Shown: positions 1 through 64,000 of the stretch, piece by piece | Layout of the letters: each line of letters starts with the position of its first letter | How positions within the stretch are numbered: position 1 is the stretch's first letter | Assembly: GCF_013122565.1 (NCBI RefSeq) | Contig: NZ_CP053258.1 | Strand: one strand, 5' to 3' | From: Escherichia coli | GTDB lineage: Bacteria; Pseudomonadota; Gammaproteobacteria; Enterobacterales; Enterobacteriaceae | Length of the DNA stretch: 64,000 nt | Notes under the pieces: generated by a model | The model's input: only the letters and a program-made list of their open reading frames with translations | Database searches by the model: none | What the model was told of the DNA's origin: nothing | Translations under genes and position numbers: made by a program

Positions 1-130
1 ACAGGTACAAAAGGCACATGAGGCCTATAAACGTCTGCCTGGCGGTGCGCGTAACGACGCAGGCCCGATGCAGTACCTGATCCCCGGCTGGACCTTTGAC
101 CGTAAACGTCCCGTTTTCGGCCGTCATTGA
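1..130 (+). CDS. gudX: 3' end of glucarate dehydratase-related protein (5'-partial at window edge)
   Basis: Frame-2 translation ...[20 protein letters not shown] is paralogous to the GudD C-terminus and sits directly upstream of gudD as in E. coli. Confidence 0.6.
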
Positions 131-150
131 TTCTGAAAAAGGACATAAAT

Positions 151-1491
151 ATGAGTTCTCAATTTACGACGCCTGTTGTTACTGAAATGCAGGTCATCCC
201 GGTGGCGGGCCATGACAGTATGCTGATGAATCTGAGTGGTGCACACGCACCGTTCTTCACGCGTAATATTGTGATTATCAAAGATAATTCTGGTCACACT
301 GGCGTAGGGGAAATTCCCGGCGGCGAGAAAATCCGTAAAACGCTGGAAGATGCGATTCCGCTGGTAGTGGGTAAAACGCTGGGTGAATACAAAAACGTTC
401 TGACGCTGGTGCGTAATACTTTTGCCGATCGTGATGCCGGCGGGCGCGGTTTGCAGACATTTGATTTGCGTACCACTATTCATGTAGTTACCGGGATAGA
501 AGCGGCAATGCTGGATCTGCTGGGGCAGCATCTGGGGGTTAACGTGGCATCCCTGCTGGGCGATGGTCAACAGCGTAGCGAAGTCGAAATGCTCGGTTAT
601 CTGTTCTTCGTCGGTAATCGCAAAGCCACACCACTGCCGTATCAAAGCCAGCCGGATGACTCATGCGACTGGTATCGCCTGCGTCATGAAGAAGCGATGA
701 CGCCGGATGCGGTAGTGCGCCTGGCGGAAGCGGCATATGAAAAATATGGCTTCAACGATTTCAAACTGAAGGGCGGTGTACTGGCCGGGGAAGAAGAAGC
801 CGAGTCTATTGTGGCACTGGCGAAACGCTTCCCACAGGCGCGTATTACGCTCGATCCTAACGGTGCCTGGTCGCTGAACGAAGCGATTAAAATCGGTAAA
901 TACCTGAAAGGTTCGCTGGCTTATGCAGAAGATCCGTGTGGTGCGGAGCAAGGTTTCTCCGGGCGTGAAGTGATGGCAGAGTTCCGTCGCGCAACTGGCC
1001 TGCCAACCGCAACCAATATGATCGCCACCGACTGGCGGCAGATGGGCCATACGCTCTCGTTACAATCCGTTGATATCCCGCTGGCGGATCCGCATTTCTG
1101 GACGATGCAAGGTTCGGTACGTGTGGCGCAAATGTGCCATGAATTTGGCCTGACCTGGGGTTCACACTCTAACAACCACTTCGATATTTCCCTGGCGATG
1201 TTTACCCATGTTGCCGCAGCTGCACCGGGTAAAATTACCGCTATTGATACACACTGGATCTGGCAGGAAGGCAATCAGCGCCTGACTAAAGAACCGTTTG
1301 AGATCAAAGGCGGGCTGGTACAGGTGCCAGAAAAACCGGGGCTGGGTGTAGAAATCGATATGGATCAAGTGATGAAAGCCCATGAGCTGTATCAGAAACA
1401 CGGGCTTGGCGCGCGTGACGATGCGATGGGAATGCAGTACCTGATTCCTGGCTGGACGTTCGATAACAAGCGTCCGTGCATGGTGCGTTAA
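151..1491 (+). CDS. gudD: Glucarate dehydratase
   Basis: ORF track 127..1491; ATG at 151 gives [20 protein letters not shown]..., enolase-superfamily glucarate dehydratase. Confidence 0.93.
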
Positions 1492-1502
1492 GACAGAATA
1501 CC

Positions 1503-1531
1503 AAAACCGGCTCTATCTGGAGCCGGTTTGA
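1503..1531 (+). terminator. Rho-independent terminator-like hairpin after gudD
   Basis: aaaccggctc-tatctg-gagccggttt inverted repeat immediately 3' of the gudD stop. Confidence 0.5.
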
Positions 1532-1614
1532 GACTGATGCTAAACGCAAAATAGCCTGTTGTGCTATGTATCAGGTCTACATCATTTTTTAATTCATTGA
1601 ATTTAATTGGTTTT

Positions 1615-1650
1615 GTAGGCCGGATAAGGCGTTAACGCCGCATCCGGCAT
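1615..1650. repeat. REP (repetitive extragenic palindromic) element
   Basis: gtaggccggataaggcgttaacgccgcatccggcat matches the E. coli REP consensus; convergent gudD/barA intergenic. Confidence 0.7.
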
Positions 1651-1722
1651 AAACACAGGCACTTTGTCACCAATCTGAAACCAGCGTCATAAAAAGCCGA
1701 TTGCTACTCGACAAGACGTCCG

Positions 1723-4479
1723 TTACCCGAGAATTTTGCTGGCTTCGCGCGCGACATTATCCATCTCGTCCAACAGTTCCAGCAGCTCCGGCTCCAAATC
1801 TTCTTCTTTAGTACCGCTACGTAGCTGTTGTTCGATCAGTTGGCAGAGATTCTTCATACGCGGCACACCGCTATAGCCGCAACTGCCATGCAGTTTATGA
1901 ATCAAATCAACCAGGCCTTCCGGGTTTTCTCCAACCAGCTGTTCCTCAACTTTGTTGCGAACTTCAGGCAGGAAATCGAGTAACATTTGCAGCATATCGC
2001 GCGCTAAATCGGTTTTTCCTGCTGCCTGGCGTAGTGCCAGTTGCCAGTCGAGGGTCGCATTCGGGTTCACCACAATTTCGTTGACTTCGGGCGTCACGAC
2101 GCGAGAGGAAATACCGCTGCCAGGCTTGTAGCGCAACAACAAATTATGCAATCGCTCTTCTTCAATCGGTTTCGCCAGATAATCGCTCATCCCTGCGCCA
2201 AGCAGCTTCTCTTTTTGCCCGGCCATTGCATGCGCCGTTACCGCGATAACCGGCGTTTGTTGCTGATGGGGGAGCTGGTGGATGAGCTCGCAGGCCCGAA
2301 TGCCATCCATGTCCGGCATTTGAATATCCATTAAGATCAAATCGAACGGCATCTGTTTCGCCCGTTCAACCGCCTGATGCCCGCTATCGCAAAGTTCCAC
2401 ATGTTGCACCATATCTTCCAGCAATGCGCCGATAAGTTTCAGGTTAGCGGGGTTGTCATCAACCGCCATGACTGTCATTGCCAGCTTACTTTCATCGGTT
2501 ACAGGCAAAAGCGTGTTTTGTTTGTGATGACAAAATTCCGTCAGGGCAGGCAACAGGCGCGTAGGTGTTAATGGTTTCAGCAGACACGCGCCGATACCAT
2601 CTTGCTTAAGTTTTTCAGCATTGACTTGTGCATGGCAAGGAAGTGCCAGCATCAGGAAATCGGTCATCGATACCGCTTTCGCTAATCGCTCATGTTGCAT
2701 TGTTAGCGGCTCGCGGAAGGTCACCGCGATGCCTAACAACATCATGTCGTAATGCGCGGGAGGCAGCGCGGAGAACGTTGGGCTATAAACCACTTCCAGC
2801 GGCGTTTCACTTAAAATATCCAGCGTGCATTGCGCTGCTGCGGAGTTTGGTTCGACATAGGCCAGGCGCTTACCTGCGAGGCACTGGGTGGATGGCCCTT
2901 CGATAATAATGTTCGGGTTCAGATCGAGATTAATGTGGAACCAGAAAGTTGAACCGCGATTTGGCTGGCTATGGAACGAAATATCGCCGCCCATTTCATT
3001 AACCAGTTTTTGTGTAATCACCAGCCCCAGCCCGGTGCCACCATGACGGCGGGAAATACTGGCATCAGCCTGTCGGAAGGCCTGGAATAAGCGCGATTGA
3101 TCGCGTTCAGGAATACCAATGCCGGTATCCCGAATCTGCACTTCAATCTGCACTTTGGTATTACTCAGCGCACGTTTTTCTACCAGAATATCAATGTTGC
3201 CATTCTCGGTGAATTTAATTGCATTCCCCACCAGGTTAGTGATGATTTGCTGTAATCGCAGTGGGTCGCCGATCACGTTATCAGGCACGTCGCTTTTAAT
3301 ATTGAGCGTCAGTTCCAACCCTTTATCGTGAGAAGAATGTGCCAGCAGAGTAACGACTTCATCCAGCGTGCTGCGTAGTGGGAATGGAATACTTTCCAGA
3401 ATCAGCTTACCTGCTTCCAGTTTCGAGAAGTCGAGAACATCATTAATAATTGCCAGCAAATTATTTGCTGAACGTTCAATCGTATTCAGGTGATCGCGCT
3501 GCGTTGGTGTTAATTCTGTTTTCAGTGTCAGGCGGGTAAAGCCAATAACACCATTCAGTGGTGTACGCAGCTCGTGTGACATATTTGCCAGAAACTCGGA
3601 TTTAATACGCGCCGCTTCCTGGGCGCGCTTTTTCGCCAGATCCAACTCAACGTTCTGAATTTCCATCTGCTCCAGCGTTTCACGCAGATCGGACGTCGCC
3701 TGGTCGATATTGTGCTGCATCTCTTCGTGATAAGCAGCCAGCGACATTGCCATCGAGTTGATACCGTTTTTCAGCATATCCAGCTCGCCGAGCATAAATC
3801 CTTCCACCCGGCTGTCGAGTTGCCCGCGACGGATGCGGTCGACGGTATTCACCATGTTGCGAATCGGACCGGTTACATCGCGCATTAAGCGCCAGCCAAA
3901 AATAAGCGCAATACCGATACAAAACAGCATCATCACGCTGGAAATAAAGATCTCTTTATATTGCTGCAAGCGAACCGATTTAAGATCCAGCTCAAGCGCA
4001 ATATATCCCAACATATTTTGACTATTTTTGGCATCGCTACTGGGCGATTCGTCGGGGGAATAACTCTCAGAAATAATCGGCGTGCGGAGGATCATAATAT
4101 CGCCGTCACGAGTGACAGTGAGCTGGCGAGGAAACGGCACGTTGCTGCCGAGCTGCATTGATGAGGGATCAAGATGAAAATTGGAGGTGACAAAGAGTCG
4201 GTTATTTTCATCATAAACCGAAATCGCGCGAACAATATCAGAATGGCGACGATGCAGTACGCTTATTAACTGACCGATAGATTCGCGATTTTGCAGGCTC
4301 ATGCCATATTCAGTAGAAACTGCAAGCGGCTCAATAATGCTGGCACCGGCATCTTCCAGTTGACGCTGCAAGTCGTTATAGCGATGCACGACGAAAAAGA
4401 TACTCAGCAATAAACCAATAAGGACGGTCGGTGCCAGGATCAGAATCATCATGCGTGCGCGCAGGCTGTAGTTGGTCAT
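1723..4479 (-). CDS. barA: Hybrid sensor histidine kinase BarA
   Basis: 918 aa ORF with TM N-terminus, HAMP, HisKA (SHELRTPLN), HATPase, receiver and HPt domains. Confidence 0.95.
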
Positions 4480-4535
4480 GGAGTTCCGTTATGGGACAAT
4501 TAAGGTCACACTGTTAAATTGAGAAAGTCTCGCCA

Positions 4536-5837
4536 ATGGCGCAATTCTACTCTGCAAAACGACGCACGACGACGCGTCAGATCATAACCGTTTCAGTCAA
4601 CGACCTCGACTCTTTTGGTCAGGGCGTGGCGCGACATAACGGCAAAACGCTATTTATCCCCGGATTATTACCGCAGGAAAACGCGGAAGTTACTGTTACT
4701 GAAGATAAAAAACAGTATGCCCGCGCTAAAGTCGTACGCCGGTTAAGCGATAACCCGGAACGCGAAACGCCACGCTGTCCTCATTTTGGCGTATGCGGCG
4801 GCTGTCAGCAACAACACGCCAGCGTGGATTTACAGCAGCGAAGCAAAAGTGCGGCACTCGCCCGATTAATGAAACACGAAGTCTCTGAAGTGATCGCCGA
4901 TGTTCCCTGGGGCTATCGCCGTCGCGCGCGTTTAAGTCTGAATTACTTACCGAAAACACAGCAACTTCAGATGGGGTTTCGCAAAGCGGGCTCCAGTGAC
5001 ATTGTCGACGTTAAACAATGCCCCATTTTAGTGCCCCAACTTGAAGCATTGCTGCCCAAAGTCAGGGCATGCCTGGGCAGCTTACAAGCTATGCGCCATC
5101 TTGGTCATGTTGAACTGGTACAGGCAACCAGCGGCACGCTGATGATTTTGCGCCATACCGCACCGCTAAGTTCGGCAGATCGCGAAAAACTGGAACGCTT
5201 TTCGCATTCTGAAGGCCTGGATCTGTATCTCGCCCCCGATAGTGAGATACTCGAAACCGTCTCTGGTGAGATGCCCTGGTATGACTCAAACGGGTTGCGC
5301 TTAACTTTTAGCCCGCGCGATTTTATTCAGGTCAATGCGGGTGTGAACCAAAAAATGGTAGCGCGTGCGTTGGAATGGCTGGATGTGCAACCTGAAGATC
5401 GCGTACTGGATCTGTTCTGCGGTATGGGCAACTTTACACTGCCATTGGCGACACAAGCTGCCAGTGTGGTCGGTGTAGAAGGTGTTCCGGCGCTGGTGGA
5501 AAAAGGCCAGCAGAATGCGCGTCTTAATGGCTTACAGAATGTGACGTTTTATCACGAAAATCTTGAAGAAGATGTCACAAAGCAGCCGTGGGCGAAAAAC
5601 GGCTTCGATAAAGTGTTGCTGGACCCTGCGCGAGCAGGTGCCGCAGGTGTTATGCAGCAAATTATAAAACTGGAACCTATTCGTATAGTTTATGTATCCT
5701 GTAACCCTGCAACGCTGGCTCGGGATAGCGAAGCGTTATTAAAAGCAGGATATACCATTGCGCGACTGGCGATGCTGGATATGTTCCCACACACGGGACA
5801 TCTGGAATCGATGGTACTTTTCTCGCGCGTTAAATAG
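4536..5837 (+). CDS. rlmD: 23S rRNA (uracil1939-C5)-methyltransferase RlmD (RumA)
   Basis: 433 aa; TRAM domain, Cys cluster ([11 protein letters not shown]) and SAM methyltransferase motifs; divergent from barA. Confidence 0.93.
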
Positions 5838-5884
5838 TTGCGATTTGCCGATTTCGGCAGGTCTGGTCCCTAAAGGAGAGGACG

Positions 5885-8119
5885 ATGGTTGCGGTAAGAA
5901 GTGCACATATCAATAAGGCTGGTGAATTTGATCCGGAAAAATGGATCGCAAGTCTGGGTATTACCAGCCAGAAGTCGTGTGAGTGCTTAGCCGAAACCTG
6001 GGCGTATTGTCTGCAACAGACGCAGGGGCATCCGGATGCCAGTCTGTTATTGTGGCGTGGTGTTGAGATGGTGGAGATCCTCTCGACATTAAGTATGGAC
6101 ATTGACACGCTGCGGGCGGCGCTGCTTTTCCCTCTGGCGGATGCCAACGTAGTCAGCGAAGATGTGCTGCGTGAGAGCGTCGGTAAGTCGGTCGTTAACC
6201 TTATTCACGGCGTGCGTGATATGGCGGCGATCCGCCAGCTGAAAGCGACGCACACTGATTCTGTTTCCTCCGAACAGGTCGATAACGTTCGCCGGATGTT
6301 ATTGGCGATGGTCGATGATTTTCGCTGCGTGGTCATCAAACTGGCGGAGCGTATTGCTCATCTGCGTGAAGTAAAAGATGCGCCGGAAGATGAACGCGTA
6401 CTGGCGGCAAAAGAGTGCACCAATATCTACGCGCCGTTGGCAAACCGTCTTGGGATTGGGCAACTGAAATGGGAGCTGGAAGATTACTGCTTCCGTTATC
6501 TCCACCCGACCGAATACAAACGCATCGCAAAACTGTTGCATGAACGCCGTCTCGACCGCGAACACTATATCGAAGAGTTTGTCGGTCATCTGCGCGCTGA
6601 GATGAAAGCTGAAGGCGTTAAAGCTGAAGTGTATGGTCGTCCGAAACACATCTACAGCATCTGGCGCAAAATGCAGAAAAAGAACCTCGCCTTCGATGAG
6701 CTGTTTGATGTGCGTGCGGTACGTATTGTCGCCGAGCGTTTACAGGATTGTTATGCCGCACTGGGGATAGTGCACACTCACTATCGCCACCTGCCGGATG
6801 AGTTTGACGATTATGTCGCTAACCCGAAACCAAACGGTTATCAGTCTATTCATACCGTGGTTCTGGGGCCGGGTGGAAAAACCGTTGAGATCCAAATCCG
6901 CACCAAACAGATGCATGAAGATGCAGAGTTGGGTGTTGCTGCGCACTGGAAATATAAAGAGGGCGCGGCAGCTGGCGGCGCACGTTCGGGACATGAAGAC
7001 CGGATTGCCTGGCTGCGTAAACTGATTGCGTGGCAGGAAGAGATGGCTGATTCCGGCGAAATGCTCGACGAAGTACGTAGTCAGGTCTTTGACGACCGGG
7101 TGTACGTCTTTACGCCGAAAGGTGATGTCGTTGATTTGCCTGCGGGATCAACGCCGCTGGACTTCGCTTACCACATCCACAGTGATGTCGGACACCGCTG
7201 CATCGGGGCAAAAATTGGCGGGCGCATTGTGCCGTTCACCTACCAGCTGCAGATGGGCGACCAGATTGAAATTATCACCCAGAAACAGCCGAACCCCAGC
7301 CGTGACTGGTTAAACCCAAACCTCGGTTACGTCACAACCAGCCGTGGGCGTTCGAAAATTCACGCCTGGTTCCGTAAACAGGACCGTGACAAAAACATTC
7401 TGGCTGGGCGGCAAATCCTTGACGACGAGCTGGAACATCTGGGGATCAGCCTGAAAGAAGCAGAAAAACATCTGCTGCCGCGTTACAACTTCAATGATGT
7501 CGACGAGTTGCTGGCGGCGATTGGTGGAGGGGATATCCGTCTCAATCAGATGGTAAACTTCCTGCAATCGCAATTTAATAAGCCGAGTGCCGAAGAGCAG
7601 GACGCCGCCGCGCTGAAGCAACTTCAGCAAAAAAGCTACACGCCGCAAAACCGCAGTAAAGATAACGGTCGTGTGGTGGTTGAAGGTGTCGGTAACCTGA
7701 TGCACCACATCGCGCGCTGCTGCCAGCCGATTCCTGGAGATGAGATTGTCGGCTTCATTACCCAGGGACGCGGTATTTCAGTACACCGCGCCGATTGCGA
7801 ACAACTGGCGGAACTGCGCTCCCATGCGCCAGAACGCATTGTTGACGCGGTATGGGGCGAGAGCTACTCCGCCGGATATTCGCTGGTGGTCCGCGTGGTG
7901 GCTAATGATCGTAGTGGGTTGTTACGTGATATCACGACCATTCTCGCCAATGAGAAAGTGAACGTGCTTGGCGTTGCCAGCCGTAGCGACACCAAACAGC
8001 AACTGGCGACCATCGACATGACCATTGAGATTTACAACCTGCAAGTGCTGGGTCGCGTGCTGGGTAAACTCAACCAGGTGCCGGATGTTATCGACGCGCG
8101 TCGGTTGCACGGGAGTTAG
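5885..8119 (+). CDS. relA: GTP pyrophosphokinase ((p)ppGpp synthetase I)
   Basis: 744 aa; ends ...VPDVIDARRLHGS, typical RelA. Confidence 0.96.
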   Translation: MVAVRSAHINKAGEFDPEKWIASLGITSQKSCECLAETWAYCLQQTQGHPDASLLLWRGVEMVEILSTLSMDIDTLRAALLFPLADANVVSEDVLRESVGKSVVNLIHGVRDMAAIRQLKATHTDSVSSEQVDNVRRMLLAMVDDFRCVVIKLAERIAHLREVKDAPEDERVLAAKECTNIYAPLANRLGIGQLKWELEDYCFRYLHPTEYKRIAKLLHERRLDREHYIEEFVGHLRAEMKAEGVKAEVYGRPKHIYSIWRKMQKKNLAFDELFDVRAVRIVAERLQDCYAALGIVHTHYRHLPDEFDDYVANPKPNGYQSIHTVVLGPGGKTVEIQIRTKQMHEDAELGVAAHWKYKEGAAAGGARSGHEDRIAWLRKLIAWQEEMADSGEMLDEVRSQVFDDRVYVFTPKGDVVDLPAGSTPLDFAYHIHSDVGHRCIGAKIGGRIVPFTYQLQMGDQIEIITQKQPNPSRDWLNPNLGYVTTSRGRSKIHAWFRKQDRDKNILAGRQILDDELEHLGISLKEAEKHLLPRYNFNDVDELLAAIGGGDIRLNQMVNFLQSQFNKPSAEEQDAAALKQLQQKSYTPQNRSKDNGRVVVEGVGNLMHHIARCCQPIPGDEIVGFITQGRGISVHRADCEQLAELRSHAPERIVDAVWGESYSAGYSLVVRVVANDRSGLLRDITTILANEKVNVLGVASRSDTKQQLATIDMTIEIYNLQVLGRVLGKLNQVPDVIDARRLHGS

Positions 8120-8214
8120 TCTTACATAGCTGGATATGGCGTCAGCCGTATCCAGCGATATCTTTTACTCGAAGGTATTACACCTGACAGATCCGCAATT
8201 TTCAGGACAATTCA

Positions 8215-9006
8215 ATGAATCAAATCGACCGTTTGCTCACCATCATGCAGCGTCTTCGCGACCCGGAAAACGGCTGCCCGTGGGATAAAGAGCAGACATT
8301 TGCAACCATTGCGCCTTACACCCTTGAAGAAACCTACGAAGTGCTGGACGCCATCGCCCGCGAAGACTTTGACGATCTGCGCGGTGAACTCGGCGATCTG
8401 CTGTTCCAGGTGGTGTTTTACGCACAAATGGCCCAGGAAGAAGGGCGCTTTGATTTTAATGATATTTGCGCCGCGATTAGCGATAAATTAGAGCGTCGCC
8501 ATCCGCATGTTTTTGCTGACAGTTCTGCCGGAAACAGCCGCGAAGTTCTCGCCCGTTGGGAGCAAATCAAAACCGAAGAGCGCGCGCAGAAAGCGCAGCA
8601 TTCGGCGCTGGACGATATTCCTCGTAGTTTACCAGCCTTAATGCGTGCGCAAAAAATCCAGAAACGTTGCGCCAACGTTGGCTTCGACTGGACGACGCTT
8701 GGCCCGGTGGTTGATAAAGTCTACGAAGAGATCGATGAGGTGATGTGCGAGGCACGGCAGGCTGTTATCGACCAGGCTAAACTGGAGGAGGAAATGGGGG
8801 ACCTGCTGTTTGCCACGGTCAATCTGGCTCGTCATTTAGGGACAAAAGCGGAAATCGCATTGCAAAAAGCGAACGAAAAATTCGAGCGTCGTTTTCGCGA
8901 AGTGGAGCGTATTGTTGCCGCGCGTGGACTGGAAATGACAGGTGTTGACCTCGAAACAATGGAAGAAGTCTGGCAACAGGTAAAACGGCAGGAAATTGAT
9001 CTCTAA
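8215..9006 (+). CDS. mazG: Nucleoside triphosphate pyrophosphohydrolase MazG
   Basis: 263 aa, tandem MazG domains; starts 95 bp after the relA stop. Confidence 0.94.
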   Translation: MNQIDRLLTIMQRLRDPENGCPWDKEQTFATIAPYTLEETYEVLDAIAREDFDDLRGELGDLLFQVVFYAQMAQEEGRFDFNDICAAISDKLERRHPHVFADSSAGNSREVLARWEQIKTEERAQKAQHSALDDIPRSLPALMRAQKIQKRCANVGFDWTTLGPVVDKVYEEIDEVMCEARQAVIDQAKLEEEMGDLLFATVNLARHLGTKAEIALQKANEKFERRFREVERIVAARGLEMTGVDLETMEEVWQQVKRQEIDL

Positions 9007-9218
9007 GGGAATTACGTGGTCAAGCGCGATTTGTGTCATTTTTTAAATGACAAGCGCTTGATTTGCGTCAAAAACATTTACCCCAAAGGGGCTATTTTCT
9101 CACTCCTGATTTCAATAGTGCGCTGGCGAAGAGGAGGGATAATGAAAGTTTGTGGCACAGGTCATGTTCGGGTATACTGCTTTCCCGTCCTGGTTATTCC
9201 ATCGTCTTTTCAACCTAA

Positions 9219-10871
<1,653 letters not shown>

Positions 10872-10890
10872 GTAAAAAAGTTAGAACGGC

Positions 10891-10919
10891 AACGCGTACC
10901 CTGGGTACGCGTTGTTTGT
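10891..10919 (+). terminator. Hairpin (terminator/attenuator-like) between pyrG and eno
   Basis: aacgcgtaccc/gggtacgcgtt inverted repeat followed by a T-rich run. Confidence 0.45.
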
Positions 10920-10943
10920 CTGGAGTTTCAGTTTAACTAGTGA

Positions 10944-12257
<1,314 letters not shown>

Positions 12258-12275
12258 GTCTGACTTTATCTGATT

Positions 12276-12308
12276 TAAAAATGCCAGCCTCCGGGCTGGC
12301 ATTTTTTA
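12276..12308. terminator. Bidirectional rho-independent terminator between convergent eno and ygcG
   Basis: aaaaatgccagcc-tccg-ggctggcatttttt: perfect stem flanked by A-run and T-run. Confidence 0.75.
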
Positions 12309-12316
12309 TGGTTGAG

Positions 12317-13189
12317 TTACCAGCGGCCAGATGCGCCGCCCCCGCCAGAAGAACCGCCCCCGCCGCTAAACCCGCCGCTATCTGAGCCTCCAGCGGAACC
12401 GCTGTTGTCTGAATGATAACTTCTACCAGATGCTCTTTTCTGAAGTACACATAAACAGGTAAAGACCATAAATATGGTGAAAGTAAAAAAGAAGGAAAAT
12501 ACAGCAATGGAAAAAGTTTTATCGGAGAACAGGAATAAATCTAAAAGATAGATTGCTGAAATACAGACTCCACTTTTACATGCGCGACAAAAATTACTGC
12601 CTTGATGAAAAAACCAGAAAGGGAAGAACATCACTGCAAATACCCAAAAAATAGCAAAGTAATAATGATCACTGGAAGACGCTGATTCACTTTCTGAAGG
12701 ATTAGCCGGATATTGGTGTTGTGAAGTGAGTTGGTTATTCAAAGCGTTTATAGCTAGCTCTAATCCCTGAGCTAATTTTTGTTGTTTAAATGCGGGTATC
12801 ATGTTGCTACGGATGATATCTCCAGCCAGAGCATCGGTTACCTTTTCTTCCAGCCCATAACCTACCTGGATGCGGACAGTACGATCCGACCAGGCAACAA
12901 TGATCAGTATCCCATCATTACGTTTGGCATCTCCTAAACGCCAATTGTCAAAAACTCTTGTAGCATATTGTTCAATTGTCTCGTCTTTGGTTGTGGGAAC
13001 AATTAATACAGCAATTTGCACTTGGGTATTATTGAAAATAGATTCTAACTTGTACGTCAGTTCTTTCTTTTCTTGTGAGTTTAAGCTACTGGTAAGATCC
13101 GTAACTTGTTGCTGTAATGATGGGACAATAGTTGGTTGGGCTGCAACAAAGGAACACACGAATGTGAACATTAGTATGAAATAGCGCAT
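12317..13189 (-). CDS. ygcG: TPM-domain protein YgcG (signal peptide, Gly/Ser-rich C-terminus)
   Basis: ORF track 12317..13471; internal start [19 protein letters not shown] (signal peptide) gives 290 aa; the 5' extension is AT-rich and unlikely to be coding. Confidence 0.8.
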
Positions 13190-13481
13190 TATAAATTTCT
13201 CATTAAATCTGGATAAATAAATTGACGGCGGCATCGGTAATTTGAGATTCGTTATCATTAAAAAAGAATACAGAAAAATAAATATAAATTTGGTGAATGT
13301 TTTTGACATGATTAAATCCATTTTCTTTATTTTCTTCTGACATAATACGTTACTCCCTTTAATTCTTAACGATATGTTTCGCATTTTTCTTGAAACCTGC
13401 CTGTAACAGAATGTTAATAAGACATGATTGTTGTGGCAGGATCTGCAATAATTAACAATTATCCACTTCACAGAGAATGCT

Positions 13482-14153
13482 ATGCAGTACCCGATTAACG
13501 AGATGTTCCAGACCCTGCAAGGTGAGGGTTACTTTACCGGCGTCCCCGCCATTTTTATTCGTTTACAGGGATGCCCGGTTGGCTGTGCCTGGTGCGACAC
13601 CAAACACACCTGGGAAAAGCTTGAGGATCGGGAAGTCTCCCTTTTCAGCATTCTGGCGAAGACCAAAGAGAGTGATAAGTGGGGGGCGGCGAGCAGTGAA
13701 GACTTGCTGGCTGTCATTGGTCGCCAGGGATATACCGCGCGGCATGTGGTGATTACGGGGGGTGAGCCTTGCATTCATGATTTGCTGCCACTGACTGACC
13801 TGCTCGAAAAGAACGGTTTTAGCTGCCAGATCGAAACCAGTGGTACTCATGAAGTACGCTGTACACCGAATACCTGGGTTACCGTATCGCCAAAGCTGAA
13901 CATGCGCGGCGGCTATGAAGTGTTGTCACAGGCACTGGAGCGAGCCAACGAAATCAAGCATCCAGTGGGACGCGTACGTGATATTGAAGCACTGGATGAA
14001 CTTTTGGCGACGCTGACCGATGATAAACCGCGAGTCATTGCACTGCAGCCGATTAGCCAAAAGGATGATGCCACACGTTTGTGCATTGAAACCTGCATTG
14101 CGCGTAATTGGCGTTTGTCGATGCAAACCCATAAATATTTAAATATTGCCTGA
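13482..14153 (+). CDS. queE: 7-carboxy-7-deazaguanine synthase (radical SAM)
   Basis: 223 aa; CxxxCxxC-type cluster motif ([13 protein letters not shown]). Confidence 0.92.
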
Positions 14154-14160
14154 TTAAACA

Positions 14161-14490
14161 TTTATAAGTGTTATAAATGGGTGGAACCTGTAAAGAATTC
14201 CACTCATTTATATTGTTTGTCGCCTCTGAAAACCCCTCTTTTTTGCCCATCCTTGACTAATCATTATCATTCTCTACAAATTCTGTGGCGTTAATTTTTC
14301 GCTGGAGTGAAAATTATTGCGGTAAAGTTTGGTAGATTTTAGTTTGAATAGAGTTATTTTAAATATTTATCTTTTTAATCAATGGATTAAGTGCTCTTTA
14401 ACATAATGGATGTGTTGTTTGTGTGATCCTGTAAAGTTGTTAGATTGTGACTGGCTTAAAAAATCATTAATTAATAATAGGTTATGTTTA
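14161..14490 (+). promoter_or_regulatory. CRISPR leader (AT-rich), ending ...ctggcttaaaaaatcattaattaataataggttatgttta
   Basis: AT-rich block abutting the first repeat; the 3' end matches the E. coli type I-E leader terminus as I recall it. Confidence 0.7.
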
Positions 14491-14702
14491 GAGTTCCCCG
14501 CGCCAGCGGGGATAAACCGGCGATTATAGCGGACTTTCAAGAGAACAGTCTGAGTTCCCCGCGCCAGCGGGGATAAACCGTGGAAAATCACCGACAATAT
14601 TCGACATGGAGAGAGTTCCCCGCGCCAGCGAGGATAAACCGTTATCGGTCATCAACTATAGCGCGTATTTACTAAGTTCCCCGTTCCAACACGAATAATC
14701 CG
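14491..14702 (+). CDS. placeholder
   Basis: placeholder. Confidence 0.
14491..14702 (+). CRISPR. Type I-E CRISPR mini-array: 4 repeats (4th degenerate), 3 spacers of 32 bp
   Basis: Repeats GAGTTCCCCGCGCCAGCGGGGATAAACCG at 14491, 14552, 14613 (one G>A change) and a degenerate copy at 14674; AT-rich leader upstream. Confidence 0.93.
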
Positions 14703-14767
14703 ATAATATCGACGATACCAACCTAATATTATCAAATGTTAAAGGTTCTAATTTAAGAGGAAATTTA

Positions 14768-15031
14768 ATGTCTACGTTAATGGAAAAAGAATCTCTCCTG
14801 AATGGCGTGAGTCAAAATATTGCATTTTTATCAAATGTATCTGAAATGGTTTACAACTCTCAGAATGAAGAGTTGCAGTATGAAATATATGAGCTGGTGA
14901 GTTATAAAGATTATCTATACTCAACAGACCATGAACTTGTTGATTTTCAAGAGGGAGTATTACGATTTCAACAAATTAGAACAAAATACAGGCAAGAGCT
15001 AAAAGAACTCGGTTATCCTGTAGGTAATTAA
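14768..15031 (+). CDS. Hypothetical small protein (87 aa), no recognised family
   Basis: ORF preceded by AAGAGGA Shine-Dalgarno about 7 nt upstream of the ATG; AT-rich codon usage unlike flanking core genes. Confidence 0.5.
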   Translation: MSTLMEKESLLNGVSQNIAFLSNVSEMVYNSQNEELQYEIYELVSYKDYLYSTDHELVDFQEGVLRFQQIRTKYRQELKELGYPVGN

Positions 15032-15393
15032 GAAATATTGTCTTGATGGTGGGGAAACGTAATTTTTTATATTTTAAATATTAGATTAAAACAATAAATT
15101 AATATCATACTTTTATTTTATTCTCGAAAATGCCTAATTTCATTAAATACGTTGTCCTGTAAATGTAAACCGGGCATTTTTCCGCCCGGTCTCCCTCGAT
15201 TACGCTTCTGAGCAGGTCTCGAGCGAATTCACACTCTCCCGTTCAACTTGCATCACCAGTTGGTTAAATTCAGTCAAACTCTCGCTCATAATAATAATGT
15301 CGCAGTCGTCTTCCATGTCATGCCCCAGATATCCAGAACACAACACCCTAACATAGCGTTACTTAAGGGAAATTGACCGCCGACACACTCTTA

Positions 15394-15759
15394 TCATTCG
15401 CCGCGATAGATACAACCTGCGGTGCAGGTTTCTTTCACCATCACTGCACTTAATAGCGGCACAACGGGTTTAACCTGATCCCAAATCCATTTTGCTAAAA
15501 CTTCGCTGGTTGGGTTTTCCAGACCTGGAATATCATTGAGATAATGGTGATCGAGGCGCTCATAAGTTGGCTTAAACGCCGCTTTCAGTTCAGCGAAATC
15601 GATAATCCAGCCCGTATGCGGATCGACTTCCCCGGTAATTTCCAGTCGCACCATAAAGGAATGCCCGTGCAGGCGACCACATTTATGTCCTTCCGGGACG
15701 TGTGGTAAGCGGTGAGCGGCTTCGAAGGTGAAATCTTTAAATAACGTGGTGGACATCAT
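15394..15759 (-). CDS. queD: 6-carboxy-5,6,7,8-tetrahydropterin synthase
   Basis: ORF track 15394..15843; start at [19 protein letters not shown] gives about 121 aa; PTPS family with zinc-binding His motif. Confidence 0.9.
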
Positions 15760-16074
15760 AATTTCTCTACATGACGATAAAACCGCCGTAGAGTACCGGA
15801 AAGGCTGTTTTTTCGCATTATCTAAAACGACTTTGTTGCGCAAAATCGCTGATTTATCTTAATGATTGGCTAAATTCATTTGTTTTTCATTAGGTTGGTT
15901 AATCTATTTTGTTGTTAAAGACTATTGCTAAAACAGGTTAGTCGATTTGGTTATTAGTTATCGCTATCCCGTCTTTAATCCACACCGTTCACCCCGTTAA
16001 CCTTACCTTCTCTTCTGTTTTATGGGCGCTGACAGGGCGCAGAAACAGCTTTGCTTACTGGAACATAACGACGC

Positions 16075-17874
16075 ATGACGACACAGGTCCCACCTTCCGC
16101 GTTGCTTCCGTTGAACCCGGAGCAACTGGCACGCCTTCAGGCGGCCACGACCGATTTAACTCCCACCCAGCTTGCCTGGGTTTCTGGCTATTTCTGGGGC
16201 GTGCTCAATCAGCAGCCTGCTGCGCTTGCAGCGACGCCAGCGCCAGCCGCAGAAATGCCGGGTATAACTATTATCTCCGCCTCGCAAACTGGCAATGCGC
16301 GCCGGGTTGCTGAAGCATTACGCGATGATTTATTGACGGCAAAACTGAACGTTAAGCTGGTGAACGCGGGCGACTATAAATTCAAACAAATCGCCAGCGA
16401 AAAACTGCTCATCGTAGTGACGTCAACGCAAGGGGAAGGGGAACCGCCGGAAGAAGCCGTCGCGCTGCATAAGTTCCTGTTCTCCAAAAAAGCGCCAAAG
16501 CTGGAAAACACCGCGTTTGCCGTGTTTAGCCTCGGCGATAGCTCTTATGAATTTTTCTGCCAGTCCGGGAAAGATTTCGACAGCAAGCTGGCGGAACTGG
16601 GCGGTGAACGCCTGCTCGACCGTGTCGACGCCGACGTTGAATACCAGGCTGCTGCCAGCGAGTGGCGCGCCCGCGTGGTTGATGCGCTTAAATCGCGTGC
16701 GCCTGTCGCGGCACCTTCGCAATCCGTCTCTACTGGCGCGGTAAATGAAATCCACGCCAGCCCGTACAGCAAAGACGCGCCGCTGGTGGCGAGCCTCTCT
16801 GTTAACCAGAAAATTACCGGGCGTAACTCTGAAAAAGACGTTCGCCATATCGAAATTGACTTAGGTGACTCGGGCCTGCGTTACCAGCCGGGTGACGCGC
16901 TGGGCGTCTGGTATCAGAACGATCCGGCACTGGTGAAAGAACTTGTCGAACTGCTGTGGCTGAAAGGCGATGAACCTGTCACCGTCGAGGGCAAAACGTT
17001 GCCTCTGAACGAAGCGCTACAGTGGCACTTCGAACTGACCGTCAACACCGCCAACATTGTTGAGAATTACGCCACGCTTACCCGCAGTGAAACACTGCTG
17101 CCGCTGGTGGGCGATAAAGCGAAGTTACAGCATTACGCCGCGACCACGCCGATTGTCGACATGGTGCGTTTCTCTCCGGCGCAACTGGATGCCGAAGCGC
17201 TGATTAATCTGCTGCGTCCGCTGACCCCGCGCCTGTATTCCATCGCCTCCTCGCAGGCGGAAGTCGAGAACGAAGTACACGTCACCGTTGGTGTGGTGCG
17301 TTACGACGTGGAAGGCCGCGCCCGTGCCGGTGGTGCCTCCAGCTTCCTCGCGGATCGTGTGGAAGAAGAGGGCGAAGTCCGCGTATTTATCGAACATAAC
17401 GATAACTTCCGTTTGCCTGCTAACCCGGAAACCCCGGTGATTATGATTGGCCCCGGTACCGGCATCGCGCCGTTCCGTGCCTTTATGCAGCAACGCGCCG
17501 CCGACGAAGCGCCGGGTAAAAACTGGCTGTTCTTTGGCAACCCGCACTTTACGGAAGATTTCCTCTACCAGGTGGAGTGGCAGCGCTACGTCAAAGAGGG
17601 CGTGCTGACGCGTATCGATCTTGCCTGGTCGCGCGACCAAAAAGAAAAAGTTTATGTACAAGACAAACTGCGCGAACAGGGCGCGGAGCTGTGGCGCTGG
17701 ATCAATGACGGTGCCCACATTTATGTCTGCGGCGACGCTAATCGCATGGCGAAAGACGTTGAGCAGGCACTTCTGGAAGTGATTGCCGAATTTGGTGGCA
17801 TGGACACCGAAGCGGCGGATGAATTTTTAAGTGAGCTGCGCGTAGAGCGCCGTTATCAGCGAGATGTCTACTAA
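16075..17874 (+). CDS. cysJ: Sulfite reductase [NADPH] flavoprotein alpha subunit
   Basis: 599 aa; flavodoxin plus FAD/NADPH reductase domains. Confidence 0.96.
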
Positions 17875-19586
17875 TGAGCAAAAAACATCCAGGGCCTTTA
17901 GTGGTCGAAGGAAAACTGACAGACGCCGAGCGCATGAAGCTTGAAAGCAACTACCTGCGCGGCACCATTGCGGAAGATTTAAACGACGGTCTGACCGGCG
18001 GCTTTAAGGGCGACAACTTCCTGCTGATCCGCTTCCACGGCATGTATCAGCAGGATGACCGCGACATCCGCGCCGAACGTGCTGAACAGAAGCTGGAGCC
18101 GCGCCACGCGATGCTGCTTCGCTGTCGTCTGCCGGGTGGGGTGATTACCACTAAACAGTGGCAGGCGATCGACAAATTTGCCGGTGAAAACACCATCTAT
18201 GGCAGCATTCGCCTGACCAACCGCCAGACGTTTCAGTTCCACGGCATTCTGAAAAAGAACGTCAAACCGGTGCACCAGATGCTGCACTCGGTCGGTCTTG
18301 ATGCGCTGGCGACCGCTAACGACATGAACCGTAACGTACTCTGCACCTCGAACCCTTACGAGTCGCAGCTGCACGCGGAAGCATATGAATGGGCGAAGAA
18401 AATCTCTGAACATCTGCTGCCGCGTACTCGCGCGTATGCGGAGATCTGGCTCGATCAGGAAAAAGTCGCCACCACTGATGAAGAGCCGATCCTTGGTCAG
18501 ACCTACCTGCCGCGTAAGTTCAAAACCACGGTAGTGATCCCGCCGCAGAACGATATCGATCTGCACGCCAACGACATGAACTTCGTGGCGATCGCCGAAA
18601 ACGGCAAGCTGGTGGGCTTTAACCTGCTGGTGGGCGGTGGGCTTTCTATCGAACACGGCAACAAGAAAACCTACGCCCGCACGGCGAGTGAGTTTGGCTA
18701 TCTGCCGCTAGAACATACGCTGGCGGTGGCGGAAGCCGTCGTGACAACTCAGCGTGACTGGGGTAACCGAACCGATCGTAAAAATGCCAAAACCAAATAC
18801 ACGCTGGAGCGCGTGGGGGTTGAGACGTTTAAAGCGGAAGTGGAGCGTCGCGCGGGGATCAAATTTGAACCGATCCGTCCGTATGAGTTCACCGGACGCG
18901 GCGATCGTATTGGCTGGGTTAAGGGCATTGATGATAACTGGCACCTGACGCTGTTTATCGAAAATGGTCGCATCCTTGATTATCCGGGGCGTCCGCTGAA
19001 AACTGGCCTGCTGGAGATCGCGAAGATCCACAAAGGTGATTTCCGCATTACGGCGAACCAGAATTTGATCATCGCCGGTGTGCCGGAAAGTGAGAAAGCG
19101 AAGATCGAGAAGATCGCCAAAGAGAGCGGGTTAATGAATGCCGTCACGCCGCAGCGTGAAAACTCAATGGCCTGCGTGTCATTCCCGACTTGCCCGCTGG
19201 CGATGGCGGAAGCAGAGCGTTTCCTGCCGTCTTTTATCGACAACATCGACAATTTAATGGCGAAACATGGTGTCAGCGATGAGCATATCGTGATGCGTGT
19301 AACAGGCTGCCCGAACGGTTGTGGTCGCGCGATGCTGGCGGAAGTGGGCCTGGTGGGTAAAGCGCCGGGTCGCTACAACCTGCATCTTGGCGGCAACCGC
19401 ATTGGGACACGTATCCCACGGATGTATAAAGAAAACATCACCGAGCCGGAAATCCTGGCGTCGCTTGATGAACTGATAGGGCGCTGGGCGAAAGAGCGCG
19501 AAGCGGGTGAAGGCTTCGGCGACTTTACGGTGCGTGCGGGCATCATTCGCCCGGTGCTCGATCCGGCGCGCGATTTGTGGGATTAA
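17874..19586 (+). CDS. cysI: Sulfite reductase [NADPH] hemoprotein beta subunit
   Basis: 570 aa; overlaps the cysJ stop (ATGA); siroheme/Fe-S Cys motifs. Confidence 0.96.
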
Positions 19587-19602
19587 CCATCAGCCCGGTC
19601 TT

Positions 19603-19638
19603 GTAGGCCTGATAAGACGCGTGAGCGTCGCATCAGGC
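19603..19638. repeat. REP element between cysI and cysH
   Basis: gtaggcctgataagacgcgtgagcgtcgcatcaggc, a REP variant. Confidence 0.65.
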
Positions 19639-19659
19639 AAGGCAAACAGTGAGGAATCT

Positions 19660-20394
19660 ATGTCCAAACTCGATCTAAACGCCCTGAACGAACTGCCGAA
19701 GGTAGATCGCATTCTGGCGCTGGCGGAAACTAACGCCCAACTGGAAAAACTGGATGCTGAAGGCCGCGTTGCCTGGGCGCTGGATAATCTGCCCGGTGAA
19801 TATGTACTTTCTTCCAGCTTTGGTATTCAGGCGGCGGTGAGCCTGCATCTGGTGAATCAGATTCGGCCGGATATTCCAGTGATCCTCACCGATACCGGTT
19901 ATCTGTTCCCGGAAACCTACCGCTTTATTGACGAGTTAACGGACAAACTCAAGCTCAACCTGAAAGTGTACCGTGCTACCGAAAGCGCCGCCTGGCAGGA
20001 AGCACGCTACGGCAAACTGTGGGAGCAGGGCGTTGAAGGCATTGAAAAGTACAATGACATCAACAAAGTCGAACCGATGAACCGGGCGCTGAAAGAACTG
20101 AATGCGCAAACGTGGTTTGCTGGCCTGCGCCGTGAACAATCCGGCAGCCGCGCCAATTTACCGGTGCTGGCAATTCAGCGTGGCGTATTTAAAGTACTGC
20201 CGATTATCGATTGGGATAACCGAACGATATATCAGTATCTGCAAAAGCATGGCCTGAAATATCACCCATTATGGGACGAAGGATATTTATCGGTCGGTGA
20301 TACCCATACAACCCGTAAATGGGAACCCGGCATGGCGGAAGAAGAAACACGTTTCTTTGGTTTAAAAAGGGAGTGTGGGTTACACGAAGGGTAA
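19660..20394 (+). CDS. cysH: Phosphoadenosine phosphosulfate (PAPS) reductase
   Basis: ORF track 19507..20394; ATG at 19660 gives 244 aa [19 protein letters not shown]... Confidence 0.94.
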
Positions 20395-20560
20395 ATATTG
20401 CCGGATAAATTAAACGCCTCTGTCAGAAATGATGGGGGCGTTTTTATTTTGCGAGCAGCATTCCTGATTTTAAACGTGAACGCCGCTGGAAGAATTATCA
20501 GGTATAGAATGGCGTCGGGTGCTTGAGGCTGTCTGGCGTTAAGCATTCGCGAGGTTCCAG

Positions 20561-20665
20561 ATGGACAAAAGCCCCAGGCGATATTTCTATCAACCTGAGG
20601 CTTACGTTCGAACCCAAACAATTCGAATGTTAGTCTCTTCTTTGCAGGGAGGCAAGACATGCTGA
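20561..20665 (+). CDS. mok-like leader ORF overlapping the hok start
   Basis: 34-codon ORF whose TGA overlaps the hok ATG (ATGCTGA) in another frame, the arrangement typical of hok/mok loci. Confidence 0.3.
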
Positions 20666-20811
20666 CAAAATATGCCCTTGTGGCAATCATCGTACTGTGT
20701 TGTACAGTACTGGGATTCACGCTGATGGTAGGCGACTCGTTGTGTGAGTTGAGTATCAGAGAACGTGGTATGGAGTTTAAGGCAGTTCTCGCTTACGAAT
20801 CGAAGAAGTAG
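20659..20811 (+). CDS. Hok/Gef-family type I toxin (50 aa small membrane protein)
   Basis: Hand translation [50 protein letters not shown] has the Hok pattern (TM helix, then L-C-E-hydrophobic, then a conserved AYES-type C-terminus); absent from the ORF track because under 60 aa. Confidence 0.75.
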
Positions 20812-20815
20812 CCAC

Positions 20816-20876
20816 CACGCGGGGGTAAAACCCCGCGTACTGAATTGTGATGGTTTGGTCTCCTGCACCCTTTTTT
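20816..20876 (+). terminator. hok 3' stem-loop and T-run
   Basis: cacgcggggg-taaaa-ccccgcgt hairpin just after the stop, then ...caccctttttt. Confidence 0.5.
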
Positions 20877-21048
20877 AATTTATATTATTTATGTGAGTAT
20901 TATGCCTATGTTTATTATTTATATATATTACGGATGAAAATCATTTAATTATTCACAATGTAAATATTTTATTGAAAGATATATGTCACAGATAATTTTT
21001 AATATGTGCGTAAATATCCTTTAAGTTTTACTGAAGGATAAAAATATT

Positions 21049-22392
21049 GTGACTTTCTTTGATTTCTGGGGAAAAACCCGACGTGGCGAGAAAGAAGGGG
21101 GCGACGGCTATCACCTTCTTTGCTGGCATTCGCTGGATGTGGCCGCGATGGGCTATTTAATGGTTAAAAGAAATTGCTTCGGGCTGGCTGACTATTTTCG
21201 TCAATTAGGGATTTCTGACAAGGAACAGGCAGCTCAATTTTTCGCCTGGTTGCTGTGCTGGCACGATATTGGAAAATTTGCCCGCTCTTTTCAACAACTT
21301 TACCTGCCCCCTGAATTCAAGATTCAGGAAGGTGCCAGAAAAAATTACGAAAAAATCTCTCATTCAACGCTGGGCTACTGGTTGTGGAATCATTATTTAA
21401 GTGAATGTCAGGAGTTACTTCCTTCATCTTCGCTCTCTCCGCGCAAACTTAGGCGAGTGATAGAAATGTGGATGCCCGTGACGACAGGGCATCATGGTCG
21501 GCCCCCTGATCGTATGGATGAATTGGATAATTTTCTGCCTGAAGACAAAGCTGCAGCACGAGATTTTCTCCTTGAAATCAAACCACTGTTTCCGCTCATA
21601 GAGATCCCCGCATTCTGGGATGATGATGAGGGCATTGAACTTATAAAACACCTTTCCTGGTATATCTCTGCAACCGTCGTGCTCGCAGACTGGACGGGTT
21701 CGTCAACGCGATTTTTTCCACGCGTCGCACACCCAATGGATATTAAAGGTTACTGGCAGAAAACTTTAGTTCAGGCTCAAAATGCCTTAACCGTCTTTCC
21801 TCTAAAAGCAAAAGTCGCGCCTTTCACCGGAATTAATACGCTGTTTCCTTTTATTGAGAATCCGACACCGTTACAGCAAAAGGTGCTGGATCTGGATATC
21901 AGCCAGCCAGGGCCACAGTTATTTATTCTGGAAGATGTGACTGGCGCAGGTAAAACGGAAGCGGCGCTTATCCTGGCGCACAGGTTGATGGCTGCGGGTA
22001 AAGCGCAGGGTTTGTTTTTTGGCCTGCCAACAATGGCAACGGCCAATGCCATGTATGATCGGCTCGTCAAAACCTGGCTTTCTTTCTATTCGCCAGAATC
22101 TCGCCCCAGCCTGGTGCTGGCACACAGTGCCCGCACATTAATGGACCGCTTTAATGAATCACTCTGGTCCGGTGATTTAATCGGGTCAGAAGAACCGGAT
22201 GAACAAGCTTTCAGCCAGGGTTGTGCGGCCTGGTTTGCCGACAGTAACAAGAAGGCGTTGCTGGCTGAAATTGGCGTCGGCACCCTGGATCAGGCGATGA
22301 TGGCAGTGATGCCGTTTAAACATAATAATCTGCGGCTTCTGGGGCTGAGTAACAAAATCGTGTTCCCCGCGCCAGCGGGGATAAACCGATGA
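21049..22392 (+). pseudogene. cas3: Truncated cas3 (type I-E): HD nuclease domain and helicase motif I only, reading through into the first CRISPR repeat
   Basis: 447-codon ORF with GTG start; HD motif (HSLDV..WHDIGK) and Walker A (DVTGAGKTEA); the frame ends ...[18 protein letters not shown], where the last residues are translated repeat; no DExH motif II or C-terminal domain. Confidence 0.8.
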
Positions 22393-24586
22393 ATATTTGC
22401 GAATATTCGGCAGAAAGCGGGTGTTCCCCGCGCCAGCGGGGATAAACCGAGGTTGCGGCACAAATTGAGGTTGTCGCAAATGTGTTCCCCGCGCCAGCGG
22501 GGATAAACCGCCGACGCAGCAGCGGCAGCAGCGGCAGCAGCGGTGTTCCCCGCGCCAGCGGGGATAAACCGTGGATCAGTGCCGCGTTCTCTCTCCGTGT
22601 AATGTGTTCCCCGCGCCAGCGGGGATAAACCGATCGAGACGGGTACGCGTAAAGCCGAGCTGGCGTGTTCCCCGCGCCAGCGGGGATAAACCGCGATCGG
22701 TTAATTCTTCTACCTGCCTTTGCAGGTGTTCCCCGCGCCAGCGGGGATAAACCGCCCGCAATGCATTCGGGCAGTTCCTTGCCGGGGTGTTCCCCGCGCC
22801 AGCGGGGATAAACCGGAGATTGAGCCAGACGCCCGCCAGGTGTTACTGTGTTCCCCGCGCCAGCGGGGATAAACCGGAAGTAACACACCCAACCCAGGTT
22901 GCGCCAGAGTGTTCCCCGCGCCAGCGGGGATAAACCGCCTGTTTGAGCAGGCGCGAATGAACCGGACCAGTGTTCCCCGCGCCAGCGGGGATAAACCGTC
23001 AGGTAAGCCAGTGTTAGGGGCAATATAGCAGTGTTCCCCGCGCCAGCGGGGATAAACCGTCATCGGCTCGTTATTTGTAGCCAGCACTACGGTGTTCCCC
23101 GCGCCAGCGGGGATAAACCGCTTTATCAGATGGTAAAGGTGAATCAATATGAGTGTTCCCCGCGCCAGCGGGGATAAACCGATACCCCAGCGTTTCGTTA
23201 TATGACGGAAGATGTGTTCCCCGCGCCAGCGGGGATAAACCGTGCAACCAGGACGGCAGGACGCATCGCCAGATGTGTTCCCCGCGCCAGCGGGGATAAA
23301 CCGCACGTTATTATCCGATATTCACCGATAAGCGTGTGTTCCCCGCGCCAGCGGGGATAAACCGTCTGGGCGTAAACAGTCGGATAAATCGCGGGTGTGT
23401 TCCCCGCGCCAGCGGGGATAAACCGGCGGCGTGTGGGGTAACAATCAGGGAGAGAAAGTGTTCCCCGCGCCAGCGGGGATAAACCGGATAAATACAGTAT
23501 ATTCCCGCGCTCTGCTGGCGTGTTCCCCGCGCCAGCGGGGATAAACCGTAGATTTTGTCCGGCTCAGGTGCGCCGATGGTGTGTTCCCCGCGCCAGCGGG
23601 GATAAACCGATCGAGTACAACAAAAAATATACTGAGTGAGTGTGTTCCCCGCGCCAGCGGGGATAAACCGCTGTTTGCTCCTGCTGCTCATTTAGTGATT
23701 TAGTGTTCCCCGCGCCAGCGGGGATAAACCGCCTGTTCTTTTTTAGTCAACTTAACCATGCTCGTGTTCCCCGCGCCAGCGGGGATAAACCGTCTTTTTC
23801 GAGACTTGCAGCAACGCTCTGAAAGTGTTCCCCGCGCCAGCGGGGATAAACCGATCGAGTAGTTTTGAGGGTTGGTGAATTCAGGGTGTTCCCCGCGCCA
23901 GCGGGGATAAACCGCTTAATAAATGGACTTAAGCGCCCAGTATTGGGTGTTCCCCGCGCCAGCGGGGATAAACCGGGGAGGGCGAGCCGCCGTAGGTGCG
24001 GTGAGGGGTGTTCCCCGCGCCAGCGGGGATAAACCGACGCAGAAACTGGTTGAAATAGTTTACGGTGAGTGTTCCCCGCGCCAGCGGGGATAAACCGGCA
24101 GTAAATTATTTGACCTCGTTGATAATCCCGTGTTCCCCGCGCCAGCGGGGATAAACCGGTGGCGGTGTGATTGTGGGACTTATTGCCATCGTGTTCCCCG
24201 CGCCAGCGGGGATAAACCGGGCCTTTTCAGCAGATTAACCGCCGCGATTGCGTGTTCCCCGCGCCAGCGGGGATAAACCGAGAGATTTATATTCTTTCAA
24301 ACCGGATTATATCGTGTTCCCCGCGCCAGCGGGGATAAACCGCTTCAAGAATTTTTAAACGCTGGCTTCAAAATGTGTTCCCCGCGCCAGCGGGGATAAA
24401 CCGTCCCACGCGTGCCAGATGGCGCGTTTGATGGCGTGTTCCCCGCGCCAGCGGGGATAAACCGATGATAACGGCAAAGGGTACGCTACGTACAACGTGT
24501 TCCCCGCGCCAGCGGGGTTAAACTGTGATCCAGTGAGTACCGATCCGGGAACAACCGGTGTTCCTCGCATCAGCGGGGATAAACCG
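22360..24586 (+). CRISPR. Type I-E CRISPR array, 37 recognisable repeats and 36 spacers, no adjacent cas operon or leader
   Basis: 29-bp repeat GTGTTCCCCGCGCCAGCGGGGATAAACCG at 61-bp period from 22360; spacers 32 bp except two of 33 bp (after repeats 19 and 32); repeats 36 and 37 degenerate; a possible further decayed copy near 24619..24648. Confidence 0.97.
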
Positions 24587-24668
24587 GGTGCACTGGATGC
24601 GATGATGGATATCACTTGGCGTTCCCCCGCCCCTGCGGTAGAACTCCCAGCTCCCATTTTCAAACCCA

Positions 24669-25706
24669 TCAAGACGCCTTCGCCAACTCCTTCACCAGAG
24701 GTAGCATTATCCGCATAACGTCACGGCAGCGACGTTCTATTCTTCCAGGAAGTGCCTTATCAATATGCTGTTGATTATCCAGTCTTACGTCATGCCAGCT
24801 ATTTCCCGCAGGGAATGCGGCTGTTTTTGCGCGTTGCTGATAACCATCCTTATTCCCAAGATTCCAGTTAGTCGCTTCCACCGAAAGTACAGCAATGCCC
24901 GCTTTGTCGAATATTTCGGCGTCATTACAACATCCAGTGCCTTTCGGATAATTTTTATTCAAACCCGGATTGGTCGTTGCGGCAATTCCATGACTACGCG
25001 CAATTGCCAGCGCCCTGTCGCGCGTTAATTTCCTTACTGCTTCAGGGGTTTTTACACCGCTGTTGAAATACAATTTATCGCCAACAATTAAGTTATCGAG
25101 ATTAATCACCAGCAGCGTATTTTTCTTTTCGGTGTCACTCATCCGCTTGAGTAAATTCTCAGCGCCTAATTTTCCTTCCTCTTCGCCGCTGGTCGCCACA
25201 AATCGAATACCATACTCGGTAGGCGTATTTTTCAGGCGTTCTGCCAGTTCCAGCATGACACCTAAACCTGCGGCGTTATCATCTATTCCTTGTAACGTCA
25301 GTCCGCCGAGATTGGCATCGGCGTCAGCATCGCTCAGCGGGGCGTAAGTATCCAGATGCGCCATAATGATGATCTGCTGCGGCGCTTTGCCTTCATGAGC
25401 GGCAATCACCGTACTTCCCGTCACGTTATGCCAGCTCTTACGATTATCGCGGGCGGTATAAATATATCGACTATTAAATGTCCGAATATCACTGCGATAA
25501 CCCATTTGCTGAAACTGTTGGCGAATATAATCGGCAGATAACATTTCTGCAGGAGTTCCGGTCATGCGTCCCGGAAAGAAAGTAGCAATATGTCGTGCCT
25601 GGGTATTAGCAAAATCGCCAGGTTTAGGTGACGAGGCGTGTACGGGGAGAATAAAGCATACGCCGAGCGCCAGGGCAGCGGTACGGTGGCGCAATGCGGA
25701 AAACAT
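24669..25706 (-). CDS. iap: Alkaline phosphatase isozyme conversion aminopeptidase
   Basis: 345 aa; signal peptide plus M28-type peptidase; adjacent to the distal end of the array as in E. coli. Confidence 0.93.
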   Translation of the reverse strand: MFSALRHRTAALALGVCFILPVHASSPKPGDFANTQARHIATFFPGRMTGTPAEMLSADYIRQQFQQMGYRSDIRTFNSRYIYTARDNRKSWHNVTGSTVIAAHEGKAPQQIIIMAHLDTYAPLSDADADANLGGLTLQGIDDNAAGLGVMLELAERLKNTPTEYGIRFVATSGEEEGKLGAENLLKRMSDTEKKNTLLVINLDNLIVGDKLYFNSGVKTPEAVRKLTRDRALAIARSHGIAATTNPGLNKNYPKGTGCCNDAEIFDKAGIAVLSVEATNWNLGNKDGYQQRAKTAAFPAGNSWHDVRLDNQQHIDKALPGRIERRCRDVMRIMLPLVKELAKAS

Positions 25707-25957
25707 AGTGAGTCCTTAAATACCATGCAAATTTTTTTACCGCCATAGTATGAAACTGCCGCTGCGCTAAAACAATTTCAAATCTTCCTAAACGCCCGAA
25801 ATCCGGTGCCTTAAGCACTTTTTGATATTAGCTTTGCCAAATCGTTATTCCGTTAAGGAACTACTCATTCTAATTGGTAATTTCATTCGTTCTCTTACGC
25901 TCCCTATAGTCGAAACATCTGATGGCAAGAAAATAGCGGTATTGCAAAGGAACGGTT

Positions 25958-26866
25958 ATGGATCAAAAACGACTTACTCACCTGCGGCAACTGGAGGCGG
26001 AAAGCATCCACATTATTCGCGAGGTGGCGGCAGAATTCTCAAATCCGGTGATGCTCTACTCTATCGGTAAAGATTCCAGCGTCATGCTGCATCTGGCGCG
26101 CAAGGCGTTTTATCCAGGTACGCTGCCTTTCCCGTTGCTGCATGTTGATACCGGCTGGAAATTCCGCGAGATGTATGAGTTCCGCGATCGTACGGCGAAA
26201 GCCTACGGCTGCGAGCTGCTGGTGCATAAAAACCCGGAAGGCGTGGCGATGGGGATTAATCCATTCGTGCACGGCAGCGCGAAACATACCGATATTATGA
26301 AGACCGAAGGCCTGAAGCAGGCGCTGAATAAATACGGTTTTGATGCCGCCTTCGGTGGTGCGCGCCGTGACGAAGAGAAATCCCGCGCTAAAGAGCGAAT
26401 CTACTCTTTCCGTGACCGCTTCCATCGCTGGGATCCGAAAAATCAGCGCCCGGAGCTGTGGCACAACTACAACGGGCAAATTAATAAAGGCGAAAGCATC
26501 CGCGTCTTCCCGCTCTCTAACTGGACCGAGCAGGATATCTGGCAATACATCTGGCTGGAAAATATCGACATTGTTCCGCTGTATCTCGCTGCGGAACGAC
26601 CGGTTCTGGAACGTGACGGTATGTTGATGATGATTGATGACAACCGTATCGACCTGCAACCGGGCGAAGTCATTAAAAAACGGATGGTGCGTTTCCGTAC
26701 GCTGGGCTGCTGGCCGCTGACCGGTGCGGTGGAGTCAAATGCACAAACACTGCCGGAGATCATCGAAGAGATGCTGGTCTCCACCACCAGTGAACGTCAG
26801 GGTCGCGTGATTGACCGCGACCAGGCGGGATCCATGGAGCTGAAAAAACGTCAGGGGTATTTTTAA
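25958..26866 (+). CDS. cysD: Sulfate adenylyltransferase subunit 2
   Basis: 302 aa; PAPS-reductase-like fold. Confidence 0.96.
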
Positions 26867-26867
26867 G

Positions 26868-28295
26868 ATGAACACCGCACTTGCACAACAAATCGCCAAT
26901 GAAGGCGGCGTCGAAGCCTGGATGATTGCGCAACAACATAAAAGCCTGCTGCGTTTTCTGACCTGTGGTAGCGTCGATGACGGCAAAAGTACCCTGATTG
27001 GCCGCCTGCTGCACGATACCCGCCAAATCTACGAAGATCAGCTTTCATCGCTGCATAACGACAGTAAGCGTCACGGCACCCAGGGCGAAAAGCTGGATCT
27101 GGCACTGTTGGTGGACGGCCTGCAAGCTGAGCGCGAACAGGGCATCACCATTGACGTGGCTTACCGTTATTTCTCTACCGAGAAGCGTAAATTTATTATC
27201 GCCGACACCCCAGGACATGAGCAGTACACCCGCAATATGGCGACTGGCGCATCGACATGTGAACTGGCGATCTTACTGATCGATGCCCGTAAAGGCGTGC
27301 TCGATCAAACCCGTCGTCACAGTTTTATCTCCACACTGTTGGGGATCAAACATCTGGTCGTGGCGATCAACAAAATGGATCTGGTGGATTACAGTGAAGA
27401 GACGTTCACCCGTATTCGTGAAGATTATTTGACCTTTGCCGGGCAGCTGCCGGGTAATCTGGATATCCGCTTTGTGCCGCTCTCTGCACTGGAAGGCGAC
27501 AACGTGGCTTCGCAAAGTGAAAGTATGCCGTGGTACAGCGGTCCGACACTGCTCGAAGTGCTGGAAACCGTGGAGATCCAGCGAGTGGTGGATGCCCAGC
27601 CAATGCGCTTCCCGGTGCAGTACGTTAACCGCCCAAATCTCGATTTTCGTGGCTACGCCGGAACGCTGGCATCCGGTCGCGTGGAAGTCGGGCAACGTGT
27701 AAAAGTGCTGCCCTCTGGTGTGGAATCAAACGTCGCGCGGATCGTGACTTTTGATGGTGATCGCGAAGAAGCCTTTGCCGGAGAAGCGATCACCCTGGTG
27801 CTGACGGATGAGATCGACATCAGCCGTGGCGATCTGCTGCTGGCGGCAGACGAAGCGTTACCGGCGGTGCAGAGCGCGTCGGTGGATGTGGTATGGATGG
27901 CGGAACAGCCGCTTTCTCCAGGGCAGAGTTACGACATCAAAATTGCCGGTAAGAAGACGCGCGCGCGTGTTGATGGCATTCGCTATCAGGTTGATATTAA
28001 TAACCTTACCCAGCGTGAAGTTGAAAACCTGCCACTGAATGGGATCGGCCTCGTGGATCTCACTTTTGACGAGCCGCTGGTGTTAGATCGTTATCAACAA
28101 AATCCGGTGACGGGTGGGCTGATTTTTATCGATCGCCTGAGCAATGTGACCGTGGGTGCCGGTATGGTGCACGAGCCAGTTAGCCAGGCAACTGCTGCGC
28201 CATCTGAATTCAGTGCATTCGAACTGGAATTGAATGCTCTGGTTCGTCGCCACTTTCCGCACTGGGGCGCGCGCGATTTGCTGGGGGATAAATAA
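26868..28295 (+). CDS. cysN: Sulfate adenylyltransferase subunit 1 (GTPase)
   Basis: 475 aa; GTP-binding motifs ([19 protein letters not shown]). Confidence 0.96.
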
Positions 28296-28900
28296 TGGCG
28301 CTGCATGACGAAAACGTCGTCTGGCATAGCCATCCGGTCACTGTGCAACAACGCGAGCTACACCACGGTCATCGTGGTGTAGTGCTGTGGTTTACCGGCC
28401 TCTCTGGGTCCGGTAAATCAACGGTCGCCGGGGCGCTGGAGGAGGCGTTACATAAACTCGGCGTCAGTACGTATCTGCTGGATGGCGACAATGTTCGCCA
28501 CGGATTATGCAGCGATCTCGGTTTTAGCGATGCCGATCGTAAAGAGAATATCCGTCGCGTCGGTGAAGTGGCGAATTTGATGGTTGAAGCCGGACTGGTG
28601 GTGCTGACCGCATTTATCTCGCCACACCGCGCCGAACGCCAGATGGTTCGTGAACGCGTAGGAGAAGGGCGCTTTATCGAAGTGTTTGTCGATACGCCGC
28701 TTGCGATTTGCGAAGCCCGCGATCCAAAAGGCTTATATAAGAAAGCGCGTGCCGGTGAACTGCGCAACTTTACGGGAATAGATTCCGTTTACGAAGCGCC
28801 TGAATCGGCAGAAATTCATCTCAATGGTGAACAATTAGTAACAAATTTGGTACAGCAATTATTAGATCTGTTGAGACAGAACGATATTATCAGATCCTGA
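28295..28900 (+). CDS. cysC: Adenylylsulfate (APS) kinase
   Basis: 201 aa; P-loop GLSGSGKST; start overlaps the cysN stop. Confidence 0.96.
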
Positions 28901-28949
28901 GACACCACCGGGTTTCCATGCCCGGTTCGTCAAAGTAACAGGATCAAAT

Positions 28950-29273
28950 ATGCGTAATAGCCATAACATTACACTAACAAATAACGACAGCCTTACTGAG
29001 GATGAAGAAACCACATGGTCACTGCCTGGTGCCGTGGTCGGTTTTATCTCCTGGTTATTTGCGCTGGCGATGCCGATGTTGATTTATGGCTCTAACACGC
29101 TGTTCTTCTTTATCTACACCTGGCCTTTCTTTCTGGCGCTGATGCCCGTCGCGGTAGTGGTGGGGATTGCGCTGCATTCATTGATGGACGGAAAGCTACG
29201 ATACAGTATTGTTTTCACCCTGGTGACAGTAGGCATTATGTTTGGCGCACTGTTTATGTGGCTACTGGGCTAA
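28950..29273 (+). CDS. ygbE: DUF3561 inner-membrane protein YgbE
   Basis: 107 aa, hydrophobic helices; conserved position between cysC and ftsB. Confidence 0.8.
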   Translation: MRNSHNITLTNNDSLTEDEETTWSLPGAVVGFISWLFALAMPMLIYGSNTLFFFIYTWPFFLALMPVAVVVGIALHSLMDGKLRYSIVFTLVTVGIMFGALFMWLLG

Positions 29274-29466
29274 TTTGTACTTTCCCGTCTCCTCTGTTCA
29301 TAATTCAAACCGTAACTAATAATGAGATTATGTTCTGCACGCCCTGGGTATACGTAACAATGGACAAATGTGGTACATTTGCCCGCGTTGTCGCGGTATC
29401 CCCAACAGAGGATGTAGAGTCGTCTTCGGATGCATGGGATGATGATGCCGTTTTTCAGGGGGCAGG

Positions 29467-29778
29467 ATGGGTAAACTAACGCTGCTGTTGCTGGCTATTC
29501 TGGTCTGGCTACAGTATTCGCTGTGGTTCGGTAAGAACGGTATACATGACTATACCCGCGTCAATGATGATGTGGCGGCACAGCAAGCTACAAACGCGAA
29601 ACTTAAAGCGCGAAACGATCAACTTTTTGCCGAAATTGACGATCTCAATGGCGGCCAGGAGGCGCTCGAAGAGCGTGCGCGTAATGAACTCAGCATGACC
29701 AGGCCGGGCGAAACTTTTTATCGTCTGGTGCCTGACGCGTCGAAGCGCGCACAGTCTGCGGGGCAAAACAATCGATAA
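29467..29778 (+). CDS. ftsB: Cell division protein FtsB
   Basis: 103 aa; N-terminal TM segment plus coiled coil. Confidence 0.92.
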
Positions 29779-29796
29779 ATCAGCCCGGGAATTAAC

Positions 29797-30507
29797 ATGG
29801 CAACCACTCATTTGGATGTTTGCGCCGTGGTTCCGGCGGCCGGATTTGGCCGTCGAATGCAAACGGAATGTCCTAAGCAATATCTCTCAATCGGTAATCA
29901 AACCATTCTTGAACACTCGGTACATGCGCTGCTGGCACATCCCCGGGTGACACGTGTCGTCATTGCCATAAGTCCTGGCGATAGCCGTTTTGCACAACTT
30001 CCTCTGGCGAATCATCCGCAAATCACCGTTGTAGATGGCGGTGATGAGCGTGCCGATTCCGTGCTGGCAGGTCTGAAAGCCGCTGGCGATGCGCAGTGGG
30101 TATTGGTGCATGACGCCGCTCGTCCTTGTCTGCATCAGGATGACCTCGCGCGATTGTTGGCGTTGAGCGAAACCAGCCGCACGGGGGGGATCCTCGCCGC
30201 ACCAGTGCGCGATACTATGAAACGTGCCGAACCGGGCAAAAATGCCATTGCTCATACCGTTGATCGCAACGGCTTATGGCACGCGCTGACGCCGCAATTT
30301 TTCCCTCGTGAGCTGTTACATGACTGTCTGACGCGCGCTCTAAATGAAGGCGCGACTATTACCGACGAAGCCTCGGCGCTGGAATATTGCGGATTCCATC
30401 CTCAGTTGGTCGAAGGCCGTGCGGATAACATTAAAGTCACGCGCCCGGAAGATTTGGCACTGGCCGAGTTTTACCTCACCCGAACCATCCATCAGGAGAA
30501 TACATAA
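29797..30507 (+). CDS. ispD: 2-C-methyl-D-erythritol 4-phosphate cytidylyltransferase
   Basis: 236 aa; [21 protein letters not shown]. Confidence 0.95.
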
Positions 30508-30986
30508 TGCGAATTGGACACGGTTTTGACGTACACGCCTTTGGCGGTGAAGGCCCAATTATCATTGGTGGCGTACGCATTCCTTACGAAAAAGGATTGC
30601 TGGCGCATTCTGATGGCGACGTGGCGCTCCATGCGTTGACCGATGCATTGCTTGGCGCGGCGGCGCTGGGGGATATCGGCAAACTGTTCCCGGATACCGA
30701 TCCGGCATTTAAAGGTGCCGATAGCCGCGAGCTGCTACGCGAAGCCTGGCGTCGTATTCAGGCGAAGGGTTATACCCTTGGCAACGTCGATGTCACTATC
30801 ATCGCTCAGGCACCGAAGATGTTGCCGCACATTCCACAAATGCGCGTGTTTATTGCCGAAGATCTCGGCTGCCATATGGATGATGTTAACGTGAAAGCCA
30901 CTACTACGGAAAAACTTGGATTTACCGGACGTGGGGAAGGGATTGCCTGTGAAGCGGTGGCGCTACTCATTAAGGCAACAAAATGA
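30507..30986 (+). CDS. ispF: 2-C-methyl-D-erythritol 2,4-cyclodiphosphate synthase
   Basis: 159 aa; [13 protein letters not shown]. Confidence 0.96.
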
Positions 30987-32012
30987 TTGAGTTTGATAAT
31001 CTCACTTACCTCCACGGTAAACCGCAAGGCACCGGGCTGCTGAAAGCCAATCCGGAAGACTTTGTGGTGGTGGAAGATTTGGGCTTTGAGCCTGATGGTG
31101 AAGGTGAGCATATTCTGGTTAGAATCCTCAAAAACGGCTGCAATACCCGTTTTGTGGCGGATGCACTGGCGAAATTCCTGAAAATTCATTCCCGTGAAGT
31201 CAGCTTCGCTGGGCAAAAAGACAAACATGCTGTTACGGAACAGTGGTTATGCGCTCGCGTGCCGGGCAAAGAGATGCCCGATCTGAGTGCCTTTCAACTG
31301 GAAGGCTGCCAGGTGCTGGAGTATGCGCGGCACAAGCGTAAGTTGCGTTTAGGTGCACTAAAAGGTAATGCCTTCACTCTGGTGCTGCGCGATGTAAGCA
31401 ACCGTGACGATGTTGAACAACGTCTCATCGATATTTGCGTAAAAGGTGTACCGAACTACTTCGGTGCCCAACGTTTTGGGATTGGCGGTAGCAACTTGCA
31501 GGGTGCGCTGCGCTGGGCGCAAACCAATACTCCGGTGCGCGATCGCAATAAACGGAGTTTTTGGTTGTCGGCAGCCCGCAGTGCGTTGTTTAATCAGATT
31601 GTTGCTGAGCGCCTCAAAAAAGCAGACGTTAATCAAGTTGTTGACGGCGATGCGCTACAATTAGCCGGACGTGGTAGCTGGTTTGTCGCAACCACCGAAG
31701 AACTGGCGGAATTACAGCGTCGCGTCAACGATAAAGAGTTGATGATAACCGCCGCATTGCCGGGCAGTGGCGAATGGGGAACTCAGCGTGAAGCGCTGGC
31801 ATTCGAACAAGCAGCTGTCGCCGCAGAAACTGAATTACAAGCCTTACTGGTGCGCGAAAAAGTTGAAGCCGCGCGCAGAGCGATGCTGCTGTATCCGCAA
31901 CAATTAAGCTGGAACTGGTGGGATGACGTCACCGTAGAAATCCGTTTCTGGCTTCCGGCGGGTAGTTTTGCAACCAGCGTTGTCAGGGAACTTATCAACA
32001 CAACAGGTGATT

Positions 32013-32032
<20 letters not shown>
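30983..32032 (+). CDS. truD: tRNA pseudouridine13 synthase
   Basis: 349 aa; overlaps the ispF stop. Confidence 0.94.
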
Positions 32033-33394
<1,362 letters not shown>

Positions 33395-33532
33395 AACGTG
33401 AGGAAATACCTGGATTTTTCCTGGTTATTTTGCCGCAGGTCAGCGTATCGTGAACATCTTTTCCAGTGTTCAGTATGGTGCCTTGCACGGTAATTATGTC
33501 ACTGGTTATTAACCAATTTTCCTGGGGGATAA

Positions 33533-34672
33533 ATGAGCGCGGGAAGCCCAAAATTCACCGTTCGCCGCATTGCGGCATTGTCACTGGTTTCGCTATGGCT
33601 GGCAGGCTGTTCTGACACTTCAAATCCACCAGCACCGGTCAGCTCCGTTAATGGCAATGCGCCTGCAAATACCAATTCTGGTATGTTGATTACGCCGCCG
33701 CCGAAAATGGGGACGACGTCTACAGCGCAGCAACCGCAAATTCAGCCGGTGCAGCAGCCACAAATTCAGGCTACTCAACAACCGCAAATCCAGCCAGTGC
33801 AGCCAGTAGCTCAGCAGCCGGTACAGATGGAAAACGGACGCATCGTCTATAACCGTCAGTATGGGAACATTCCGAAAGGCAGTTATAGCGGCAGTACCTA
33901 TACCGTGAAAAAAGGCGACACGCTTTTCTATATCGCCTGGATAACTGGCAACGATTTCCGTGACCTTGCTCAGCGCAACAATATTCAGGCACCATACGCG
34001 CTGAACGTCGGTCAGACCTTACAGGTGGGTAATGCTTCCGGTACGCCAATCACTGGCGGAAATGCCATTACCCAGGCCGACGCAGCAGAGCAAGGAGTTG
34101 TGATCAAGCCTGCACAAAATTCCACCGTTGCTGTTGCGTCGCAACCGACAATTACGTATTCTGAGTCTTCGGGTGAACAGAGTGCTAACAAAATGTTGCC
34201 GAACAACAAGCCAACTGCGACCACGGTCACAGCGCCTGTAACGGTACCAACAGCAAGCACAACCGAGCCGACTGTCAGCAGTACATCAACCAGTACGCCT
34301 ATCTCCACCTGGCGCTGGCCGACTGAGGGCAAAGTGATCGAAACCTTTGGCGCTTCTGAGGGGGGCAACAAGGGGATTGATATCGCAGGCAGCAAAGGAC
34401 AGGCAATTATCGCGACCGCAGATGGCCGCGTTGTTTATGCCGGTAACGCGCTGCGCGGCTACGGTAATCTGATTATCATCAAACATAATGATGATTACCT
34501 GAGTGCCTACGCCCATAACGACACAATGCTGGTCCGGGAACAACAAGAAGTGAAGGCGGGGCAAAAAATAGCAACCATGGGTAGCACCGGAACCAGTTCA
34601 ACACGCTTGCATTTTGAAATTCGTTACAAGGGGAAATCCGTAAACCCGCTGCGTTATTTGCCGCAGCGATAA
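33533..34672 (+). CDS. nlpD: Lipoprotein NlpD (LysM plus M23 peptidase-like)
   Basis: 379 aa; lipobox LAGCS, Gln/Pro repeats, LysM and M23 domains. Confidence 0.94.
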
Positions 34673-34734
34673 ATCGGCGGAACCAGGCTTTTGCTTGAAT
34701 GTTCCGTCAAGGGATCACGGGTAGGAGCCACCTT

Positions 34735-35727
34735 ATGAGTCAGAATACGCTGAAAGTTCATGATTTAAATGAAGATGCGGAATTTGATGAGAACGGAGTT
34801 GAGGTTTTTGACGAAAAGGCCTTAGTAGAAGAGGAACCCAGTGATAACGATTTGGCCGAAGAGGAACTGTTATCGCAGGGAGCCACACAGCGTGTGTTGG
34901 ACGCGACTCAGCTTTACCTTGGTGAGATTGGTTATTCACCACTGTTAACGGCCGAAGAAGAAGTTTATTTTGCGCGTCGCGCACTGCGTGGAGATGTTGC
35001 CTCTCGCCGCCGGATGATCGAGAGTAACTTGCGTCTGGTGGTAAAAATTGCCCGCCGTTATGGCAATCGTGGTCTGGCGTTGCTGGACCTTATCGAAGAG
35101 GGCAACCTGGGGCTGATCCGCGCGGTAGAGAAGTTTGACCCGGAACGTGGTTTCCGCTTCTCAACATACGCAACCTGGTGGATTCGCCAGACGATCGAAC
35201 GGGCGATTATGAACCAAACCCGTACTATTCGTTTGCCGATTCACATCGTAAAGGAGCTGAACGTTTACCTGCGAACCGCACGCGAGTTGTCCCATAAACT
35301 GGACCACGAACCAAGTGCGGAAGAGATCGCAGAGCAACTGGATAAGCCAGTTGATGACGTCAGTCGTATGCTTCGTCTTAACGAGCGCATTACCTCGGTA
35401 GACACCCCGCTGGGTGGTGATTCCGAAAAAGCGTTGCTGGACATCCTGGCCGATGAAAAAGAGAACGGTCCGGAAGATACCACGCAAGATGACGATATGA
35501 AGCAGAGCATCGTCAAATGGCTGTTCGAGCTGAACGCCAAACAGCGTGAAGTACTGGCACGTCGATTCGGTTTGCTGGGGTACGAAGCGGCAACACTGGA
35601 AGATGTAGGTCGTGAAATTGGCCTCACCCGTGAACGTGTTCGCCAGATTCAGGTTGAAGGCCTGCGCCGTTTGCGCGAAATCCTGCAAACGCAGGGGCTG
35701 AATATCGAAGCGCTGTTCCGCGAATAA
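34735..35727 (+). CDS. rpoS: RNA polymerase sigma factor RpoS (sigma-38)
   Basis: ORF track 34699..35727; start [14 protein letters not shown] gives 330 aa; codon 33 is GAG (Glu) and the frame is intact. Confidence 0.96.
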
Positions 35728-35743
35728 GTAAGCATCTGTCAGA

Positions 35744-35780
35744 AAGGCCAGTCTCAAGCGAGGCTGGCCTTTTTTCTTTT
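35744..35780 (+). terminator. rpoS rho-independent terminator
   Basis: aaaggccag-tctcaagcgagg-ctggccttttttctttt. Confidence 0.7.
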
Positions 35781-35847
35781 GTTTGGGAAGCATGTGTTTT
35801 TGTCGCCTGGATAAGACACGTCAGCGTCCTACCCGGCAATCAGCATT

Positions 35848-36255
35848 CTATGTGTTCATCATCTTGCGCACCAACTGCATAAACAGCTCCTGCTCTTCTG
35901 CACTCAAACGCCCCAAAAATTCCTCATCCACGCTGTCACCAATGGGGATCGCCGCAGCAAGTACCTTTTCTCCTTCGGCAGTCAGCCAGACAAAGCGTCG
36001 CCGCTTGTCAGCGGCGTCATGTTCACGTCTGACTAAGCCACGATTTTCCATTCTTGCCAACATTTCTGCCAGCGTTGCTTTGGTGCTGACTGCTGCTTCT
36101 ATCAGTGCCACCTGTTCGATACCAGGCTTATCAGCAATGGCGCGCATCACCGCGTACTGTGGTTTGGTCAGGTCAGGTAACTCGTGCTGCCAGCGAGCCG
36201 TGTGCTGCTGAAAAAGCTGTCGTAACTGATGGAACGCTTTATTTCGTAACGCCAT
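35848..36255 (-). CDS. MarR/SlyA-family transcriptional regulator
   Basis: 135 aa; winged-helix MarR-like sequence; divergent from the decarboxylase genes. Confidence 0.8.
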   Translation of the reverse strand: MALRNKAFHQLRQLFQQHTARWQHELPDLTKPQYAVMRAIADKPGIEQVALIEAAVSTKATLAEMLARMENRGLVRREHDAADKRRRFVWLTAEGEKVLAAAIPIGDSVDEEFLGRLSAEEQELFMQLVRKMMNT

Positions 36256-36370
36256 GTAAACTCCGGGCTAATTCTCTGCCGCTATCATAGCGGTTTTTCA
36301 GTGACGAAGAAGATGTTGTTACTTTTCAGCGCTTGCCGCGATGAAAACAGAGGCGTATTTTAATAATAAC

Positions 36371-36384
36371 GTTCGTATACGAAC
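36371..36384. promoter_or_regulatory. Candidate operator: perfect 14-bp palindrome GTTCGTATACGAAC
   Basis: Perfect inverted repeat about 18 bp upstream of the UbiX-like start, in the divergent intergenic region with the MarR-family gene. Confidence 0.4.
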
Positions 36385-36401
36385 AATTTAGAGAGTAAGC
36401 A

Positions 36402-36995
36402 ATGAAACTGATCGTCGGGATGACAGGGGCCACCGGAGCGCCTCTTGGTGTGGCATTACTGCAAGCACTGCGGGAGATGCCGAATGTCGAGACTCATCTG
36501 GTGATGTCGAAGTGGGCGAAAACCACCATTGAACTGGAAACGCCTTACAGCGCCCGCGATGTTGCTGCCCTCGCTGACTTCAGCCATAACCCGGCGGATC
36601 AGGCGGCGACCATCTCCTCAGGTTCCTTTCGTACCGACGGCATGATCGTTATTCCGTGCAGTATGAAAACGCTCGCAGGTATCCGTGCCGGTTACGCCGA
36701 TGGCCTGGTAGGGCGCGCGGCGGACGTCGTGCTCAAAGAAGGCCGCAAACTGGTGCTGGTGCCGCGTGAAATGCCGCTTAGCACCATCCATCTCGAAAAT
36801 ATGCTCGCACTTTCACGCATGGGCGTGGCGATGGTGCCGCCGATGCCTGCCTTTTATAACCATCCCGAAACGGTAGATGACATTGTCCACCATGTGGTAG
36901 CCCGCGTGTTGGATCAATTTGGCCTCGAACATCCCCACGCCAGGCGCTGGCAAGGATTGCCGCAGGCCCTGAATTTTTCTCAGGAGAATGAATAA
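36402..36995 (+). CDS. UbiX/Pad1-family flavin prenyltransferase (decarboxylase B subunit)
   Basis: 197 aa; MKLIVGMTGATGA... flavoprotein fold of the UbiX family. Confidence 0.85.
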   Translation: MKLIVGMTGATGAPLGVALLQALREMPNVETHLVMSKWAKTTIELETPYSARDVAALADFSHNPADQAATISSGSFRTDGMIVIPCSMKTLAGIRAGYADGLVGRAADVVLKEGRKLVLVPREMPLSTIHLENMLALSRMGVAMVPPMPAFYNHPETVDDIVHHVVARVLDQFGLEHPHARRWQGLPQALNFSQENE

Positions 36996-38422
36996 TGGCA
37001 TTTGATGATTTACGCAGCTTTTTACTGGCGCTTGATGACCACGGCCAGTTACTGAAAATCAGCGAAGAGGTGAACGCGGAACCGGATCTGGCAGCAGCAG
37101 CTAACGCCACCGGGCGTATCGGCGATGGCGCGCCCGCGCTGTGGTTTGATAATATTCGCGGTTTTACCGATGCGCGCGTGGCGATGAATACCATCGGTTC
37201 CTGGCAGAACCACGCGATTTCCCTCGGCCTGCCGCCAAACACGCCGGTCAAAAAGCAGATTGATGAGTTTATCCGCCGCTGGGATAACTTCCCGATCGCC
37301 CCGGAGCGCCGCGCCAATCCAGCCTGGGCGCAGAACACCGTCGATGGCGACGAGATTAACCTGTTCGATATTCTGCCGCTGTTTCGTTTAAACGACGGTG
37401 ATGGCGGTTTCTATCTCGATAAAGCGTGCGTGGTTTCCCGCGACCCGCTCGATCCGGATAACTTCGGCAAGCAGAACGTCGGTATCTACCGCATGGAAGT
37501 GAAGGGCAAACGTAAGCTCGGCCTGCAACCGGTGCCGATGCACGATATCGCCCTGCATCTGCATAAAGCGGAAGAGCGCGGTGAAGATCTGCCGATTGCG
37601 ATCACCCTCGGTAACGATCCGATCATCACCCTGATGGGCGCCACCCCGCTGAAATACGATCAGTCTGAGTACGAAATGGCGGGCGCACTGCGCGAAAGCC
37701 CGTACCCGATCGCTACCGCGCCATTGACCGGTTTTGACGTGCCGTGGGGTTCTGAAGTGATCCTCGAAGGCGTTATCGAAAGCCGCAAACGTGAAATCGA
37801 AGGGCCATTCGGTGAGTTTACCGGCCACTACTCCGGCGGGCGTAACATGACCGTGGTGCGCATCGATAAAGTCTCTTACCGCACCAGGCCGATTTTCGAA
37901 TCGCTGTACCTCGGCATGCCGTGGACCGAAATCGACTACCTGATGGGGCCTGCCACCTGCGTGCCGCTTTACCAGCAACTGAAAGCCGAGTTCCCGGAAG
38001 TGCAGGCGGTAAACGCCATGTACACCCACGGCCTGCTGGCGATTATCTCCACCAAAAAACGCTACGGCGGCTTTGCCCGCGCGGTGGGGCTGCGAGCAAT
38101 GACAACGCCGCATGGTTTGGGCTACGTGAAGATGGTGATTATGGTCGATGAAGACGTTGATCCGTTCAACCTGCCACAGGTGATGTGGGCGCTCTCCTCG
38201 AAAGTGAACCCGGCGGGCGACCTGGTGCAGTTGCCGAATATGTCCGTGCTGGAACTCGACCCAGGTTCAAGCCCGGCGGGGATCACCGACAAGCTGATTA
38301 TCGACGCCACCACGCCTGTTGCCCCGGACAACCGTGGTCACTACAGCCAGCCGGTGGTGGATTTACCGGAAACCAAAGCCTGGGCTGAAAAACTGACCGC
38401 TATGCTGGCCGCACGTAAATAA
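36995..38422 (+). CDS. UbiD-family (prenyl-FMN-dependent) aromatic acid decarboxylase, C subunit
   Basis: 475 aa; translationally coupled to the UbiX-like gene (ATAATGG overlap). Confidence 0.85.
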   Translation: MAFDDLRSFLLALDDHGQLLKISEEVNAEPDLAAAANATGRIGDGAPALWFDNIRGFTDARVAMNTIGSWQNHAISLGLPPNTPVKKQIDEFIRRWDNFPIAPERRANPAWAQNTVDGDEINLFDILPLFRLNDGDGGFYLDKACVVSRDPLDPDNFGKQNVGIYRMEVKGKRKLGLQPVPMHDIALHLHKAEERGEDLPIAITLGNDPIITLMGATPLKYDQSEYEMAGALRESPYPIATAPLTGFDVPWGSEVILEGVIESRKREIEGPFGEFTGHYSGGRNMTVVRIDKVSYRTRPIFESLYLGMPWTEIDYLMGPATCVPLYQQLKAEFPEVQAVNAMYTHGLLAIISTKKRYGGFARAVGLRAMTTPHGLGYVKMVIMVDEDVDPFNLPQVMWALSSKVNPAGDLVQLPNMSVLELDPGSSPAGITDKLIIDATTPVAPDNRGHYSQPVVDLPETKAWAEKLTAMLAARK

Positions 38423-38432
38423 GGAGAACAAG

Positions 38433-38669
38433 ATGATTTGTCCACGTTGTGCCGATGAACAGATTGAAGTGATGGCGAAATCGCCGGTGAAAGATGTCTG
38501 GACGGTCTACCAGTGCCAGCATTGCCTTTATACCTGGCGCGATACCGAACCGCTACGCCGCACCAGTCGCGAACATTACCCGGAAGCGTTTCGCATGACG
38601 CAGAAAGATATTGATGATGCGCCAATGGTGCCGAGCATCCCGCCGCTGCTGGCGGCAGATAAGCGTTAA
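38433..38669 (+). CDS. Small zinc-ribbon decarboxylase subunit (D subunit)
   Basis: 78 aa with two CxxC pairs (CPRC ... CQHC); third gene of a B-C-D decarboxylase operon. Confidence 0.75.
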   Translation: MICPRCADEQIEVMAKSPVKDVWTVYQCQHCLYTWRDTEPLRRTSREHYPEAFRMTQKDIDDAPMVPSIPPLLAADKR

Positions 38670-38710
38670 TAAAAAAGTGCTGGGTAGAGGCTTTGCTTTA
38701 CCCGGCCACG

Positions 38711-39367
38711 TTATTTAATTTTATAAAACGATAACCGTCCACTCTCCGGCGAGCCGGTATCAATATAAACTTGATTGGCAAATGTCTGGATATTGGTAAA
38801 CATCATATGCCCGAAGATAAAACAGTCTGCACCGTTTATTTCTTTTAACTCTCCCTTGAATGATTTCTGCACGCGATCAACAGGCCAGAGTAATTCTCTT
38901 TCTGCTATTTCTTTACCAAACTGATATTCATCACCCGGATAATCCGCATGTGCGATGACATATTTTATTCTGTCGTTAGTGATTTCAATAATATGTGGAA
39001 GGTGATGAAATTTCAGCAACAGATCTATTGCCTCTTGTTGCTCTGAATCATTTAAATCGAAAAACCAGTCACCACCGCTGGCAAGCCACATGTTGCCATC
39101 GCCGGTCGCGAACGCATCCAGCGCCATTGCTTCGTGGTTGCCTTTAACGGAGATAAACCAGGGCTGGTTTAGCAGGCGCAGGACGCTAAGACTCTCCGGC
39201 CCACGATCAATATTATCGCCGACAGAAATAAGTAAGTCGGTTTCGGGGAAAAAAGAGAGTTGATGTAAACGGGATTGTAATAACTGATATTCACCATGAA
39301 TATCACCAACGACCCATATATGGCGATAGTGACGGGCATTGATTTTTTGATAGCGTGTAGATGGCAT
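38711..39367 (-). CDS. pphB: Serine/threonine protein phosphatase 2 (lambda-phosphatase-like)
   Basis: 218 aa; metallophosphatase motifs GDIHG, GDNIDRG, GNHE; adjacent to mutS. Confidence 0.88.
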   Translation of the reverse strand: MPSTRYQKINARHYRHIWVVGDIHGEYQLLQSRLHQLSFFPETDLLISVGDNIDRGPESLSVLRLLNQPWFISVKGNHEAMALDAFATGDGNMWLASGGDWFFDLNDSEQQEAIDLLLKFHHLPHIIEITNDRIKYVIAHADYPGDEYQFGKEIAERELLWPVDRVQKSFKGELKEINGADCFIFGHMMFTNIQTFANQVYIDTGSPESGRLSFYKIK

Positions 39368-39472
39368 GGTTTTACCCTGTAAAATAAGCTTTCCTATTAT
39401 ACAGGGTATTTTTATTTGATTCGTCAGTTGTCGTTAATATTCCCGATAGCAAAAGACTATCGGGAATTGTTA

Positions 39473-42034
39473 TTACACCAGACTCTTCAAGTGATAAATC
39501 CACTCCAGCGCCTGACGCGGGGTCAGTGAATCCGGGTCGAGATTTTCCAGCGCTTCCACCGCGGGCGAGGTTTCTTCCGGCACTGAAAGCAGCGACATCT
39601 GCGTACCATCAACCTGCGTAGCGGCGGCATTCGGCGAAATGCTCTCCAGCTCGCGCAGTTTCTGCCGCGCACGCTTGATCACCTCTTTCGGCACACCCGC
39701 CAGCGCAGCAACCGCCAGGCCGTAGCTTTTGCTCGCCGCGCCGTCCTGCACGCTGTGCATAAAGGCAATGGTATCGCCGTGCTCCAGTGCATCGAGATGC
39801 ACGTTGGCGACGCCTTCCATTTTCTCCGGTAACTGGGTCAGCTCGAAATAGTGGGTAGCAAACAACGTCAACGCTTTAATCTTATTCGCCAGATTTTCCG
39901 CGCACGCCCACGCCAGCGACAGACCATCGTAAGTGGACGTTCCACGCCCAATCTCATCCATCAGCACCAGACTGTACTCGGTGGCGTTATGTAAAATATT
40001 GGCGGTTTCGGTCATTTCCACCATAAAGGTTGAACGGCCGGAAGCCAGATCGTCCGCTGCCCCTACGCGGGTAAAGATGCGATCGATAGGTCCAATCTCG
40101 ACTTTTTGTGCCGGTACATAGCTGCCGATGTAGGCCATCAACGCAATCAGTGCGGTCTGGCGCATATAGGTACTTTTACCGCCCATATTCGGACCGGTAA
40201 TGATCAACATGCGACGCTGCGGCGACAGGTTCAGCGGGTTGGCGATAAACGGCTCATTCAGCACCTGTTCAACCACCGGATGGCGGCCTTCGGTGATGCG
40301 AATACCCGGTTTATCAATAAAGGTCGGGCAGGTGTAGTTCAGGGTATAGGCCCGCTCTGCCAGGTTAACCAGCACATCAAGTTCTGCCAGCGCGCTTGCG
40401 CTCTGTTGCAACGCTTCCAGATGCGGCAACAGCAGGTCGAACAGCTCTTCATAAAGCTGTTTTTCCAGTGCCAGTGCTTTGCCTTTTGAGGTGAGAACTT
40501 TATCTTCGTACTCTTTTAGCTCTGGAATAATGTAGCGTTCGGCGTTTTTCAGCGTCTGGCGGCGCATGTAGTTAATCGGAGCCAGGTGGCTTTGCCCACG
40601 GCTGATCTGAATGTAATAGCCATGCACCGCGTTAAAGCCAACTTTCAGCGTGTCCAGGCCGGTACGTTCACGCTCGCGGATTTCCAGACGCTCCAGATAA
40701 TCGGTCGCGCCGTCAGCCAGCGCGCGCCACTCATCCAGCTCTTCGTTATAGCCCGATGCGATAACACCACCGTCGCGTACCAGCACTGGCGGTGTGTCGA
40801 TGATTGCTCGCTCCAGCAGATCGCGCAGCTCGGCAAACTCGCCCATCTTCTCACGCAGCGCCTGTACCGGTGCACTATCGACGCCTTCCAGTTGCGCACG
40901 AAGTTCCGGCAGTTGCTGGAAAGCGTGACGCATACGGGCCAGATCGCGTGGGCGAGCGGTACGCAACGCCAGACGCGCCAGAATACGTTCCAGGTCGCCG
41001 ACCTGACGCAGTACCGGCTGCAGCTCGGCGGTGAAATCCTGCAATGCGCCAATAGTTTGCTGGCGCTCAAGCAACACGCGGGTATCGCGCACTGGCATAT
41101 GCAGCCAGCGCTTCAGCATACGGCTACCCATCGGCGTTACAGTGCAGTCGAGTACGGAAGCCAGCGTGTTTTCCGCACCACCCGCCAGATTCTGGGTGAT
41201 TTCCAGATTTCGACGCGTCGCGGCATCCATAATGATGCTGTCCTGCTCACGTTCCATGGTGATAGAACGAATATGCGGCAGGGTTGTGCGTTGGGTATCT
41301 TTCGCATACTGCAACAGACAACCGGCAGCACAAAGTCCGCGCGGCGCGTTCTCGACGCCGAAACCAATCAGATCACGAGTACCAAATTGCAGGTTCAACT
41401 GCTGGCGCGCGGTGTCGATTTCAAACTCCCACAGCGGGCGACGGCGCAGACCGCGACGACCTTCAATTAACGACATTTCAGCAAAATCTTCTGCATACAG
41501 CAGTTCCGCCGGATTAGTGCGTTGCAGTTCTGCCGCCATCGTTTCCCGGTCAGCCGGTTCGCTAAGGCGAAAACGACCGGAGCTGATATCCAGCGTCGCG
41601 TAGCCGAAACCTTTACTGTCCTGCCAGATAGCCGCCAACAGGTTGTCCTGACGCTCCTGCAACAGCGCTTCATCACTGATGGTGCCTGGCGTAACGATAC
41701 GCACAACTTTGCGCTCAACCGGACCTTTGCTGGTCGCCGGATCGCCAATTTGTTCGCAGATGGCAACGGACTCGCCCTGATTCACCAGTTTGGCGAGGTA
41801 GTTTTCCACCGCATGGTAGGGGATCCCCGCCATCGGGATCGGCTCGCCCGCTGAAGCGCCGCGTTTGGTCAGTGAAATATCCAGCAGTTGCGACGCGCGT
41901 TTTGCGTCGTCATAAAACAGTTCATAAAAATCACCCATCCGGTAAAACAGCAGGATCTCGGGATGCTGGGCTTTCAGCTTGAGATACTGCTGCATCATGG
42001 GCGTATGGGCGTCGAAATTTTCTATTGCACTCAT
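39473..42034 (-). CDS. mutS: DNA mismatch repair protein MutS
   Basis: 853 aa; Walker [10 protein letters not shown]. Confidence 0.97.
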
Positions 42035-42280
42035 GGGGTTATGTCCGGTTCCCTGATATTAAATGGGGTGTGATGGTTTTTATTTTCGTTGTAATCACAT
42101 AAGGCGCACATGATACCGGAGTTAATCATTTCAGGGGAAGAAGCGAACGGCGAGTTCTTGATGCTGGTTCCGGGAAAGATGCTGTTTTGCAGCTTTTGCG
42201 TGATGCTTATGAAGCAAGTACGCAAAATTGTATCGGTTGAATAAACCTCCTCCTTCAGAGCCATAGTCCCCTTTCAAATT

Positions 42281-42303
42281 AAGTTGTAGTATAAATACAC
42301 CTT
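42281..42303 (+). promoter_or_regulatory. Candidate NsrR-type operator upstream of ygbA
   Basis: aagttgtagtataaatacacctt, an imperfect AT-rich inverted repeat about 20 bp upstream of ygbA; the match to the NsrR consensus is approximate and from memory. Confidence 0.3.
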
Positions 42304-42320
42304 AAGAGTATGGAGGCAGT

Positions 42321-42674
42321 ATGTCCGGCAAGCGTATCTCTCGTGAAAAACTGACGATTAAAAAAATGATCGATCTTTATCAAGCGAAATGCCCGCAGGC
42401 GTCAGCGGAGCCGGAGCATTACGAGGCGTTGTTTGTTTACGCGCAAAAGCGGCTGGATAAATGTGTGTTCGGCGAACAGAAACCAGCCTGTAAGCAGTGT
42501 CCGGTGCACTGTTACCAGCCTGCAAAGCGTGAAGAGATGAAACAGATTATGCGTTGGGCCGGGCCGAGAATGCTGTGGCGTCATCCGATCTTAACCGTGC
42601 GTCATCTCATTGATGACAAGCGTCCGGTGCCAGAACTGCCGGAAAAATATCGTCCGAAAAAACCTCGTGAATAG
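42321..42674 (+). CDS. ygbA: Nitrous oxide-stimulated promoter family protein YgbA
   Basis: 117 aa, Cys-rich (CPQ...CKQCPVHC); conserved neighbour of mutS and fhlA. Confidence 0.85.
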   Translation: MSGKRISREKLTIKKMIDLYQAKCPQASAEPEHYEALFVYAQKRLDKCVFGEQKPACKQCPVHCYQPAKREEMKQIMRWAGPRMLWRHPILTVRHLIDDKRPVPELPEKYRPKKPRE

Positions 42675-42710
42675 TATGCCGGACAGGCAGATCTGTCCGG
42701 CAATTTGCAG

Positions 42711-44789
42711 TTAAATCAATGCCGATTTATCAATTCCAAGCCGCTTCATCCGTGACAGCAGGGTCGTGCGTTTCAGCCCCAGACGTTGCGCAGCGCCTTT
42801 AGGCCCGGCAACCACGCCATTAGTTTCTTTCAGCACGCGCACAATCAACTGATATTCATCTTCGCCCTCCTGAGCGACAACCGTTGCGGCAGGCGGCGTT
42901 TCAGGTTCCGGTAAAGCAATATCTGGCAATGACAGCTGCAGCACGTTACCGCGTGTTAGCAATACCGCGCGCTCAATGACGTTTTCCAGTTCGCGTACGT
43001 TACCCGGCCACTCCATGTTGCTCAAGGTGCGCAGCGTCTCGGCAGGAATGCTGTCGATATTGCGCCCCAGACGACGGGCAATTTTGAAGGTAAAGGCTTT
43101 CGCCAGCAGAGGAATATCTTCCGGACGCTCGCGTAGTGGCGGCAGGTGAATCGGGAATACGTTCAGGCGGTAATAGAGATCGCTACGGAACTCACGGTCG
43201 GCGACCATTTTTTTCAGATCGCGGTTAGTCGCGGCGATTAGACGCACGTCCGTCTGAATGATTTTGTTGCTGCCGAGACGTTCAAACTCCTGTTCCTGTA
43301 ATACACGCAGCAACTTCGGCTGTAACTCCAGTGGCATATCGCCCACTTCGTCGAGGAACAGGGAGCTTTTATCCGCCAGTTCAAAACGACCAATGCGCTG
43401 GGCGCTGGCACCGGTAAAAGCTCCGCGTTCATGACCAAACAGATCGCTTTCCAGCAATCCGGCAGGCATTGCCGCGCAGTTCATTTTGACCATGCGGCGA
43501 GTATTACGTCCACTGAGATTATGGATAGCGCGGGCAATCAGCTCTTTACCCGTGCCAGTTTCACCGAGGATCAGCACGGTACTGTCACTTTGCGCCACCA
43601 TTTCAACTTGTTTAAGCACGCTGTACATGGCTTCGCTGCGGCCAATAATCTCGCCAAATTCACTATCAACATTGTTGAGCTGCTCGGTCAGGGCGAGGTT
43701 TTCATCAACCAGCCGTTCTTTCAGACGATGGATTTCCTGATAGGCGAGGGCGTTATCGACAGCGATTGCCACACGTTCGGCAATCTGGCGCAGTAAATTC
43801 AGATTGGTAGTGGTAAATACTTTCTCTTCGCATTGCGCCAGTTTCAGCACGCCCAGCATGGTGTCGCCAGACATCAGCGGTAACAGGCACAAGGTTTGAA
43901 TCTGGTTGCCCCAGGTGTCGAACAACATACGTTCATAGGGGGCTAAATCGTCCCGCTCGTGGAGATTGATCAGCAGCATCTCTTTACTTTTGAACACGCG
44001 TTCGGTGAGGGTTCCGGCTTCATCGACTTCACTCTGTTCGTGGGCGGGATGCTGTTTATCAAGATAGTGAGTGGAGTAGATGTTGAGTTTGTTTTTACGG
44101 TGGCTGCGTAAGACGATACTGATATCGTCAATATCGAAATAGTAATGGATTTCTTTGGCGACTTCGCTGACCAGTTCGTCCATATCCAGGCGGGAAAGCA
44201 CCGCGTTGGTGATGGCGACCAGGATGCGGAAGTTATCGCGTTCCCGGCATAACAACTCATAGTCAACATTGTTAACGACGCGACTCTGGATTTGTTCGGT
44301 GACGACAGAAACGATCTGCGTAAATGTTTGCAGACGATTGAACTCTTTTTCGCTCCAGGGGCGATCGTCATAACGAATAAATTCACAGCCACCAAAAATA
44401 TGCCCTTCTGCCGCCAGTGGCATCAGGCAATAGTGACCAAATTTTGGGTATAGCCCACCTGCGGCCAGCTGCGGCCAGGTTTCACAAAATTCTTCGTAAC
44501 TGCAATGCAGCGTATCAGGGCGCGACAAAATGCTGCGTACCGGACCGTGTGCCAGAACAGTTTCGTCTTCATATTTAATGGGGGTGTCTTTTTCACGCGA
44601 CGCGTAATAAGACGCACGTTGAGTCTGCGCTTGCCACAACACGATAGCCGCGTTGTCGGCGAGCGCAGAACGCTTTACCAGTTGCGAAAGAGCCTCACAC
44701 AGCGAGGCCAGATCGGGCTGCTGCAATAGTGTCCGAGTGATGTCGAACAACCCTTGCTGTCCGAGATCACTCATCGGTGTATATGACAT
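42711..44789 (-). CDS. fhlA: Formate hydrogenlyase transcriptional activator (sigma-54 enhancer-binding protein)
   Basis: ORF track 42711..44825; start at MSYTPMSDLGQQG gives 692 aa; GAF domains, AAA+ sigma-54 interaction module (GETGTGKE, GAFTGA), C-terminal HTH. Confidence 0.95.
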   Translation of the reverse strand: MSYTPMSDLGQQGLFDITRTLLQQPDLASLCEALSQLVKRSALADNAAIVLWQAQTQRASYYASREKDTPIKYEDETVLAHGPVRSILSRPDTLHCSYEEFCETWPQLAAGGLYPKFGHYCLMPLAAEGHIFGGCEFIRYDDRPWSEKEFNRLQTFTQIVSVVTEQIQSRVVNNVDYELLCRERDNFRILVAITNAVLSRLDMDELVSEVAKEIHYYFDIDDISIVLRSHRKNKLNIYSTHYLDKQHPAHEQSEVDEAGTLTERVFKSKEMLLINLHERDDLAPYERMLFDTWGNQIQTLCLLPLMSGDTMLGVLKLAQCEEKVFTTTNLNLLRQIAERVAIAVDNALAYQEIHRLKERLVDENLALTEQLNNVDSEFGEIIGRSEAMYSVLKQVEMVAQSDSTVLILGETGTGKELIARAIHNLSGRNTRRMVKMNCAAMPAGLLESDLFGHERGAFTGASAQRIGRFELADKSSLFLDEVGDMPLELQPKLLRVLQEQEFERLGSNKIIQTDVRLIAATNRDLKKMVADREFRSDLYYRLNVFPIHLPPLRERPEDIPLLAKAFTFKIARRLGRNIDSIPAETLRTLSNMEWPGNVRELENVIERAVLLTRGNVLQLSLPDIALPEPETPPAATVVAQEGEDEYQLIVRVLKETNGVVAGPKGAAQRLGLKRTTLLSRMKRLGIDKSALI

Positions 44790-44862
44790 TTTGTTCTTCC
44801 AGGAAAGCACCGCAAAGCGGTGCAAAAGGTCATTGACTAACTATAGGAGATTTAGAATTTTA

Positions 44863-45873
44863 TTAGCATATACGCGGAAGCGGTTCGGCGTGTGGTAAAT
44901 CGAGGGTTCGTTTCACGCCATACAGACCGGCAAGACGAACACCTTTACGTTCCACCACTTCACCAATCAGCGCCGCGTCTTTCCCCAGTGGATGGGAATG
45001 TAACGCTGCCAAAACTTGCTCTGCCGCGTTGCGTTCAACGGCGATCACCAGTTTGCCTTCATTGGCAAAGTTAAGGGCGTCCAGTCCCAGTAGTTCGCAA
45101 ACGCCGCGCACAGCAGGTTTAACCGGCAGTGCCGCTTCTGAAAGTTCAATACCGCAACCGCAGGCTGCCGCGAACTCATGAACCACCGCGTTTACACCAC
45201 CACGGGTGGCATCACGCAGCGCTTTCACGCCGGGAATGTCACGCAGCGTCTGAATAAGCGGCGTCAGCACCGCGCAGTCGCTGACCAGTTCGCCATCCAG
45301 CCCCAGTTGCTCACGCAGGTTAAGGATAGTCGCCCCGTGGTCGCCGAGTGTACCGCTCACCAGCAACACATCGCCTGCACTTAACGTTTGTGCGCCCCAG
45401 TGAATATTCGCCGGAATTGCGCCCATGCCAGCGGTGTTGATAAACAGTTTATCTGCCGCGCCGCGCTGCACCACTTTAGTATCGCCAGTAACGATGGCAA
45501 TGCCTGCCGTGCGGGCGGTTTCTGCCATGCTGGTCACTACGGCTTTCAGTGTCTCCATCGGCAATCCTTCTTCGAGGATAAAGCCACAGGAGAGATAGCG
45601 CGGAATAGCGCCACTGACCGCAACGTCATTGGCGGTGCCGCAAATCGCCAGCTTGCCGATATTACCGCCAGGGAAGAACAGCGGGTCAATAACGTAACTG
45701 TCGGTGGAGAACGCCAGACGGTCGCCTTCCGCTACCAGTTGCGCCAGATCAAGACGTGCCTGATCTTCCTGCTCTGCCAGCCACGGGTTGGTAAAGGCTT
45801 CCATAAACAGGCTGTTGATTAATTGCTGCATCGCCTGGCCGCCGCTGCCGTGGGCGAGTTGGATATTATTCAC
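44863..45873 (-). CDS. hypE: Hydrogenase maturation carbamoyl dehydratase HypE
   Basis: 336 aa; C-terminal PRIC motif. Confidence 0.95.
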   Translation of the reverse strand: MNNIQLAHGSGGQAMQQLINSLFMEAFTNPWLAEQEDQARLDLAQLVAEGDRLAFSTDSYVIDPLFFPGGNIGKLAICGTANDVAVSGAIPRYLSCGFILEEGLPMETLKAVVTSMAETARTAGIAIVTGDTKVVQRGAADKLFINTAGMGAIPANIHWGAQTLSAGDVLLVSGTLGDHGATILNLREQLGLDGELVSDCAVLTPLIQTLRDIPGVKALRDATRGGVNAVVHEFAAACGCGIELSEAALPVKPAVRGVCELLGLDALNFANEGKLVIAVERNAAEQVLAALHSHPLGKDAALIGEVVERKGVRLAGLYGVKRTLDLPHAEPLPRIC

Positions 45874-46991
45874 GCTTCACTCTCCTGCTGACGATACTGA
45901 TACCACGCGGCGCACGCTCCTTCGGAGGAAACCATCAGCGCACCAAACGCGGTTTGAGGATTACAGGTGTTACCAAACAGCGGGCATTGATGCGGCTTAC
46001 ATTTGCCCGTCAAGACTTCGCCACAACGCGCGCGCGGGTCATCGCAGACCTGCTGCGGTGCCGGGCGGAAATGTGCTTCGGCATCGAATCGTTGATAATC
46101 CGGCGTCAGGTGCACGCCAGAAGATTCAATCACGCCTAAGCCGCGCCATTCGCTGTCGCCGTTGACACAGAACACATCGGCAATCGCCTGTTGCGCCAGC
46201 AGGTTACCGGCATCCGGTACCACCCGACGATACTGATTCTCTACCTTGCTGTGGGCCGCTATTTTCTGCTCCACCAGCATCACCACGCCTTGCAGTAGAT
46301 CAAGGGGTTCGAAACCAGCGACCACCAGCGGACGATGAAAATCGCTGGCGATAAAATTATAGGCATCAGTGCCGATAACCATACTAACGTGGCCCGGCGC
46401 GAGGAACGCGTCGATACCGTTATCCGGCTGTTCCAGCAAACTGCGCAGCGTCGGGATAAGCGTAATATGCTGGCAGAAGAAGTAAAAATTCTGCACATCG
46501 CGGGCTTTCGCCTGTTGCAGGGTGATGGCGGTGGTCGGCATGGTGGTTTCAAAACCTAAGCCGAAGAACACCACTTTGCGGGTTGGATTCTCCTGCGCCA
46601 GTTTCAACGCATCCATCGGCGAGTAAACGATGCGCACATCGGCACCGCGTGCTTTTGCCTGCAACAGCGATCCCTGTTTCCCCGGCACGCGCATGGCGTC
46701 GCCAAAGGTACAGAAGATGACTTCCGGATGGCTGGCAATCTCCACGCAGGTGTCGATTCTGCCCATCGGCAGTACGCACACCGGGCAACCCGGACCGTGG
46801 ATAAACTCAACGTTTTCAGGCAGTAACTGGTCGAGGCCGAATTTAAAAATGGCGTGGGTATGACCGCCGCACACTTCCATAATCCGCAGAGGGCGTTCGG
46901 CGGTGTAAGAGAGATGTGAAGCACGTTCGCGCAGATGCTCAATTAACTGCATCACCTGTTCCGGCGCGCGATATTCATCAACAAAACGCAT
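45870..46991 (-). CDS. hypD: Hydrogenase maturation factor HypD
   Basis: 373 aa; Fe-S Cys motifs (CGGHTH, GPGCPVC). Confidence 0.95.
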   Translation of the reverse strand: MRFVDEYRAPEQVMQLIEHLRERASHLSYTAERPLRIMEVCGGHTHAIFKFGLDQLLPENVEFIHGPGCPVCVLPMGRIDTCVEIASHPEVIFCTFGDAMRVPGKQGSLLQAKARGADVRIVYSPMDALKLAQENPTRKVVFFGLGFETTMPTTAITLQQAKARDVQNFYFFCQHITLIPTLRSLLEQPDNGIDAFLAPGHVSMVIGTDAYNFIASDFHRPLVVAGFEPLDLLQGVVMLVEQKIAAHSKVENQYRRVVPDAGNLLAQQAIADVFCVNGDSEWRGLGVIESSGVHLTPDYQRFDAEAHFRPAPQQVCDDPRARCGEVLTGKCKPHQCPLFGNTCNPQTAFGALMVSSEGACAAWYQYRQQESEA

Positions 46992-47263
46992 TATTTTTCC
47001 TCGCCATACAACAGCGCGCCGACATCCGGCTCAACGTCAAACATGTTTTGTAAGGCGTCGAGAGTGTCGCGTGCTTCGGCTTCATTAATTACGCTCATGG
47101 CAAAGCCAACGTGAACCAGTACCCACTGGCCCACGCGCGGCTGACCGTTTTCATCGCAGCTGCCGACTAACGTTAAATCGACATCGCGCTGAATGCCGCA
47201 GACGTCGACTTTTGCCTGGTTGCCGTCAATGGTGCGGATCTGGCCGGGAACGCCTATGCACAT
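46991..47263 (-). CDS. hypC: Hydrogenase maturation factor HypC
   Basis: ORF track 46991..47290; start at MCIGVPGQI (conserved Met-Cys N-terminus) gives 90 aa. Confidence 0.92.
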
Positions 47264-48126
47264 CGCTGTGTCTCCAGCCAGTTCAGCCACTGGTCCATCC
47301 CTTCGCCGCTGGTGGCGGAAATAAGGATGATTTCAATTTCTGGATTGACTTCGCGGGCGCAGGCGATGCACTTCTCAACGTCAAAGTTGAGATACGGCAA
47401 AAGGTCAACTTTGTTGAGCAGCATCAGCGAGGCGGCGGCAAACATATGCGGATATTTCAGCGGTTTGTCTTCACCTTCGGTAACGGAAAGCACCGCTACT
47501 TTGTGTTTTTCACCGAGATCGAAGCTGGCCGGGCATACGAGGTTGCCAACGTTTTCGATAAACAGAATACCGTTATCGTCCAGTGGCAGACGCGGTGCGG
47601 CGTCGGCAATCATCTGTGCGTCAAGATGGCAGCCTTTACCGGTGTTCACCTGAATCGCTGGTGTACCGGTAGCGCGAATGCGTGCGGCATCGTTCACGGT
47701 TTGCTGGTCGCCTTCAATAACTGCGCACGGAACGCTGTCTTTCAGGCGCATTAAGGTTTCCGTCAGCAGGGTGGTTTTACCGGAACCAGGGCTGGAAACC
47801 AGGTTGAGCACCAGTTGCTTGCGGGCAGCAAAGCGCGCGCGGTTGCGTTCAGCCAGACGGTTATTTTTGTCCAGCACGTCAATTTCGACTTCCAGCATCC
47901 GACGCTGGCTCATGCCCGGCGCGTGAGTGCCCGCTTCGCCATGACCGTAATGCAGGTCGCCTTCTTCAGTCTGGCTGGGGGTAAATTCAGGCGCTTTAAT
48001 ACCGGTGATTTTCATCTTCGGGCGTGCCGCCGGGGCAAATGGCGCGCTACGAAACGCGGAATGAGGGTTATGTTCATCACCCTCGATATACAGGTTGCCT
48101 TCACCGCAACCGCATGTTGTACACAT
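47254..48126 (-). CDS. hypB: Hydrogenase nickel-incorporation GTPase HypB
   Basis: 290 aa; N-terminal CxxCGC metal site, His-rich stretch, GTPase P-loop GSGKTT. Confidence 0.95.
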
Positions 48127-48129
48127 CGC

Positions 48130-48480
48130 TCACTCCTGGTCTATTTCTATCCGCCGAATCTGTAAACCGTCGTCTGCCACAATCTGTAGCATGTCACCAT
48201 GACACTGTGGACAGCGGCGGACGCGCTGGGTCAGTAGCGTCACATACTGTTGGCATGTTTCACACCAGCATTCGGCCTCTTGTTCTTCGAGGTGCAGTTT
48301 ACAACCTTCCGCCACGCTGCCGCGGCAAACCAGATCAAAACAAAAGGCAAGAGAGCTGGTTTCGACACAAGAAAATGCGCCAATTTTGAGCCAGACCCCA
48401 GTTACGCGTTTTGCGCCGTGTTTTGCGGCCTGCTGTTCGATCAATTCCAGTGCCCGTTGGCAGAGGGTTATTTCGTGCAT
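48130..48480 (-). CDS. hypA: Hydrogenase nickel-incorporation protein HypA
   Basis: ORF track 48130..48492; start at MHEITLCQ gives 116 aa; zinc-finger CxxC pairs. Confidence 0.93.
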   Translation of the reverse strand: MHEITLCQRALELIEQQAAKHGAKRVTGVWLKIGAFSCVETSSLAFCFDLVCRGSVAEGCKLHLEEQEAECWCETCQQYVTLLTQRVRRCPQCHGDMLQIVADDGLQIRRIEIDQE

Positions 48481-48510
48481 ATCGCCTCCCATTAACTATT
48501 GCCAGCTACA

Positions 48511-48526
48511 AGCAATAATTGTGCCA
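48511..48526 (-). promoter_or_regulatory. Candidate sigma-54 promoter (-24/-12) for the hyp operon
   Basis: Minus strand reads TGGCAC-AATTA-TTGC, with GG and GC at consensus spacing, about 30 bp upstream of hypA. Confidence 0.55.
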
Positions 48527-48639
48527 GTGTTGATTATCCCTGCGGTGAATAATGTCGATGATGTCGAAATGACACGTCGACACGGCGACGAAATTCATCT
48601 TTAGCTTAAAAATCTCTTTAATAACAATAAATTGAAAGT

Positions 48640-48655
48640 TGGCACAAAAAATGCT
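48640..48655 (+). promoter_or_regulatory. Candidate sigma-54 promoter (-24/-12) for the hyc operon
   Basis: TGGCAC-AAAAA-ATGCT about 40 bp upstream of hycA; the FhlA-dependent hyc promoter is known to be sigma-54 type. Confidence 0.55.
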
Positions 48656-48691
48656 TAAAGCAGGCATCTCTGTTAAACGGGTAACCTGACA

Positions 48692-49153
48692 ATGACTATT
48701 TGGGAAATAAGCGAGAAAGCCGATTACATCGCACAGCGGCATCGTCGCCTACAGGACCAGTGGCACATCTACTGCAATTCGCTGGTTCAGGGGATCACGT
48801 TATCGAAAGCGCGCCTGCATCACGCCATGAGCTGCGCGCCGGACAAAGAACTCTGTTTCGTCCTTTTTGAACATTTTCGTATTTACGTCACCCTGGCGGA
48901 TGGCTTTAACAGCCACACCATCGAGTATTACGTCGAAACAAAAGATGGCGAAGACAAACAGCGGATTGCGCAGGCGCAACTGAGCATTGACGGCATGATT
49001 GATGGCAAGGTCAACATCCGCGATCGCGAACAGGTTCTGGAACACTATCTCGAAAAAATCGCTGGCGTTTACGACAGCTTATACACCGCTATTGAAAACA
49101 ATGTGCCGGTGAATTTAAGCCAACTGGTAAAGGGACAAAGCCCGGCAGCATGA
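48692..49153 (+). CDS. hycA: Formate hydrogenlyase regulatory protein HycA
   Basis: 153 aa; first gene of the hyc operon, divergent from hypA. Confidence 0.92.
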   Translation: MTIWEISEKADYIAQRHRRLQDQWHIYCNSLVQGITLSKARLHHAMSCAPDKELCFVLFEHFRIYVTLADGFNSHTIEYYVETKDGEDKQRIAQAQLSIDGMIDGKVNIRDREQVLEHYLEKIAGVYDSLYTAIENNVPVNLSQLVKGQSPAA

Positions 49154-49277
49154 GCTGAGGCTTTGCCCGTTTTGCAGGCGTTACGCCTGTTTGGGGATGG
49201 GCGTGTCGATGAGTGTCGAAAATGACATTTCATCAGCATGTTTTCGTCAAAAATGACAATCACCTGAGGAATGCCTG

Positions 49278-49889
49278 GTGAATCGTTTTGTAATTGCTGA
49301 CTCCACGCTCTGTATCGGCTGCCACACTTGTGAGGCCGCCTGTTCAGAGACGCATCGCCAGCACGGCCTGCAATCAATGCCGCGCCTGAGAGTGATGCTA
49401 AATGAAAAAGAATCTGCGCCGCAGCTCTGTCACCACTGTGAAGATGCACCCTGCGCAGTGGTCTGCCCGGTTAACGCCATCACCCGCGTTGATGGGGCCG
49501 TGCAGTTGAATGAAAGTCTGTGCGTAAGCTGCAAACTGTGCGGCATCGCCTGCCCGTTTGGCGCAATCGAATTTTCCGGCAGCCGTCCGCTGGATATTCC
49601 GGCAAACGCCAATACCCCAAAAGCGCCACCGGCACCGCCTGCTCCGGCGCGTGTCAGCACATTGCTTGACTGGGTGCCAGGTATTCGCGCGATCGCCGTC
49701 AAATGTGACCTTTGTAGCTTTGATGAACAAGGTCCGGCCTGCGTGCGGATGTGCCCGACCAAAGCCCTGCATCTGGTGGATAACACCGATATCGCCCGCG
49801 TCAGCAAACGTAAGCGTGAGCTGACCTTTAACACGGACTTTGGCGATCTCACCTTGTTTCAGCAGGCTCAAAGTGGAGAGGCTAAATGA
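49278..49889 (+). CDS. hycB: Formate hydrogenlyase subunit 2 (4Fe-4S ferredoxin)
   Basis: 203 aa; several CxxCxxCxxxCP motifs. Confidence 0.95.
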   Translation: MNRFVIADSTLCIGCHTCEAACSETHRQHGLQSMPRLRVMLNEKESAPQLCHHCEDAPCAVVCPVNAITRVDGAVQLNESLCVSCKLCGIACPFGAIEFSGSRPLDIPANANTPKAPPAPPAPARVSTLLDWVPGIRAIAVKCDLCSFDEQGPACVRMCPTKALHLVDNTDIARVSKRKRELTFNTDFGDLTLFQQAQSGEAK

Positions 49890-51712
49890 GCGCAATTTCC
49901 CTGATCAATAGCGGCGTGGCGTGGTTTGTCGCCGCCGCTGTTCTGGCATTTCTCTTTTCTTTTCAAAAAGCGCTAAGTGGCTGGATAGCCGGAATTGGCG
50001 GCGCGGTTGGTAGTCTGTATACGGCAGCCGCGGGCTTCATTGTACTGACTGGCGCGGTTGGCGTGAGCGGTGCGCTGTCGCTGGTAAGCTACGATGTGCA
50101 AATCTCTCCGCTTAACGCGATTTGGCTGATTACGCTCGGTCTGTGCGGTCTGTTTGTCAGCCTCTACAACATTGACTGGCATCGCCACGCGCAGGTGAAG
50201 TGCAACGGCTTGCAGATCAATATGTTGATGGCTGCCGCCGTCTGCGCAGTCATCGCCAGCAACCTCGGCATGTTCGTGGTAATGGCCGAAGTCATGGCCT
50301 TGTGCGCGGTGTTCCTCACCAACAACAGCAAAGAGGGCAAACTGTGGTTTGCGCTGGGGCGTCTTGGCACTCTGCTGCTGGCGATTGCTTGCTGGCTGCT
50401 GTGGCAGCGTTATGGCACGCTGGATCTGCGCCTGCTGGATATGCGTATGCAACAGCTGCCGCTCGGTTCCGATATCTGGCTGCTCGGTGTGATTGGCTTT
50501 GGCCTGCTGGCCGGGATTATTCCGCTGCACGGCTGGGTGCCGCAGGCACATGCTAACGCCTCTGCGCCAGCTGCCGCGTTGTTTTCTACGGTAGTCATGA
50601 AAATTGGCCTGCTGGGCATTTTAACCCTGTCGCTGCTGGGCGGTAATGCACCGCTGTGGTGGGGGATCGCGCTGCTGGTGCTCGGCATGATCACCGCGTT
50701 CGTCGGTGGTCTGTATGCGTTGATGGAACACAACATCCAGCGCCTGCTGGCTTACCACACCCTGGAAAATATCGGCATTATCCTGCTGGGGCTGGGCGCT
50801 GGCGTAACGGGTATCGCGCTCGAACAACCGGCGCTGATTGCTCTTGGCCTGGTCGGTGGTCTGTACCATCTGCTTAACCATAGCCTGTTCAAAAGCGTAC
50901 TTTTCCTCGGGGCGGGGAGCGTCTGGTTCCGTACCGGTCATCGCGATATCGAAAAACTCGGTGGTATTGGCAAGAAAATGCCGGTTATCTCCATCGCCAT
51001 GTTAGTCGGGCTGATGGCAATGGCTGCGCTGCCGCCGCTGAACGGGTTTGCCGGGGAATGGGTTATCTATCAATCCTTCTTCAAGCTGAGCAATAGTGGC
51101 GCGTTTGTTGCCCGTCTGCTGGGGCCGCTGCTCGCAGTGGGGCTGGCAATTACCGGTGCGCTGGCGGTGATGTGTATGGCGAAAGTCTATGGCGTCACGT
51201 TCCTCGGCGCGCCGCGTACCAAAGAAGCCGAAAACGCCACCTGTGCGCCGCTCCTGATGAGCGTAAGCGTAGTGGCACTGGCGATTTGCTGCGTAATTGG
51301 CGGTGTTGCTGCGCCGTGGCTGCTGCCGATGCTCTCTGCTGCTGTACCTCTGCCGCTGGAGCCTGCTAACACCACCGTTTCTCAACCAATGATCACGTTG
51401 CTGCTGATTGCCTGCCCGCTGCTGCCATTCATCATTATGGCGATTTGCAAAGGCGATCGTTTGCCGTCGCGTTCCCGCGGCGCGGCCTGGGTGTGCGGCT
51501 ACGACCATGAAAAATCAATGGTAATTACCGCCCACGGTTTTGCCATGCCGGTGAAACAGGCGTTTGCGCCGGTGCTGAAACTGCGCAAATGGCTGAATCC
51601 GGTGTCGCTGGTGCCGGGCTGGCAGTGCGAGGGGAGTGCGTTGCTGTTCCGCCGGATGGCGCTGGTTGAACTGGCGGTACTGGTGGTGATTATTGTTTCA
51701 CGAGGAGCCTGA
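49886..51712 (+). CDS. hycC: Formate hydrogenlyase subunit 3 (membrane antiporter-like)
   Basis: 608 aa polytopic membrane protein of the NuoL/M/N family. Confidence 0.95.
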   Translation: MSAISLINSGVAWFVAAAVLAFLFSFQKALSGWIAGIGGAVGSLYTAAAGFIVLTGAVGVSGALSLVSYDVQISPLNAIWLITLGLCGLFVSLYNIDWHRHAQVKCNGLQINMLMAAAVCAVIASNLGMFVVMAEVMALCAVFLTNNSKEGKLWFALGRLGTLLLAIACWLLWQRYGTLDLRLLDMRMQQLPLGSDIWLLGVIGFGLLAGIIPLHGWVPQAHANASAPAAALFSTVVMKIGLLGILTLSLLGGNAPLWWGIALLVLGMITAFVGGLYALMEHNIQRLLAYHTLENIGIILLGLGAGVTGIALEQPALIALGLVGGLYHLLNHSLFKSVLFLGAGSVWFRTGHRDIEKLGGIGKKMPVISIAMLVGLMAMAALPPLNGFAGEWVIYQSFFKLSNSGAFVARLLGPLLAVGLAITGALAVMCMAKVYGVTFLGAPRTKEAENATCAPLLMSVSVVALAICCVIGGVAAPWLLPMLSAAVPLPLEPANTTVSQPMITLLLIACPLLPFIIMAICKGDRLPSRSRGAAWVCGYDHEKSMVITAHGFAMPVKQAFAPVLKLRKWLNPVSLVPGWQCEGSALLFRRMALVELAVLVVIIVSRGA

Positions 51713-51714
51713 GA

Positions 51715-52638
51715 ATGAGTGTTTTATATCCGTTAATTCAGGCGCTGGTGTTATTTGCCGTTGCGCCGCTGCTCTCCGGTATAACCCGCGTGGCGCGCGC
51801 CCGCTTGCATAACCGTCGCGGGCCGGGCGTGTTGCAGGAGTATCGCGACATTATCAAACTGCTGGGGCGTCAGAGCGTTGGCCCGGATGCCTCCGGCTGG
51901 GTTTTCCGCCTGACGCCGTATGTGATGGTGGGCGTCATGCTGACTATCGCTACTGCGCTGCCGGTGGTGACCGTTGGTTCTCCGCTGCCGCAGCTGGGTG
52001 ATTTGATCACCTTACTGTATCTCTTTGCCATCGCGCGTTTCTTCTTTGCCATTTCCGGTCTGGATACCGGTAGCCCGTTTACCGCTATCGGCGCGAGCCG
52101 TGAAGCGATGCTTGGCGTGCTGGTCGAACCGATGTTGCTGCTTGGTCTGTGGGTCGCCGCACAGGTTGCCGGTTCCACCAACATCAGCAACATCACCGAC
52201 ACCGTTTATCACTGGCCGCTGAGCCAGAGCATCCCGCTGGTGCTGGCGCTTTGTGCCTGTGCGTTCGCCACTTTTATCGAAATGGGCAAACTGCCGTTCG
52301 ACCTGGCGGAAGCCGAGCAGGAGTTGCAGGAAGGTCCGCTCTCTGAGTATAGCGGCAGCGGCTTTGGCGTCATGAAATGGGGTATCAGCCTGAAACAGCT
52401 GGTGGTGCTGCAGATGTTCGTCGGGGTGTTTATTCCGTGGGGACAAATGGAAACTTTCACCGTCGGTGGGCTGCTGCTGGCGCTGGTGATTGCCATCGTC
52501 AAACTGGTGGTCGGCGTCCTGGTTATCGCGCTGTTCGAAAACAGCATGGCCCGTCTGCGTCTTGATATTACTCCGCGCATTACCTGGGCTGGGTTTGGCT
52601 TTGCATTTTTAGCGTTCGTCTCCTTGCTGGCGGCGTGA
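51715..52638 (+). CDS. hycD: Formate hydrogenlyase subunit 4 (NuoH-like membrane subunit)
   Basis: 307 aa membrane protein. Confidence 0.95.
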   Translation: MSVLYPLIQALVLFAVAPLLSGITRVARARLHNRRGPGVLQEYRDIIKLLGRQSVGPDASGWVFRLTPYVMVGVMLTIATALPVVTVGSPLPQLGDLITLLYLFAIARFFFAISGLDTGSPFTAIGASREAMLGVLVEPMLLLGLWVAAQVAGSTNISNITDTVYHWPLSQSIPLVLALCACAFATFIEMGKLPFDLAEAEQELQEGPLSEYSGSGFGVMKWGISLKQLVVLQMFVGVFIPWGQMETFTVGGLLLALVIAIVKLVVGVLVIALFENSMARLRLDITPRITWAGFGFAFLAFVSLLAA

Positions 52639-52655
52639 TTAAAGAGAGTTTGAGC

Positions 52656-54365
52656 ATGTCTGAAGAAAAATTAGGTCAACATTATCTCGCCGCGCTGAAT
52701 GAGGCATTTCCGGGCGTCGTGCTGGACCACGCCTGGCAGACCAAAGATCAGCTGACCGTGACCGTAAAGGTGAACTATCTGCCGGAAGTGGTGGAGTTTC
52801 TCTACTACAAGCAGGGTGGCTGGCTGTCGGTGCTGTTTGGTAACGACGAACGCAAACTGAATGGTCATTACGCCGTTTATTACGTGCTGTCGATGGAGAA
52901 GGGCACCAAGTGTTGGGTAACGGTTCGCGTCGAAGTTGACGCCAACAAACCGGAATATCCTTCCGTGACGCCGCGCGTTCCGGCGGCGGTGTGGGGCGAG
53001 CGTGAAGTGCGCGATATGTACGGTTTGATTCCGGTTGGTCTACCGGATGAACGTCGTCTGGTGCTGCCGGATGACTGGCCGGATGAACTTTATCCGCTGC
53101 GCAAAGACAGCATGGATTATCGTCAGCGTCCGGCACCGACCACCGATGCTGAAACCTACGAGTTCATCAACGAACTGGGCGACAAGAAAAACAACGTCGT
53201 GCCGATTGGTCCGCTGCATGTCACTTCTGACGAACCGGGCCACTTCCGTCTGTTCGTCGATGGCGAAAACATTATCGACGCCGACTACCGCCTGTTCTAT
53301 GTCCATCGCGGCATGGAAAAACTGGCGGAAACCCGCATGGGTTATAACGAAGTGACCTTCCTCTCTGACCGTGTGTGCGGGATCTGCGGCTTTGCTCACA
53401 GCACCGCCTACACCACGTCGGTGGAAAACGCGATGGGTATTCAGGTGCCGGAACGTGCGCAGATGATCCGCGCCATTCTGCTGGAGGTGGAACGCCTGCA
53501 CTCGCATCTGCTCAACCTCGGCCTCGCCTGCCACTTTACCGGCTTTGACTCCGGCTTTATGCAGTTCTTCCGCGTGCGTGAAACCTCCATGAAAATGGCG
53601 GAGATCCTTACCGGTGCGCGTAAAACCTACGGCCTGAACCTGATCGGCGGGATTCGTCGCGATCTGCTGAAAGATGACATGATCCAGACCCGCCAGCTGG
53701 CGCAACAGATGCGTCGTGAAGTGCAGGAGCTGGTGGATGTGCTGCTGAGTACGCCGAACATGGAACAGCGCACTGTCGGCATTGGTCGTCTGGACCCGGA
53801 AATCGCTCGCGACTTCAGTAACGTTGGCCCGATGGTCCGCGCCAGCGGTCACGCCCGCGATACCCGCGCCGATCACCCATTTGTCGGCTATGGCCTGCTG
53901 CCAATGGAAGTCCACAGCGAGCAGGGCTGCGACGTTATTTCCCGTCTGAAAGTGCGTATCAACGAAGTCTATACCGCGCTGAACATGATCGACTACGGTC
54001 TGGACAACCTGCCGGGTGGCCCACTGATGGTGGAAGGCTTTACCTACATTCCGCACCGCTTTGCGCTGGGCTTTGCCGAAGCGCCGCGCGGTGATGATAT
54101 CCACTGGAGCATGACCGGCGACAACCAGAAGCTGTACCGCTGGCGCTGCCGTGCCGCGACCTACGCGAACTGGCCGACCCTGCGCTACATGCTGCGCGGC
54201 AATACCGTTTCCGATGCGCCGCTGATTATCGGTAGCCTGGACCCTTGCTACTCCTGTACCGACCGCATGACCGTGGTCGATGTGCGTAAGAAGAAGAGCA
54301 AAGTGGTGCCGTACAAAGAACTCGAGCGTTACAGCATTGAGCGTAAAAACTCGCCGCTGAAATAA
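52656..54365 (+). CDS. hycE: Hydrogenase 3 large subunit ([NiFe] catalytic subunit)
   Basis: ORF track 52635..54365; start at MSEEKLGQHYL; N-terminal RxCGxC and C-terminal DPCxxC nickel ligands. Confidence 0.95.
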   Translation: MSEEKLGQHYLAALNEAFPGVVLDHAWQTKDQLTVTVKVNYLPEVVEFLYYKQGGWLSVLFGNDERKLNGHYAVYYVLSMEKGTKCWVTVRVEVDANKPEYPSVTPRVPAAVWGEREVRDMYGLIPVGLPDERRLVLPDDWPDELYPLRKDSMDYRQRPAPTTDAETYEFINELGDKKNNVVPIGPLHVTSDEPGHFRLFVDGENIIDADYRLFYVHRGMEKLAETRMGYNEVTFLSDRVCGICGFAHSTAYTTSVENAMGIQVPERAQMIRAILLEVERLHSHLLNLGLACHFTGFDSGFMQFFRVRETSMKMAEILTGARKTYGLNLIGGIRRDLLKDDMIQTRQLAQQMRREVQELVDVLLSTPNMEQRTVGIGRLDPEIARDFSNVGPMVRASGHARDTRADHPFVGYGLLPMEVHSEQGCDVISRLKVRINEVYTALNMIDYGLDNLPGGPLMVEGFTYIPHRFALGFAEAPRGDDIHWSMTGDNQKLYRWRCRAATYANWPTLRYMLRGNTVSDAPLIIGSLDPCYSCTDRMTVVDVRKKKSKVVPYKELERYSIERKNSPLK

Positions 54366-54374
54366 GGAATCGCC

Positions 54375-54917
54375 ATGTTTACCTTTATCAAAAAAGTCAT
54401 CAAAACCGGCACGGCGACCTCGTCTTATCCGCTGGAGCCGATTGCGGTTGATAAAAACTTCCGTGGTAAGCCAGAGCAGAACCCGCAGCAGTGCATCGGC
54501 TGCGCGGCCTGCGTCAATGCCTGCCCGTCAAACGCCTTAACGGTTGAAACTGACCTCACCACAGGAGAGCTTGCGTGGGAGTTTAATCTCGGGCGTTGCA
54601 TCTTCTGTGGACGCTGCGAAGAAGTTTGCCCGACGGCGGCGATCAAACTGTCGCAAGAGTACGAACTGGCGGTGTGGAAGAAAGAAGACTTCCTGCAACA
54701 GTCCCGCTTCGCGCTGTGTAACTGCCGCGTCTGCAATCGTCCTTTCGCCGTTCAGAAAGAGATCGACTACGCCATTGCGCTGCTTAAGCACAACGGCGAC
54801 AGCCGCGCGGAAAACCACCGCGAAAGCTTTGAGACTTGCCCGGAATGTAAGCGCCAGAAATGCCTGGTGCCGTCCGACCGTATTGAACTGACTCGCCATA
54901 TGAAAGAGGCCATCTGA
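54375..54917 (+). CDS. hycF: Formate hydrogenlyase subunit 6 (Fe-S)
   Basis: 180 aa; ferredoxin-like Cys clusters. Confidence 0.95.
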
Positions 54918-55684
54918 TGAGCAATTTATTAGGCCCCCGTGACGCCAACGGCATTCCGGTCCCGATGACGGTGGATGAATCCATCGCCAGCATGAAGGCG
55001 TCGTTACTGAAAAAAATCAAACGTTCTGCCTATGTTTACCGCGTGGACTGCGGCGGCTGCAACGGCTGCGAAATCGAAATTTTCGCCACTTTGTCGCCGC
55101 TGTTCGATGCAGAACGCTTCGGCATTAAAGTCGTTCCTTCACCGCGTCATGCGGATATTTTACTGTTTACCGGCGCGGTCACCCGTGCAATGCGATCCCC
55201 TGCGCTGCGTGCGTGGCAGTCCGCGCCGGACCCGAAAATCTGTATCTCCTACGGTGCCTGCGGTAACAGCGGCGGGATCTTCCACGATCTCTACTGCGTG
55301 TGGGGCGGTACGGATAAAATTGTCCCTGTGGATGTTTATATCCCTGGCTGCCCGCCAACGCCTGCCGCCACGCTGTACGGCTTTGCAATGGCGCTCGGCC
55401 TGCTGGAGCAGAAAATTCACGCCCGTGGGCCGGGTGAACTGGATGAACAACCGGCGGAGATCCTGCATGGCGATATGGTGCAGCCGCTGCGCGTGAAAGT
55501 GGATCGCGAAGCACGTCGCCTGGCGGGTTATCGTTACGGTCGTCAGATTGCCGATGACTTCCTGACACAGTTAGGGCAGGGCGAAGAACAGGTTGCACGC
55601 TGGCTGGAAGCGGAAAACGATCCGCGTCTGAACGAGATTGTCAGCCATCTGAATCATGTTGTTGAAGAGGCGCGTATCCGATGA
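54917..55684 (+). CDS. hycG: Hydrogenase 3 small subunit
   Basis: 255 aa; NuoB-like Cys motifs (CGGCNGC, GCPP). Confidence 0.95.
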
Positions 55685-56091
55685 GTGAAAAGGTGGTGTT
55701 CAGTCAACTGAGCCGTAAATTTATTGATGAGAACGATGCCACGCCCGCCGAGGCGCAGCAGGTGGTCTATTACAGCCTGGCGATTGGTCACCACCTTGGG
55801 GTTATCGATTGCCTGGAAGCGGCGCTCACCTGCCCATGGGATGACTATCTGGCATGGATTGCCACTCTGGAGGCGGGCAGCGAAGCCCGCCGCAAAATGG
55901 AAGGCGTACCGAAATATGGCGAGATCGTCATCGACATTAACCATGTGCCGATGCTGGCCAACGCATTCGATAAAGCCCGGGCAGCGCAAACTTCGCAGCA
56001 GCAGGAATGGAGTACAATGCTGTTAAGTATGCTGCATGATATTCATCAGGAAAACGCCATCTATTTGATGGTGAGGAGACTGCGTGACTGA
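55681..56091 (+). CDS. hycH: Formate hydrogenlyase maturation protein HycH
   Basis: 136 aa; operon position. Confidence 0.92.
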
Positions 56092-56554
56092 CGTTTTACT
56101 CTGTGTTGGCAATAGCATGATGGGCGATGATGGCGCTGGCCCGCTGCTGGCGGAAAAGTGCGCCGCCGCGCCGAAAGGTAACTGGGTGGTGATTGACGGC
56201 GGTAGTGCACCGGAAAACGACATCGTCGCCATCCGTGAACTGCGCCCGACACGACTGCTGATTGTCGACGCCACGGATATGGGGCTAAACCCCGGCGAGA
56301 TCCGCATCATCGACCCGGATGATATCGCCGAGATGTTTATGATGACTACCCATAACATGCCGTTGAACTACCTTATCGATCAGTTGAAAGAAGATATTGG
56401 CGAAGTGATTTTCCTCGGCATCCAGCCGGATATCGTCGGCTTTTACTACCCGATGACTCAGCCGATTAAAGATGCGGTAGAAACCGTTTATCAACGACTG
56501 GAAGGCTGGGAAGGGAATGGCGGCTTCGCGCAGTTAGCGGTGGAAGAAGAGTAG
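56084..56554 (+). CDS. hycI: Hydrogenase 3 maturation endopeptidase
   Basis: 156 aa; [20 protein letters not shown] protease motif. Confidence 0.94.
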   Translation: MTDVLLCVGNSMMGDDGAGPLLAEKCAAAPKGNWVVIDGGSAPENDIVAIRELRPTRLLIVDATDMGLNPGEIRIIDPDDIAEMFMMTTHNMPLNYLIDQLKEDIGEVIFLGIQPDIVGFYYPMTQPIKDAVETVYQRLEGWEGNGGFAQLAVEEE

Positions 56555-56625
56555 TTTTTCATTAAGGAATCAGGACAGGGATGTTCTTGATGGGGTGAAC
56601 CAGCTCTGATGCCAAATGCTAAATT

Positions 56626-56706
56626 GCCCGATGCGCTGCGCTTATCGGGCCTTCCTGGTTCGTGCGACACGTAGGCCGGATAAGGCGTTCACGCCGCATC
56701 CGGCAC
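56626..56706. repeat. Tandem REP elements between hycI and ascB
   Basis: gcccgatgcgctgcgcttatcgggcct followed by gtaggccggataaggcgttcacgccgcatccggca. Confidence 0.65.
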
Positions 56707-56712
56707 TGTTAC

Positions 56713-59603
<2,891 letters not shown>

Positions 59604-59859
59604 CGGATTTTATCCTGTTATCAGTAGGGTAGATGTAGTTGTTATCAGTCGACGTGATGGAAAAATGCCGATGCTGAAACGGAATTAAGAAACCGGTTTC
59701 ACAAAATCATGAATAGTTGTCACTGAATAAGCAAGAGAGTTAATTGTTCATTTTTTATATTTGTGAAACCGGTCACCTGAATATTTTTCCCGCCGATTGC
59801 GCAAGGACAATCGGCAAACGGTGCAGTACACTGCGTTGATTGCGTGTAAAGGGATGAAA

Positions 59860-60873
59860 ATGATGACGACGATGCTGGAAGTGGCGAAGCGCGCCGGGGT
59901 TTCAAAAGCGACCGTTTCCCGCGTGCTTTCAGGTAATGGCTACGTCAGCCAGGAGACTAAAGATCGCGTGTTTCAGGCGGTAGAAGAGAGCGGTTACCGC
60001 CCAAATTTGCTGGCGCGCAATCTGTCGGCGAAGAGTACTCAGACGCTGGGGCTGGTAGTGACCAACACGCTTTACCACGGCATTTATTTTAGTGAATTAC
60101 TGTTTCATGCCGCGCGAATGGCGGAAGAGAAAGGGCGGCAGTTGCTATTGGCAGATGGTAAACACAGCGCCGAAGAAGAGCGCCAGGCGATTCAGTATCT
60201 GCTGGATTTGCGCTGCGACGCCATTATGATTTACCCGCGTTTTTTAAGCGTGGATGAGATCGATGACATCATTGACGCGCACAGTCAGCCGATAATGGTG
60301 CTTAATCGCCGCCTGCGCAAAAACAGCAGCCATAGCGTCTGGTGCGATCATAAACAGACCAGCTTTAATGCCGTGGCAGAGTTGATAAACGCCGGACATC
60401 AGGAGATTGCTTTCCTTACCGGCTCGATGGATTCCCCCACCAGCATTGAACGTCTTGCCGGGTATAAAGACGCGCTGGCGCAGCATGGTATTGCGCTCAA
60501 TGAAAAACTTATCGCTAACGGTAAATGGACGCCCGTCAGCGGGGCCGAAGGGGTAGAAATGTTGCTCGAACGTGGGGCTAAATTTAGCGCGTTAGTTGCC
60601 AGTAACGACGATATGGCGATAGGTGCGATGAAAGCGTTACACGAGCGCGGCGTAGCGGTGCCAGAGCAGGTGTCAGTTATCGGATTCGATGATATCGCAA
60701 TTGCCCCCTACACCGTTCCGGCGCTCTCCAGCGTAAAAATTCCGGTGACTGAGATGATTCAGGAAATTATTGGACGGCTGATTTTTATGCTCGATGGGGG
60801 CGCTTACACACCGCCGAAAACCTTCAGCGGAAAACTGATCCGCCGCGACTCACTCATTGCTCTTTCGCGATAA
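59860..60873 (+). CDS. ascG: LacI-family repressor of the asc operon
   Basis: ORF track 59797..60873; start near MMTTMLEVAKRAGVSKATVSRVLSG (HTH) gives about 337 aa; start codon choice uncertain by a few codons. Confidence 0.88.
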   Translation: MMTTMLEVAKRAGVSKATVSRVLSGNGYVSQETKDRVFQAVEESGYRPNLLARNLSAKSTQTLGLVVTNTLYHGIYFSELLFHAARMAEEKGRQLLLADGKHSAEEERQAIQYLLDLRCDAIMIYPRFLSVDEIDDIIDAHSQPIMVLNRRLRKNSSHSVWCDHKQTSFNAVAELINAGHQEIAFLTGSMDSPTSIERLAGYKDALAQHGIALNEKLIANGKWTPVSGAEGVEMLLERGAKFSALVASNDDMAIGAMKALHERGVAVPEQVSVIGFDDIAIAPYTVPALSSVKIPVTEMIQEIIGRLIFMLDGGAYTPPKTFSGKLIRRDSLIALSR

Positions 60874-60887
60874 ACATTGTCATCACA

Positions 60888-60921
60888 TGTCATCGTCACT
60901 AGTGTCGATGACATCTTTTTT
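60888..60921 (+). terminator. ascG rho-independent terminator
   Basis: tgtcatcg-tcactagtg-tcgatgaca hairpin followed by tcttttttcc, 15 bp after the ascG stop. Confidence 0.7.
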
Positions 60922-61021
60922 CCTGCATTACAGAAATTAATTTCCTTAAATAACAGTGAATTAAAAACTGGCATGATTTGTGAATGTATCGGCGCATTAA
61001 CTGTCATTGCTGGAGAATTTG

Positions 61022-61549
61022 ATGAACCGTTTCATCATTGCTGACGCGAGTAAATGTATTGGTTGCCGTACCTGTGAAGTAGCGTGCGTGGTTTCTCATC
61101 AGGAAAATCAGGATTGTGCATCGCTGACCCCGGAAACTTTTTTACCGCGTATCCATGTCATTAAAGGTGTGAACATTTCCACGGCGACAGTTTGCCGTCA
61201 GTGTGAAGATGCACCGTGCGCTAACGTCTGCCCGAATGGTGCTATCAGCCGTGATAAAGGGTTTGTTCATGTGATGCAGGAACGTTGCATTGGTTGCAAA
61301 ACCTGCGTTGTGGCTTGCCCGTATGGCGCGATGGAAGTGGTGGTGCGTCCGGTGATTCGCAACAGCGGCGCGGGTCTGAATGTACGGGCTGACAAAGCCG
61401 AAGCCAATAAATGCGACCTGTGCAACCATCGTGAAGACGGCCCGGCGTGTATGGCGGCTTGCCCGACTCATGCGCTGATTTGTGTCGATCGTAATAAACT
61501 TGAACAACTGAGCGCAGAAAAACGCCGCCGTACGGCGCTGATGTTCTAA
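61022..61549 (+). CDS. hydN: Electron transport protein HydN (4Fe-4S ferredoxin)
   Basis: ORF track 61007..61549; start at [18 protein letters not shown] gives 175 aa; HycB paralog. Confidence 0.93.
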
Positions 61550-61701
61550 AAATCTTACAGAACTGTTCTGGCATCAAAGGAATTCCCGGAAATATTCGTA
61601 GAATACGGAGCGGGCGGTATCGCCGACCTGAGACTGCCGGATACGACGCTGTCGTGTCCGGCTGGGCGGGTTACGCAATTCATGATGGCGGGAATAACTC
61701 A

Positions 61702-63954
61702 ATGGCAAAAAACACATCTTGCGGTGTCCAACTGCGTATTCGTGGCAAAGTGCAGGGCGTCGGTTTTCGTCCGTTTGTCTGGCAGCTGGCACAGCAATTA
61801 AATCTTCACGGCGATGTCTGTAATGACGGCGATGGCGTAGAAGTCCGGCTGCTGGAAGACCCGGAAACGTTTCTTGTTCAATTGCATCAGCACTGCCCGC
61901 CGCTGGCGCGTATTGATAGCGTCGAGCGTGAGCCGTTTATCTGGTCACAACTGCCCACCGAGTTCACTATACGCCAGAGCACAGGCGGCACCATGAATAC
62001 GCAAATTGTTCCCGATGCCGCTACTTGTCCTGCCTGTCTTGCCGAAATGAATACCCCAGGCGAGCGGCGTTATCGTTATCCGTTTATCAACTGTACTCAC
62101 TGTGGCCCGCGTTTCACCATTATTCGCGCCATGCCTTACGACCGCCCGTTTACCGTAATGGCGGCGTTTCCGCTGTGTCCAGCCTGTGATAAAGAGTACC
62201 GCGACCCGCTCGATCGTCGCTTCCACGCCCAGCCGGTGGCCTGCCCGGAGTGTGGCCCGCATCTTGAATGGGTAAGTCATGGTGAATATGCGGAACAAGA
62301 GGCGGCATTACAGGCAGCTATCGCACAGTTAAAAATGGGCAACATTGTCGCCATCAAAGGGATTGGCGGATTTCATCTTGCCTGCGATGCTCGTAACAGT
62401 AACGCGGTGGCGACACTTCGGGCGCGCAAACATCGCCCGGCGAAACCGCTGGCGGTCATGTTGCCAGTGGCTGACGGTTTACCAGACGCTGTGCGCCAGT
62501 TGCTTACCACCCCCGCCGCGCCGATTGTGCTGGTGGATAAAAAATACGTACCTGAGCTTTGTGATGATATCGCCCCTGGCCTTAACGAAGTCGGGGTGAT
62601 GTTGCCTGCGAACCCGCTCCAGCATTTGCTGTTACAGGAACTGCAATGCCCGCTGGTGATGACCTCCGGCAACCTGAGCGGTAAACCTCCGGCTATCAGC
62701 AACGAACAGGCGCTGGCGGATTTGCAGGGCATTGCCGACGGATTCTTGATACATAACCGCGACATCGTGCAGCGGATGGATGATTCGGTGGTGCGCGAAA
62801 GCGGCGAAATGCTGCGCCGTTCGCGGGGGTATGTACCGGATGCGCTGGCTTTGCCTCCGGGCTTTAAAAATGTTCCGCCTGTGCTGTGTCTCGGCGCAGA
62901 TCTGAAAAATACCTTCTGCCTGGTGCGCGGTGAACAAGCGGTGCTGAGTCAGCATCTGGGCGATTTAAGTGACGATGGCATCCAGATGCAGTGGCGCGAA
63001 GCGTTACGCCTGATGCAAAACATCTACGATTTCACCCCGCAATACGTTGTGCATGACGTGCATCCGGGCTATGTCTCCAGCCAGTGGGCGCGCGAAATGA
63101 ATCTGCCGACGCAAACGGTGCTGCATCATCATGCCCACGCAGCGGCGTGTCTGGCAGAACATCACTGGCCGCTGGATGGCGGTGATGTCATTGCTTTGAC
63201 GCTCGACGGTATCGGTATGGGGGAGAATGGCGCTTTGTGGGGCGGCGAGTGCCTGCGGGTGAACTATCGCGAATGTGAGCACCTGGGCGGCTTGCCTGCA
63301 GTGGCGCTTCCGGGTGGCGATTTGGCGGCGAAGCAGCCGTGGCGAAACCTGCTGGCGCAGTGCCTGCGCTTTGTGCCGGAGTGGCAGAATTACCCTGAAA
63401 CGGCAAGTGTGCAACAGCAAAACTGGAGCGTGCTGGCGCGGGCCATTGAGCGTGGAATTAACGCGCCGCTGGCATCATCGTGTGGGCGGTTGTTCGATGC
63501 AGTGGCGGCGGCACTGGGCTGTGCGCCAGCCACGTTAAGTTATGAAGGTGAAGCGGCTTGTGCTCTGGAGGCGCTCGCAGCCTCATGCGACGGAGTGACG
63601 CATCCGGTGACGATGCCGCTGGTGGACAATCAACTGGATCTCGCCACTTTCTGGCAGCAGTGGCTGAACTGGCAGGCACCGGTTAATCAACGCGCGTGGG
63701 CGTTTCATGATGCGCTGGCGCAGGGTTTTGCCGCGTTGATGCGTGAGCAGGCCACGATGCACGGTATCACTACGCTGGTATTTAGCGGCGGGGTTATTCA
63801 TAACCGTTTGCTGCGTGCACGTCTGGCGCATTATCTCGCTGATTTCACATTGCTCTTCCCGCAGAGTTTACCGGCGGGTGATGGCGGTTTGTCTCTGGGG
63901 CAGGGGGTTATTGCTGCGGCGCGTTGGTTAGCGGGTGAAGTCCAGAACGGATAA
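61702..63954 (+). CDS. hypF: Carbamoyltransferase HypF ([NiFe] hydrogenase maturation)
   Basis: ORF track 61654..63954; start at [15 protein letters not shown] (acylphosphatase domain), then two Zn-finger CxxC pairs, YrdC and Kae1-like domains; about 750 aa. Confidence 0.94.
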
Positions 63955-63978
63955 AGCGTGTTGCATTTGGACACCCTT

Positions 63979-64000
63979 GCCGGATGCGGCGTAAATGCCT
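63979..64000. repeat. REP element (partial, at window edge)
   Basis: gccggatgcggcgtaaatgcct matches the REP consensus start. Confidence 0.5.

Follow-up and report, generated by a model that had tools for sequence, protein, structure and literature searches.

Does an Escherichia coli strain whose rpoS gene carries Glu at codon 33 possess an intact and functional allele of the stationary-phase and general stress sigma factor (sigma-S), and does this codon tell us anything about the strain? The question was raised by a 64-kb stretch of E. coli DNA (64,000 nt, hereafter the window), in which the original prediction described rpoS as intact and therefore functional. Lesions of rpoS often build up in stored or nutrient-limited cultures, and the accompanying remark that they are common in stored strains is well supported for natural as well as stored isolates by the ECOR table, which lists many frameshift and amber alleles (PMC3074542). 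Codon 33 has been found as TAG, CAG, TAT or GAG among K-12 stocks, and it is usually GAG in natural isolates (PMC2700278).

RESULTS

The interval encodes a complete RpoS protein

The reading frame runs from ATG 34735 to TAA 35725-35727, i.e. 993 nt and 330 aa, exactly at the coordinates and length first proposed for it, and translation of this interval revealed neither an internal stop nor a frameshift (Table 1). The protein was aligned over its full length by two RpoS equivalog profiles, the NCBIfam profile NF004207 (604.6 bits, cut-off 394, E = 5e-182; RpoS residues 1-329 on profile positions 1-329 of 329) and TIGR02394 (480.7 bits versus a cut-off of 378.7). Sigma-70 regions 1.2 (Pfam Sigma70_r1_2, aa 56-88), 2 (r2, aa 94-163), 3 (r3, aa 174-248) and 4 (r4, aa 262-315) were each detected above the gathering score, giving the complete and uninterrupted architecture of a group 2 sigma-70 factor.

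Moreover, 329 of the 330 residues agree with RpoS as it appears in the RNA polymerase holoenzyme structures 6kj6, 5ipl and 6omf, which have the K-12 sequence. The exact protein was present in at least 1,000 contigs of a public protein collection, and the gene lies in the order surE-pcm-nlpD-rpoS, as in K-12 and in the E. coli genomes GF131 and AH04. The gene product is RpoS beyond doubt.

Table 1. Positions of rpoS, its expression signals and other features of the window
Feature	Position (nt)	Strand	Evidence
hok/sok locus, chromosomal (sok antitoxin RNA)	20517-20674	+	Rfam RF01794, 113 bits
Truncated cas3 ORF, 447 aa, HD domain only	21049-22392		ORF, Pfam
Orphan type I-E-style CRISPR array	22360 to about 24560		
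iap	24669-25706	-	ORF
nlpD, 379 aa, LysM + M23 peptidase-like, conserved upstream neighbour	33533-34672	+	ORF; annotation in K-12, GF131, AH04
rpoS mRNA 5' leader, mostly inside nlpD (presumed extent)	34168-34734	+	Placed from K-12 knowledge
Shine-Dalgarno AGGAG	34723-34727	+	Direct sequence reading; 7 nt 5' of rpoS ATG; same in K-12
rpoS CDS, 330 aa + TAA, stationary-phase/general stress sigma factor sigma-S	34735-35727	+	ORF, translation, NF004207, Pfam, PDB identity
Codon 33, GAG (Glu), species-wide wild-type state	34831-34833	+	Direct reading, MG1655 comparison
rpoS intrinsic terminator, strong, 15-pair stem then T-run	35741-35774	+	Terminator scan
Non-K-12 segment between rpoS and mutS	35848-39367	.	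ORFs, Pfam, RefSeq annotation of colinear GF131/AH04 loci, gene calls on 100%-identical contig
MarR-family regulator	35848-36255	-	ORF, Pfam, RefSeq colinear loci
Hydroxyarylic acid decarboxylase subunit B	36402-36995		ORF, Pfam, RefSeq colinear loci
Hydroxyarylic acid decarboxylase subunit C	36995-38422		ORF, Pfam, RefSeq colinear loci
Hydroxyarylic acid decarboxylase subunit D	about 38433-38669		ORF, Pfam, RefSeq colinear loci
pphB	38711-39367	-	ORF, Pfam, RefSeq colinear loci
mutS	39473-42034	-	ORF, Pfam

The start codon required a decision, as the ORF listing stretches the rpoS frame upstream to an in-frame ATG at 34699, and the frame is indeed open from that codon, so that the true product might be a 342-aa form initiated there. 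By direct reading of the sequence, no Shine-Dalgarno sequence precedes ATG 34699, against the AGGAG found 7 nt before ATG 34735, and residue 1 of the shorter, 330-aa version is where the NF004207 alignment begins. That version is also the one annotated by RefSeq in all genomes compared and chosen by the PDB depositors, while the upstream ATG is also present in K-12 and thus cannot set the present allele apart. The upstream start was therefore rejected, and there is hardly any prospect that the 342-aa form is the true RpoS product.

Codon 33 is in the common state of the species

Glu (GAG) at codon 33, as had been read originally, was confirmed at its position in the frame. Alignment to the reference protein of K-12 MG1655 (b2741, NP_417221.1), which had been suggested as a check, gave 329 of 330 identical residues with Q33E (CAG to GAG) as the only change; the two genes share length, start, Shine-Dalgarno sequence and terminator. 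All 330 residues, Glu33 included, are identical to WP_000081550.1, the common non-K-12 RpoS found in GF131 and AH04.

To see how codon 33 is distributed, three versions of a 61-mer centred on it were compared with 5,426 complete E. coli genomes. The GAG version had an exact match in 4,818 of the 5,414 complete genomes having a match, and the three records listed for it include an O157:H7. The CAG (Gln) version was found in 173 complete genomes, and most of the 40 records listed bear the name of an MG1655 or K-12 line or a laboratory-strain tag; the TAG (amber) version was found in 121, and the 40 records listed include W3110, J53, AG100, HMS174, S17-1, ER27xx lines and BLR(DE3). In the remaining ∼300 genomes the 61-mer differs at other positions. 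These counts agree with the published documentation of amber and Gln alleles in K-12 derivatives (PMC2700278, PMC3074542), and the polymorphism first noted at this codon is real. Moreover, the sequenced ECOR strains are, with few exceptions, recorded as ‘Q33E’ when K-12 is the reference (PMC3074542).

Outside the species, E. albertii and Leclercia share Glu at residue 33, and the position is acidic in Sodalis and Hafnia. From Glu in E. albertii and Leclercia together with the GAG majority, we infer that Glu33 is ancestral and that Gln and amber were derived within K-12. Glu33 is thus the ancestral default of the species, carried by about nine-tenths of sequenced E. coli, with Gln and amber as a peculiarity of K-12, and as the species default it is uninformative.

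The residue precedes region 1.2 and belongs to the acidic N-terminal part of RpoS, which is poorly conserved; homology to Pseudomonas RpoS structures starts only at about residue 52. In K-12 strains with amber at codon 33, an N-terminally truncated, partly active sigma-S is still made. The K-12 rpoS(Am) strains (W3110, J53, AG100, HMS174 and others) differ from the window at this polymorphic codon of the shared gene: they have a premature TAG in place of the sense codon GAG that allows a full-length product here. Neither CAG nor TAG on a K-12 rpoS backbone is what the window holds.

The nucleotide allele and its expression signals

At the DNA level, rpoS differs from that of MG1655 at nine nucleotides, and the eight differences besides codon 33 are synonymous. 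From GF131 it differs at three, all synonymous, and hence the protein equals WP_000081550.1. None of the 5,426 complete E. coli genomes has an rpoS of identical DNA sequence; the closest reaches 99.7% with three synonymous differences, and the sites setting this gene apart from every complete genome are synonymous as well (L55 TTG, D118 GAC and S210 AGT). Thus the exact nucleotide allele has no characterised twin, while the protein has one.

Upstream, Pfam LysM and Peptidase_M23 were found for nlpD on an identical contig of the Logan collection, and the ten differences of nlpD from K-12 are all synonymous. We take the rpoS promoter to lie inside nlpD, as known from K-12, and the leader length of ∼567 nt and the position of the transcription start are likewise assumed from the K-12 literature. 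Within the 567 nt 5' of the rpoS ATG, differences from K-12 occur only at -294, -183 and -162, all of them synonymous in nlpD and common to GF131 and AH04, and the sequence from -161 to -1 is identical to that of K-12. A scan of positions 33400-36400 for the sigma-70 promoter consensus gave 0 sites (2.3 expected by chance), a result that says nothing on the known promoter inside nlpD, and in an Rfam scan of the window no curated family covered the rpoS leader. Taken together, the Shine-Dalgarno sequence, the leader and the terminator match those of other E. coli, and nothing in them suggests a regulatory lesion.

An intact frame might still be an attenuated or silent allele in vivo, through its leader, its promoter, trans-acting regulators or lineage-specific synonymous changes. 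The rpoS DNA is indeed at least three synonymous sites away from every complete genome, and strains with wild-type rpoS sequences still differ in how much RpoS they contain; factors outside rpoS, ppGpp and RssB among them, alter both its level and its activity from strain to strain (PMC3074542). Against this, the leader, the Shine-Dalgarno sequence and the terminator agree with K-12 as well as with other wild E. coli, each of the few leader differences is shared with two of the latter, and the synonymous changes are far from the translation-initiation region. We therefore regard attenuation as improbable, and the interval is very probably the intact wild-type rpoS of a natural, non-K-12 E. coli, predicted to be functional, a reading that nothing in the sequence contradicts.

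The window derives from a rarely sampled lineage

The core regions of the window (barA-relA-pyrG and hyp-hyc-asc) reach at most 98.3-98.8% identity to any of the 5,426 complete E. coli genomes. Much closer relatives were found elsewhere: a Logan contig (SRR11451224) matches the window at 100% identity over 7,428 nt, and the NCBI assembly GCA_052983875.1 matches it at 99.99%. The exact decarboxylase C protein carries the NCBI label Escherichia coli (WP_171460458.1, QJU27250.1), and a lineage-specific 26-mer of pphB had 0 matches among the GTDB species representatives, which is consistent with a lineage inside the E. coli species cluster that is not its own species representative.

As GAG has been reported in some K-12 stocks (PMC2700278), the window might in principle belong to a K-12 laboratory derivative with the GAG variant, in which case codon 33 would mark a particular K-12 pedigree. 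This is refuted by the eight further synonymous differences from MG1655 in rpoS, by the loss of K-12 homology at ∼35774, directly after the rpoS terminator, where ygbN-ygbI are replaced by the MarR-family regulator, decarboxylase BCD and pphB, and by flanks whose low identity to the complete genomes holds for K-12 lines included; its probability is negligible. MG1655 has Gln33 (CAG) and ygbN downstream, whereas the window has Glu33 (GAG) and the MarR/decarboxylase cluster. The source of the window is thus a rarely sampled, natural, non-K-12 lineage of E. coli. The K-12 setting in which codon 33 was originally placed does not apply here, although the polymorphism itself does exist: the window is non-K-12, and GAG is merely the default there.

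The segment between rpoS and mutS

The neighbours of rpoS in GF131 and AH04 match those in the window, with nlpD upstream and MarR, decarboxylase BCD, pphB and mutS downstream. An slyA/kpdR-kpdBCD cluster beside rpoS, without ygbN, is the mutS-rpoS arrangement of the O157:H7/O55:H7 type (Ewers et al. 2014, PMC4209514), whose gene order is the same as here. Positions 26000-46000 form one colinear alignment piece with O55:H7 CB9615 and others, but the window holds a diverged allele of this arrangement, as the segment 36300-41500 reached a best identity of 94.8% among the 5,426 complete genomes. From the 3' end of rpoS onwards, divergence climbs across the decarboxylase genes and pphB and on into mutS (35600-42300), with its peak in pphB (11-13%, or as many as 26 differences, per 200 nt); in mutS, at ∼40875-40912, 8-9 mismatches fall inside single 30-mers.

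The mutS-rpoS region has long been known to be mosaic (PMC4209514), and the pattern over 35600-42300 resembles recombination import at this known hot spot, rpoS itself being 99.7% identical. We tentatively consider it possible, though not the likelier case, that in this rarely sampled E. coli lineage the stretch from the rpoS 3' end through pphB to mutS, diverged by ∼5% and locally by 11-13% from all 5,426 complete genomes, was acquired through recombination with an unsampled Escherichia lineage, and that one breakpoint falls at the rpoS terminator or close to it. If so, the highly conserved rpoS would border a recombination hot spot.

A related locus was seen in the ENA metagenome scaffold ERZ28599614 (4714-7428), 97% identical over nlpD-rpoS-decarboxylase and with the same exact decarboxylase C protein as the window. 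There, ygbN-like (GntP permease), ygbM-like and ygbL-like genes follow, not pphB and mutS, which makes it the other arrangement, with the decarboxylase cluster inserted beside K-12-type ygb genes.

Other features of the window

Two further loci were observed at a distance from rpoS. An orphan CRISPR array of type I-E style, in which the 29-nt repeat GTGTTCCCCGCGCCAGCGGGGATAAACCG occurs at least 35 times with spacers of 32 nt, starts inside the 3' end of the truncated cas3 ORF. On the + strand between this cas3 stub and iap, no ORF of at least 150 aa was found, and no cascade, cas1 or cas2 was seen; the annotation of E. coli AH04 shows this layout too. The chromosomal hok/sok locus is flanked by cysH and the cas3 stub, at a place where a Hok/Gef gene is annotated in AH04, and its sok RNA belongs to the only Rfam family above gathering score in the window.

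DISCUSSION

Intact rpoS with Glu33 is a correct but ordinary observation: it adds nothing new to what is already known. As for the step from an intact gene to a functional allele, both the consensus sequence and the expression signals were confirmed as intact, and function is to be read as a prediction, not as a phenotype. We predict a functional allele from the agreement of its protein, ribosome-binding site, leader and terminator with the common state of E. coli, and it is on this basis that we infer activity in vivo. In stationary phase and under stress, the 330-aa sigma-S would then bind core RNA polymerase, and the sigma-S-bound polymerase would transcribe the general stress regulon.

The intact gene matters only as a routine point of annotation. 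Glu33 is a marker of nothing; the diagnostic alleles are Gln33 and the amber at codon 33, which point to K-12 pedigrees. For the strain itself, RpoS proficiency is predicted, and its stress, acid and stationary-phase phenotypes would not be expected to be compromised by rpoS lesions.

Follow-up and report, generated by a model that had tools for sequence, protein, structure and literature searches.

What is the role of the regulated UbiX/UbiD-type gene cluster that lies between rpoS and mutS in this Escherichia coli genome, and on which substrate does it act? We propose, with a probability of about 0.9, that this module is hosA-ecdBCD, which would encode an inducible and reversible non-oxidative decarboxylase of 4-hydroxybenzoate and vanillate. 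The same genes have been named slyA-like/pad1/yclC/yclD, kpdBCD, vdcBCD-type or the "HAD operon". The locus is already known and characterized and nothing is new in its identity: crystal structures have been solved for the regulator and the B subunit from E. coli and for a homologous C-D complex, and the inducer, the operator, a RefSeq name and a literature on its use as a lineage marker exist. The published activity data come from Klebsiella, Enterobacter, Bacillus and Sedimentibacter homologs and the regulation data from E. coli UMN026, that is, from alleles other than the one analyzed here.

Organization of the locus

The ORF list of the window (the whole stretch of 64,000 nucleotides that was analyzed) confirmed four ORFs, a MarR-family gene followed by the genes of subunits B, C and D (Table 1). 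The MarR-family gene is divergent from the compact B-C-D operon, with rpoS on one side and pphB-mutS on the other. The three enzyme genes are arranged in the order B-C-D on a single strand, as one operon: the stop codon of B and the start codon of C share one base (TAATG), and the stop codon of C is separated from the start of D by 10 nt, with a TAAGGAG Shine-Dalgarno sequence overlapping the C stop codon. Both the ORFs and the profile matches described below agree with the original prediction of a divergent MarR-family gene and an operon for a UbiX-like protein, a UbiD-family protein and a 78-aa protein with two CxxC motifs. An Rfam scan returned no match within or near the module.

Table 1. 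Features of the module and of its immediate surroundings, with positions counted from the first nucleotide of the window
Feature	Position	Strand	Remarks
rpoS	34738..35727	+	Left conserved flank; ORF; annotated rpoS in matching E. coli records
rpoS intrinsic terminator	35741..35774	+	15-bp stem, then a run of T
hosA, MarR/SlyA-family repressor	35848..36255	-	135 aa; Pfam MarR
Putative sigma-70 promoter for ecdBCD (TTGCCG, 17 nt, TATTTT)	36333..36361	+	Candidate assigned by eye
HosA operator, perfect 14-bp palindrome GTTCGTATACGAAC	36371..36384	.	17 nt upstream of the start codon of B
B subunit (EcdB/Pad1/VdcB), UbiX-type flavin prenyltransferase making prFMN	36402..36995	+	197 aa
C subunit (EcdC/YclC/VdcC), prFMN-dependent UbiD-family decarboxylase	36995..38422	+	475 aa; Pfam UbiD_N, UbiD, UbiD_C
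D subunit (EcdD/VdcD), zinc-ribbon activator of C	38433..38669	+	78 aa
Terminator-like hairpin between the convergent D and pphB genes	38679..38706	+	Hairpin scan
pphB	38711..39367	-	NCBIfam PRK09968, 464 bits; adjoins the module directly
mutS	39473..42034	-	Right end of the region; ORF

On the left, the polymorphic segment begins immediately past the rpoS terminator, at about 35775-35782. In module-less E. coli genomes, the match to the window ends at 35773-35781 (positions 74-82 of the query 35700-38720), and the RpoS protein of the window shows 100% amino-acid identity to RpoS in the loci L001-L009 and L085. On the right, the module ends at about 38674, where E. coli genomes with ygbN beside the D gene cease to match (query position 2975). 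The window has no ygbI-ygbN cluster, so that pphB stands directly beside the module. The rpoS-mutS interval had been described as polymorphic, with different genes in K-12, and this proved correct, as the K-12-like strain 33-6 carries ygbN-ygbI between rpoS and pphB instead.

Identity of the enzyme subunits

All three subunits exceed the curated NCBIfam cut-offs for VdcB, VdcC and VdcD, the subunits of the non-oxidative hydroxyarylic acid decarboxylases. The B subunit scores 312 bits on the VdcB model NF041206 (cut-off 290, E = 9e-94) and is identical to the Pad1 protein of E. coli O157:H7 (PDB 1sbz) at 195 of its 197 positions. It also obtains 257 bits on the UbiX family model and passes the UbiX subfamily models. 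The C subunit reaches 788.1 bits on the VdcC model NF041204 (cut-off 650, E = 2e-237), with residues 4-469 matched, and is 54% identical to ShVdcC (PDB 7ae4_A, E = 1e-159, 536 bits). The catalytic Arg-Glu-Glu network of UbiD is conserved in EcdC as R166 (in NVGIYR), E269 and E274 (both in EGPFGEF), E274 being aligned with the catalytic E278 of ShVdcC.

The D subunit scores 121 bits on the VdcD model NF041205 (cut-off 30, E = 1e-35), is matched to ShdD (PDB 7ae4 chain a) and carries Pfam PF26358 (EcdD_BsdD_detox) in precomputed annotation; the local copy of Pfam, which does not include the EcdD family, gave a sub-threshold DUF1062 match alone. Its cysteines 3, 6, 28 and 31 form two CxxC motifs and occupy the positions of the zinc ligands of ShVdcD, while its proline-rich tail MVPSIPPL aligns with VIPPIPPL of the same protein. 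Published work on VdcCD has established that VdcD is needed for activity, that zinc is held by C3, C6, C28 and C31 and that the substrate pocket is lined by L182, M423 and I60. The catalytic R/E/E residues, the four zinc cysteines and the proline-rich tail are all shared by the window proteins with ShdBCD/VdcCD of Sedimentibacter hydroxybenzoicus (7ae4) and BsdBCD/VdcCD of Bacillus subtilis. By homology to VdcCD (7ae4), the C and D sequences would be consistent with a C6D6 complex. These scores and the 7ae4 match, together with the identities of HosA and Pad1 to solved E. coli proteins, agree with the assignment to the hydroxyarylic-acid-type decarboxylases made beforehand.

The residues setting the substrate width of the pocket are V180 and L419 in EcdC and V66 in EcdD. 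They resemble those of the Bacillus enzyme (V179, L419 and V67), whereas Sedimentibacter differs (L182, M423 and I60). As this pocket is like that of the wider Bacillus type, syringate may also be a substrate of the enzyme.

That the enzyme decarboxylates protocatechuate (AroY-type) or gallate (LpdC-type), in place of 4-hydroxybenzoate and vanillate, appears improbable. The AroY structures 5o3m and 5ny5 are detectable homologs of the C subunit, and the B and D proteins of Enterobacter raise AroY activity in engineered strains. However, these AroY structures match at 92-100 bits versus 536 bits for VdcC (7ae4) and are not the closest solved relatives of C. Moreover, a zinc ribbon of the VdcD type is not an integral subunit of AroY or LpdC, and the published inducer is 4-hydroxybenzoate. 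Some side activity on dihydroxybenzoates is still possible.

A second UbiD/UbiX pair serving ubiquinone biosynthesis by decarboxylation of 3-octaprenyl-4-hydroxybenzoate, for instance as an anaerobic back-up, is very improbable. The module does share its superfamilies (UbiD domains of Pfam, UbiX subfamily) and the prFMN cofactor chemistry with UbiD/UbiX of E. coli, and the structures of E. coli UbiD are the third-best PDB match of the C subunit. Yet the 475-aa protein obtains 172.7 bits on the true-UbiD equivalog model PRK10922, below its cut-off of 788, while exceeding that of VdcC, which bears out the original placement in the catabolic clade and not with UbiD proper. In addition, the module includes a VdcD-type subunit, obligate in homologs, HosA answers to free 4-hydroxybenzoate in published work, and 56% of complete E. 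coli genomes are devoid of the module, including K-12-like strains with normal ubiquinone. Unlike E. coli UbiD, the hosA-ecdBCD module would rely on an extra obligate D subunit and act on free phenolic acids, while being inducible and dispensable.

Probable regulation by HosA

The regulator of the window is identical, at 135 of 135 residues, to the "Transcriptional regulator HosA" of PDB entry 8aga. The latter is the protein of EPEC E2348/69, which has been crystallized with 4-hydroxybenzoate bound (bioRxiv 10.1101/2024.04.24.590444; 8aga). According to Roy & Ranjan 2016, as summarized in bioRxiv 10.1101/2024.04.24.590444, HosA represses the decarboxylase operon and 4-hydroxybenzoate relieves this repression. 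The KD of HosA for 4-hydroxybenzoate is 4.7 µM (PMC6261655). The published regulation data were obtained on E. coli UMN026. By analogy, the HosA of the window would sense 4-hydroxybenzoate and leave the DNA on binding it.

The palindrome GTTCGTATACGAAC located between hosA and the operon, which was also picked up as a hairpin or palindrome in scans, is found with its flanks in the HosA binding-site oligonucleotides of supplementary table S1 of PMC6261655, and the UMN026 operator is the same. Its half-sites GTTCG/CGAAC are kept in nearly all related loci whose upstream DNA was included, and the operator is conserved in ~80 Enterobacterales species at the same spacing to the first gene. A promoter scan at the module returned no consensus sigma-70 site; the putative BCD promoter, which agrees with the consensus at 8 of 12 positions and falls under the scan threshold, is a weak candidate. 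If transcription is driven from this site, the operator would lie just downstream of the transcription start, in agreement with the literature (bioRxiv 10.1101/2024.04.24.590444).

The hosA-pad1-yclC-yclD genes of E. coli O157:H7, EPEC and UMN026 represent the same locus as the module of the window. With O157:H7, the window shares its place beside rpoS and its direct D-pphB junction ("pattern I"). Only the allele differs: the DNA of the module reaches ~96% identity with the best-matching copies in E. coli, and the changes in ecdC are almost all synonymous. Relative to other Escherichia alleles, ecdC displays 60-86 nucleotide differences and just 1-5 amino-acid changes. This gene is under strong purifying selection, and all three enzyme genes are intact.

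Similarly, KpdBCD of Klebsiella pneumoniae and the 4-hydroxybenzoate decarboxylase from Enterobacter cloacae P240 are encoded by a B-C-D operon of the same kind, with the MarR gene again divergent. In Bacillus, control of the operon lies with a LysR-type regulator and not with a MarR protein. In the Klebsiella and Enterobacter species sampled, the C proteins are 96-97% identical to EcdC of the window and the regulator is more diverged from its HosA (71-81% identity). Many Klebsiella/Enterobacter-type genera possess a second operator-like site ~57 nt further upstream, in contrast to the window.

The first description of HosA, in EPEC, was as a motility regulator, and control of flagellar motility has been reported; the decarboxylase operon is possibly not its sole target. 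It is nevertheless scarcely credible that the SlyA-like HosA serves chiefly virulence and motility and that the decarboxylase genes next to it persist only incidentally or as a remnant in decay. This early report and the use of the region as a pathotype marker would favor such a role, but it is at odds with three intact enzyme genes under strong purifying selection and with an operator placed in front of the operon. The hosA-B-C-D set and its operator are, furthermore, kept across Enterobacterales, plant and environmental genera included.

Proposed mechanism and physiological role

The substrate in E. coli had been considered not firmly established, a view at variance with the published work: 4-hydroxybenzoate releases HosA, and the kpdBCD operon of Klebsiella converts 4-hydroxybenzoate into phenol, as stated in PMC6424909, which cites Lupa 2005. 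The same source presents this conversion as demonstrated for the Klebsiella and Enterobacter enzymes. Intestinal Enterobacteriaceae possessing the operon have been shown to produce phenol (PMC6424909).

A mechanism can be proposed for the module on this basis. In the absence of inducer, a HosA dimer would sit on GTTCGTATACGAAC just upstream of ecdB and silence both the operon and hosA itself, as reported for UMN026, the site and the protein being conserved here. Binding of 4-hydroxybenzoate, at micromolar affinity in the literature, would then take HosA off the DNA. With an overlap of 1 nt and a gap of 10 nt between the genes, ecdB, ecdC and ecdD would probably be expressed from a single transcript and translationally coupled. 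EcdB, like other members of the UbiX family, would prenylate reduced FMN to form prFMN, which EcdC would take up. From the literature on VdcCD of Sedimentibacter and Bacillus, the four-cysteine zinc ribbon of EcdD is predicted to pair with EcdC one-to-one and to steady the loops bearing the Arg-Glu-Glu residues, the enzyme being inactive without D. Finally, the complex would strip CO2 from its substrates, giving phenol from 4-hydroxybenzoate and guaiacol from vanillate, with an oxygen-sensitive enzyme, as known from the homologs.

Could the enzyme run in reverse in vivo, as a phenol carboxylase feeding anaerobic phenol degradation? Reversibility in vitro and the family name, which includes "phenol carboxylases" in the title of Lupa 2005, speak for such a function, but it is most unlikely, given that the acid induces the operon and phenol does not, that no downstream anaerobic aromatic pathway adjoins the module and that the operon-bearing intestinal Enterobacteriaceae make phenol. 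Because E. coli cannot degrade phenol, the benefit of the decarboxylation is likely phenolic-acid detoxification and not carbon supply. Gut Enterobacteriaceae retain this conserved enzyme, which would yield toxic phenol. The system already has practical uses, HosA as a 4-hydroxybenzoate biosensor and the B and D proteins for boosting aromatic decarboxylases in lignin valorization.

Distribution and evolution of the locus

Of the 5426 complete E. coli genomes, 2379 (~44%) carry the module, and in these its products bear the RefSeq name [quoted passage not shown]. The direct D-pphB junction is common to 780 complete E. coli genomes. By in-silico PCR, the window yields products of 1319 bp (mutS-yclC) and 1394 bp (slyA-nlpD), and primers for o454 and o388 have no site within it. 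The published "pattern I" of the mutS-rpoS region (O157:H7 / EHEC 1 type) is defined by products of ~1318 bp and ~1393 bp, respectively, and by the lack of o454 (ygbN) (Ewers et al. 2014). The gene order of the window is that of pattern I.

Beyond E. coli, a synteny table revealed the B-C-D order in roughly 70 further species; in 12 related loci, the B gene was not found and the regulator gene is directly upstream of C. According to the same table, hosA-BCD is located between rpoS and mutS in most of the Enterobacteriaceae genera sampled. A recent transfer "from Shigella" has been proposed (bioRxiv 10.1101/2024.04.24.590444). Since most of the genera sampled share the rpoS-mutS location, this is a poorer fit than an old vertical presence followed by repeated loss and recombination.

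A more speculative reading, which we regard as rather doubtful, is that the module, beyond a dispensable catabolic accessory, is an ancestral and strongly conserved valve of Enterobacterales for free 4-hydroxybenzoate, that its E. coli carriers are significant producers of phenol in the gut and that K-12 and B2 strains have lost it secondarily. 4-Hydroxybenzoate serves as a precursor of ubiquinone, arises from the hydrolysis of parabens and occurs in the diet as a phenolic acid. This reading is suggested by the identity of EcdC, which is 88-99% from Escherichia to Vibrio, by the fixed rpoS-mutS position in most Enterobacteriaceae and by a divergence in ecdC that is almost entirely synonymous.

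With regard to the origin of the allele itself, the module and mutS, being only ~96% identical to E. coli, raised the possibility that the window derives from a non-coli Escherichia. This was rejected, as ordinary E. coli matches the flanks cysD-rpoS and fhlA-hyc at 98.3-99.0% identity. Escherichia sp. E1V33 was likewise rejected as the donor of the divergent DNA, with an identity of 91-92% only. The divergence is confined to a ~6.5-kb block from hosA to mutS (35781 to about 42320), where identity to typical E. coli is only about 94-95%, as against 98-99% in the flanks. Within this block, mutS is unusually divergent, its best match among the 5426 complete E. coli genomes being 95.7%.

Identity of the hosA-ecdBCD Module

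Between rpoS and pphB, the regulator gene hosA and the three decarboxylase genes ecdB, ecdC and ecdD (subunits B, C and D) occupy exactly the four open reading frames originally predicted from sequence alone. An intergenic region of 146 bp separates hosA from ecdB, the stop codon of ecdB and the start codon of ecdC share one base (TAATG), and ecdD begins 10 nt after ecdC, with a TAAGGAG ribosome-binding site overlapping the ecdC stop codon.

Features of the window discussed in the text
Feature	Position	Strand	Remarks
relA	5885-8119
mazG	8215-9006
hok/sok-type locus	20517-20811		Between cysH and cas3 remnant
sok (Rfam)	20517-20674		113 bits
Hok-like ORF	20659-20811		50 aa, intact
cas3 ORF	21049-22392		Truncated
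cas3 ORF plus CRISPR array	21049-24520		Array starts at 22360
rpoS terminator	35741-35774		Left neighbor of module
Divergent block	35781-42320		About 6.5 kb, limits approximate
hosA	35848-36255	minus	135 aa, ORF list
Candidate promoter	36333-36361		TTGCCG, 17 nt, TATTTT
Palindromic operator	36371-36384		14 bp
ecdB	36402-36995	plus	197 aa, ORF list
ecdC	36995-38422	plus	475 aa, ORF list
ecdD	38433-38669	plus	78 aa, ORF list
pphB	38711-39367		Convergent with module, right neighbor
mutS	39473-42034		Next after pphB

All three subunits exceed the curated NCBIfam cut-offs of the models that NCBI applies to "non-oxidative hydroxyarylic acid decarboxylases", with 312 bits on VdcB for the B subunit (cut-off 290), 788 bits on VdcC for the C subunit (cut-off 650) and 121 bits on VdcD for the D subunit (cut-off 30). 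Assignment of the C subunit to UbiD proper, the outcome that the original prediction had set against a catabolic decarboxylase, is ruled out, since this protein scores only 173 bits on the corresponding model (PRK10922, cut-off 788). In a search of solved structures, the regulator proved identical at 135/135 positions to HosA from enteropathogenic E. coli (8aga), and the B subunit at 195/197 to the O157:H7 "Pad1" structure (1sbz). For the C subunit, the Sedimentibacter VdcCD complex (7ae4) gives a C-chain match at E = 1e-159 and 54% identity, and scores are far lower against UbiD (163 bits), Fdc1 (about 85 bits) and AroY (92-100 bits); the subunit retains the UbiD catalytic network of one arginine and two glutamates (R166, E269, E274). 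The D protein aligns with the small 7ae4 chain so that its cysteines, at positions 3, 6, 28 and 31, coincide with all four zinc ligands. Family scores and structural matches thus support the reading of this locus as a MarR-regulated UbiX/UbiD/zinc-ribbon decarboxylase module. The sequence, structure, regulation and population distribution of this module were already known, and RefSeq has a specific name for it.

Mechanism, Substrates and Regulation

In VdcCD, the C subunit by itself is inactive; the zinc ribbon protein D binds it stoichiometrically and stabilizes the loops bearing catalytic residues, forming an oxygen-sensitive holoenzyme of a C hexamer with six D subunits, for which 4-hydroxybenzoate and vanillate are good substrates (PMC8379154). 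Pocket width is set by three residues; those of Sedimentibacter are L182, M423 and I60 of the D subunit, and the Bacillus enzyme, which takes syringate as well, has V179, L419 and V67 (PMC8379154). By alignment, the window enzyme has V180 and L419 in C and V66 in D, unlike the Sedimentibacter enzyme, and is predicted to share the wider Bacillus-type pocket. Klebsiella kpdBCD converts 4-hydroxybenzoate to phenol, according to PMC6424909 in its account of Lupa 2005, and intestinal Enterobacteriaceae carrying the operon are strong producers of phenol (PMC6424909). As the C subunit shares 96-97% identity with its counterparts in the sampled Klebsiella and Enterobacter species, transfer of function to the window module should be safe.

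A perfect 14-bp palindrome, GTTCGTATACGAAC, lies in the hosA-ecdB intergenic region, and this 14-mer with its flanking bases is also present in the HosA binding-site oligonucleotides from E. coli UMN026 (PMC6261655, supplementary table S1). HosA binds 4-hydroxybenzoate with a KD of 4.7 uM and is thereby freed from DNA (PMC6261655). As summarized in two preprints (including 10.1101/2024.04.24.590444), Roy & Ranjan 2016 found that HosA acts from a site downstream of the transcription start to repress both its own gene and the decarboxylase operon, which 4-hydroxybenzoate induces several-fold. A weak candidate promoter, not called by the automatic promoter scan, would place the operator at about +4 to +17. 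The earlier view of the substrate as not firmly established is out of date for chemistry and inducer, and holds for ecological purpose only.

Conservation and Origin of the Module

One scan of representative genomes found close relatives of the C subunit in 80 species, and in this set the order regulator-B-C-D persists across Enterobacterales. Amino acid identity of the C subunit is 88-99% across these loci, from Escherichia to Rahnella, Pantoea and even Vibrio salinus, while that of the regulator is only 50-81% outside Escherichia (50-65% in distant genera). For an accessory gene, ecdC is unusually conserved, its product being at least as conserved as MutS in the same loci. Compared with three other Escherichia alleles, ecdC differs at 60-86 nucleotides but changes only 1-5 amino acids, so the gene is functional and strongly constrained. 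In twelve of the 80 loci, no B gene was found and the regulator gene immediately precedes that for C; these loci presumably rely on the housekeeping UbiX. In nearly all loci with upstream DNA, the operator half-sites GTTCG/CGAAC are almost unchanged and lie about 25-30 nt ahead of the first gene. A further operator-like site, GATCGTRTACGAAC, precedes the main one by about 57 nt in many genera and is lacking from the window.

Horizontal acquisition of hosA and the operon from Shigella dysenteriae has been proposed (preprint 10.1101/2024.04.24.590444). This origin is disfavored by a synteny comparison (loci L007-L062 against window 32000-42034), in which most of the sampled Enterobacteriaceae genera have the module in the rpoS-mutS interval, including Escherichia, Citrobacter, Pseudocitrobacter, Enterobacter, the Klebsiella oxytoca group, Kluyvera, Leclercia, Kosakonia, Atlantibacter and Franconibacter. 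Such a distribution points to an ancestral presence followed by losses and allelic exchange.

Polymorphism of the rpoS-mutS Region in E. coli

The module occurs, always on the chromosome, in 2379 of 5426 complete E. coli genomes. In 780 of these carriers ecdD directly abuts pphB, as in the window, and the remainder keep the ygbN-ygbI cluster between the two; K-12-like genomes have ygbN-ygbI only. Four patterns of the mutS-rpoS region were described by Ewers et al. 2014 (PMC4209514). With their primers, in-silico PCR on the window gave mutS-yclC (1319 bp) and slyA-nlpD (1394 bp) products and no o454 or o388 primer sites; the region is therefore pattern I, the type of O157:H7/EHEC 1.

The window flanks are those of an ordinary E. 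coli (98.3-99.0% identity), whereas in a block running from just past the rpoS terminator to just beyond mutS identity to typical E. coli falls to 93.7-94.6%; this block comprises hosA-ecdBCD-pphB-mutS and the spacer upstream of mutS. Its pphB and mutS are outlier alleles, 90-92% and 93.5-94.2% identical to those of three E. coli strains sharing 96.5-99% identity among themselves, and the best mutS match among the 5426 complete genomes reaches 95.7%. At least two sequencing runs (SRR11451224, SRR11451197) and one NCBI assembly (GCA_052983875.1) carry the same allele. Low identity between high-identity flanks, together with these alleles, suggests a recombinant segment that is either old or imported. 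Recombination around mutS has been described earlier, and the divergent block is in keeping with it. Escherichia sp. E1V33 was rejected as its donor.

Other Loci in the Window

Only 95 nt separate relA from mazG, and mazEF is absent from this gap. Since K-12 carries this toxin-antitoxin pair between the two genes, mazEF appears to be missing from the strain. The cas3 ORF matches positions 6-441 of an 878-position Cas3 model and runs directly into a CRISPR array of type I-E with 35 or more repeats (GTGTTCCCCGCGCCAGCGGGGATAAACCG, 61-nt period). No casABCDE, cas1 or cas2 was found between cysH and iap in the window, which marks the array as an orphan left by deletion. A chromosomal hok/sok-type toxin-antitoxin locus, with both a sok match and an intact Hok-like reading frame, precedes the cas3 remnant.

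Follow-up and report, generated by a model that had tools for sequence, protein, structure and literature searches.

The perfect palindrome GTTCGTATACGAAC at positions 36371-36384 is the known operator of the MarR-family repressor HosA, because its sequence is identical to the published binding site of this protein (PMC6261655) and because the regulator encoded at the other end of the same intergenic region is 100% identical to HosA. A switch in which HosA on this operator (O1) controls the decarboxylase operon vdcBCD and is released by 4-hydroxybenzoate, and in which a second palindrome of the region (palindrome 2) is not a HosA site, is in our judgement a highly probable explanation for the region as a whole. 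The window, by which we mean the entire 64-kb stretch of DNA that was analysed, contains the following features in and around this intergenic region:

35848-36255, minus strand: hosA, encoding a MarR-family repressor of 135 amino acids (open reading frame and MarR-family matches)
36261-36264, minus strand: ribosome-binding site of hosA, GGAG (CTCC columns with 85-95% conservation across 74 orthologous regions)
36279-36293, no strand assigned: palindrome 2, CCGCTAT-C-ATAGCGG, with a conserved core at 36282-36291 that includes the putative -10 box of a proximal hosA promoter, TATGAT (36289-36284, minus strand)
36294-36298, plus strand: run of five T after palindrome 2, terminator-like in a simple terminator scan and adjacent to the palindrome only in Escherichia
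36333-36338, plus strand: predicted -35 box of the decarboxylase operon promoter, TTGCCG (TTG 100% conserved in 74 regions)
36356-36361, plus strand: predicted -10 box of the decarboxylase operon promoter, TATTTT (T36356, A36357 and T36361 100% conserved)
36357-36386, minus strand: candidate distal hosA promoter, TTGTTC (36386-36381), 18 nt, TAAAAT (36362-36357), with 8/12 matches
36371-36384, no strand assigned: HosA operator O1, GTTCGTATACGAAC, identical to the published HosA binding site and conserved in orthologous loci
36391-36395, plus strand: ribosome-binding site of the first operon gene, GAGAG (consensus TGAGG; sequence and alignment)
36402-36995, plus strand: vdcB/ecdB, subunit B, a UbiX-family flavin prenyltransferase (NCBIfam VdcB, 312 bits, cutoff 290)
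36995-38422, plus strand: vdcC/ecdC, subunit C, a UbiD-family decarboxylase (NCBIfam VdcC, 788 bits, cutoff 650)
38433-38669, plus strand: vdcD/ecdD, small subunit D (NCBIfam VdcD, 121 bits, cutoff 30)

From the 146-bp region, which is their common control region, hosA and the operon for a non-oxidative hydroxyarylic acid (4-hydroxybenzoate) decarboxylase, vdcBCD/ecdBCD, diverge. Over all 135 residues, the regulator is 100% identical to PDB entry 8aga, 'Transcriptional regulator HosA', and to six further PDB entries, and its orthologs carry the name HosA in their source records. The assignment of vdcB/ecdB also matches the RefSeq annotation of the orthologous locus. The gene order pcm, nlpD, rpoS (plus strand), hosA (minus strand), vdcB, vdcC, vdcD (plus strand), pphB and mutS (both minus strand) is that of the Escherichia mutS-rpoS region, and the identical order is annotated by RefSeq in E. 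coli O55:H7. Open reading frames, NCBIfam matches and RefSeq gene order thereby agree with the preliminary description, in which a MarR-family regulator was placed divergently to a UbiX-like/UbiD-like decarboxylase operon.

Among 5426 complete E. coli genomes, 2403 contain the hosA-vdcBCD locus, which is chromosomal every time. In none of the 5426 genomes does the identity to the 3-kb segment 35700-38700 with hosA and vdcBCD exceed 96.2%, and for hosA plus the intergenic region alone the identity to E2348/69 is 99.1%. From these comparisons, hosA-vdcBCD looks like a mosaic locus, which suits the mutS-rpoS region with its known polymorphism. The rpoS gene of E. coli E2348/69 (NC_011601.1) is annotated by RefSeq as a frameshifted pseudogene; the rpoS open reading frame of the window is intact. 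A strong intrinsic terminator is located 3' of rpoS at 35741-35774 (15-bp stem and T-run, -25.9 kcal/mol, z -4.2) and is common to the convergent rpoS and hosA genes. Weak, sub-threshold Rfam matches to ctRNA_p42d and Thr_leader at this terminator are probably plain hairpin matches, and the Rfam search of 35600-36600 yielded no family in the hosA-vdcB intergenic region.

Both palindromes of the preliminary description are present in the DNA. The first, reported there as a perfect 14-bp palindrome about 18 bp upstream of the UbiX-like start codon, is the perfect 7+7 palindrome O1, which is separated by 17 nt from the ATG at 36402 of a UbiX-like open reading frame of 197 amino acids. The second, reported as a near-palindrome followed by TTTTT next to the regulator start, is palindrome 2, in which two 7-nt arms flank one central base; the TTTTT follows directly at 36294-36298, and 23 nt separate the palindrome from the regulator ATG (36255, minus strand). 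Palindromy by itself is within chance expectation for either of them: the 64-kb window contains 4 perfect 7+7 palindromes, compared to 3.4 +/- 2.0 in shuffled sequences, and 7 palindromes with 7-nt arms and a one-base centre, compared to 4.2 +/- 2.0. The occurrence of both palindromes within one 146-bp intergenic region has a probability of approximately 3e-4, according to a rough Poisson estimate from the palindrome rate of the window. Counting on both DNA strands inflated the number of near-copies of palindrome 2 (5 observed, 1.5 expected), since the pattern is palindromic; the apparent excess corresponds to 3 distinct sites. The longest perfect palindrome of the window is CAACGCGTACCC-T-GGGTACGCGTTG at 10890-10914 with 12-nt arms, and two more palindromes with 8-nt arms are located at 3454-3470 and 10406-10422.

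The palindromic '14-bp TFBS of HosA' was bound by HosA in EMSA and biolayer interferometry, and 4-HBA caused its release (PMC6261655). The oligonucleotides listed in Table S1 of that study have the top strand CAGAGGCGTATTTTAATAATAAC-GTTCGTATACGAAC-AATTAAGAGAATAAACA, of which the part CAGAGGCGTATTTTAATAATAAC-GTTCGTATACGAAC, meaning the 14-mer and its 23-nt upstream flank, equals positions 36348-36384 of the window base for base. In the machine-read version of this table, some rows contain 'GTTTCG', a spelling that cannot hold for the two strands at the same time; GTTCGTATACGAAC is given exactly by oligonucleotide T_H and by the nicked pairs R7-1/R7-2 and R8-1/R8-2, which settles these rows. The published binding and release were observed with the HosA allele of strain UMN026 on identical DNA (PMC6261655), and the allele of the window is the crystallised one from E2348/69. 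According to Roy & Ranjan (2016, Biochemistry 55:1120), as summarised in a preprint (bioRxiv 10.1101/2024.04.24.590444), the non-oxidative hydroxyarylic acid decarboxylase operon is repressed by HosA from a palindromic site downstream of the transcription start, and 4-hydroxybenzoate frees HosA, by which the operon is induced. In the account of the same preprint, 4-hydroxybenzoate binds at the hinge of the HosA dimer, and autorepression by HosA is mentioned second-hand. The proposal that the first palindrome serves as operator of the neighbouring regulator was correct: it is the published 14-bp HosA site next to a regulator that is 100% identical to HosA.

The locus of the window and the hosA/HAD (ecdBCD/vdcBCD) locus of E. 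coli UMN026 share the 14-bp operator, its 23-bp upstream flank, its position before the first operon gene, the regulator HosA and the location between rpoS and pphB/mutS. A few substitutions distinguish the stretch between operator and start codon, which reads AATTTAGAGAGTAAGCA in the window and AATTAAGAGAATAAACA in UMN026-type strains. There is no difference in kind between the two systems. PcaV of Streptomyces coelicolor represses an operon for the catabolism of aromatic acids, and a ligand of the hydroxybenzoate type releases this repressor. This protocatechuate-responsive MarR-family protein is the closest solved relative besides HosA itself (PDB 4fht/4g9y, E 1.8e-16), but the two proteins are distinct and not orthologous, their operator sequences differ, and the operon controlled by PcaV serves protocatechuate degradation.

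The conservation of O1 was analysed in an ortholog scan with one genome per species, which covered 80 loci with HosA relatives of 60-99% identity from genera including Escherichia, Citrobacter, Salmonella, Klebsiella, Enterobacter, Kluyvera, Kosakonia, Leclercia, Lelliottia, Phytobacter, Pseudocitrobacter, Atlantibacter and Rahnella. The divergent arrangement of hosA and vdcB is kept in 74 of the 80 loci, and all 74 of them, from about 25 genera, contain O1 in the form GTTCG-TRYR-CGAAC, at a distance of 15-21 nt from the vdcB ATG (35-36 nt in Rahnella). In the alignment of these 74 sequences, the ten outer positions of O1 are 99.6% conserved and the central four 84%, compared to 65% in the rest of the region. 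The centres TATA, TACA, TATG, TGTA, CATA and TGTG differ by transitions only. The pattern GTTCGN4CGAAC occurs in 75 copies in the regions upstream of hosA and as a single copy in the 64-kb window, and 0 copies were found in the other approximately 490 kb of the orthologous loci outside the hosA-upstream regions. The preliminary description had named frequent genome-wide occurrence as a generic repeat as an outcome that would speak against the operator; within the approximately 490 kb of orthologous loci and the 64-kb window, the absence of copies beyond the hosA intergenic regions speaks against such a repeat. That O1 is a chance palindrome or a generic repeat devoid of a specific function can be practically dismissed. 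The frequency of perfect 14-bp palindromes in the window, which is at the shuffle expectation, and the ordinary folding z-score of O1 would fit such an origin, but the identity with the experimentally used HosA binding site, the near-invariance across about 25 genera within a variable surrounding region, and the lack of the motif elsewhere in the 493 kb of loci and the 64-kb window argue against it. A chance origin is therefore rejected on the basis of conservation and exclusivity, not of palindromy.

A simple terminator scan also reported O1 as a terminator on the minus strand, which was ruled out by its folding energy (-4.9 kcal/mol, z -1.7); the palindromic nature of the operator alone makes the match recur in orthologs. 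In loci of Superficieibacter, Cedecea and Pluralibacter (L060, L053, L067 and L072), the operator is kept and the divergent gene is directly vdcC with no adjacent vdcB (coordinates 1366-2793 and 2780-3010 in L060). The VdcC protein of Superficieibacter is 97% identical to that of the window, and its HosA only about 72%, so that VdcC may be either unusually constrained or recently exchanged.

The standard promoter scan found no promoter in the hosA-vdcB intergenic region of the window. From a relaxed scan combined with conservation, we infer a promoter of the decarboxylase operon with the hexamers TTGCCG and TATTTT, a 17-nt spacer and a predicted transcription start near position 36368; it scored 8/12 in the relaxed scan. 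O1 would occupy approximately positions +3 to +16 relative to this start, within the initiation footprint of RNA polymerase. The predicted start near 36368 thereby places O1 in agreement with the published location of the site downstream of the transcription start. In the proposed mechanism, a HosA homodimer would bind GTTCGTATACGAAC with one winged-helix domain on each half-site (GTTCG and CGAAC) and, being positioned just downstream of a sigma-70 promoter, would block RNA polymerase at initiation or escape. Binding of 4-hydroxybenzoate, the substrate of the encoded enzyme, to HosA would then release the repressor from the DNA and derepress the operon, so that prenyl-FMN synthase, decarboxylase and the small subunit could be produced. 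The predicted -10 box TATTTT of the operon (plus strand) and the candidate -10 box TAAAAT on the hosA strand overlap with an offset of 1 nt at 36356-36362. The 100% conservation of A36357 and T36361 could reflect a function in either or both of the divergent promoters.

With regard to palindrome 2, we favour, with moderate confidence, the reading that TATGAT, found in its core on the hosA strand, is the -10 hexamer of a proximal promoter of hosA, and that its extension to a 7+1+7 palindrome as well as the T-run are Escherichia-specific features with unconserved pairing. In the 74-sequence alignment, the core CTAT[C/G]ATAGC is conserved at 0.73-0.99 with a central base that is split between C and G, and the outer arms are conserved at 0.43-0.64. 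Of 77 regions, 67 have a TATGAT or TATCAT hexamer 27-32 nt upstream of the hosA ATG, and conservation of its T, A and T on the hosA strand amounts to 0.93-0.99. For Rahnella, inspection by eye shows the non-palindromic TAAGAT or TAAAAT at the corresponding place on the hosA strand. Within Escherichia, one-sided changes of the left arm are found, namely tCGC in E. coli O104:H4, PE164 and E. whittamii and CCGA in Escherichia sp. E1V33, and the right arm is fixed in all of these. For Enterobacter cloacae and Citrobacter portucalensis, the only promoter that the standard scan reported upstream of hosA was TTAAAA-17-TATCAT/TATGAT with 9/12 matches. TTAAAA is found at 17 nt from TATSAT in 33 orthologs, and at least 9/12 matches to this promoter are reached in 37 of 70 orthologs. 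In the window and in all Escherichia, the best -35 partner of TATGAT has 2/6 matches. As the Escherichia region is also about 25 bp shorter, hosA may have only a weak or an inactive proximal promoter in this genus.

The preliminary description had regarded palindrome 2 as a candidate operator of the MarR-family regulator. We consider it quite improbable that palindrome 2 is a second HosA operator by which HosA represses its own gene, even though MarR-family regulators are commonly autoregulated, autorepression has been reported second-hand for HosA, and the element is palindromic, lies close to the hosA start codon (23 nt) and has a conserved core. Palindrome 2 (CCGCTATCATAGCGG) does not have any half-site in common with O1, its half-site CCGCTAT being unlike GTTCGTA, and a search for HosA sites with up to 3-4 mismatches found O1 as the sole match in the intergenic region of the window. 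The second HosA-like sites that do occur in other genera resemble O1 (G[AG][TC]CGTRYRCGAAC) and are located 56-57 bp upstream of it, and the genera with such a site still retain the CTATSATAGC core. Moreover, the outer arms of palindrome 2 are not conserved and the box of Rahnella is not palindromic at all. This part of the earlier proposal is not supported: the element lacks likeness to a HosA site, and its core behaves like a hosA -10 box.

Even less probable, in our estimation, is a function of palindrome 2 and the five T residues as an intrinsic terminator that insulates the decarboxylase operon from plus-strand read-through, or as a hairpin in the hosA leader. The simple terminator scan matched a 7-bp stem with 4 G-C pairs, a 3-nt loop and the T-run, and the folding energy is below that of shuffled sequences (z -2.6). 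However, the hairpin reaches only -9.5 kcal/mol, compared to -25.9 kcal/mol for the rpoS terminator 500 bp upstream, and no plus-strand gene ends before palindrome 2, as the minus-strand hosA intervenes and rpoS has its own terminator. The changes in the Escherichia arms are one-sided and uncompensated, indicating that pairing is not conserved, and outside Escherichia a 4-bp A/T stem is all that is left, with the T-run no longer adjacent. Palindrome 2 also has no Rfam match. Less improbable than these readings, yet still unlikely, is that the core GCTATSATAG is the site of another transcription factor that controls hosA and overlaps or replaces the -10 box. The conservation extends slightly beyond the hexamer (C-n-G-C upstream and A-G downstream on the hosA strand), hexamer positions 3 and 5 are conserved at 0.99, which is above the usual level in -10 boxes, and the core forms a 4+1+4 palindrome in most genera. 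In contrast, no candidate factor or known motif was found for the core. Its constant spacing from the ATG and the presence of TTAAAA at 17 nt suit an ordinary promoter, and only position 4 of the hexamer varies freely, which is the pattern expected of a -10 box.

Besides the proximal promoter at palindrome 2, hosA could be transcribed from the candidate distal promoter with the hexamers TTGTTC and TAAAAT, the -35 box of which overlaps O1. As source of the hosA transcript, the distal and the proximal promoter are equally compatible with the sequence. The distal promoter, hypothetical as it is, would better fit the reported autorepression of HosA, because its -35 box lies inside O1.

A second HosA-like site (O2), typically GATCGTGTACGAAC, is present in 38 of 77 orthologous control regions (L007, L011, L015, L020, L021, L023-L025, L028, L029, L031, L035, L038-L052, L054-L059, L063-L066 and L068), which belong to Klebsiella, Enterobacter, Kluyvera, Pseudocitrobacter, Leclercia, Lelliottia, Phytobacter and other genera. 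O2 precedes O1 by 56-57 bp, and 3 bp separate its end from the -35 box of the operon promoter. Among the 77 regions, O2 was not found in Escherichia, the Citrobacter freundii group, Salmonella or Kosakonia, nor was it found at 36256-36401 of the window. Control regions of the Klebsiella/Enterobacter/Kluyvera type share with the window O1, the promoter of the operon and the TATSAT box before hosA, but differ by the presence of O2 and of a good TTAAAA -35 box for the proximal hosA promoter. The control region of Escherichia is about 25 bp shorter and lacks both O2 and the TTAAAA box. It is conceivable, though we regard it as doubtful, that Escherichia has a stripped-down control region which lost approximately 25 bp with O2 and the proximal -35 box. 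In such a case, hosA would be transcribed mainly from the distal promoter, a single HosA dimer would repress both genes, and the Escherichia-specific enlargement of TATGAT to a 15-bp palindrome with its T-run would come to lie in the hosA leader, where it might have gained a regulatory role of its own.

The operator O1, HosA, the effector 4-hydroxybenzoate and the target operon are already known and were characterised in 2016, and the HosA site is already in use as a part of in-vitro biosensors (PMC6261655, PMC6694116). The discovery value of the present analysis is accordingly small, and a real operator had been correctly recognised from the sequence alone. Our analysis adds the conservation of O1 in about 25 genera and the flanking promoter elements, which we infer by phylogenetic footprinting. 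It further indicates that palindrome 2 is better explained as the -10 box of hosA than as an operator, and that a two-operator version of this control region exists in many genera, but not in Escherichia.

Follow-up and report, generated by a model that had tools for sequence, protein, structure and literature searches.

The 23-mer AAGTTGTAGTATAAATACACCTT, which occupies exactly positions 42281-42303 of a 64-kb stretch of Escherichia coli chromosome (the window, meaning the whole stretch analysed), is very probably the NsrR operator at the promoter of ygbA, where it would mediate repression by exclusion of RNA polymerase until nitric oxide (NO) is encountered. Four lines of evidence underlie the assignment as operator: what the 23-mer reads, how it scores against an NsrR matrix, its correspondence in position to E. 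coli sites already published, and dyad-symmetric conservation. NsrR repression of ygbA and binding in vivo (in K-12) are known from the literature on other strains; the allele in the window is classed as an operator by its sequence. The feature is already known, being the NsrR operator of ygbA, which occurs here as a rare E. coli allele. Added here are a phylogenetic footprint that fixes the operator boundaries and a putative -10 hexamer within the left half of the repeat. The import is small beyond correct annotation, by which ygbA of this strain is placed in the nitric-oxide stress regulon.

Gene Context and Architecture of the Site

The site lies in the 286-nt intergenic region between mutS (39473-42034, minus strand) and the regulated gene ygbA (42321-42674, plus strand). 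The product of ygbA, a 117-aa protein, matches the Pfam family YgbA_NO (PF11756, E=1.7e-40, 138 bits), and the next gene is fhlA (42711-44825, minus strand). This mutS(-)/ygbA(+)/fhlA(-) layout is confirmed by the RefSeq annotation of the homologous loci of K-12 and Combat11I9. A first-pass annotation had placed an AT-rich inverted repeat about 20 bp ahead of the ygbA start; the repeat is present exactly at the positions given there, and the distance between the 23-mer and the ATG (42321) measures 17 nt.

The operator, to which no strand is assigned, is an 11-1-11 inverted repeat, AAGTTGTAGTA-T-AAATACACCTT, whose arms, parted by a spacer of 1 nt, can pair at 8 of 11 positions. The promoter-distal left half-site, AAGTTGTAGTA (42281-42291, plus strand), is the weaker half with 8.4 bits and agrees with the half-site consensus AAGATGCATTT at 7 of 11 positions. 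The right half-site (42293-42303), which reads AAGGTGTATTT on the minus strand, reaches 13.3 bits and agrees at 9 of 11; a half-site score of at least 12 is reached at just 2 positions of the 64 kb, of which this is one. A search for an extra half-site in the intergenic region gave a next best candidate of 8.6 bits at 42176, which was rejected, as the window holds 63 positions of that score class. Downstream of the operator, the sequence GGAGG (42312-42316, plus strand) reads as the Shine-Dalgarno element of the ygbA ribosome-binding site, and a purine-rich block ahead of the ATG is conserved in ygbA orthologues.

An Rfam scan of 41900-42800 (E<=1) gave no match, so that no known RNA element accounts for the inverted repeat. 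The sole intergenic match to an FNR box, GTGATGCTTATGAA (42200-42213), has 2 mismatches, a quality of match that occurs 56 times in the window; it was therefore discounted as evidence for an FNR box. The intergenic region also carries an open reading frame of 44 aa (42110-42244, plus strand) that had no match in a Pfam search. It is annotated by PGAP as a hypothetical protein in many E. coli genomes, is 59 aa long in some and is unannotated in K-12. On the other side, ygbA and fhlA converge on a G+C-rich hairpin, GCCGGACAGGCAGATCTGTCCGGC (42679-42702), which probably serves both genes as a bidirectional terminator; the list returned by a terminator scan does not contain it.

Scoring Against Known NsrR Sites

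The scoring matrix was built from the 27 NsrR sites of 23 bp tabulated for E. coli CFT073 (Mehta et al., 2015; PMC5320621, Table 4). With ygbA removed, and with c0118 and c0233 sharing one 23-mer, 25 distinct 23-mers remained for a symmetrised log-odds matrix. A second matrix was restricted to the 16 ChIP-seq-positive sites. Under the 25-site matrix, which derives from a single study and in part from sites that are computational predictions only, the site at 42281-42303 scores 22.7 bits and ranks first among the 63,978 positions of the window. It is also first with the ChIP-positive matrix, at 22.9 bits. The training sites themselves range from 12 to 32 bits, with hmp at 21.2 bits, below the ygbA site, and ytfE at 32. 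From the exact score distribution, the probability of such a score is 1.2e-8 per position, so that chance would supply 0.0008 matches in the whole window and 3e-6 in the 286 nt between mutS and ygbA. The earlier annotation had described the repeat as loosely matching the NsrR architecture. The match itself stands and "loosely" does not, as it understates the fit of what is the top-scoring site of the window; the matrix score, obtained without ygbA in the training set, falls within the range of the ChIP-seq-positive sites.

The second-best match in the window, AAATGACATTTCATCAGCATGTT (49220-49242, 18.3 bits), is situated between hycA (48692-49153) and hycB (49278-). It is identical, bar one G-to-A change, to the published CFT073 "hycB" site, which is ChIP-seq-positive for NsrR, indicating that the matrix recovers real NsrR sites.

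The K-12 ygbA promoter aligns with the window without gaps and presents AAGATGTAATATAAATACATCTT at the same columns, so the NsrR site sits here and not at another place between mutS and ygbA. Comparison with the K-12 promoter and matrix scoring, both of which had been proposed as checks, thus bear out the assignment. The two sites share the locus, the 17-nt distance to the ATG and the 11-1-11 architecture, and 20 of 23 bases are identical. The three substitutions (A4T, A9G and T20C) leave the score level (22.7 bits in the window vs. 22.8 in K-12). The CFT073 ygbA site, AAGTTGTAATATAAATGCACCTT, is the reverse complement of AAGGTGCATTTATATTACAACTT, the ygbA 23-mer listed as a predicted NsrR site in that strain (Mehta et al., 2015; PMC5320621, Table 4). 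It belongs to the same site and promoter haplotype family as the window and is identical at 21 of 23 bases, the window having G9 where CFT073 has A and A17 where CFT073 has G.

The canonical NsrR operators of ytfE, hcp and hmp follow the consensus AAGATGCATTT-N-AAATGCATCTT, also given as gATGyAT-N5-ATrCATc (Rodionov, 2005). The ygbA site shares with them the 11-1-11 dyad, the AA/TT ends, the GYA/TRC cores and a place within the promoter of a gene induced by NO. Unlike the canonical operators, its left half is off consensus at positions 11 and 12 (plus 9 in the allele of the window), and the site scores 22-23 bits compared with 32 for ytfE.

Conservation Across Enterobacteriaceae

One genome per species was scanned with a YgbA alignment, which yielded 80 loci from 80 species of Enterobacteriaceae, including Escherichia, Citrobacter, Salmonella, Enterobacter, Klebsiella, Raoultella, Kluyvera, Lelliottia, Leclercia, Kosakonia, Rahnella and other genera. 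When the 200 nt ahead of ygbA are scored, the top 23-mer is located 12-25 nt from the ATG in all 80 loci. The upstream site scores at least 15 bits in 70 of the species, while control blocks of 200 nt from the same loci never exceed 13.6 bits. The right half outscores the left in 68 of the 80 orthologous sites.

When the loci are anchored on the site, a gap-free block of 23 bp is the sole conserved element upstream of ygbA. Its columns carry about 1.5-2 bits at positions 1, 2, 6-8, 11, 12, 16-19, 22 and 23, and the flanks 0-0.3 bits. The conserved positions mirror one another about position 12, which is the dyad symmetry expected of a dimeric binding protein. A MAFFT alignment, made independently of the matrix, places the gap-free conserved block at exactly 42281-42303, with weaker conservation for 2 nt on either side. 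In Hafnia, ygbA has another gene neighbourhood and retains the site (16.4 bits). An orthologue from Erwinia sp., also in a different gene context, has no strong NsrR-type site near its start; the best match there reaches 8.9 bits, 152 nt upstream.

These conservation data contradict the reading of the repeat as a functionless, A+T-rich palindrome that arose by chance. Such an origin would find some support in the palindrome by itself, which is unremarkable, since 95 of the 23-mers in the window attain the same 8 of 11 arm complementarity. It would leave unexplained a gap-free block shared by 80 species amid flanks that are otherwise unalignable, as well as the best matrix score of the window. 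Within Escherichia, moreover, only 5 of the 23 positions vary, although the site sits in a patch of 81 nt in which K-12 and the window differ by 25%. We consider the chance origin to be of negligible probability and retain the NsrR operator as the explanation of the repeat.

Predicted Promoter Architecture

A consensus scan of 41950-42800 found no sigma-70 promoter, a blank that is attributable to a weak -35. The promoter was therefore placed from conservation among orthologues rather than from the scan. The putative -10 hexamer is TAGTAT (42287-42292, plus strand), preceded at a spacing of 17 bp by a candidate -35 hexamer, TAGTCC (42264-42269, plus strand), which is weak and agrees with TTGACA at 3 of 6 positions. 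The transcription start, predicted solely from the position of the -10 about 7 nt further on, would lie at 42299 (plus strand).

The placement of the -10 draws on the pattern TAnnAT, found at site positions 7-12 in 78 of the 80 species (TATTAT in 51, TAAAAT in 8, TAGAAT in 7 and TAATAT in 6). The commonest base of the orthologous sites differs from that of the matrix at positions 4, 7, 11 and 12. Position 7 is fixed as T in the orthologues where the consensus has C or T, position 11 is A instead of T in 97% of species, and position 12 is fixed as T, though the spacer is otherwise free. Together with an invariant A at position 8, these departures at 7, 11 and 12 spell TAnnAT. The remaining difference, G rather than A at position 4, concerns a position that is weakly determined in the matrix. 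Upstream, (T/C)TG is conserved at -16 to -14 relative to the site, 17 bp ahead of TAnnAT, with the G present in 72 of the 80 species. An alternative -10, TATAAA (42290-42295), was rejected: other species lack the final T there, and TAnnAT at positions 7-12 is nearly invariant.

By this arrangement, the left half-site of the operator would contain the -10 hexamer, a placement to which the comparative data lend modest support. A -10 so placed would account for the departure of the left half from the NsrR consensus in all the species examined. Relative to the predicted start, the operator would cover approximately -19 to +5.

The same evidence raises the question of whether the conserved block represents no more than the core promoter of ygbA, made up of -10, discriminator and start region, and resembles an NsrR site only because promoter sequence is A+T-rich. 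The near-universal TAnnAT is what such a promoter would leave behind, and an A+T-rich background raises the chance expectation about 100-fold. Even with a background of 70% A+T, however, just 0.07 such matches are expected in the 64-kb window. Furthermore, AA at positions 1-2, G6, TGCA at 16-19 and TT at 22-23, for which there is no sigma-70 role, are conserved as strongly as the -10 and are mirrored about position 12, and there is genetic evidence of NsrR control in two species. A promoter without an operator is thus a highly improbable account of the block, which is better read as an NsrR operator that would overlap the predicted promoter.

Regulation of ygbA and Proposed Mode of Repression

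Placement of ygbA in the NsrR regulon, already claimed in the first-pass annotation, agrees with published genetics as well as with the matrix and with the K-12 and CFT073 sites. The gene was named as an NsrR target in 2005, as a personal communication (PMC1274295). As cited in a later study (PMC5320621), regulation of E. coli ygbA by NsrR was observed with a reporter fusion (Bodenmiller and Spiro, 2006), and NsrR was found bound at the K-12 ygbA promoter by ChIP-chip (Partridge et al., 2009). In a Salmonella nsrR mutant, ygbA mRNA is raised 31.8-fold (PMC2884951). In a nitrate-grown triple mutant of CFT073, ygbA ranks among the genes with the strongest upregulation, together with other known NsrR targets (PMC5320621).

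A dimeric regulator other than NsrR, for example the Rrf2-family protein IscR or an unidentified factor, might chiefly bind the repeat, the effects of NsrR on ygbA then being indirect. Rrf2 paralogues do recognise related A+T-rich dyads, which speaks for such a regulator. So does the ChIP-seq of CFT073, which gave no peak at ygbA, an outcome regarded by its authors as a probable false negative (PMC5320621). Against it, a matrix derived from NsrR gives the site a score like those of ChIP-positive sites, the K-12 ChIP-chip experiment is cited as having located NsrR itself at this promoter, and derepression of ygbA in nsrR mutants is large, as the Salmonella data attest. Control primarily by another protein is therefore very unlikely, and NsrR is kept as the regulator that would occupy the site.

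NsrR is an Rrf2-family, iron-sulfur, NO-sensing repressor. A dimer of holo-NsrR would bind both 11-bp half-sites, that is, the left one with the predicted -10 (42287-42292) and the right one with the predicted start (about 42299), and would in this way exclude RNA polymerase. Nitrosylation of the NsrR cluster by NO would release the repressor and allow ygbA to be transcribed. As the -10, the -35 and the start are inferred, occlusion as the mode of repression is likewise an inferred one. The presence of nsrR in the genome from which the window comes is assumed; we take the gene to lie far from mutS on the K-12 map and thus did not expect it within the 64-kb window.

A precedent for start-proximal repression is provided by hmpA of Vibrio vulnificus, in which the footprinted NsrR site spans -2 to +18 and loss of the Fe-S cluster frees the DNA from NsrR (PMC8175989). 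Both promoters would carry a single 11-1-11 site over the start region of a repressed promoter, with the start being a predicted one in ygbA. In contrast to hmpA, which is another gene in another species, the ygbA site is predicted to cover the -10 hexamer, some 16 bp upstream of where the hmpA site lies.

Alleles and the Divergent Promoter Patch

Allele counts come from 5426 complete E. coli genomes, searched for exact 31-mers that comprise the site and 4 nt to either side. The K-12 type is present in 2111 genomes, AAGTTGTAATATAAATACACCTT (S21 type) in 1300, the CFT073 type in 1120 and AAGTTGTAATATAAATGCATCTT (O157 type) in 682, and the type of the window is rare, with 34 of the 5426. A lone A-to-G change at position 9 (42289) separates the allele of the window from the S21 type. 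It falls in the left NsrR half-site and in the putative -10 hexamer alike; G at this position is also found in Citrobacter orthologues. The sampled E. coli strains vary at site positions 4, 9, 17 and 20 only, and one non-coli Escherichia has C at position 16, which makes up the total of variable positions for the genus. With a uniform-background matrix, all five alleles fall between 20.0 and 22.4 bits, so there is no sign of the window allele being defective.

The patch around the site (42240-42320, 81 nt), which comprises the ygbA promoter, the operator and the 5' UTR, differs from K-12 at 20 positions. Beside it there are 0 differences from K-12 over the 260 nt to the left (41980-42239) and about 1% in the ygbA coding sequence to the right. 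The patch occurs in two old haplotype families, both of which are also present in non-coli Escherichia. The two families agree at the core positions for NsrR, in TA..AT of the putative -10, in the G of the putative -35 and in the Shine-Dalgarno sequence. The divergence of the patch was likely caused by short-patch recombination in the mosaic mutS region. It is conceivable, though unlikely, that variants of the ygbA promoter and operator are selectively kept (or spread by short-patch recombination) and set lineage-specific basal or NO-induced levels of ygbA.

The mutS side, compared with K-12 over 38714-42034, is uneven, with 0-15 differences per 100 nt, which is consistent with a mosaic, recombined mutS. 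The fhlA side (42714-45013) shows 0-4 differences per 100 nt, except for one 100-nt block with 6.

The locus is also variable in content. E. coli p4A (NZ_CP049085.2, 1501-3206) is without ygbA: 207 nt into the intergenic region, its match to the window breaks off and gives way to a truncated fhlA pseudogene, which indicates a deletion that took out ygbA and the operator. In CFT073-like strains, ygbA encodes 114 aa and is directly followed by a TOBE-domain gene rather than by fhlA. The similarity of CFT073 to the window stops at query base 628, so that E. coli is polymorphic both for the 3' end of ygbA and for the gene that comes after it.

Follow-up and report, generated by a model that had tools for sequence, protein, structure and literature searches.

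The 64-kb stretch of DNA that we analyzed (hereafter, the window) is the hyp-hyc-fhlA region of Escherichia coli. Its segment from 48100 to 49200 was matched at ≥ 95% identity in 5425 of 5426 complete E. coli genomes, with a top match of 99.8%. In an annotated relative that is 99.8% identical, the genes run mutS, ygbA, fhlA and hypEDCBA on one strand, then hycABCDEFGHI on the opposite strand, and onward to ascBFG and hydN-hypF. Together with the list of open reading frames, this RefSeq annotation placed hypA, the first gene of the hypABCDE-fhlA unit, at 48130-48480 on the minus strand. The gene on the other side, hycA (48692-49153, plus strand), encodes an anti-activator of FhlA and is the first gene of hycABCDEFGHI; hycB starts at 49278. 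The true start of hypA is the ATG at 48480 (minus strand), giving a protein that begins MHEITLCQ. HypA matched the NCBIfam HypA subfamily (241.8 bits) and HycA matched an NCBIfam equivalog (298.5 bits). The hyp unit ends with fhlA (42711-44789, minus strand, placed by open reading frame and annotation), which encodes a sigma-54 enhancer-binding activator. The fhlA product matched the NCBIfam equivalog for the formate hydrogenlyase transcriptional activator over its full length (1547 bits versus a cutoff of 830), and the window therefore carries the gene for an enhancer-binding protein cognate to sigma-54 promoters.

The divergent spacer between hypA and hycA spans 211 bp (48481-48691). Relative to K-12 MG1655, only 2 of the 211 bases differ, at 48634 (G for A) and 48662 (A for T), and both lie outside the sigma-54 elements and the enhancer module described below. 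For comparison across species, we collected 80 Enterobacteriaceae loci encoding HycA, with one genome per species, from genera including Escherichia, Salmonella, Citrobacter, Enterobacter, Klebsiella, Kluyvera, Raoultella, and Kosakonia. With the window, this made 81 aligned sequences. The divergent hypA-hycA arrangement was kept in all 80 loci, with spacers of 188 to 223 bp, and the spacer alignment showed free divergence over most of its length and a small number of conserved blocks that stand out. Elsewhere in the window, and unrelated to the hyp and hyc promoters, a sok antitoxin RNA (Rfam RF01794, 113 bits) was matched at 20517-20674 on the plus strand, indicating a chromosomal hok/sok-type toxin-antitoxin locus.

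Two sigma-54 elements stand in this spacer, located by pattern search, matrix scoring, alignment, and identity to sites mapped by ChIP-seq in K-12. The hyp element, CTGGCACAATTATTGCT, occupies 48511-48527 on the minus strand, and the hyc element, TTGGCACAAAAAATGCT, occupies 48639-48655 on the plus strand. The core of the former, TGGCACAATTATTGC (48512-48526), has no mismatches to TGGCAC-N5-TTGC, and that of the latter, TGGCACAAAAAATGC (48640-48654), has one (ATGC for TTGC). Each keeps the GG-N10-GC spacing and points toward its own gene, with the -24 GG and -12 GC at 48525-48524 and 48513-48512 for hyp and at 48641-48642 and 48653-48654 for hyc. From the position of the motifs, transcription is predicted to start at about 48500 for hyp and about 48666 for hyc, 166 bp apart, leaving predicted leaders of about 20 and 26 nt, respectively.

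Consensus matches could in principle occur by chance in an A/T-rich spacer, with transcription of hyp and hyc starting elsewhere. Searching the window for the loose consensus TGGCACNNNNNTTGC with one mismatch allowed lent this explanation some weight, as it returned 6 matches versus 7.7 expected, which is no enrichment. Because the count was at the level of chance, counting consensus matches provides no evidence, and we used matrix scoring instead. The first matrix was derived from 39 intergenic ChIP-seq sites of K-12, after excluding three sites that fall within the window, and the second, independent of the first, was the Barrios matrix of 186 promoters as printed in PMC7658346. With the ChIP-seq-derived matrix, the hyp element scored 21.3, more than any of the training sites, and the score of the hyc element was 17.4. 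These were the best two scores among 128,000 scanned positions (64 kb, both strands), and the Barrios matrix gave the same ranking (19.0 and 15.3). Across 200 dinucleotide-preserving shuffles the maximum score averaged 16.3; three sites scoring at least 16 sometimes arose, and the largest value, reached by one shuffle, was 21.7. Against this, an independent-base background predicts 0.001 sites per 128,000 positions at the hyp score and 0.09 at the hyc score, and the expectation for both at such positions is about 2e-11. The occurrence of both sites, correctly oriented and within a few tens of bases of divergent starts, is far beyond chance. The original prediction had placed TGGCAC-N5-TTGC-type elements on both strands at sensible distances from the start codons and had named a sigma-54 weight-matrix scan as the check. 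The placement was correct and agrees with the pattern search, the motifs face hypA and hycA with predicted leaders of 20 and 26 nt, and the scan ranks the two elements first and second in 64 kb.

Conservation weighed further against chance matches. The TGGCA and TTGC of the hyp element were invariant in 81 of 81 aligned sequences, with matrix scores across the alignment no lower than 16.7 (median 18.5). The TGGCA and TGC of the hyc element were likewise invariant, with a median score of 15.6. The GG and GC cores of both elements are thus constant in 81 sequences, whereas the neighboring spacer diverges freely. Distances to the genes were also kept: the hypA ATG lies 29 to 35 bp from the -12 element in 78 of 79 loci, and the hyc TGGCA lies 50 to 53 bp from the hycA ATG.

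Published experiments bear directly on these two elements, as the 17-mers TTGGCACAAAAAATGCT and CTGGCACAATTATTGCT are letter-identical to the motifs of the K-12 sigma-54 ChIP-seq sites OS27 (hycA) and OS28 (hypA). OS28 has a fold-above-threshold of 201, the highest intergenic value in K-12, and OS27 has a value of 91 (Bonocora et al. 2015, PMC4591121). Both are marked there as experimentally confirmed promoters in EcoCyc, with predicted starts 26 nt from hycA and 20 nt from hypA (PMC4591121). Genomic SELEX in vitro also placed a peak of RpoN holoenzyme within the hycA/hypA spacer (PMC8743547). In Salmonella, ChIP-chip found sigma-54 bound at the homologous hyc and hyp sites, and expression depended on sigma-54 by 26-fold for hyc and 5.6-fold for hyp; the activator given there is FhlA (PMC3844500). 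The original prediction would be refuted by mapped transcription starts inconsistent with these elements, and this was checked indirectly, by way of the ChIP-seq sites and secondary citations. Together with the scores, orientation, and conservation, binding of identical sequences in vivo and in vitro (PMC4591121, PMC8743547) effectively refutes the explanation by chance matches already, and we give it next to no probability. The two elements are the known promoters hypAp and hycAp. The K-12 pair has the same 17-mers, 128-bp distance between motif centers, flanking genes, and leader lengths, and is the same locus in another strain, differing in that the spacer of the window carries two single-base changes. 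In K-12 coordinates (NC_000913.3), the motif centers are 2850480 for hyc and 2850608 for hyp, with predicted starts at 2850461 and 2850627, respectively. Identity to the K-12 ChIP-seq sites and the sigma-54 dependence in Salmonella with FhlA as activator also bear out the earlier proposal that these elements serve FhlA-activated transcription of the formate hydrogenlyase system.

The sigma-54 promoters and enhancer of hyp and hyc are already known and were first described in 1990. PMC3844500 credits the original description to Lutz, Böhm, Beier and Böck (1990), ‘Characterization of divergent NtrA-dependent promoters...’. Given this date, the promoter finding restates a result more than 30 years old. 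Schlensog 1994 and Leonhartsberger 2000 are the works cited for binding of FhlA upstream of fdhF and hyc.

We also considered whether a sigma-70 promoter, possibly FNR-dependent, might be the main driver of hyp, with the sigma-54 element secondary. One sigma-70-like hexamer pair is present at 48492-48519 on the plus strand. In addition, an FNR-dependent promoter inside hypA has been reported to give formate-independent expression of hypBCDE. However, the hexamer pair is at chance frequency (1 found versus 1.4 expected) and points away from hypA, and an internal FNR promoter would add to the sigma-54 promoter, not replace it. The strongest intergenic sigma-54 occupancy in K-12 is at the hypA site itself (PMC4591121), and hyp is sigma-54-dependent in Salmonella (PMC3844500). 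We therefore regard a sigma-70 promoter as very improbable in the role of main driver of hyp.

Downstream of the predicted hyc start, the hycA leader (48667-48691, TCTC...TAAACGGGTAACCTGAC before the ATG) was better conserved across genera than the surrounding spacer. Folding of the predicted 5' UTR of hycA (48666-48720) was no better than that of shuffled sequences (z = 0.47), and no Rfam families were matched in the hyp/hyc promoter region.

Between the two promoters lies a candidate FhlA enhancer, or upstream activating site, at 48553-48582, proposed from an FhlA matrix, conservation, and duplication. It consists of a 22-bp module, TGTCGATGATGTCGAAATGACA (48553-48574), followed by CGTCGAC, and a less conserved extension, GGCGACGAAATTCAT, reaches 48598. 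The interval 48553-48583 holds GTCGA three times and GACA twice. In the alignment of 81 sequences, a core reading ATGTCGAnGA..TGwCGAAATGACAyGTC between the promoters was conserved across genera. We scored FhlA sites with a 14-mer matrix, TGTC-RAWRAT-GWCA, drawn from 13 characterized sites (PMC7658346 Table 2). The second best score in the window, 16.0, was at 48553-48566 (TGTCGATGATGTCG), a match that is partly circular because the matrix probably includes these very sequences. Within the 64 kb, the pattern TGTCGATGA(n)TGTCGAAA(n)TGACA was found at 48553-48574, at 49204-49227, and nowhere else, and none of 100 shuffles contained it. Aligning the enhancer regions without gaps in MAFFT put them out of register, and that alignment was set aside; the pattern with two gaps of 0-1 nt revealed the shared module.

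A different description of the FhlA site was less informative. A review quotes the 16-bp palindrome CATTTCGTACGAAATG as the FhlA consensus (PMC4987338). This palindrome is not present between the promoters, and the best 16-mer nearby matched it at 10 of 16 positions across the hypA start codon (48469-48484). Its half-sites, accepted at 7 of 8 positions, included two in the repeats (48564-48571 and 48588-48595), and the window as a whole held 50 versus 49 expected. The palindrome does not discriminate FhlA sites here. GTCGA/GACA-containing repeats between the promoters had been suggested beforehand as possible FhlA sites, and the matrix match, the conservation across genera, and the duplicate module all favor that suggestion. 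Taken together, the sequence evidence supports these repeats as a putative FhlA enhancer. A terminator-like hairpin at 48590-48575 (minus strand) was rejected as a separate feature, as it is at chance frequency and simply belongs to the GTCGAC repeats.

The second copy of the module is in the spacer between hycA and hycB, outside the interval of the original prediction, which did not include it. This enhancer-like element (49204-49257), recognized by the FhlA matrix, the duplicate module, and the alignment, is made up of TGTCGATGAGTGTCGAAAATGACA (49204-49227) and TTTCGTCAAAAATGAC (49242-49257). The best FhlA matrix score in the window, 17.4, is at 49214-49227 (TGTCGAAAATGACA), and a further match of 12.1 is at 49245-49258. 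Across the 81 aligned sequences, the GTGTCGA..GTGTCG core of the module was invariant except for one column at ≥ 90%, and TTTCGTCAAAAATGAC was invariant at 14 of 16 positions, with the other two at ≥ 90%. No other non-coding sequence in the locus is as well conserved as the module together with TTTCGTCAAAAATGAC. Only 20 bp separate the element from hycB, and they hold no sigma-54 motif, which implies that the module must act at a distance. Judging from these features of the sequence, it is most likely a second FhlA enhancer. A full-text literature search with the enhancer sequences and ‘hycA and hycB’ found nothing relevant.

The same spacer contains a perfect hairpin, CAGGCGTTACGCCTG, at 49180-49194 just 3' of hycA, a sequence that the window shares with E. 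albertii. The segment bearing the hairpin is present in the genera with longer hycA-hycB spacers (Escherichia, Citrobacter, Salmonella, and Intestinirhabdus), and most other genera are without it. The hairpin might be a partial terminator or a stabilizer after hycA.

Spacing offers a way to consider how the two modules relate to the two promoters. Measured to the predicted starts, the center of the spacer module lies about 100 bp upstream for hyc and about 63 bp upstream for hyp, and the hycA-hycB module lies about 730 bp upstream for hyp. In the species compared, the two TGGCA elements are 91, 101-102, or 113-115 bp apart (111 bp in one locus), and the enhancer core is 53, 64-67, or 75-76 bp away from the hyc TGGCA. 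Both distances change by about one helical turn at a time, as would be expected if enhancer and promoter make contact on a particular face of the helix, across a loop bent by IHF.

An IHF-like site, TAACAATAAATTG, lies on the plus strand at 48622-48634, with one mismatch to WATCAANNNNTTR and 18 bp upstream of the hyc TGGCA. In 27 of 81 sequences, a perfect WATCAANNNNTTR stands at this offset (18-19 bp), although this consensus is low in information. The A/T-rich block beside the hyc -24 element was conserved in the alignment and reads AATCAAnnnnTTA in many species.

Given this geometry, we weighed two ways of pairing modules with promoters. In the first, the spacer module most likely serves hyc and the hycA-hycB module most likely serves hyp, an assignment that draws on geometry and on literature from the Böck laboratory, in which we take the hycA-hycB module to be the hyp enhancer. 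In the second, there is one shared enhancer: the spacer module would activate both hyc and hyp, and the hycA-hycB module would have another role, such as boosting hyc from downstream or titrating FhlA close to the hycA gene. A shared enhancer would suit the quasi-palindromic form of the spacer, whose 27-nt arms (48500-48526 and 48640-48666) are 78% complementary with the enhancer near the dyad, and the helical-turn steps in the distance between promoters fit a shared geometry. However, about 63 bp to the predicted hyp start is short for looping to a sigma-54 closed complex, compared with about 100 bp to that of hyc. Sharing also sits poorly with a hycA-hycB module whose core is near-invariant and which has no sigma-54 motif of its own at 20 bp from hycB, as well as with the role in hyp expression that we presume for this module. 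We consider a shared enhancer rather doubtful, and lean toward separate enhancers, the spacer module for hyc and the hycA-hycB module for hyp, as the probable arrangement, with only moderate confidence.

The matrices also drew attention to a third sigma-54-like motif, GTGGCACATCTACTGCA, at 48760-48776 on the plus strand, which was not part of the original prediction. It lies inside hycA, 69 bp into the gene and 121 bp from the hyc promoter, and it scored third best in the window (16.4 with the ChIP-seq-derived matrix and 15.1 with the Barrios matrix). No separate ChIP-seq peak is listed at this motif (PMC4591121), although ChIP-seq lacks the resolution to separate it from the strong OS27 peak 121 bp away. 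The -24 GG of the motif is part of the invariant Trp24 codon and the -12 GC is part of the Cys28 codon, which allowed us to compare synonymous codons. Across 81 sequences, the ratio of TGC to TGT was 62:19 at Cys28, 62:19 at the control Cys48, and 41:13 at Cys55. The codon after Trp24 varies among His, Arg, and Gln, and the score of the site drops to 6.8-10 in many genera. Hence, this synonymous-site test of 81 sequences gave no sign of selection at the motif beyond that on the protein sequence.

The W-H-x-Y-C coding sequence probably gives rise to the motif inside hycA as a by-product, and fortuitous binding of sigma-54 to the motif in E. coli is possible. A functional internal promoter, fed by a flanking FhlA enhancer and transcribing hycB-I without full-length hycA, is unlikely. 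Were it true, expression of the structural genes of the hydrogenase would no longer be coupled to that of their anti-activator. We also rejected an enhancer within the 120 nt at the start of hycA, where conservation tracks codon structure only. Within hycC, the sequence GTGGCGCGTTTGTTGCC (51096-51112, plus strand) has a sigma-54 score of 11.7 and is intragenic site IS31, a weak sigma-54 ChIP-seq site with a fold-above-threshold of 1 (Bonocora et al. 2015, PMC4591121).

The layout of hyc and hyp can be compared with that of other FhlA-dependent transcription units. The fdhF, hydN-hypF, and hyf promoters share with hyc and hyp the sigma-54 -24/-12 element and upstream repeats of the GTCG/GTCA...TGAC/GACA type. 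Related GTCA, TGAC, and CGTCAAAA motifs are found upstream of the hydN and fdhF sigma-54 promoters; the repeats read TGTCATCACATGTCATCGTCACTAGTGTCGATGACA upstream of hydN and TTTCGTCACGTCAAAACTGACGA upstream of K-12 fdhF. Upstream of the K-12 fdhF promoter lies CGTCAAAACTGACGA. In the window, the hydN-hypF sigma-54 promoter is CTGGCATGATTTGTGAA at 60968-60984 on the plus strand, which is K-12 ChIP-seq site OS26. It has a degenerate -12 element (GTGAA) and a ChIP-seq-derived matrix score of only 8.5. The GTCA/GACA repeats before it (60876-60915) resemble FhlA sites, with scores of only 4-7 from the FhlA 14-mer matrix. Unlike fdhF, hydN-hypF, and hyf, the hyc and hyp units are divergent from one common spacer and have two copies of a longer module of 22-24 bp, one of which is hundreds of base pairs away, beyond hycA.

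A similar layout is seen at IHF-assisted, enhancer-dependent sigma-54 promoters in general, such as nifH and glnHp2, which have an enhancer about 100 bp upstream and an A/T-rich IHF-type site between the enhancer and the -24 element. Spacing that varies by whole helical turns is common to these promoters and hyc/hyp. They differ in that the activator of hyc and hyp, FhlA, senses formate through its N-terminal domain and is not a phosphorylated response regulator, and in that the IHF site at hyc is putative.

Overall, the region is almost certainly the control region of the formate hydrogenlyase regulon, comprising two divergent sigma-54 promoters and FhlA enhancer modules. The hyp promoter drives hypABCDE-fhlA leftward and the hyc promoter drives hycABCDEFGHI rightward. 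Sigma-54 RNA polymerase occupies each promoter, as ChIP-seq on the identical K-12 sequence shows, in a closed complex that is unable to open the DNA alone. In the mechanism that we propose, based on the matrix match, conservation, and duplication, formate-activated FhlA would bind the GTCGA/GACA-type modules. A bend introduced by IHF at the A/T-rich site beside the hyc promoter may aid looping of the DNA. Enhancer-binding proteins of bacteria open sigma-54 promoters by ATP hydrolysis, and hydrolysis of ATP by FhlA would then open these promoters. With fhlA in the hyp unit and hycA first in hyc, the arrangement implies both positive and negative feedback on FhlA.

These results have value mainly as a calibration, in that a reading of the sequence alone placed two established sigma-54 promoters and an enhancer to the base. 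Beyond that reading, our analysis adds the second enhancer module, the IHF-like site, and the motif inside hycA that is not under selection of its own. For engineering the expression of hyc and hyp, it could be useful to know that a duplicated module with a near-invariant core brackets hycA, that spacing changes in helical-turn steps, and that the test for selection on the motif inside hycA was negative. Through this region, formate switches on the production of hydrogen in enteric bacteria.
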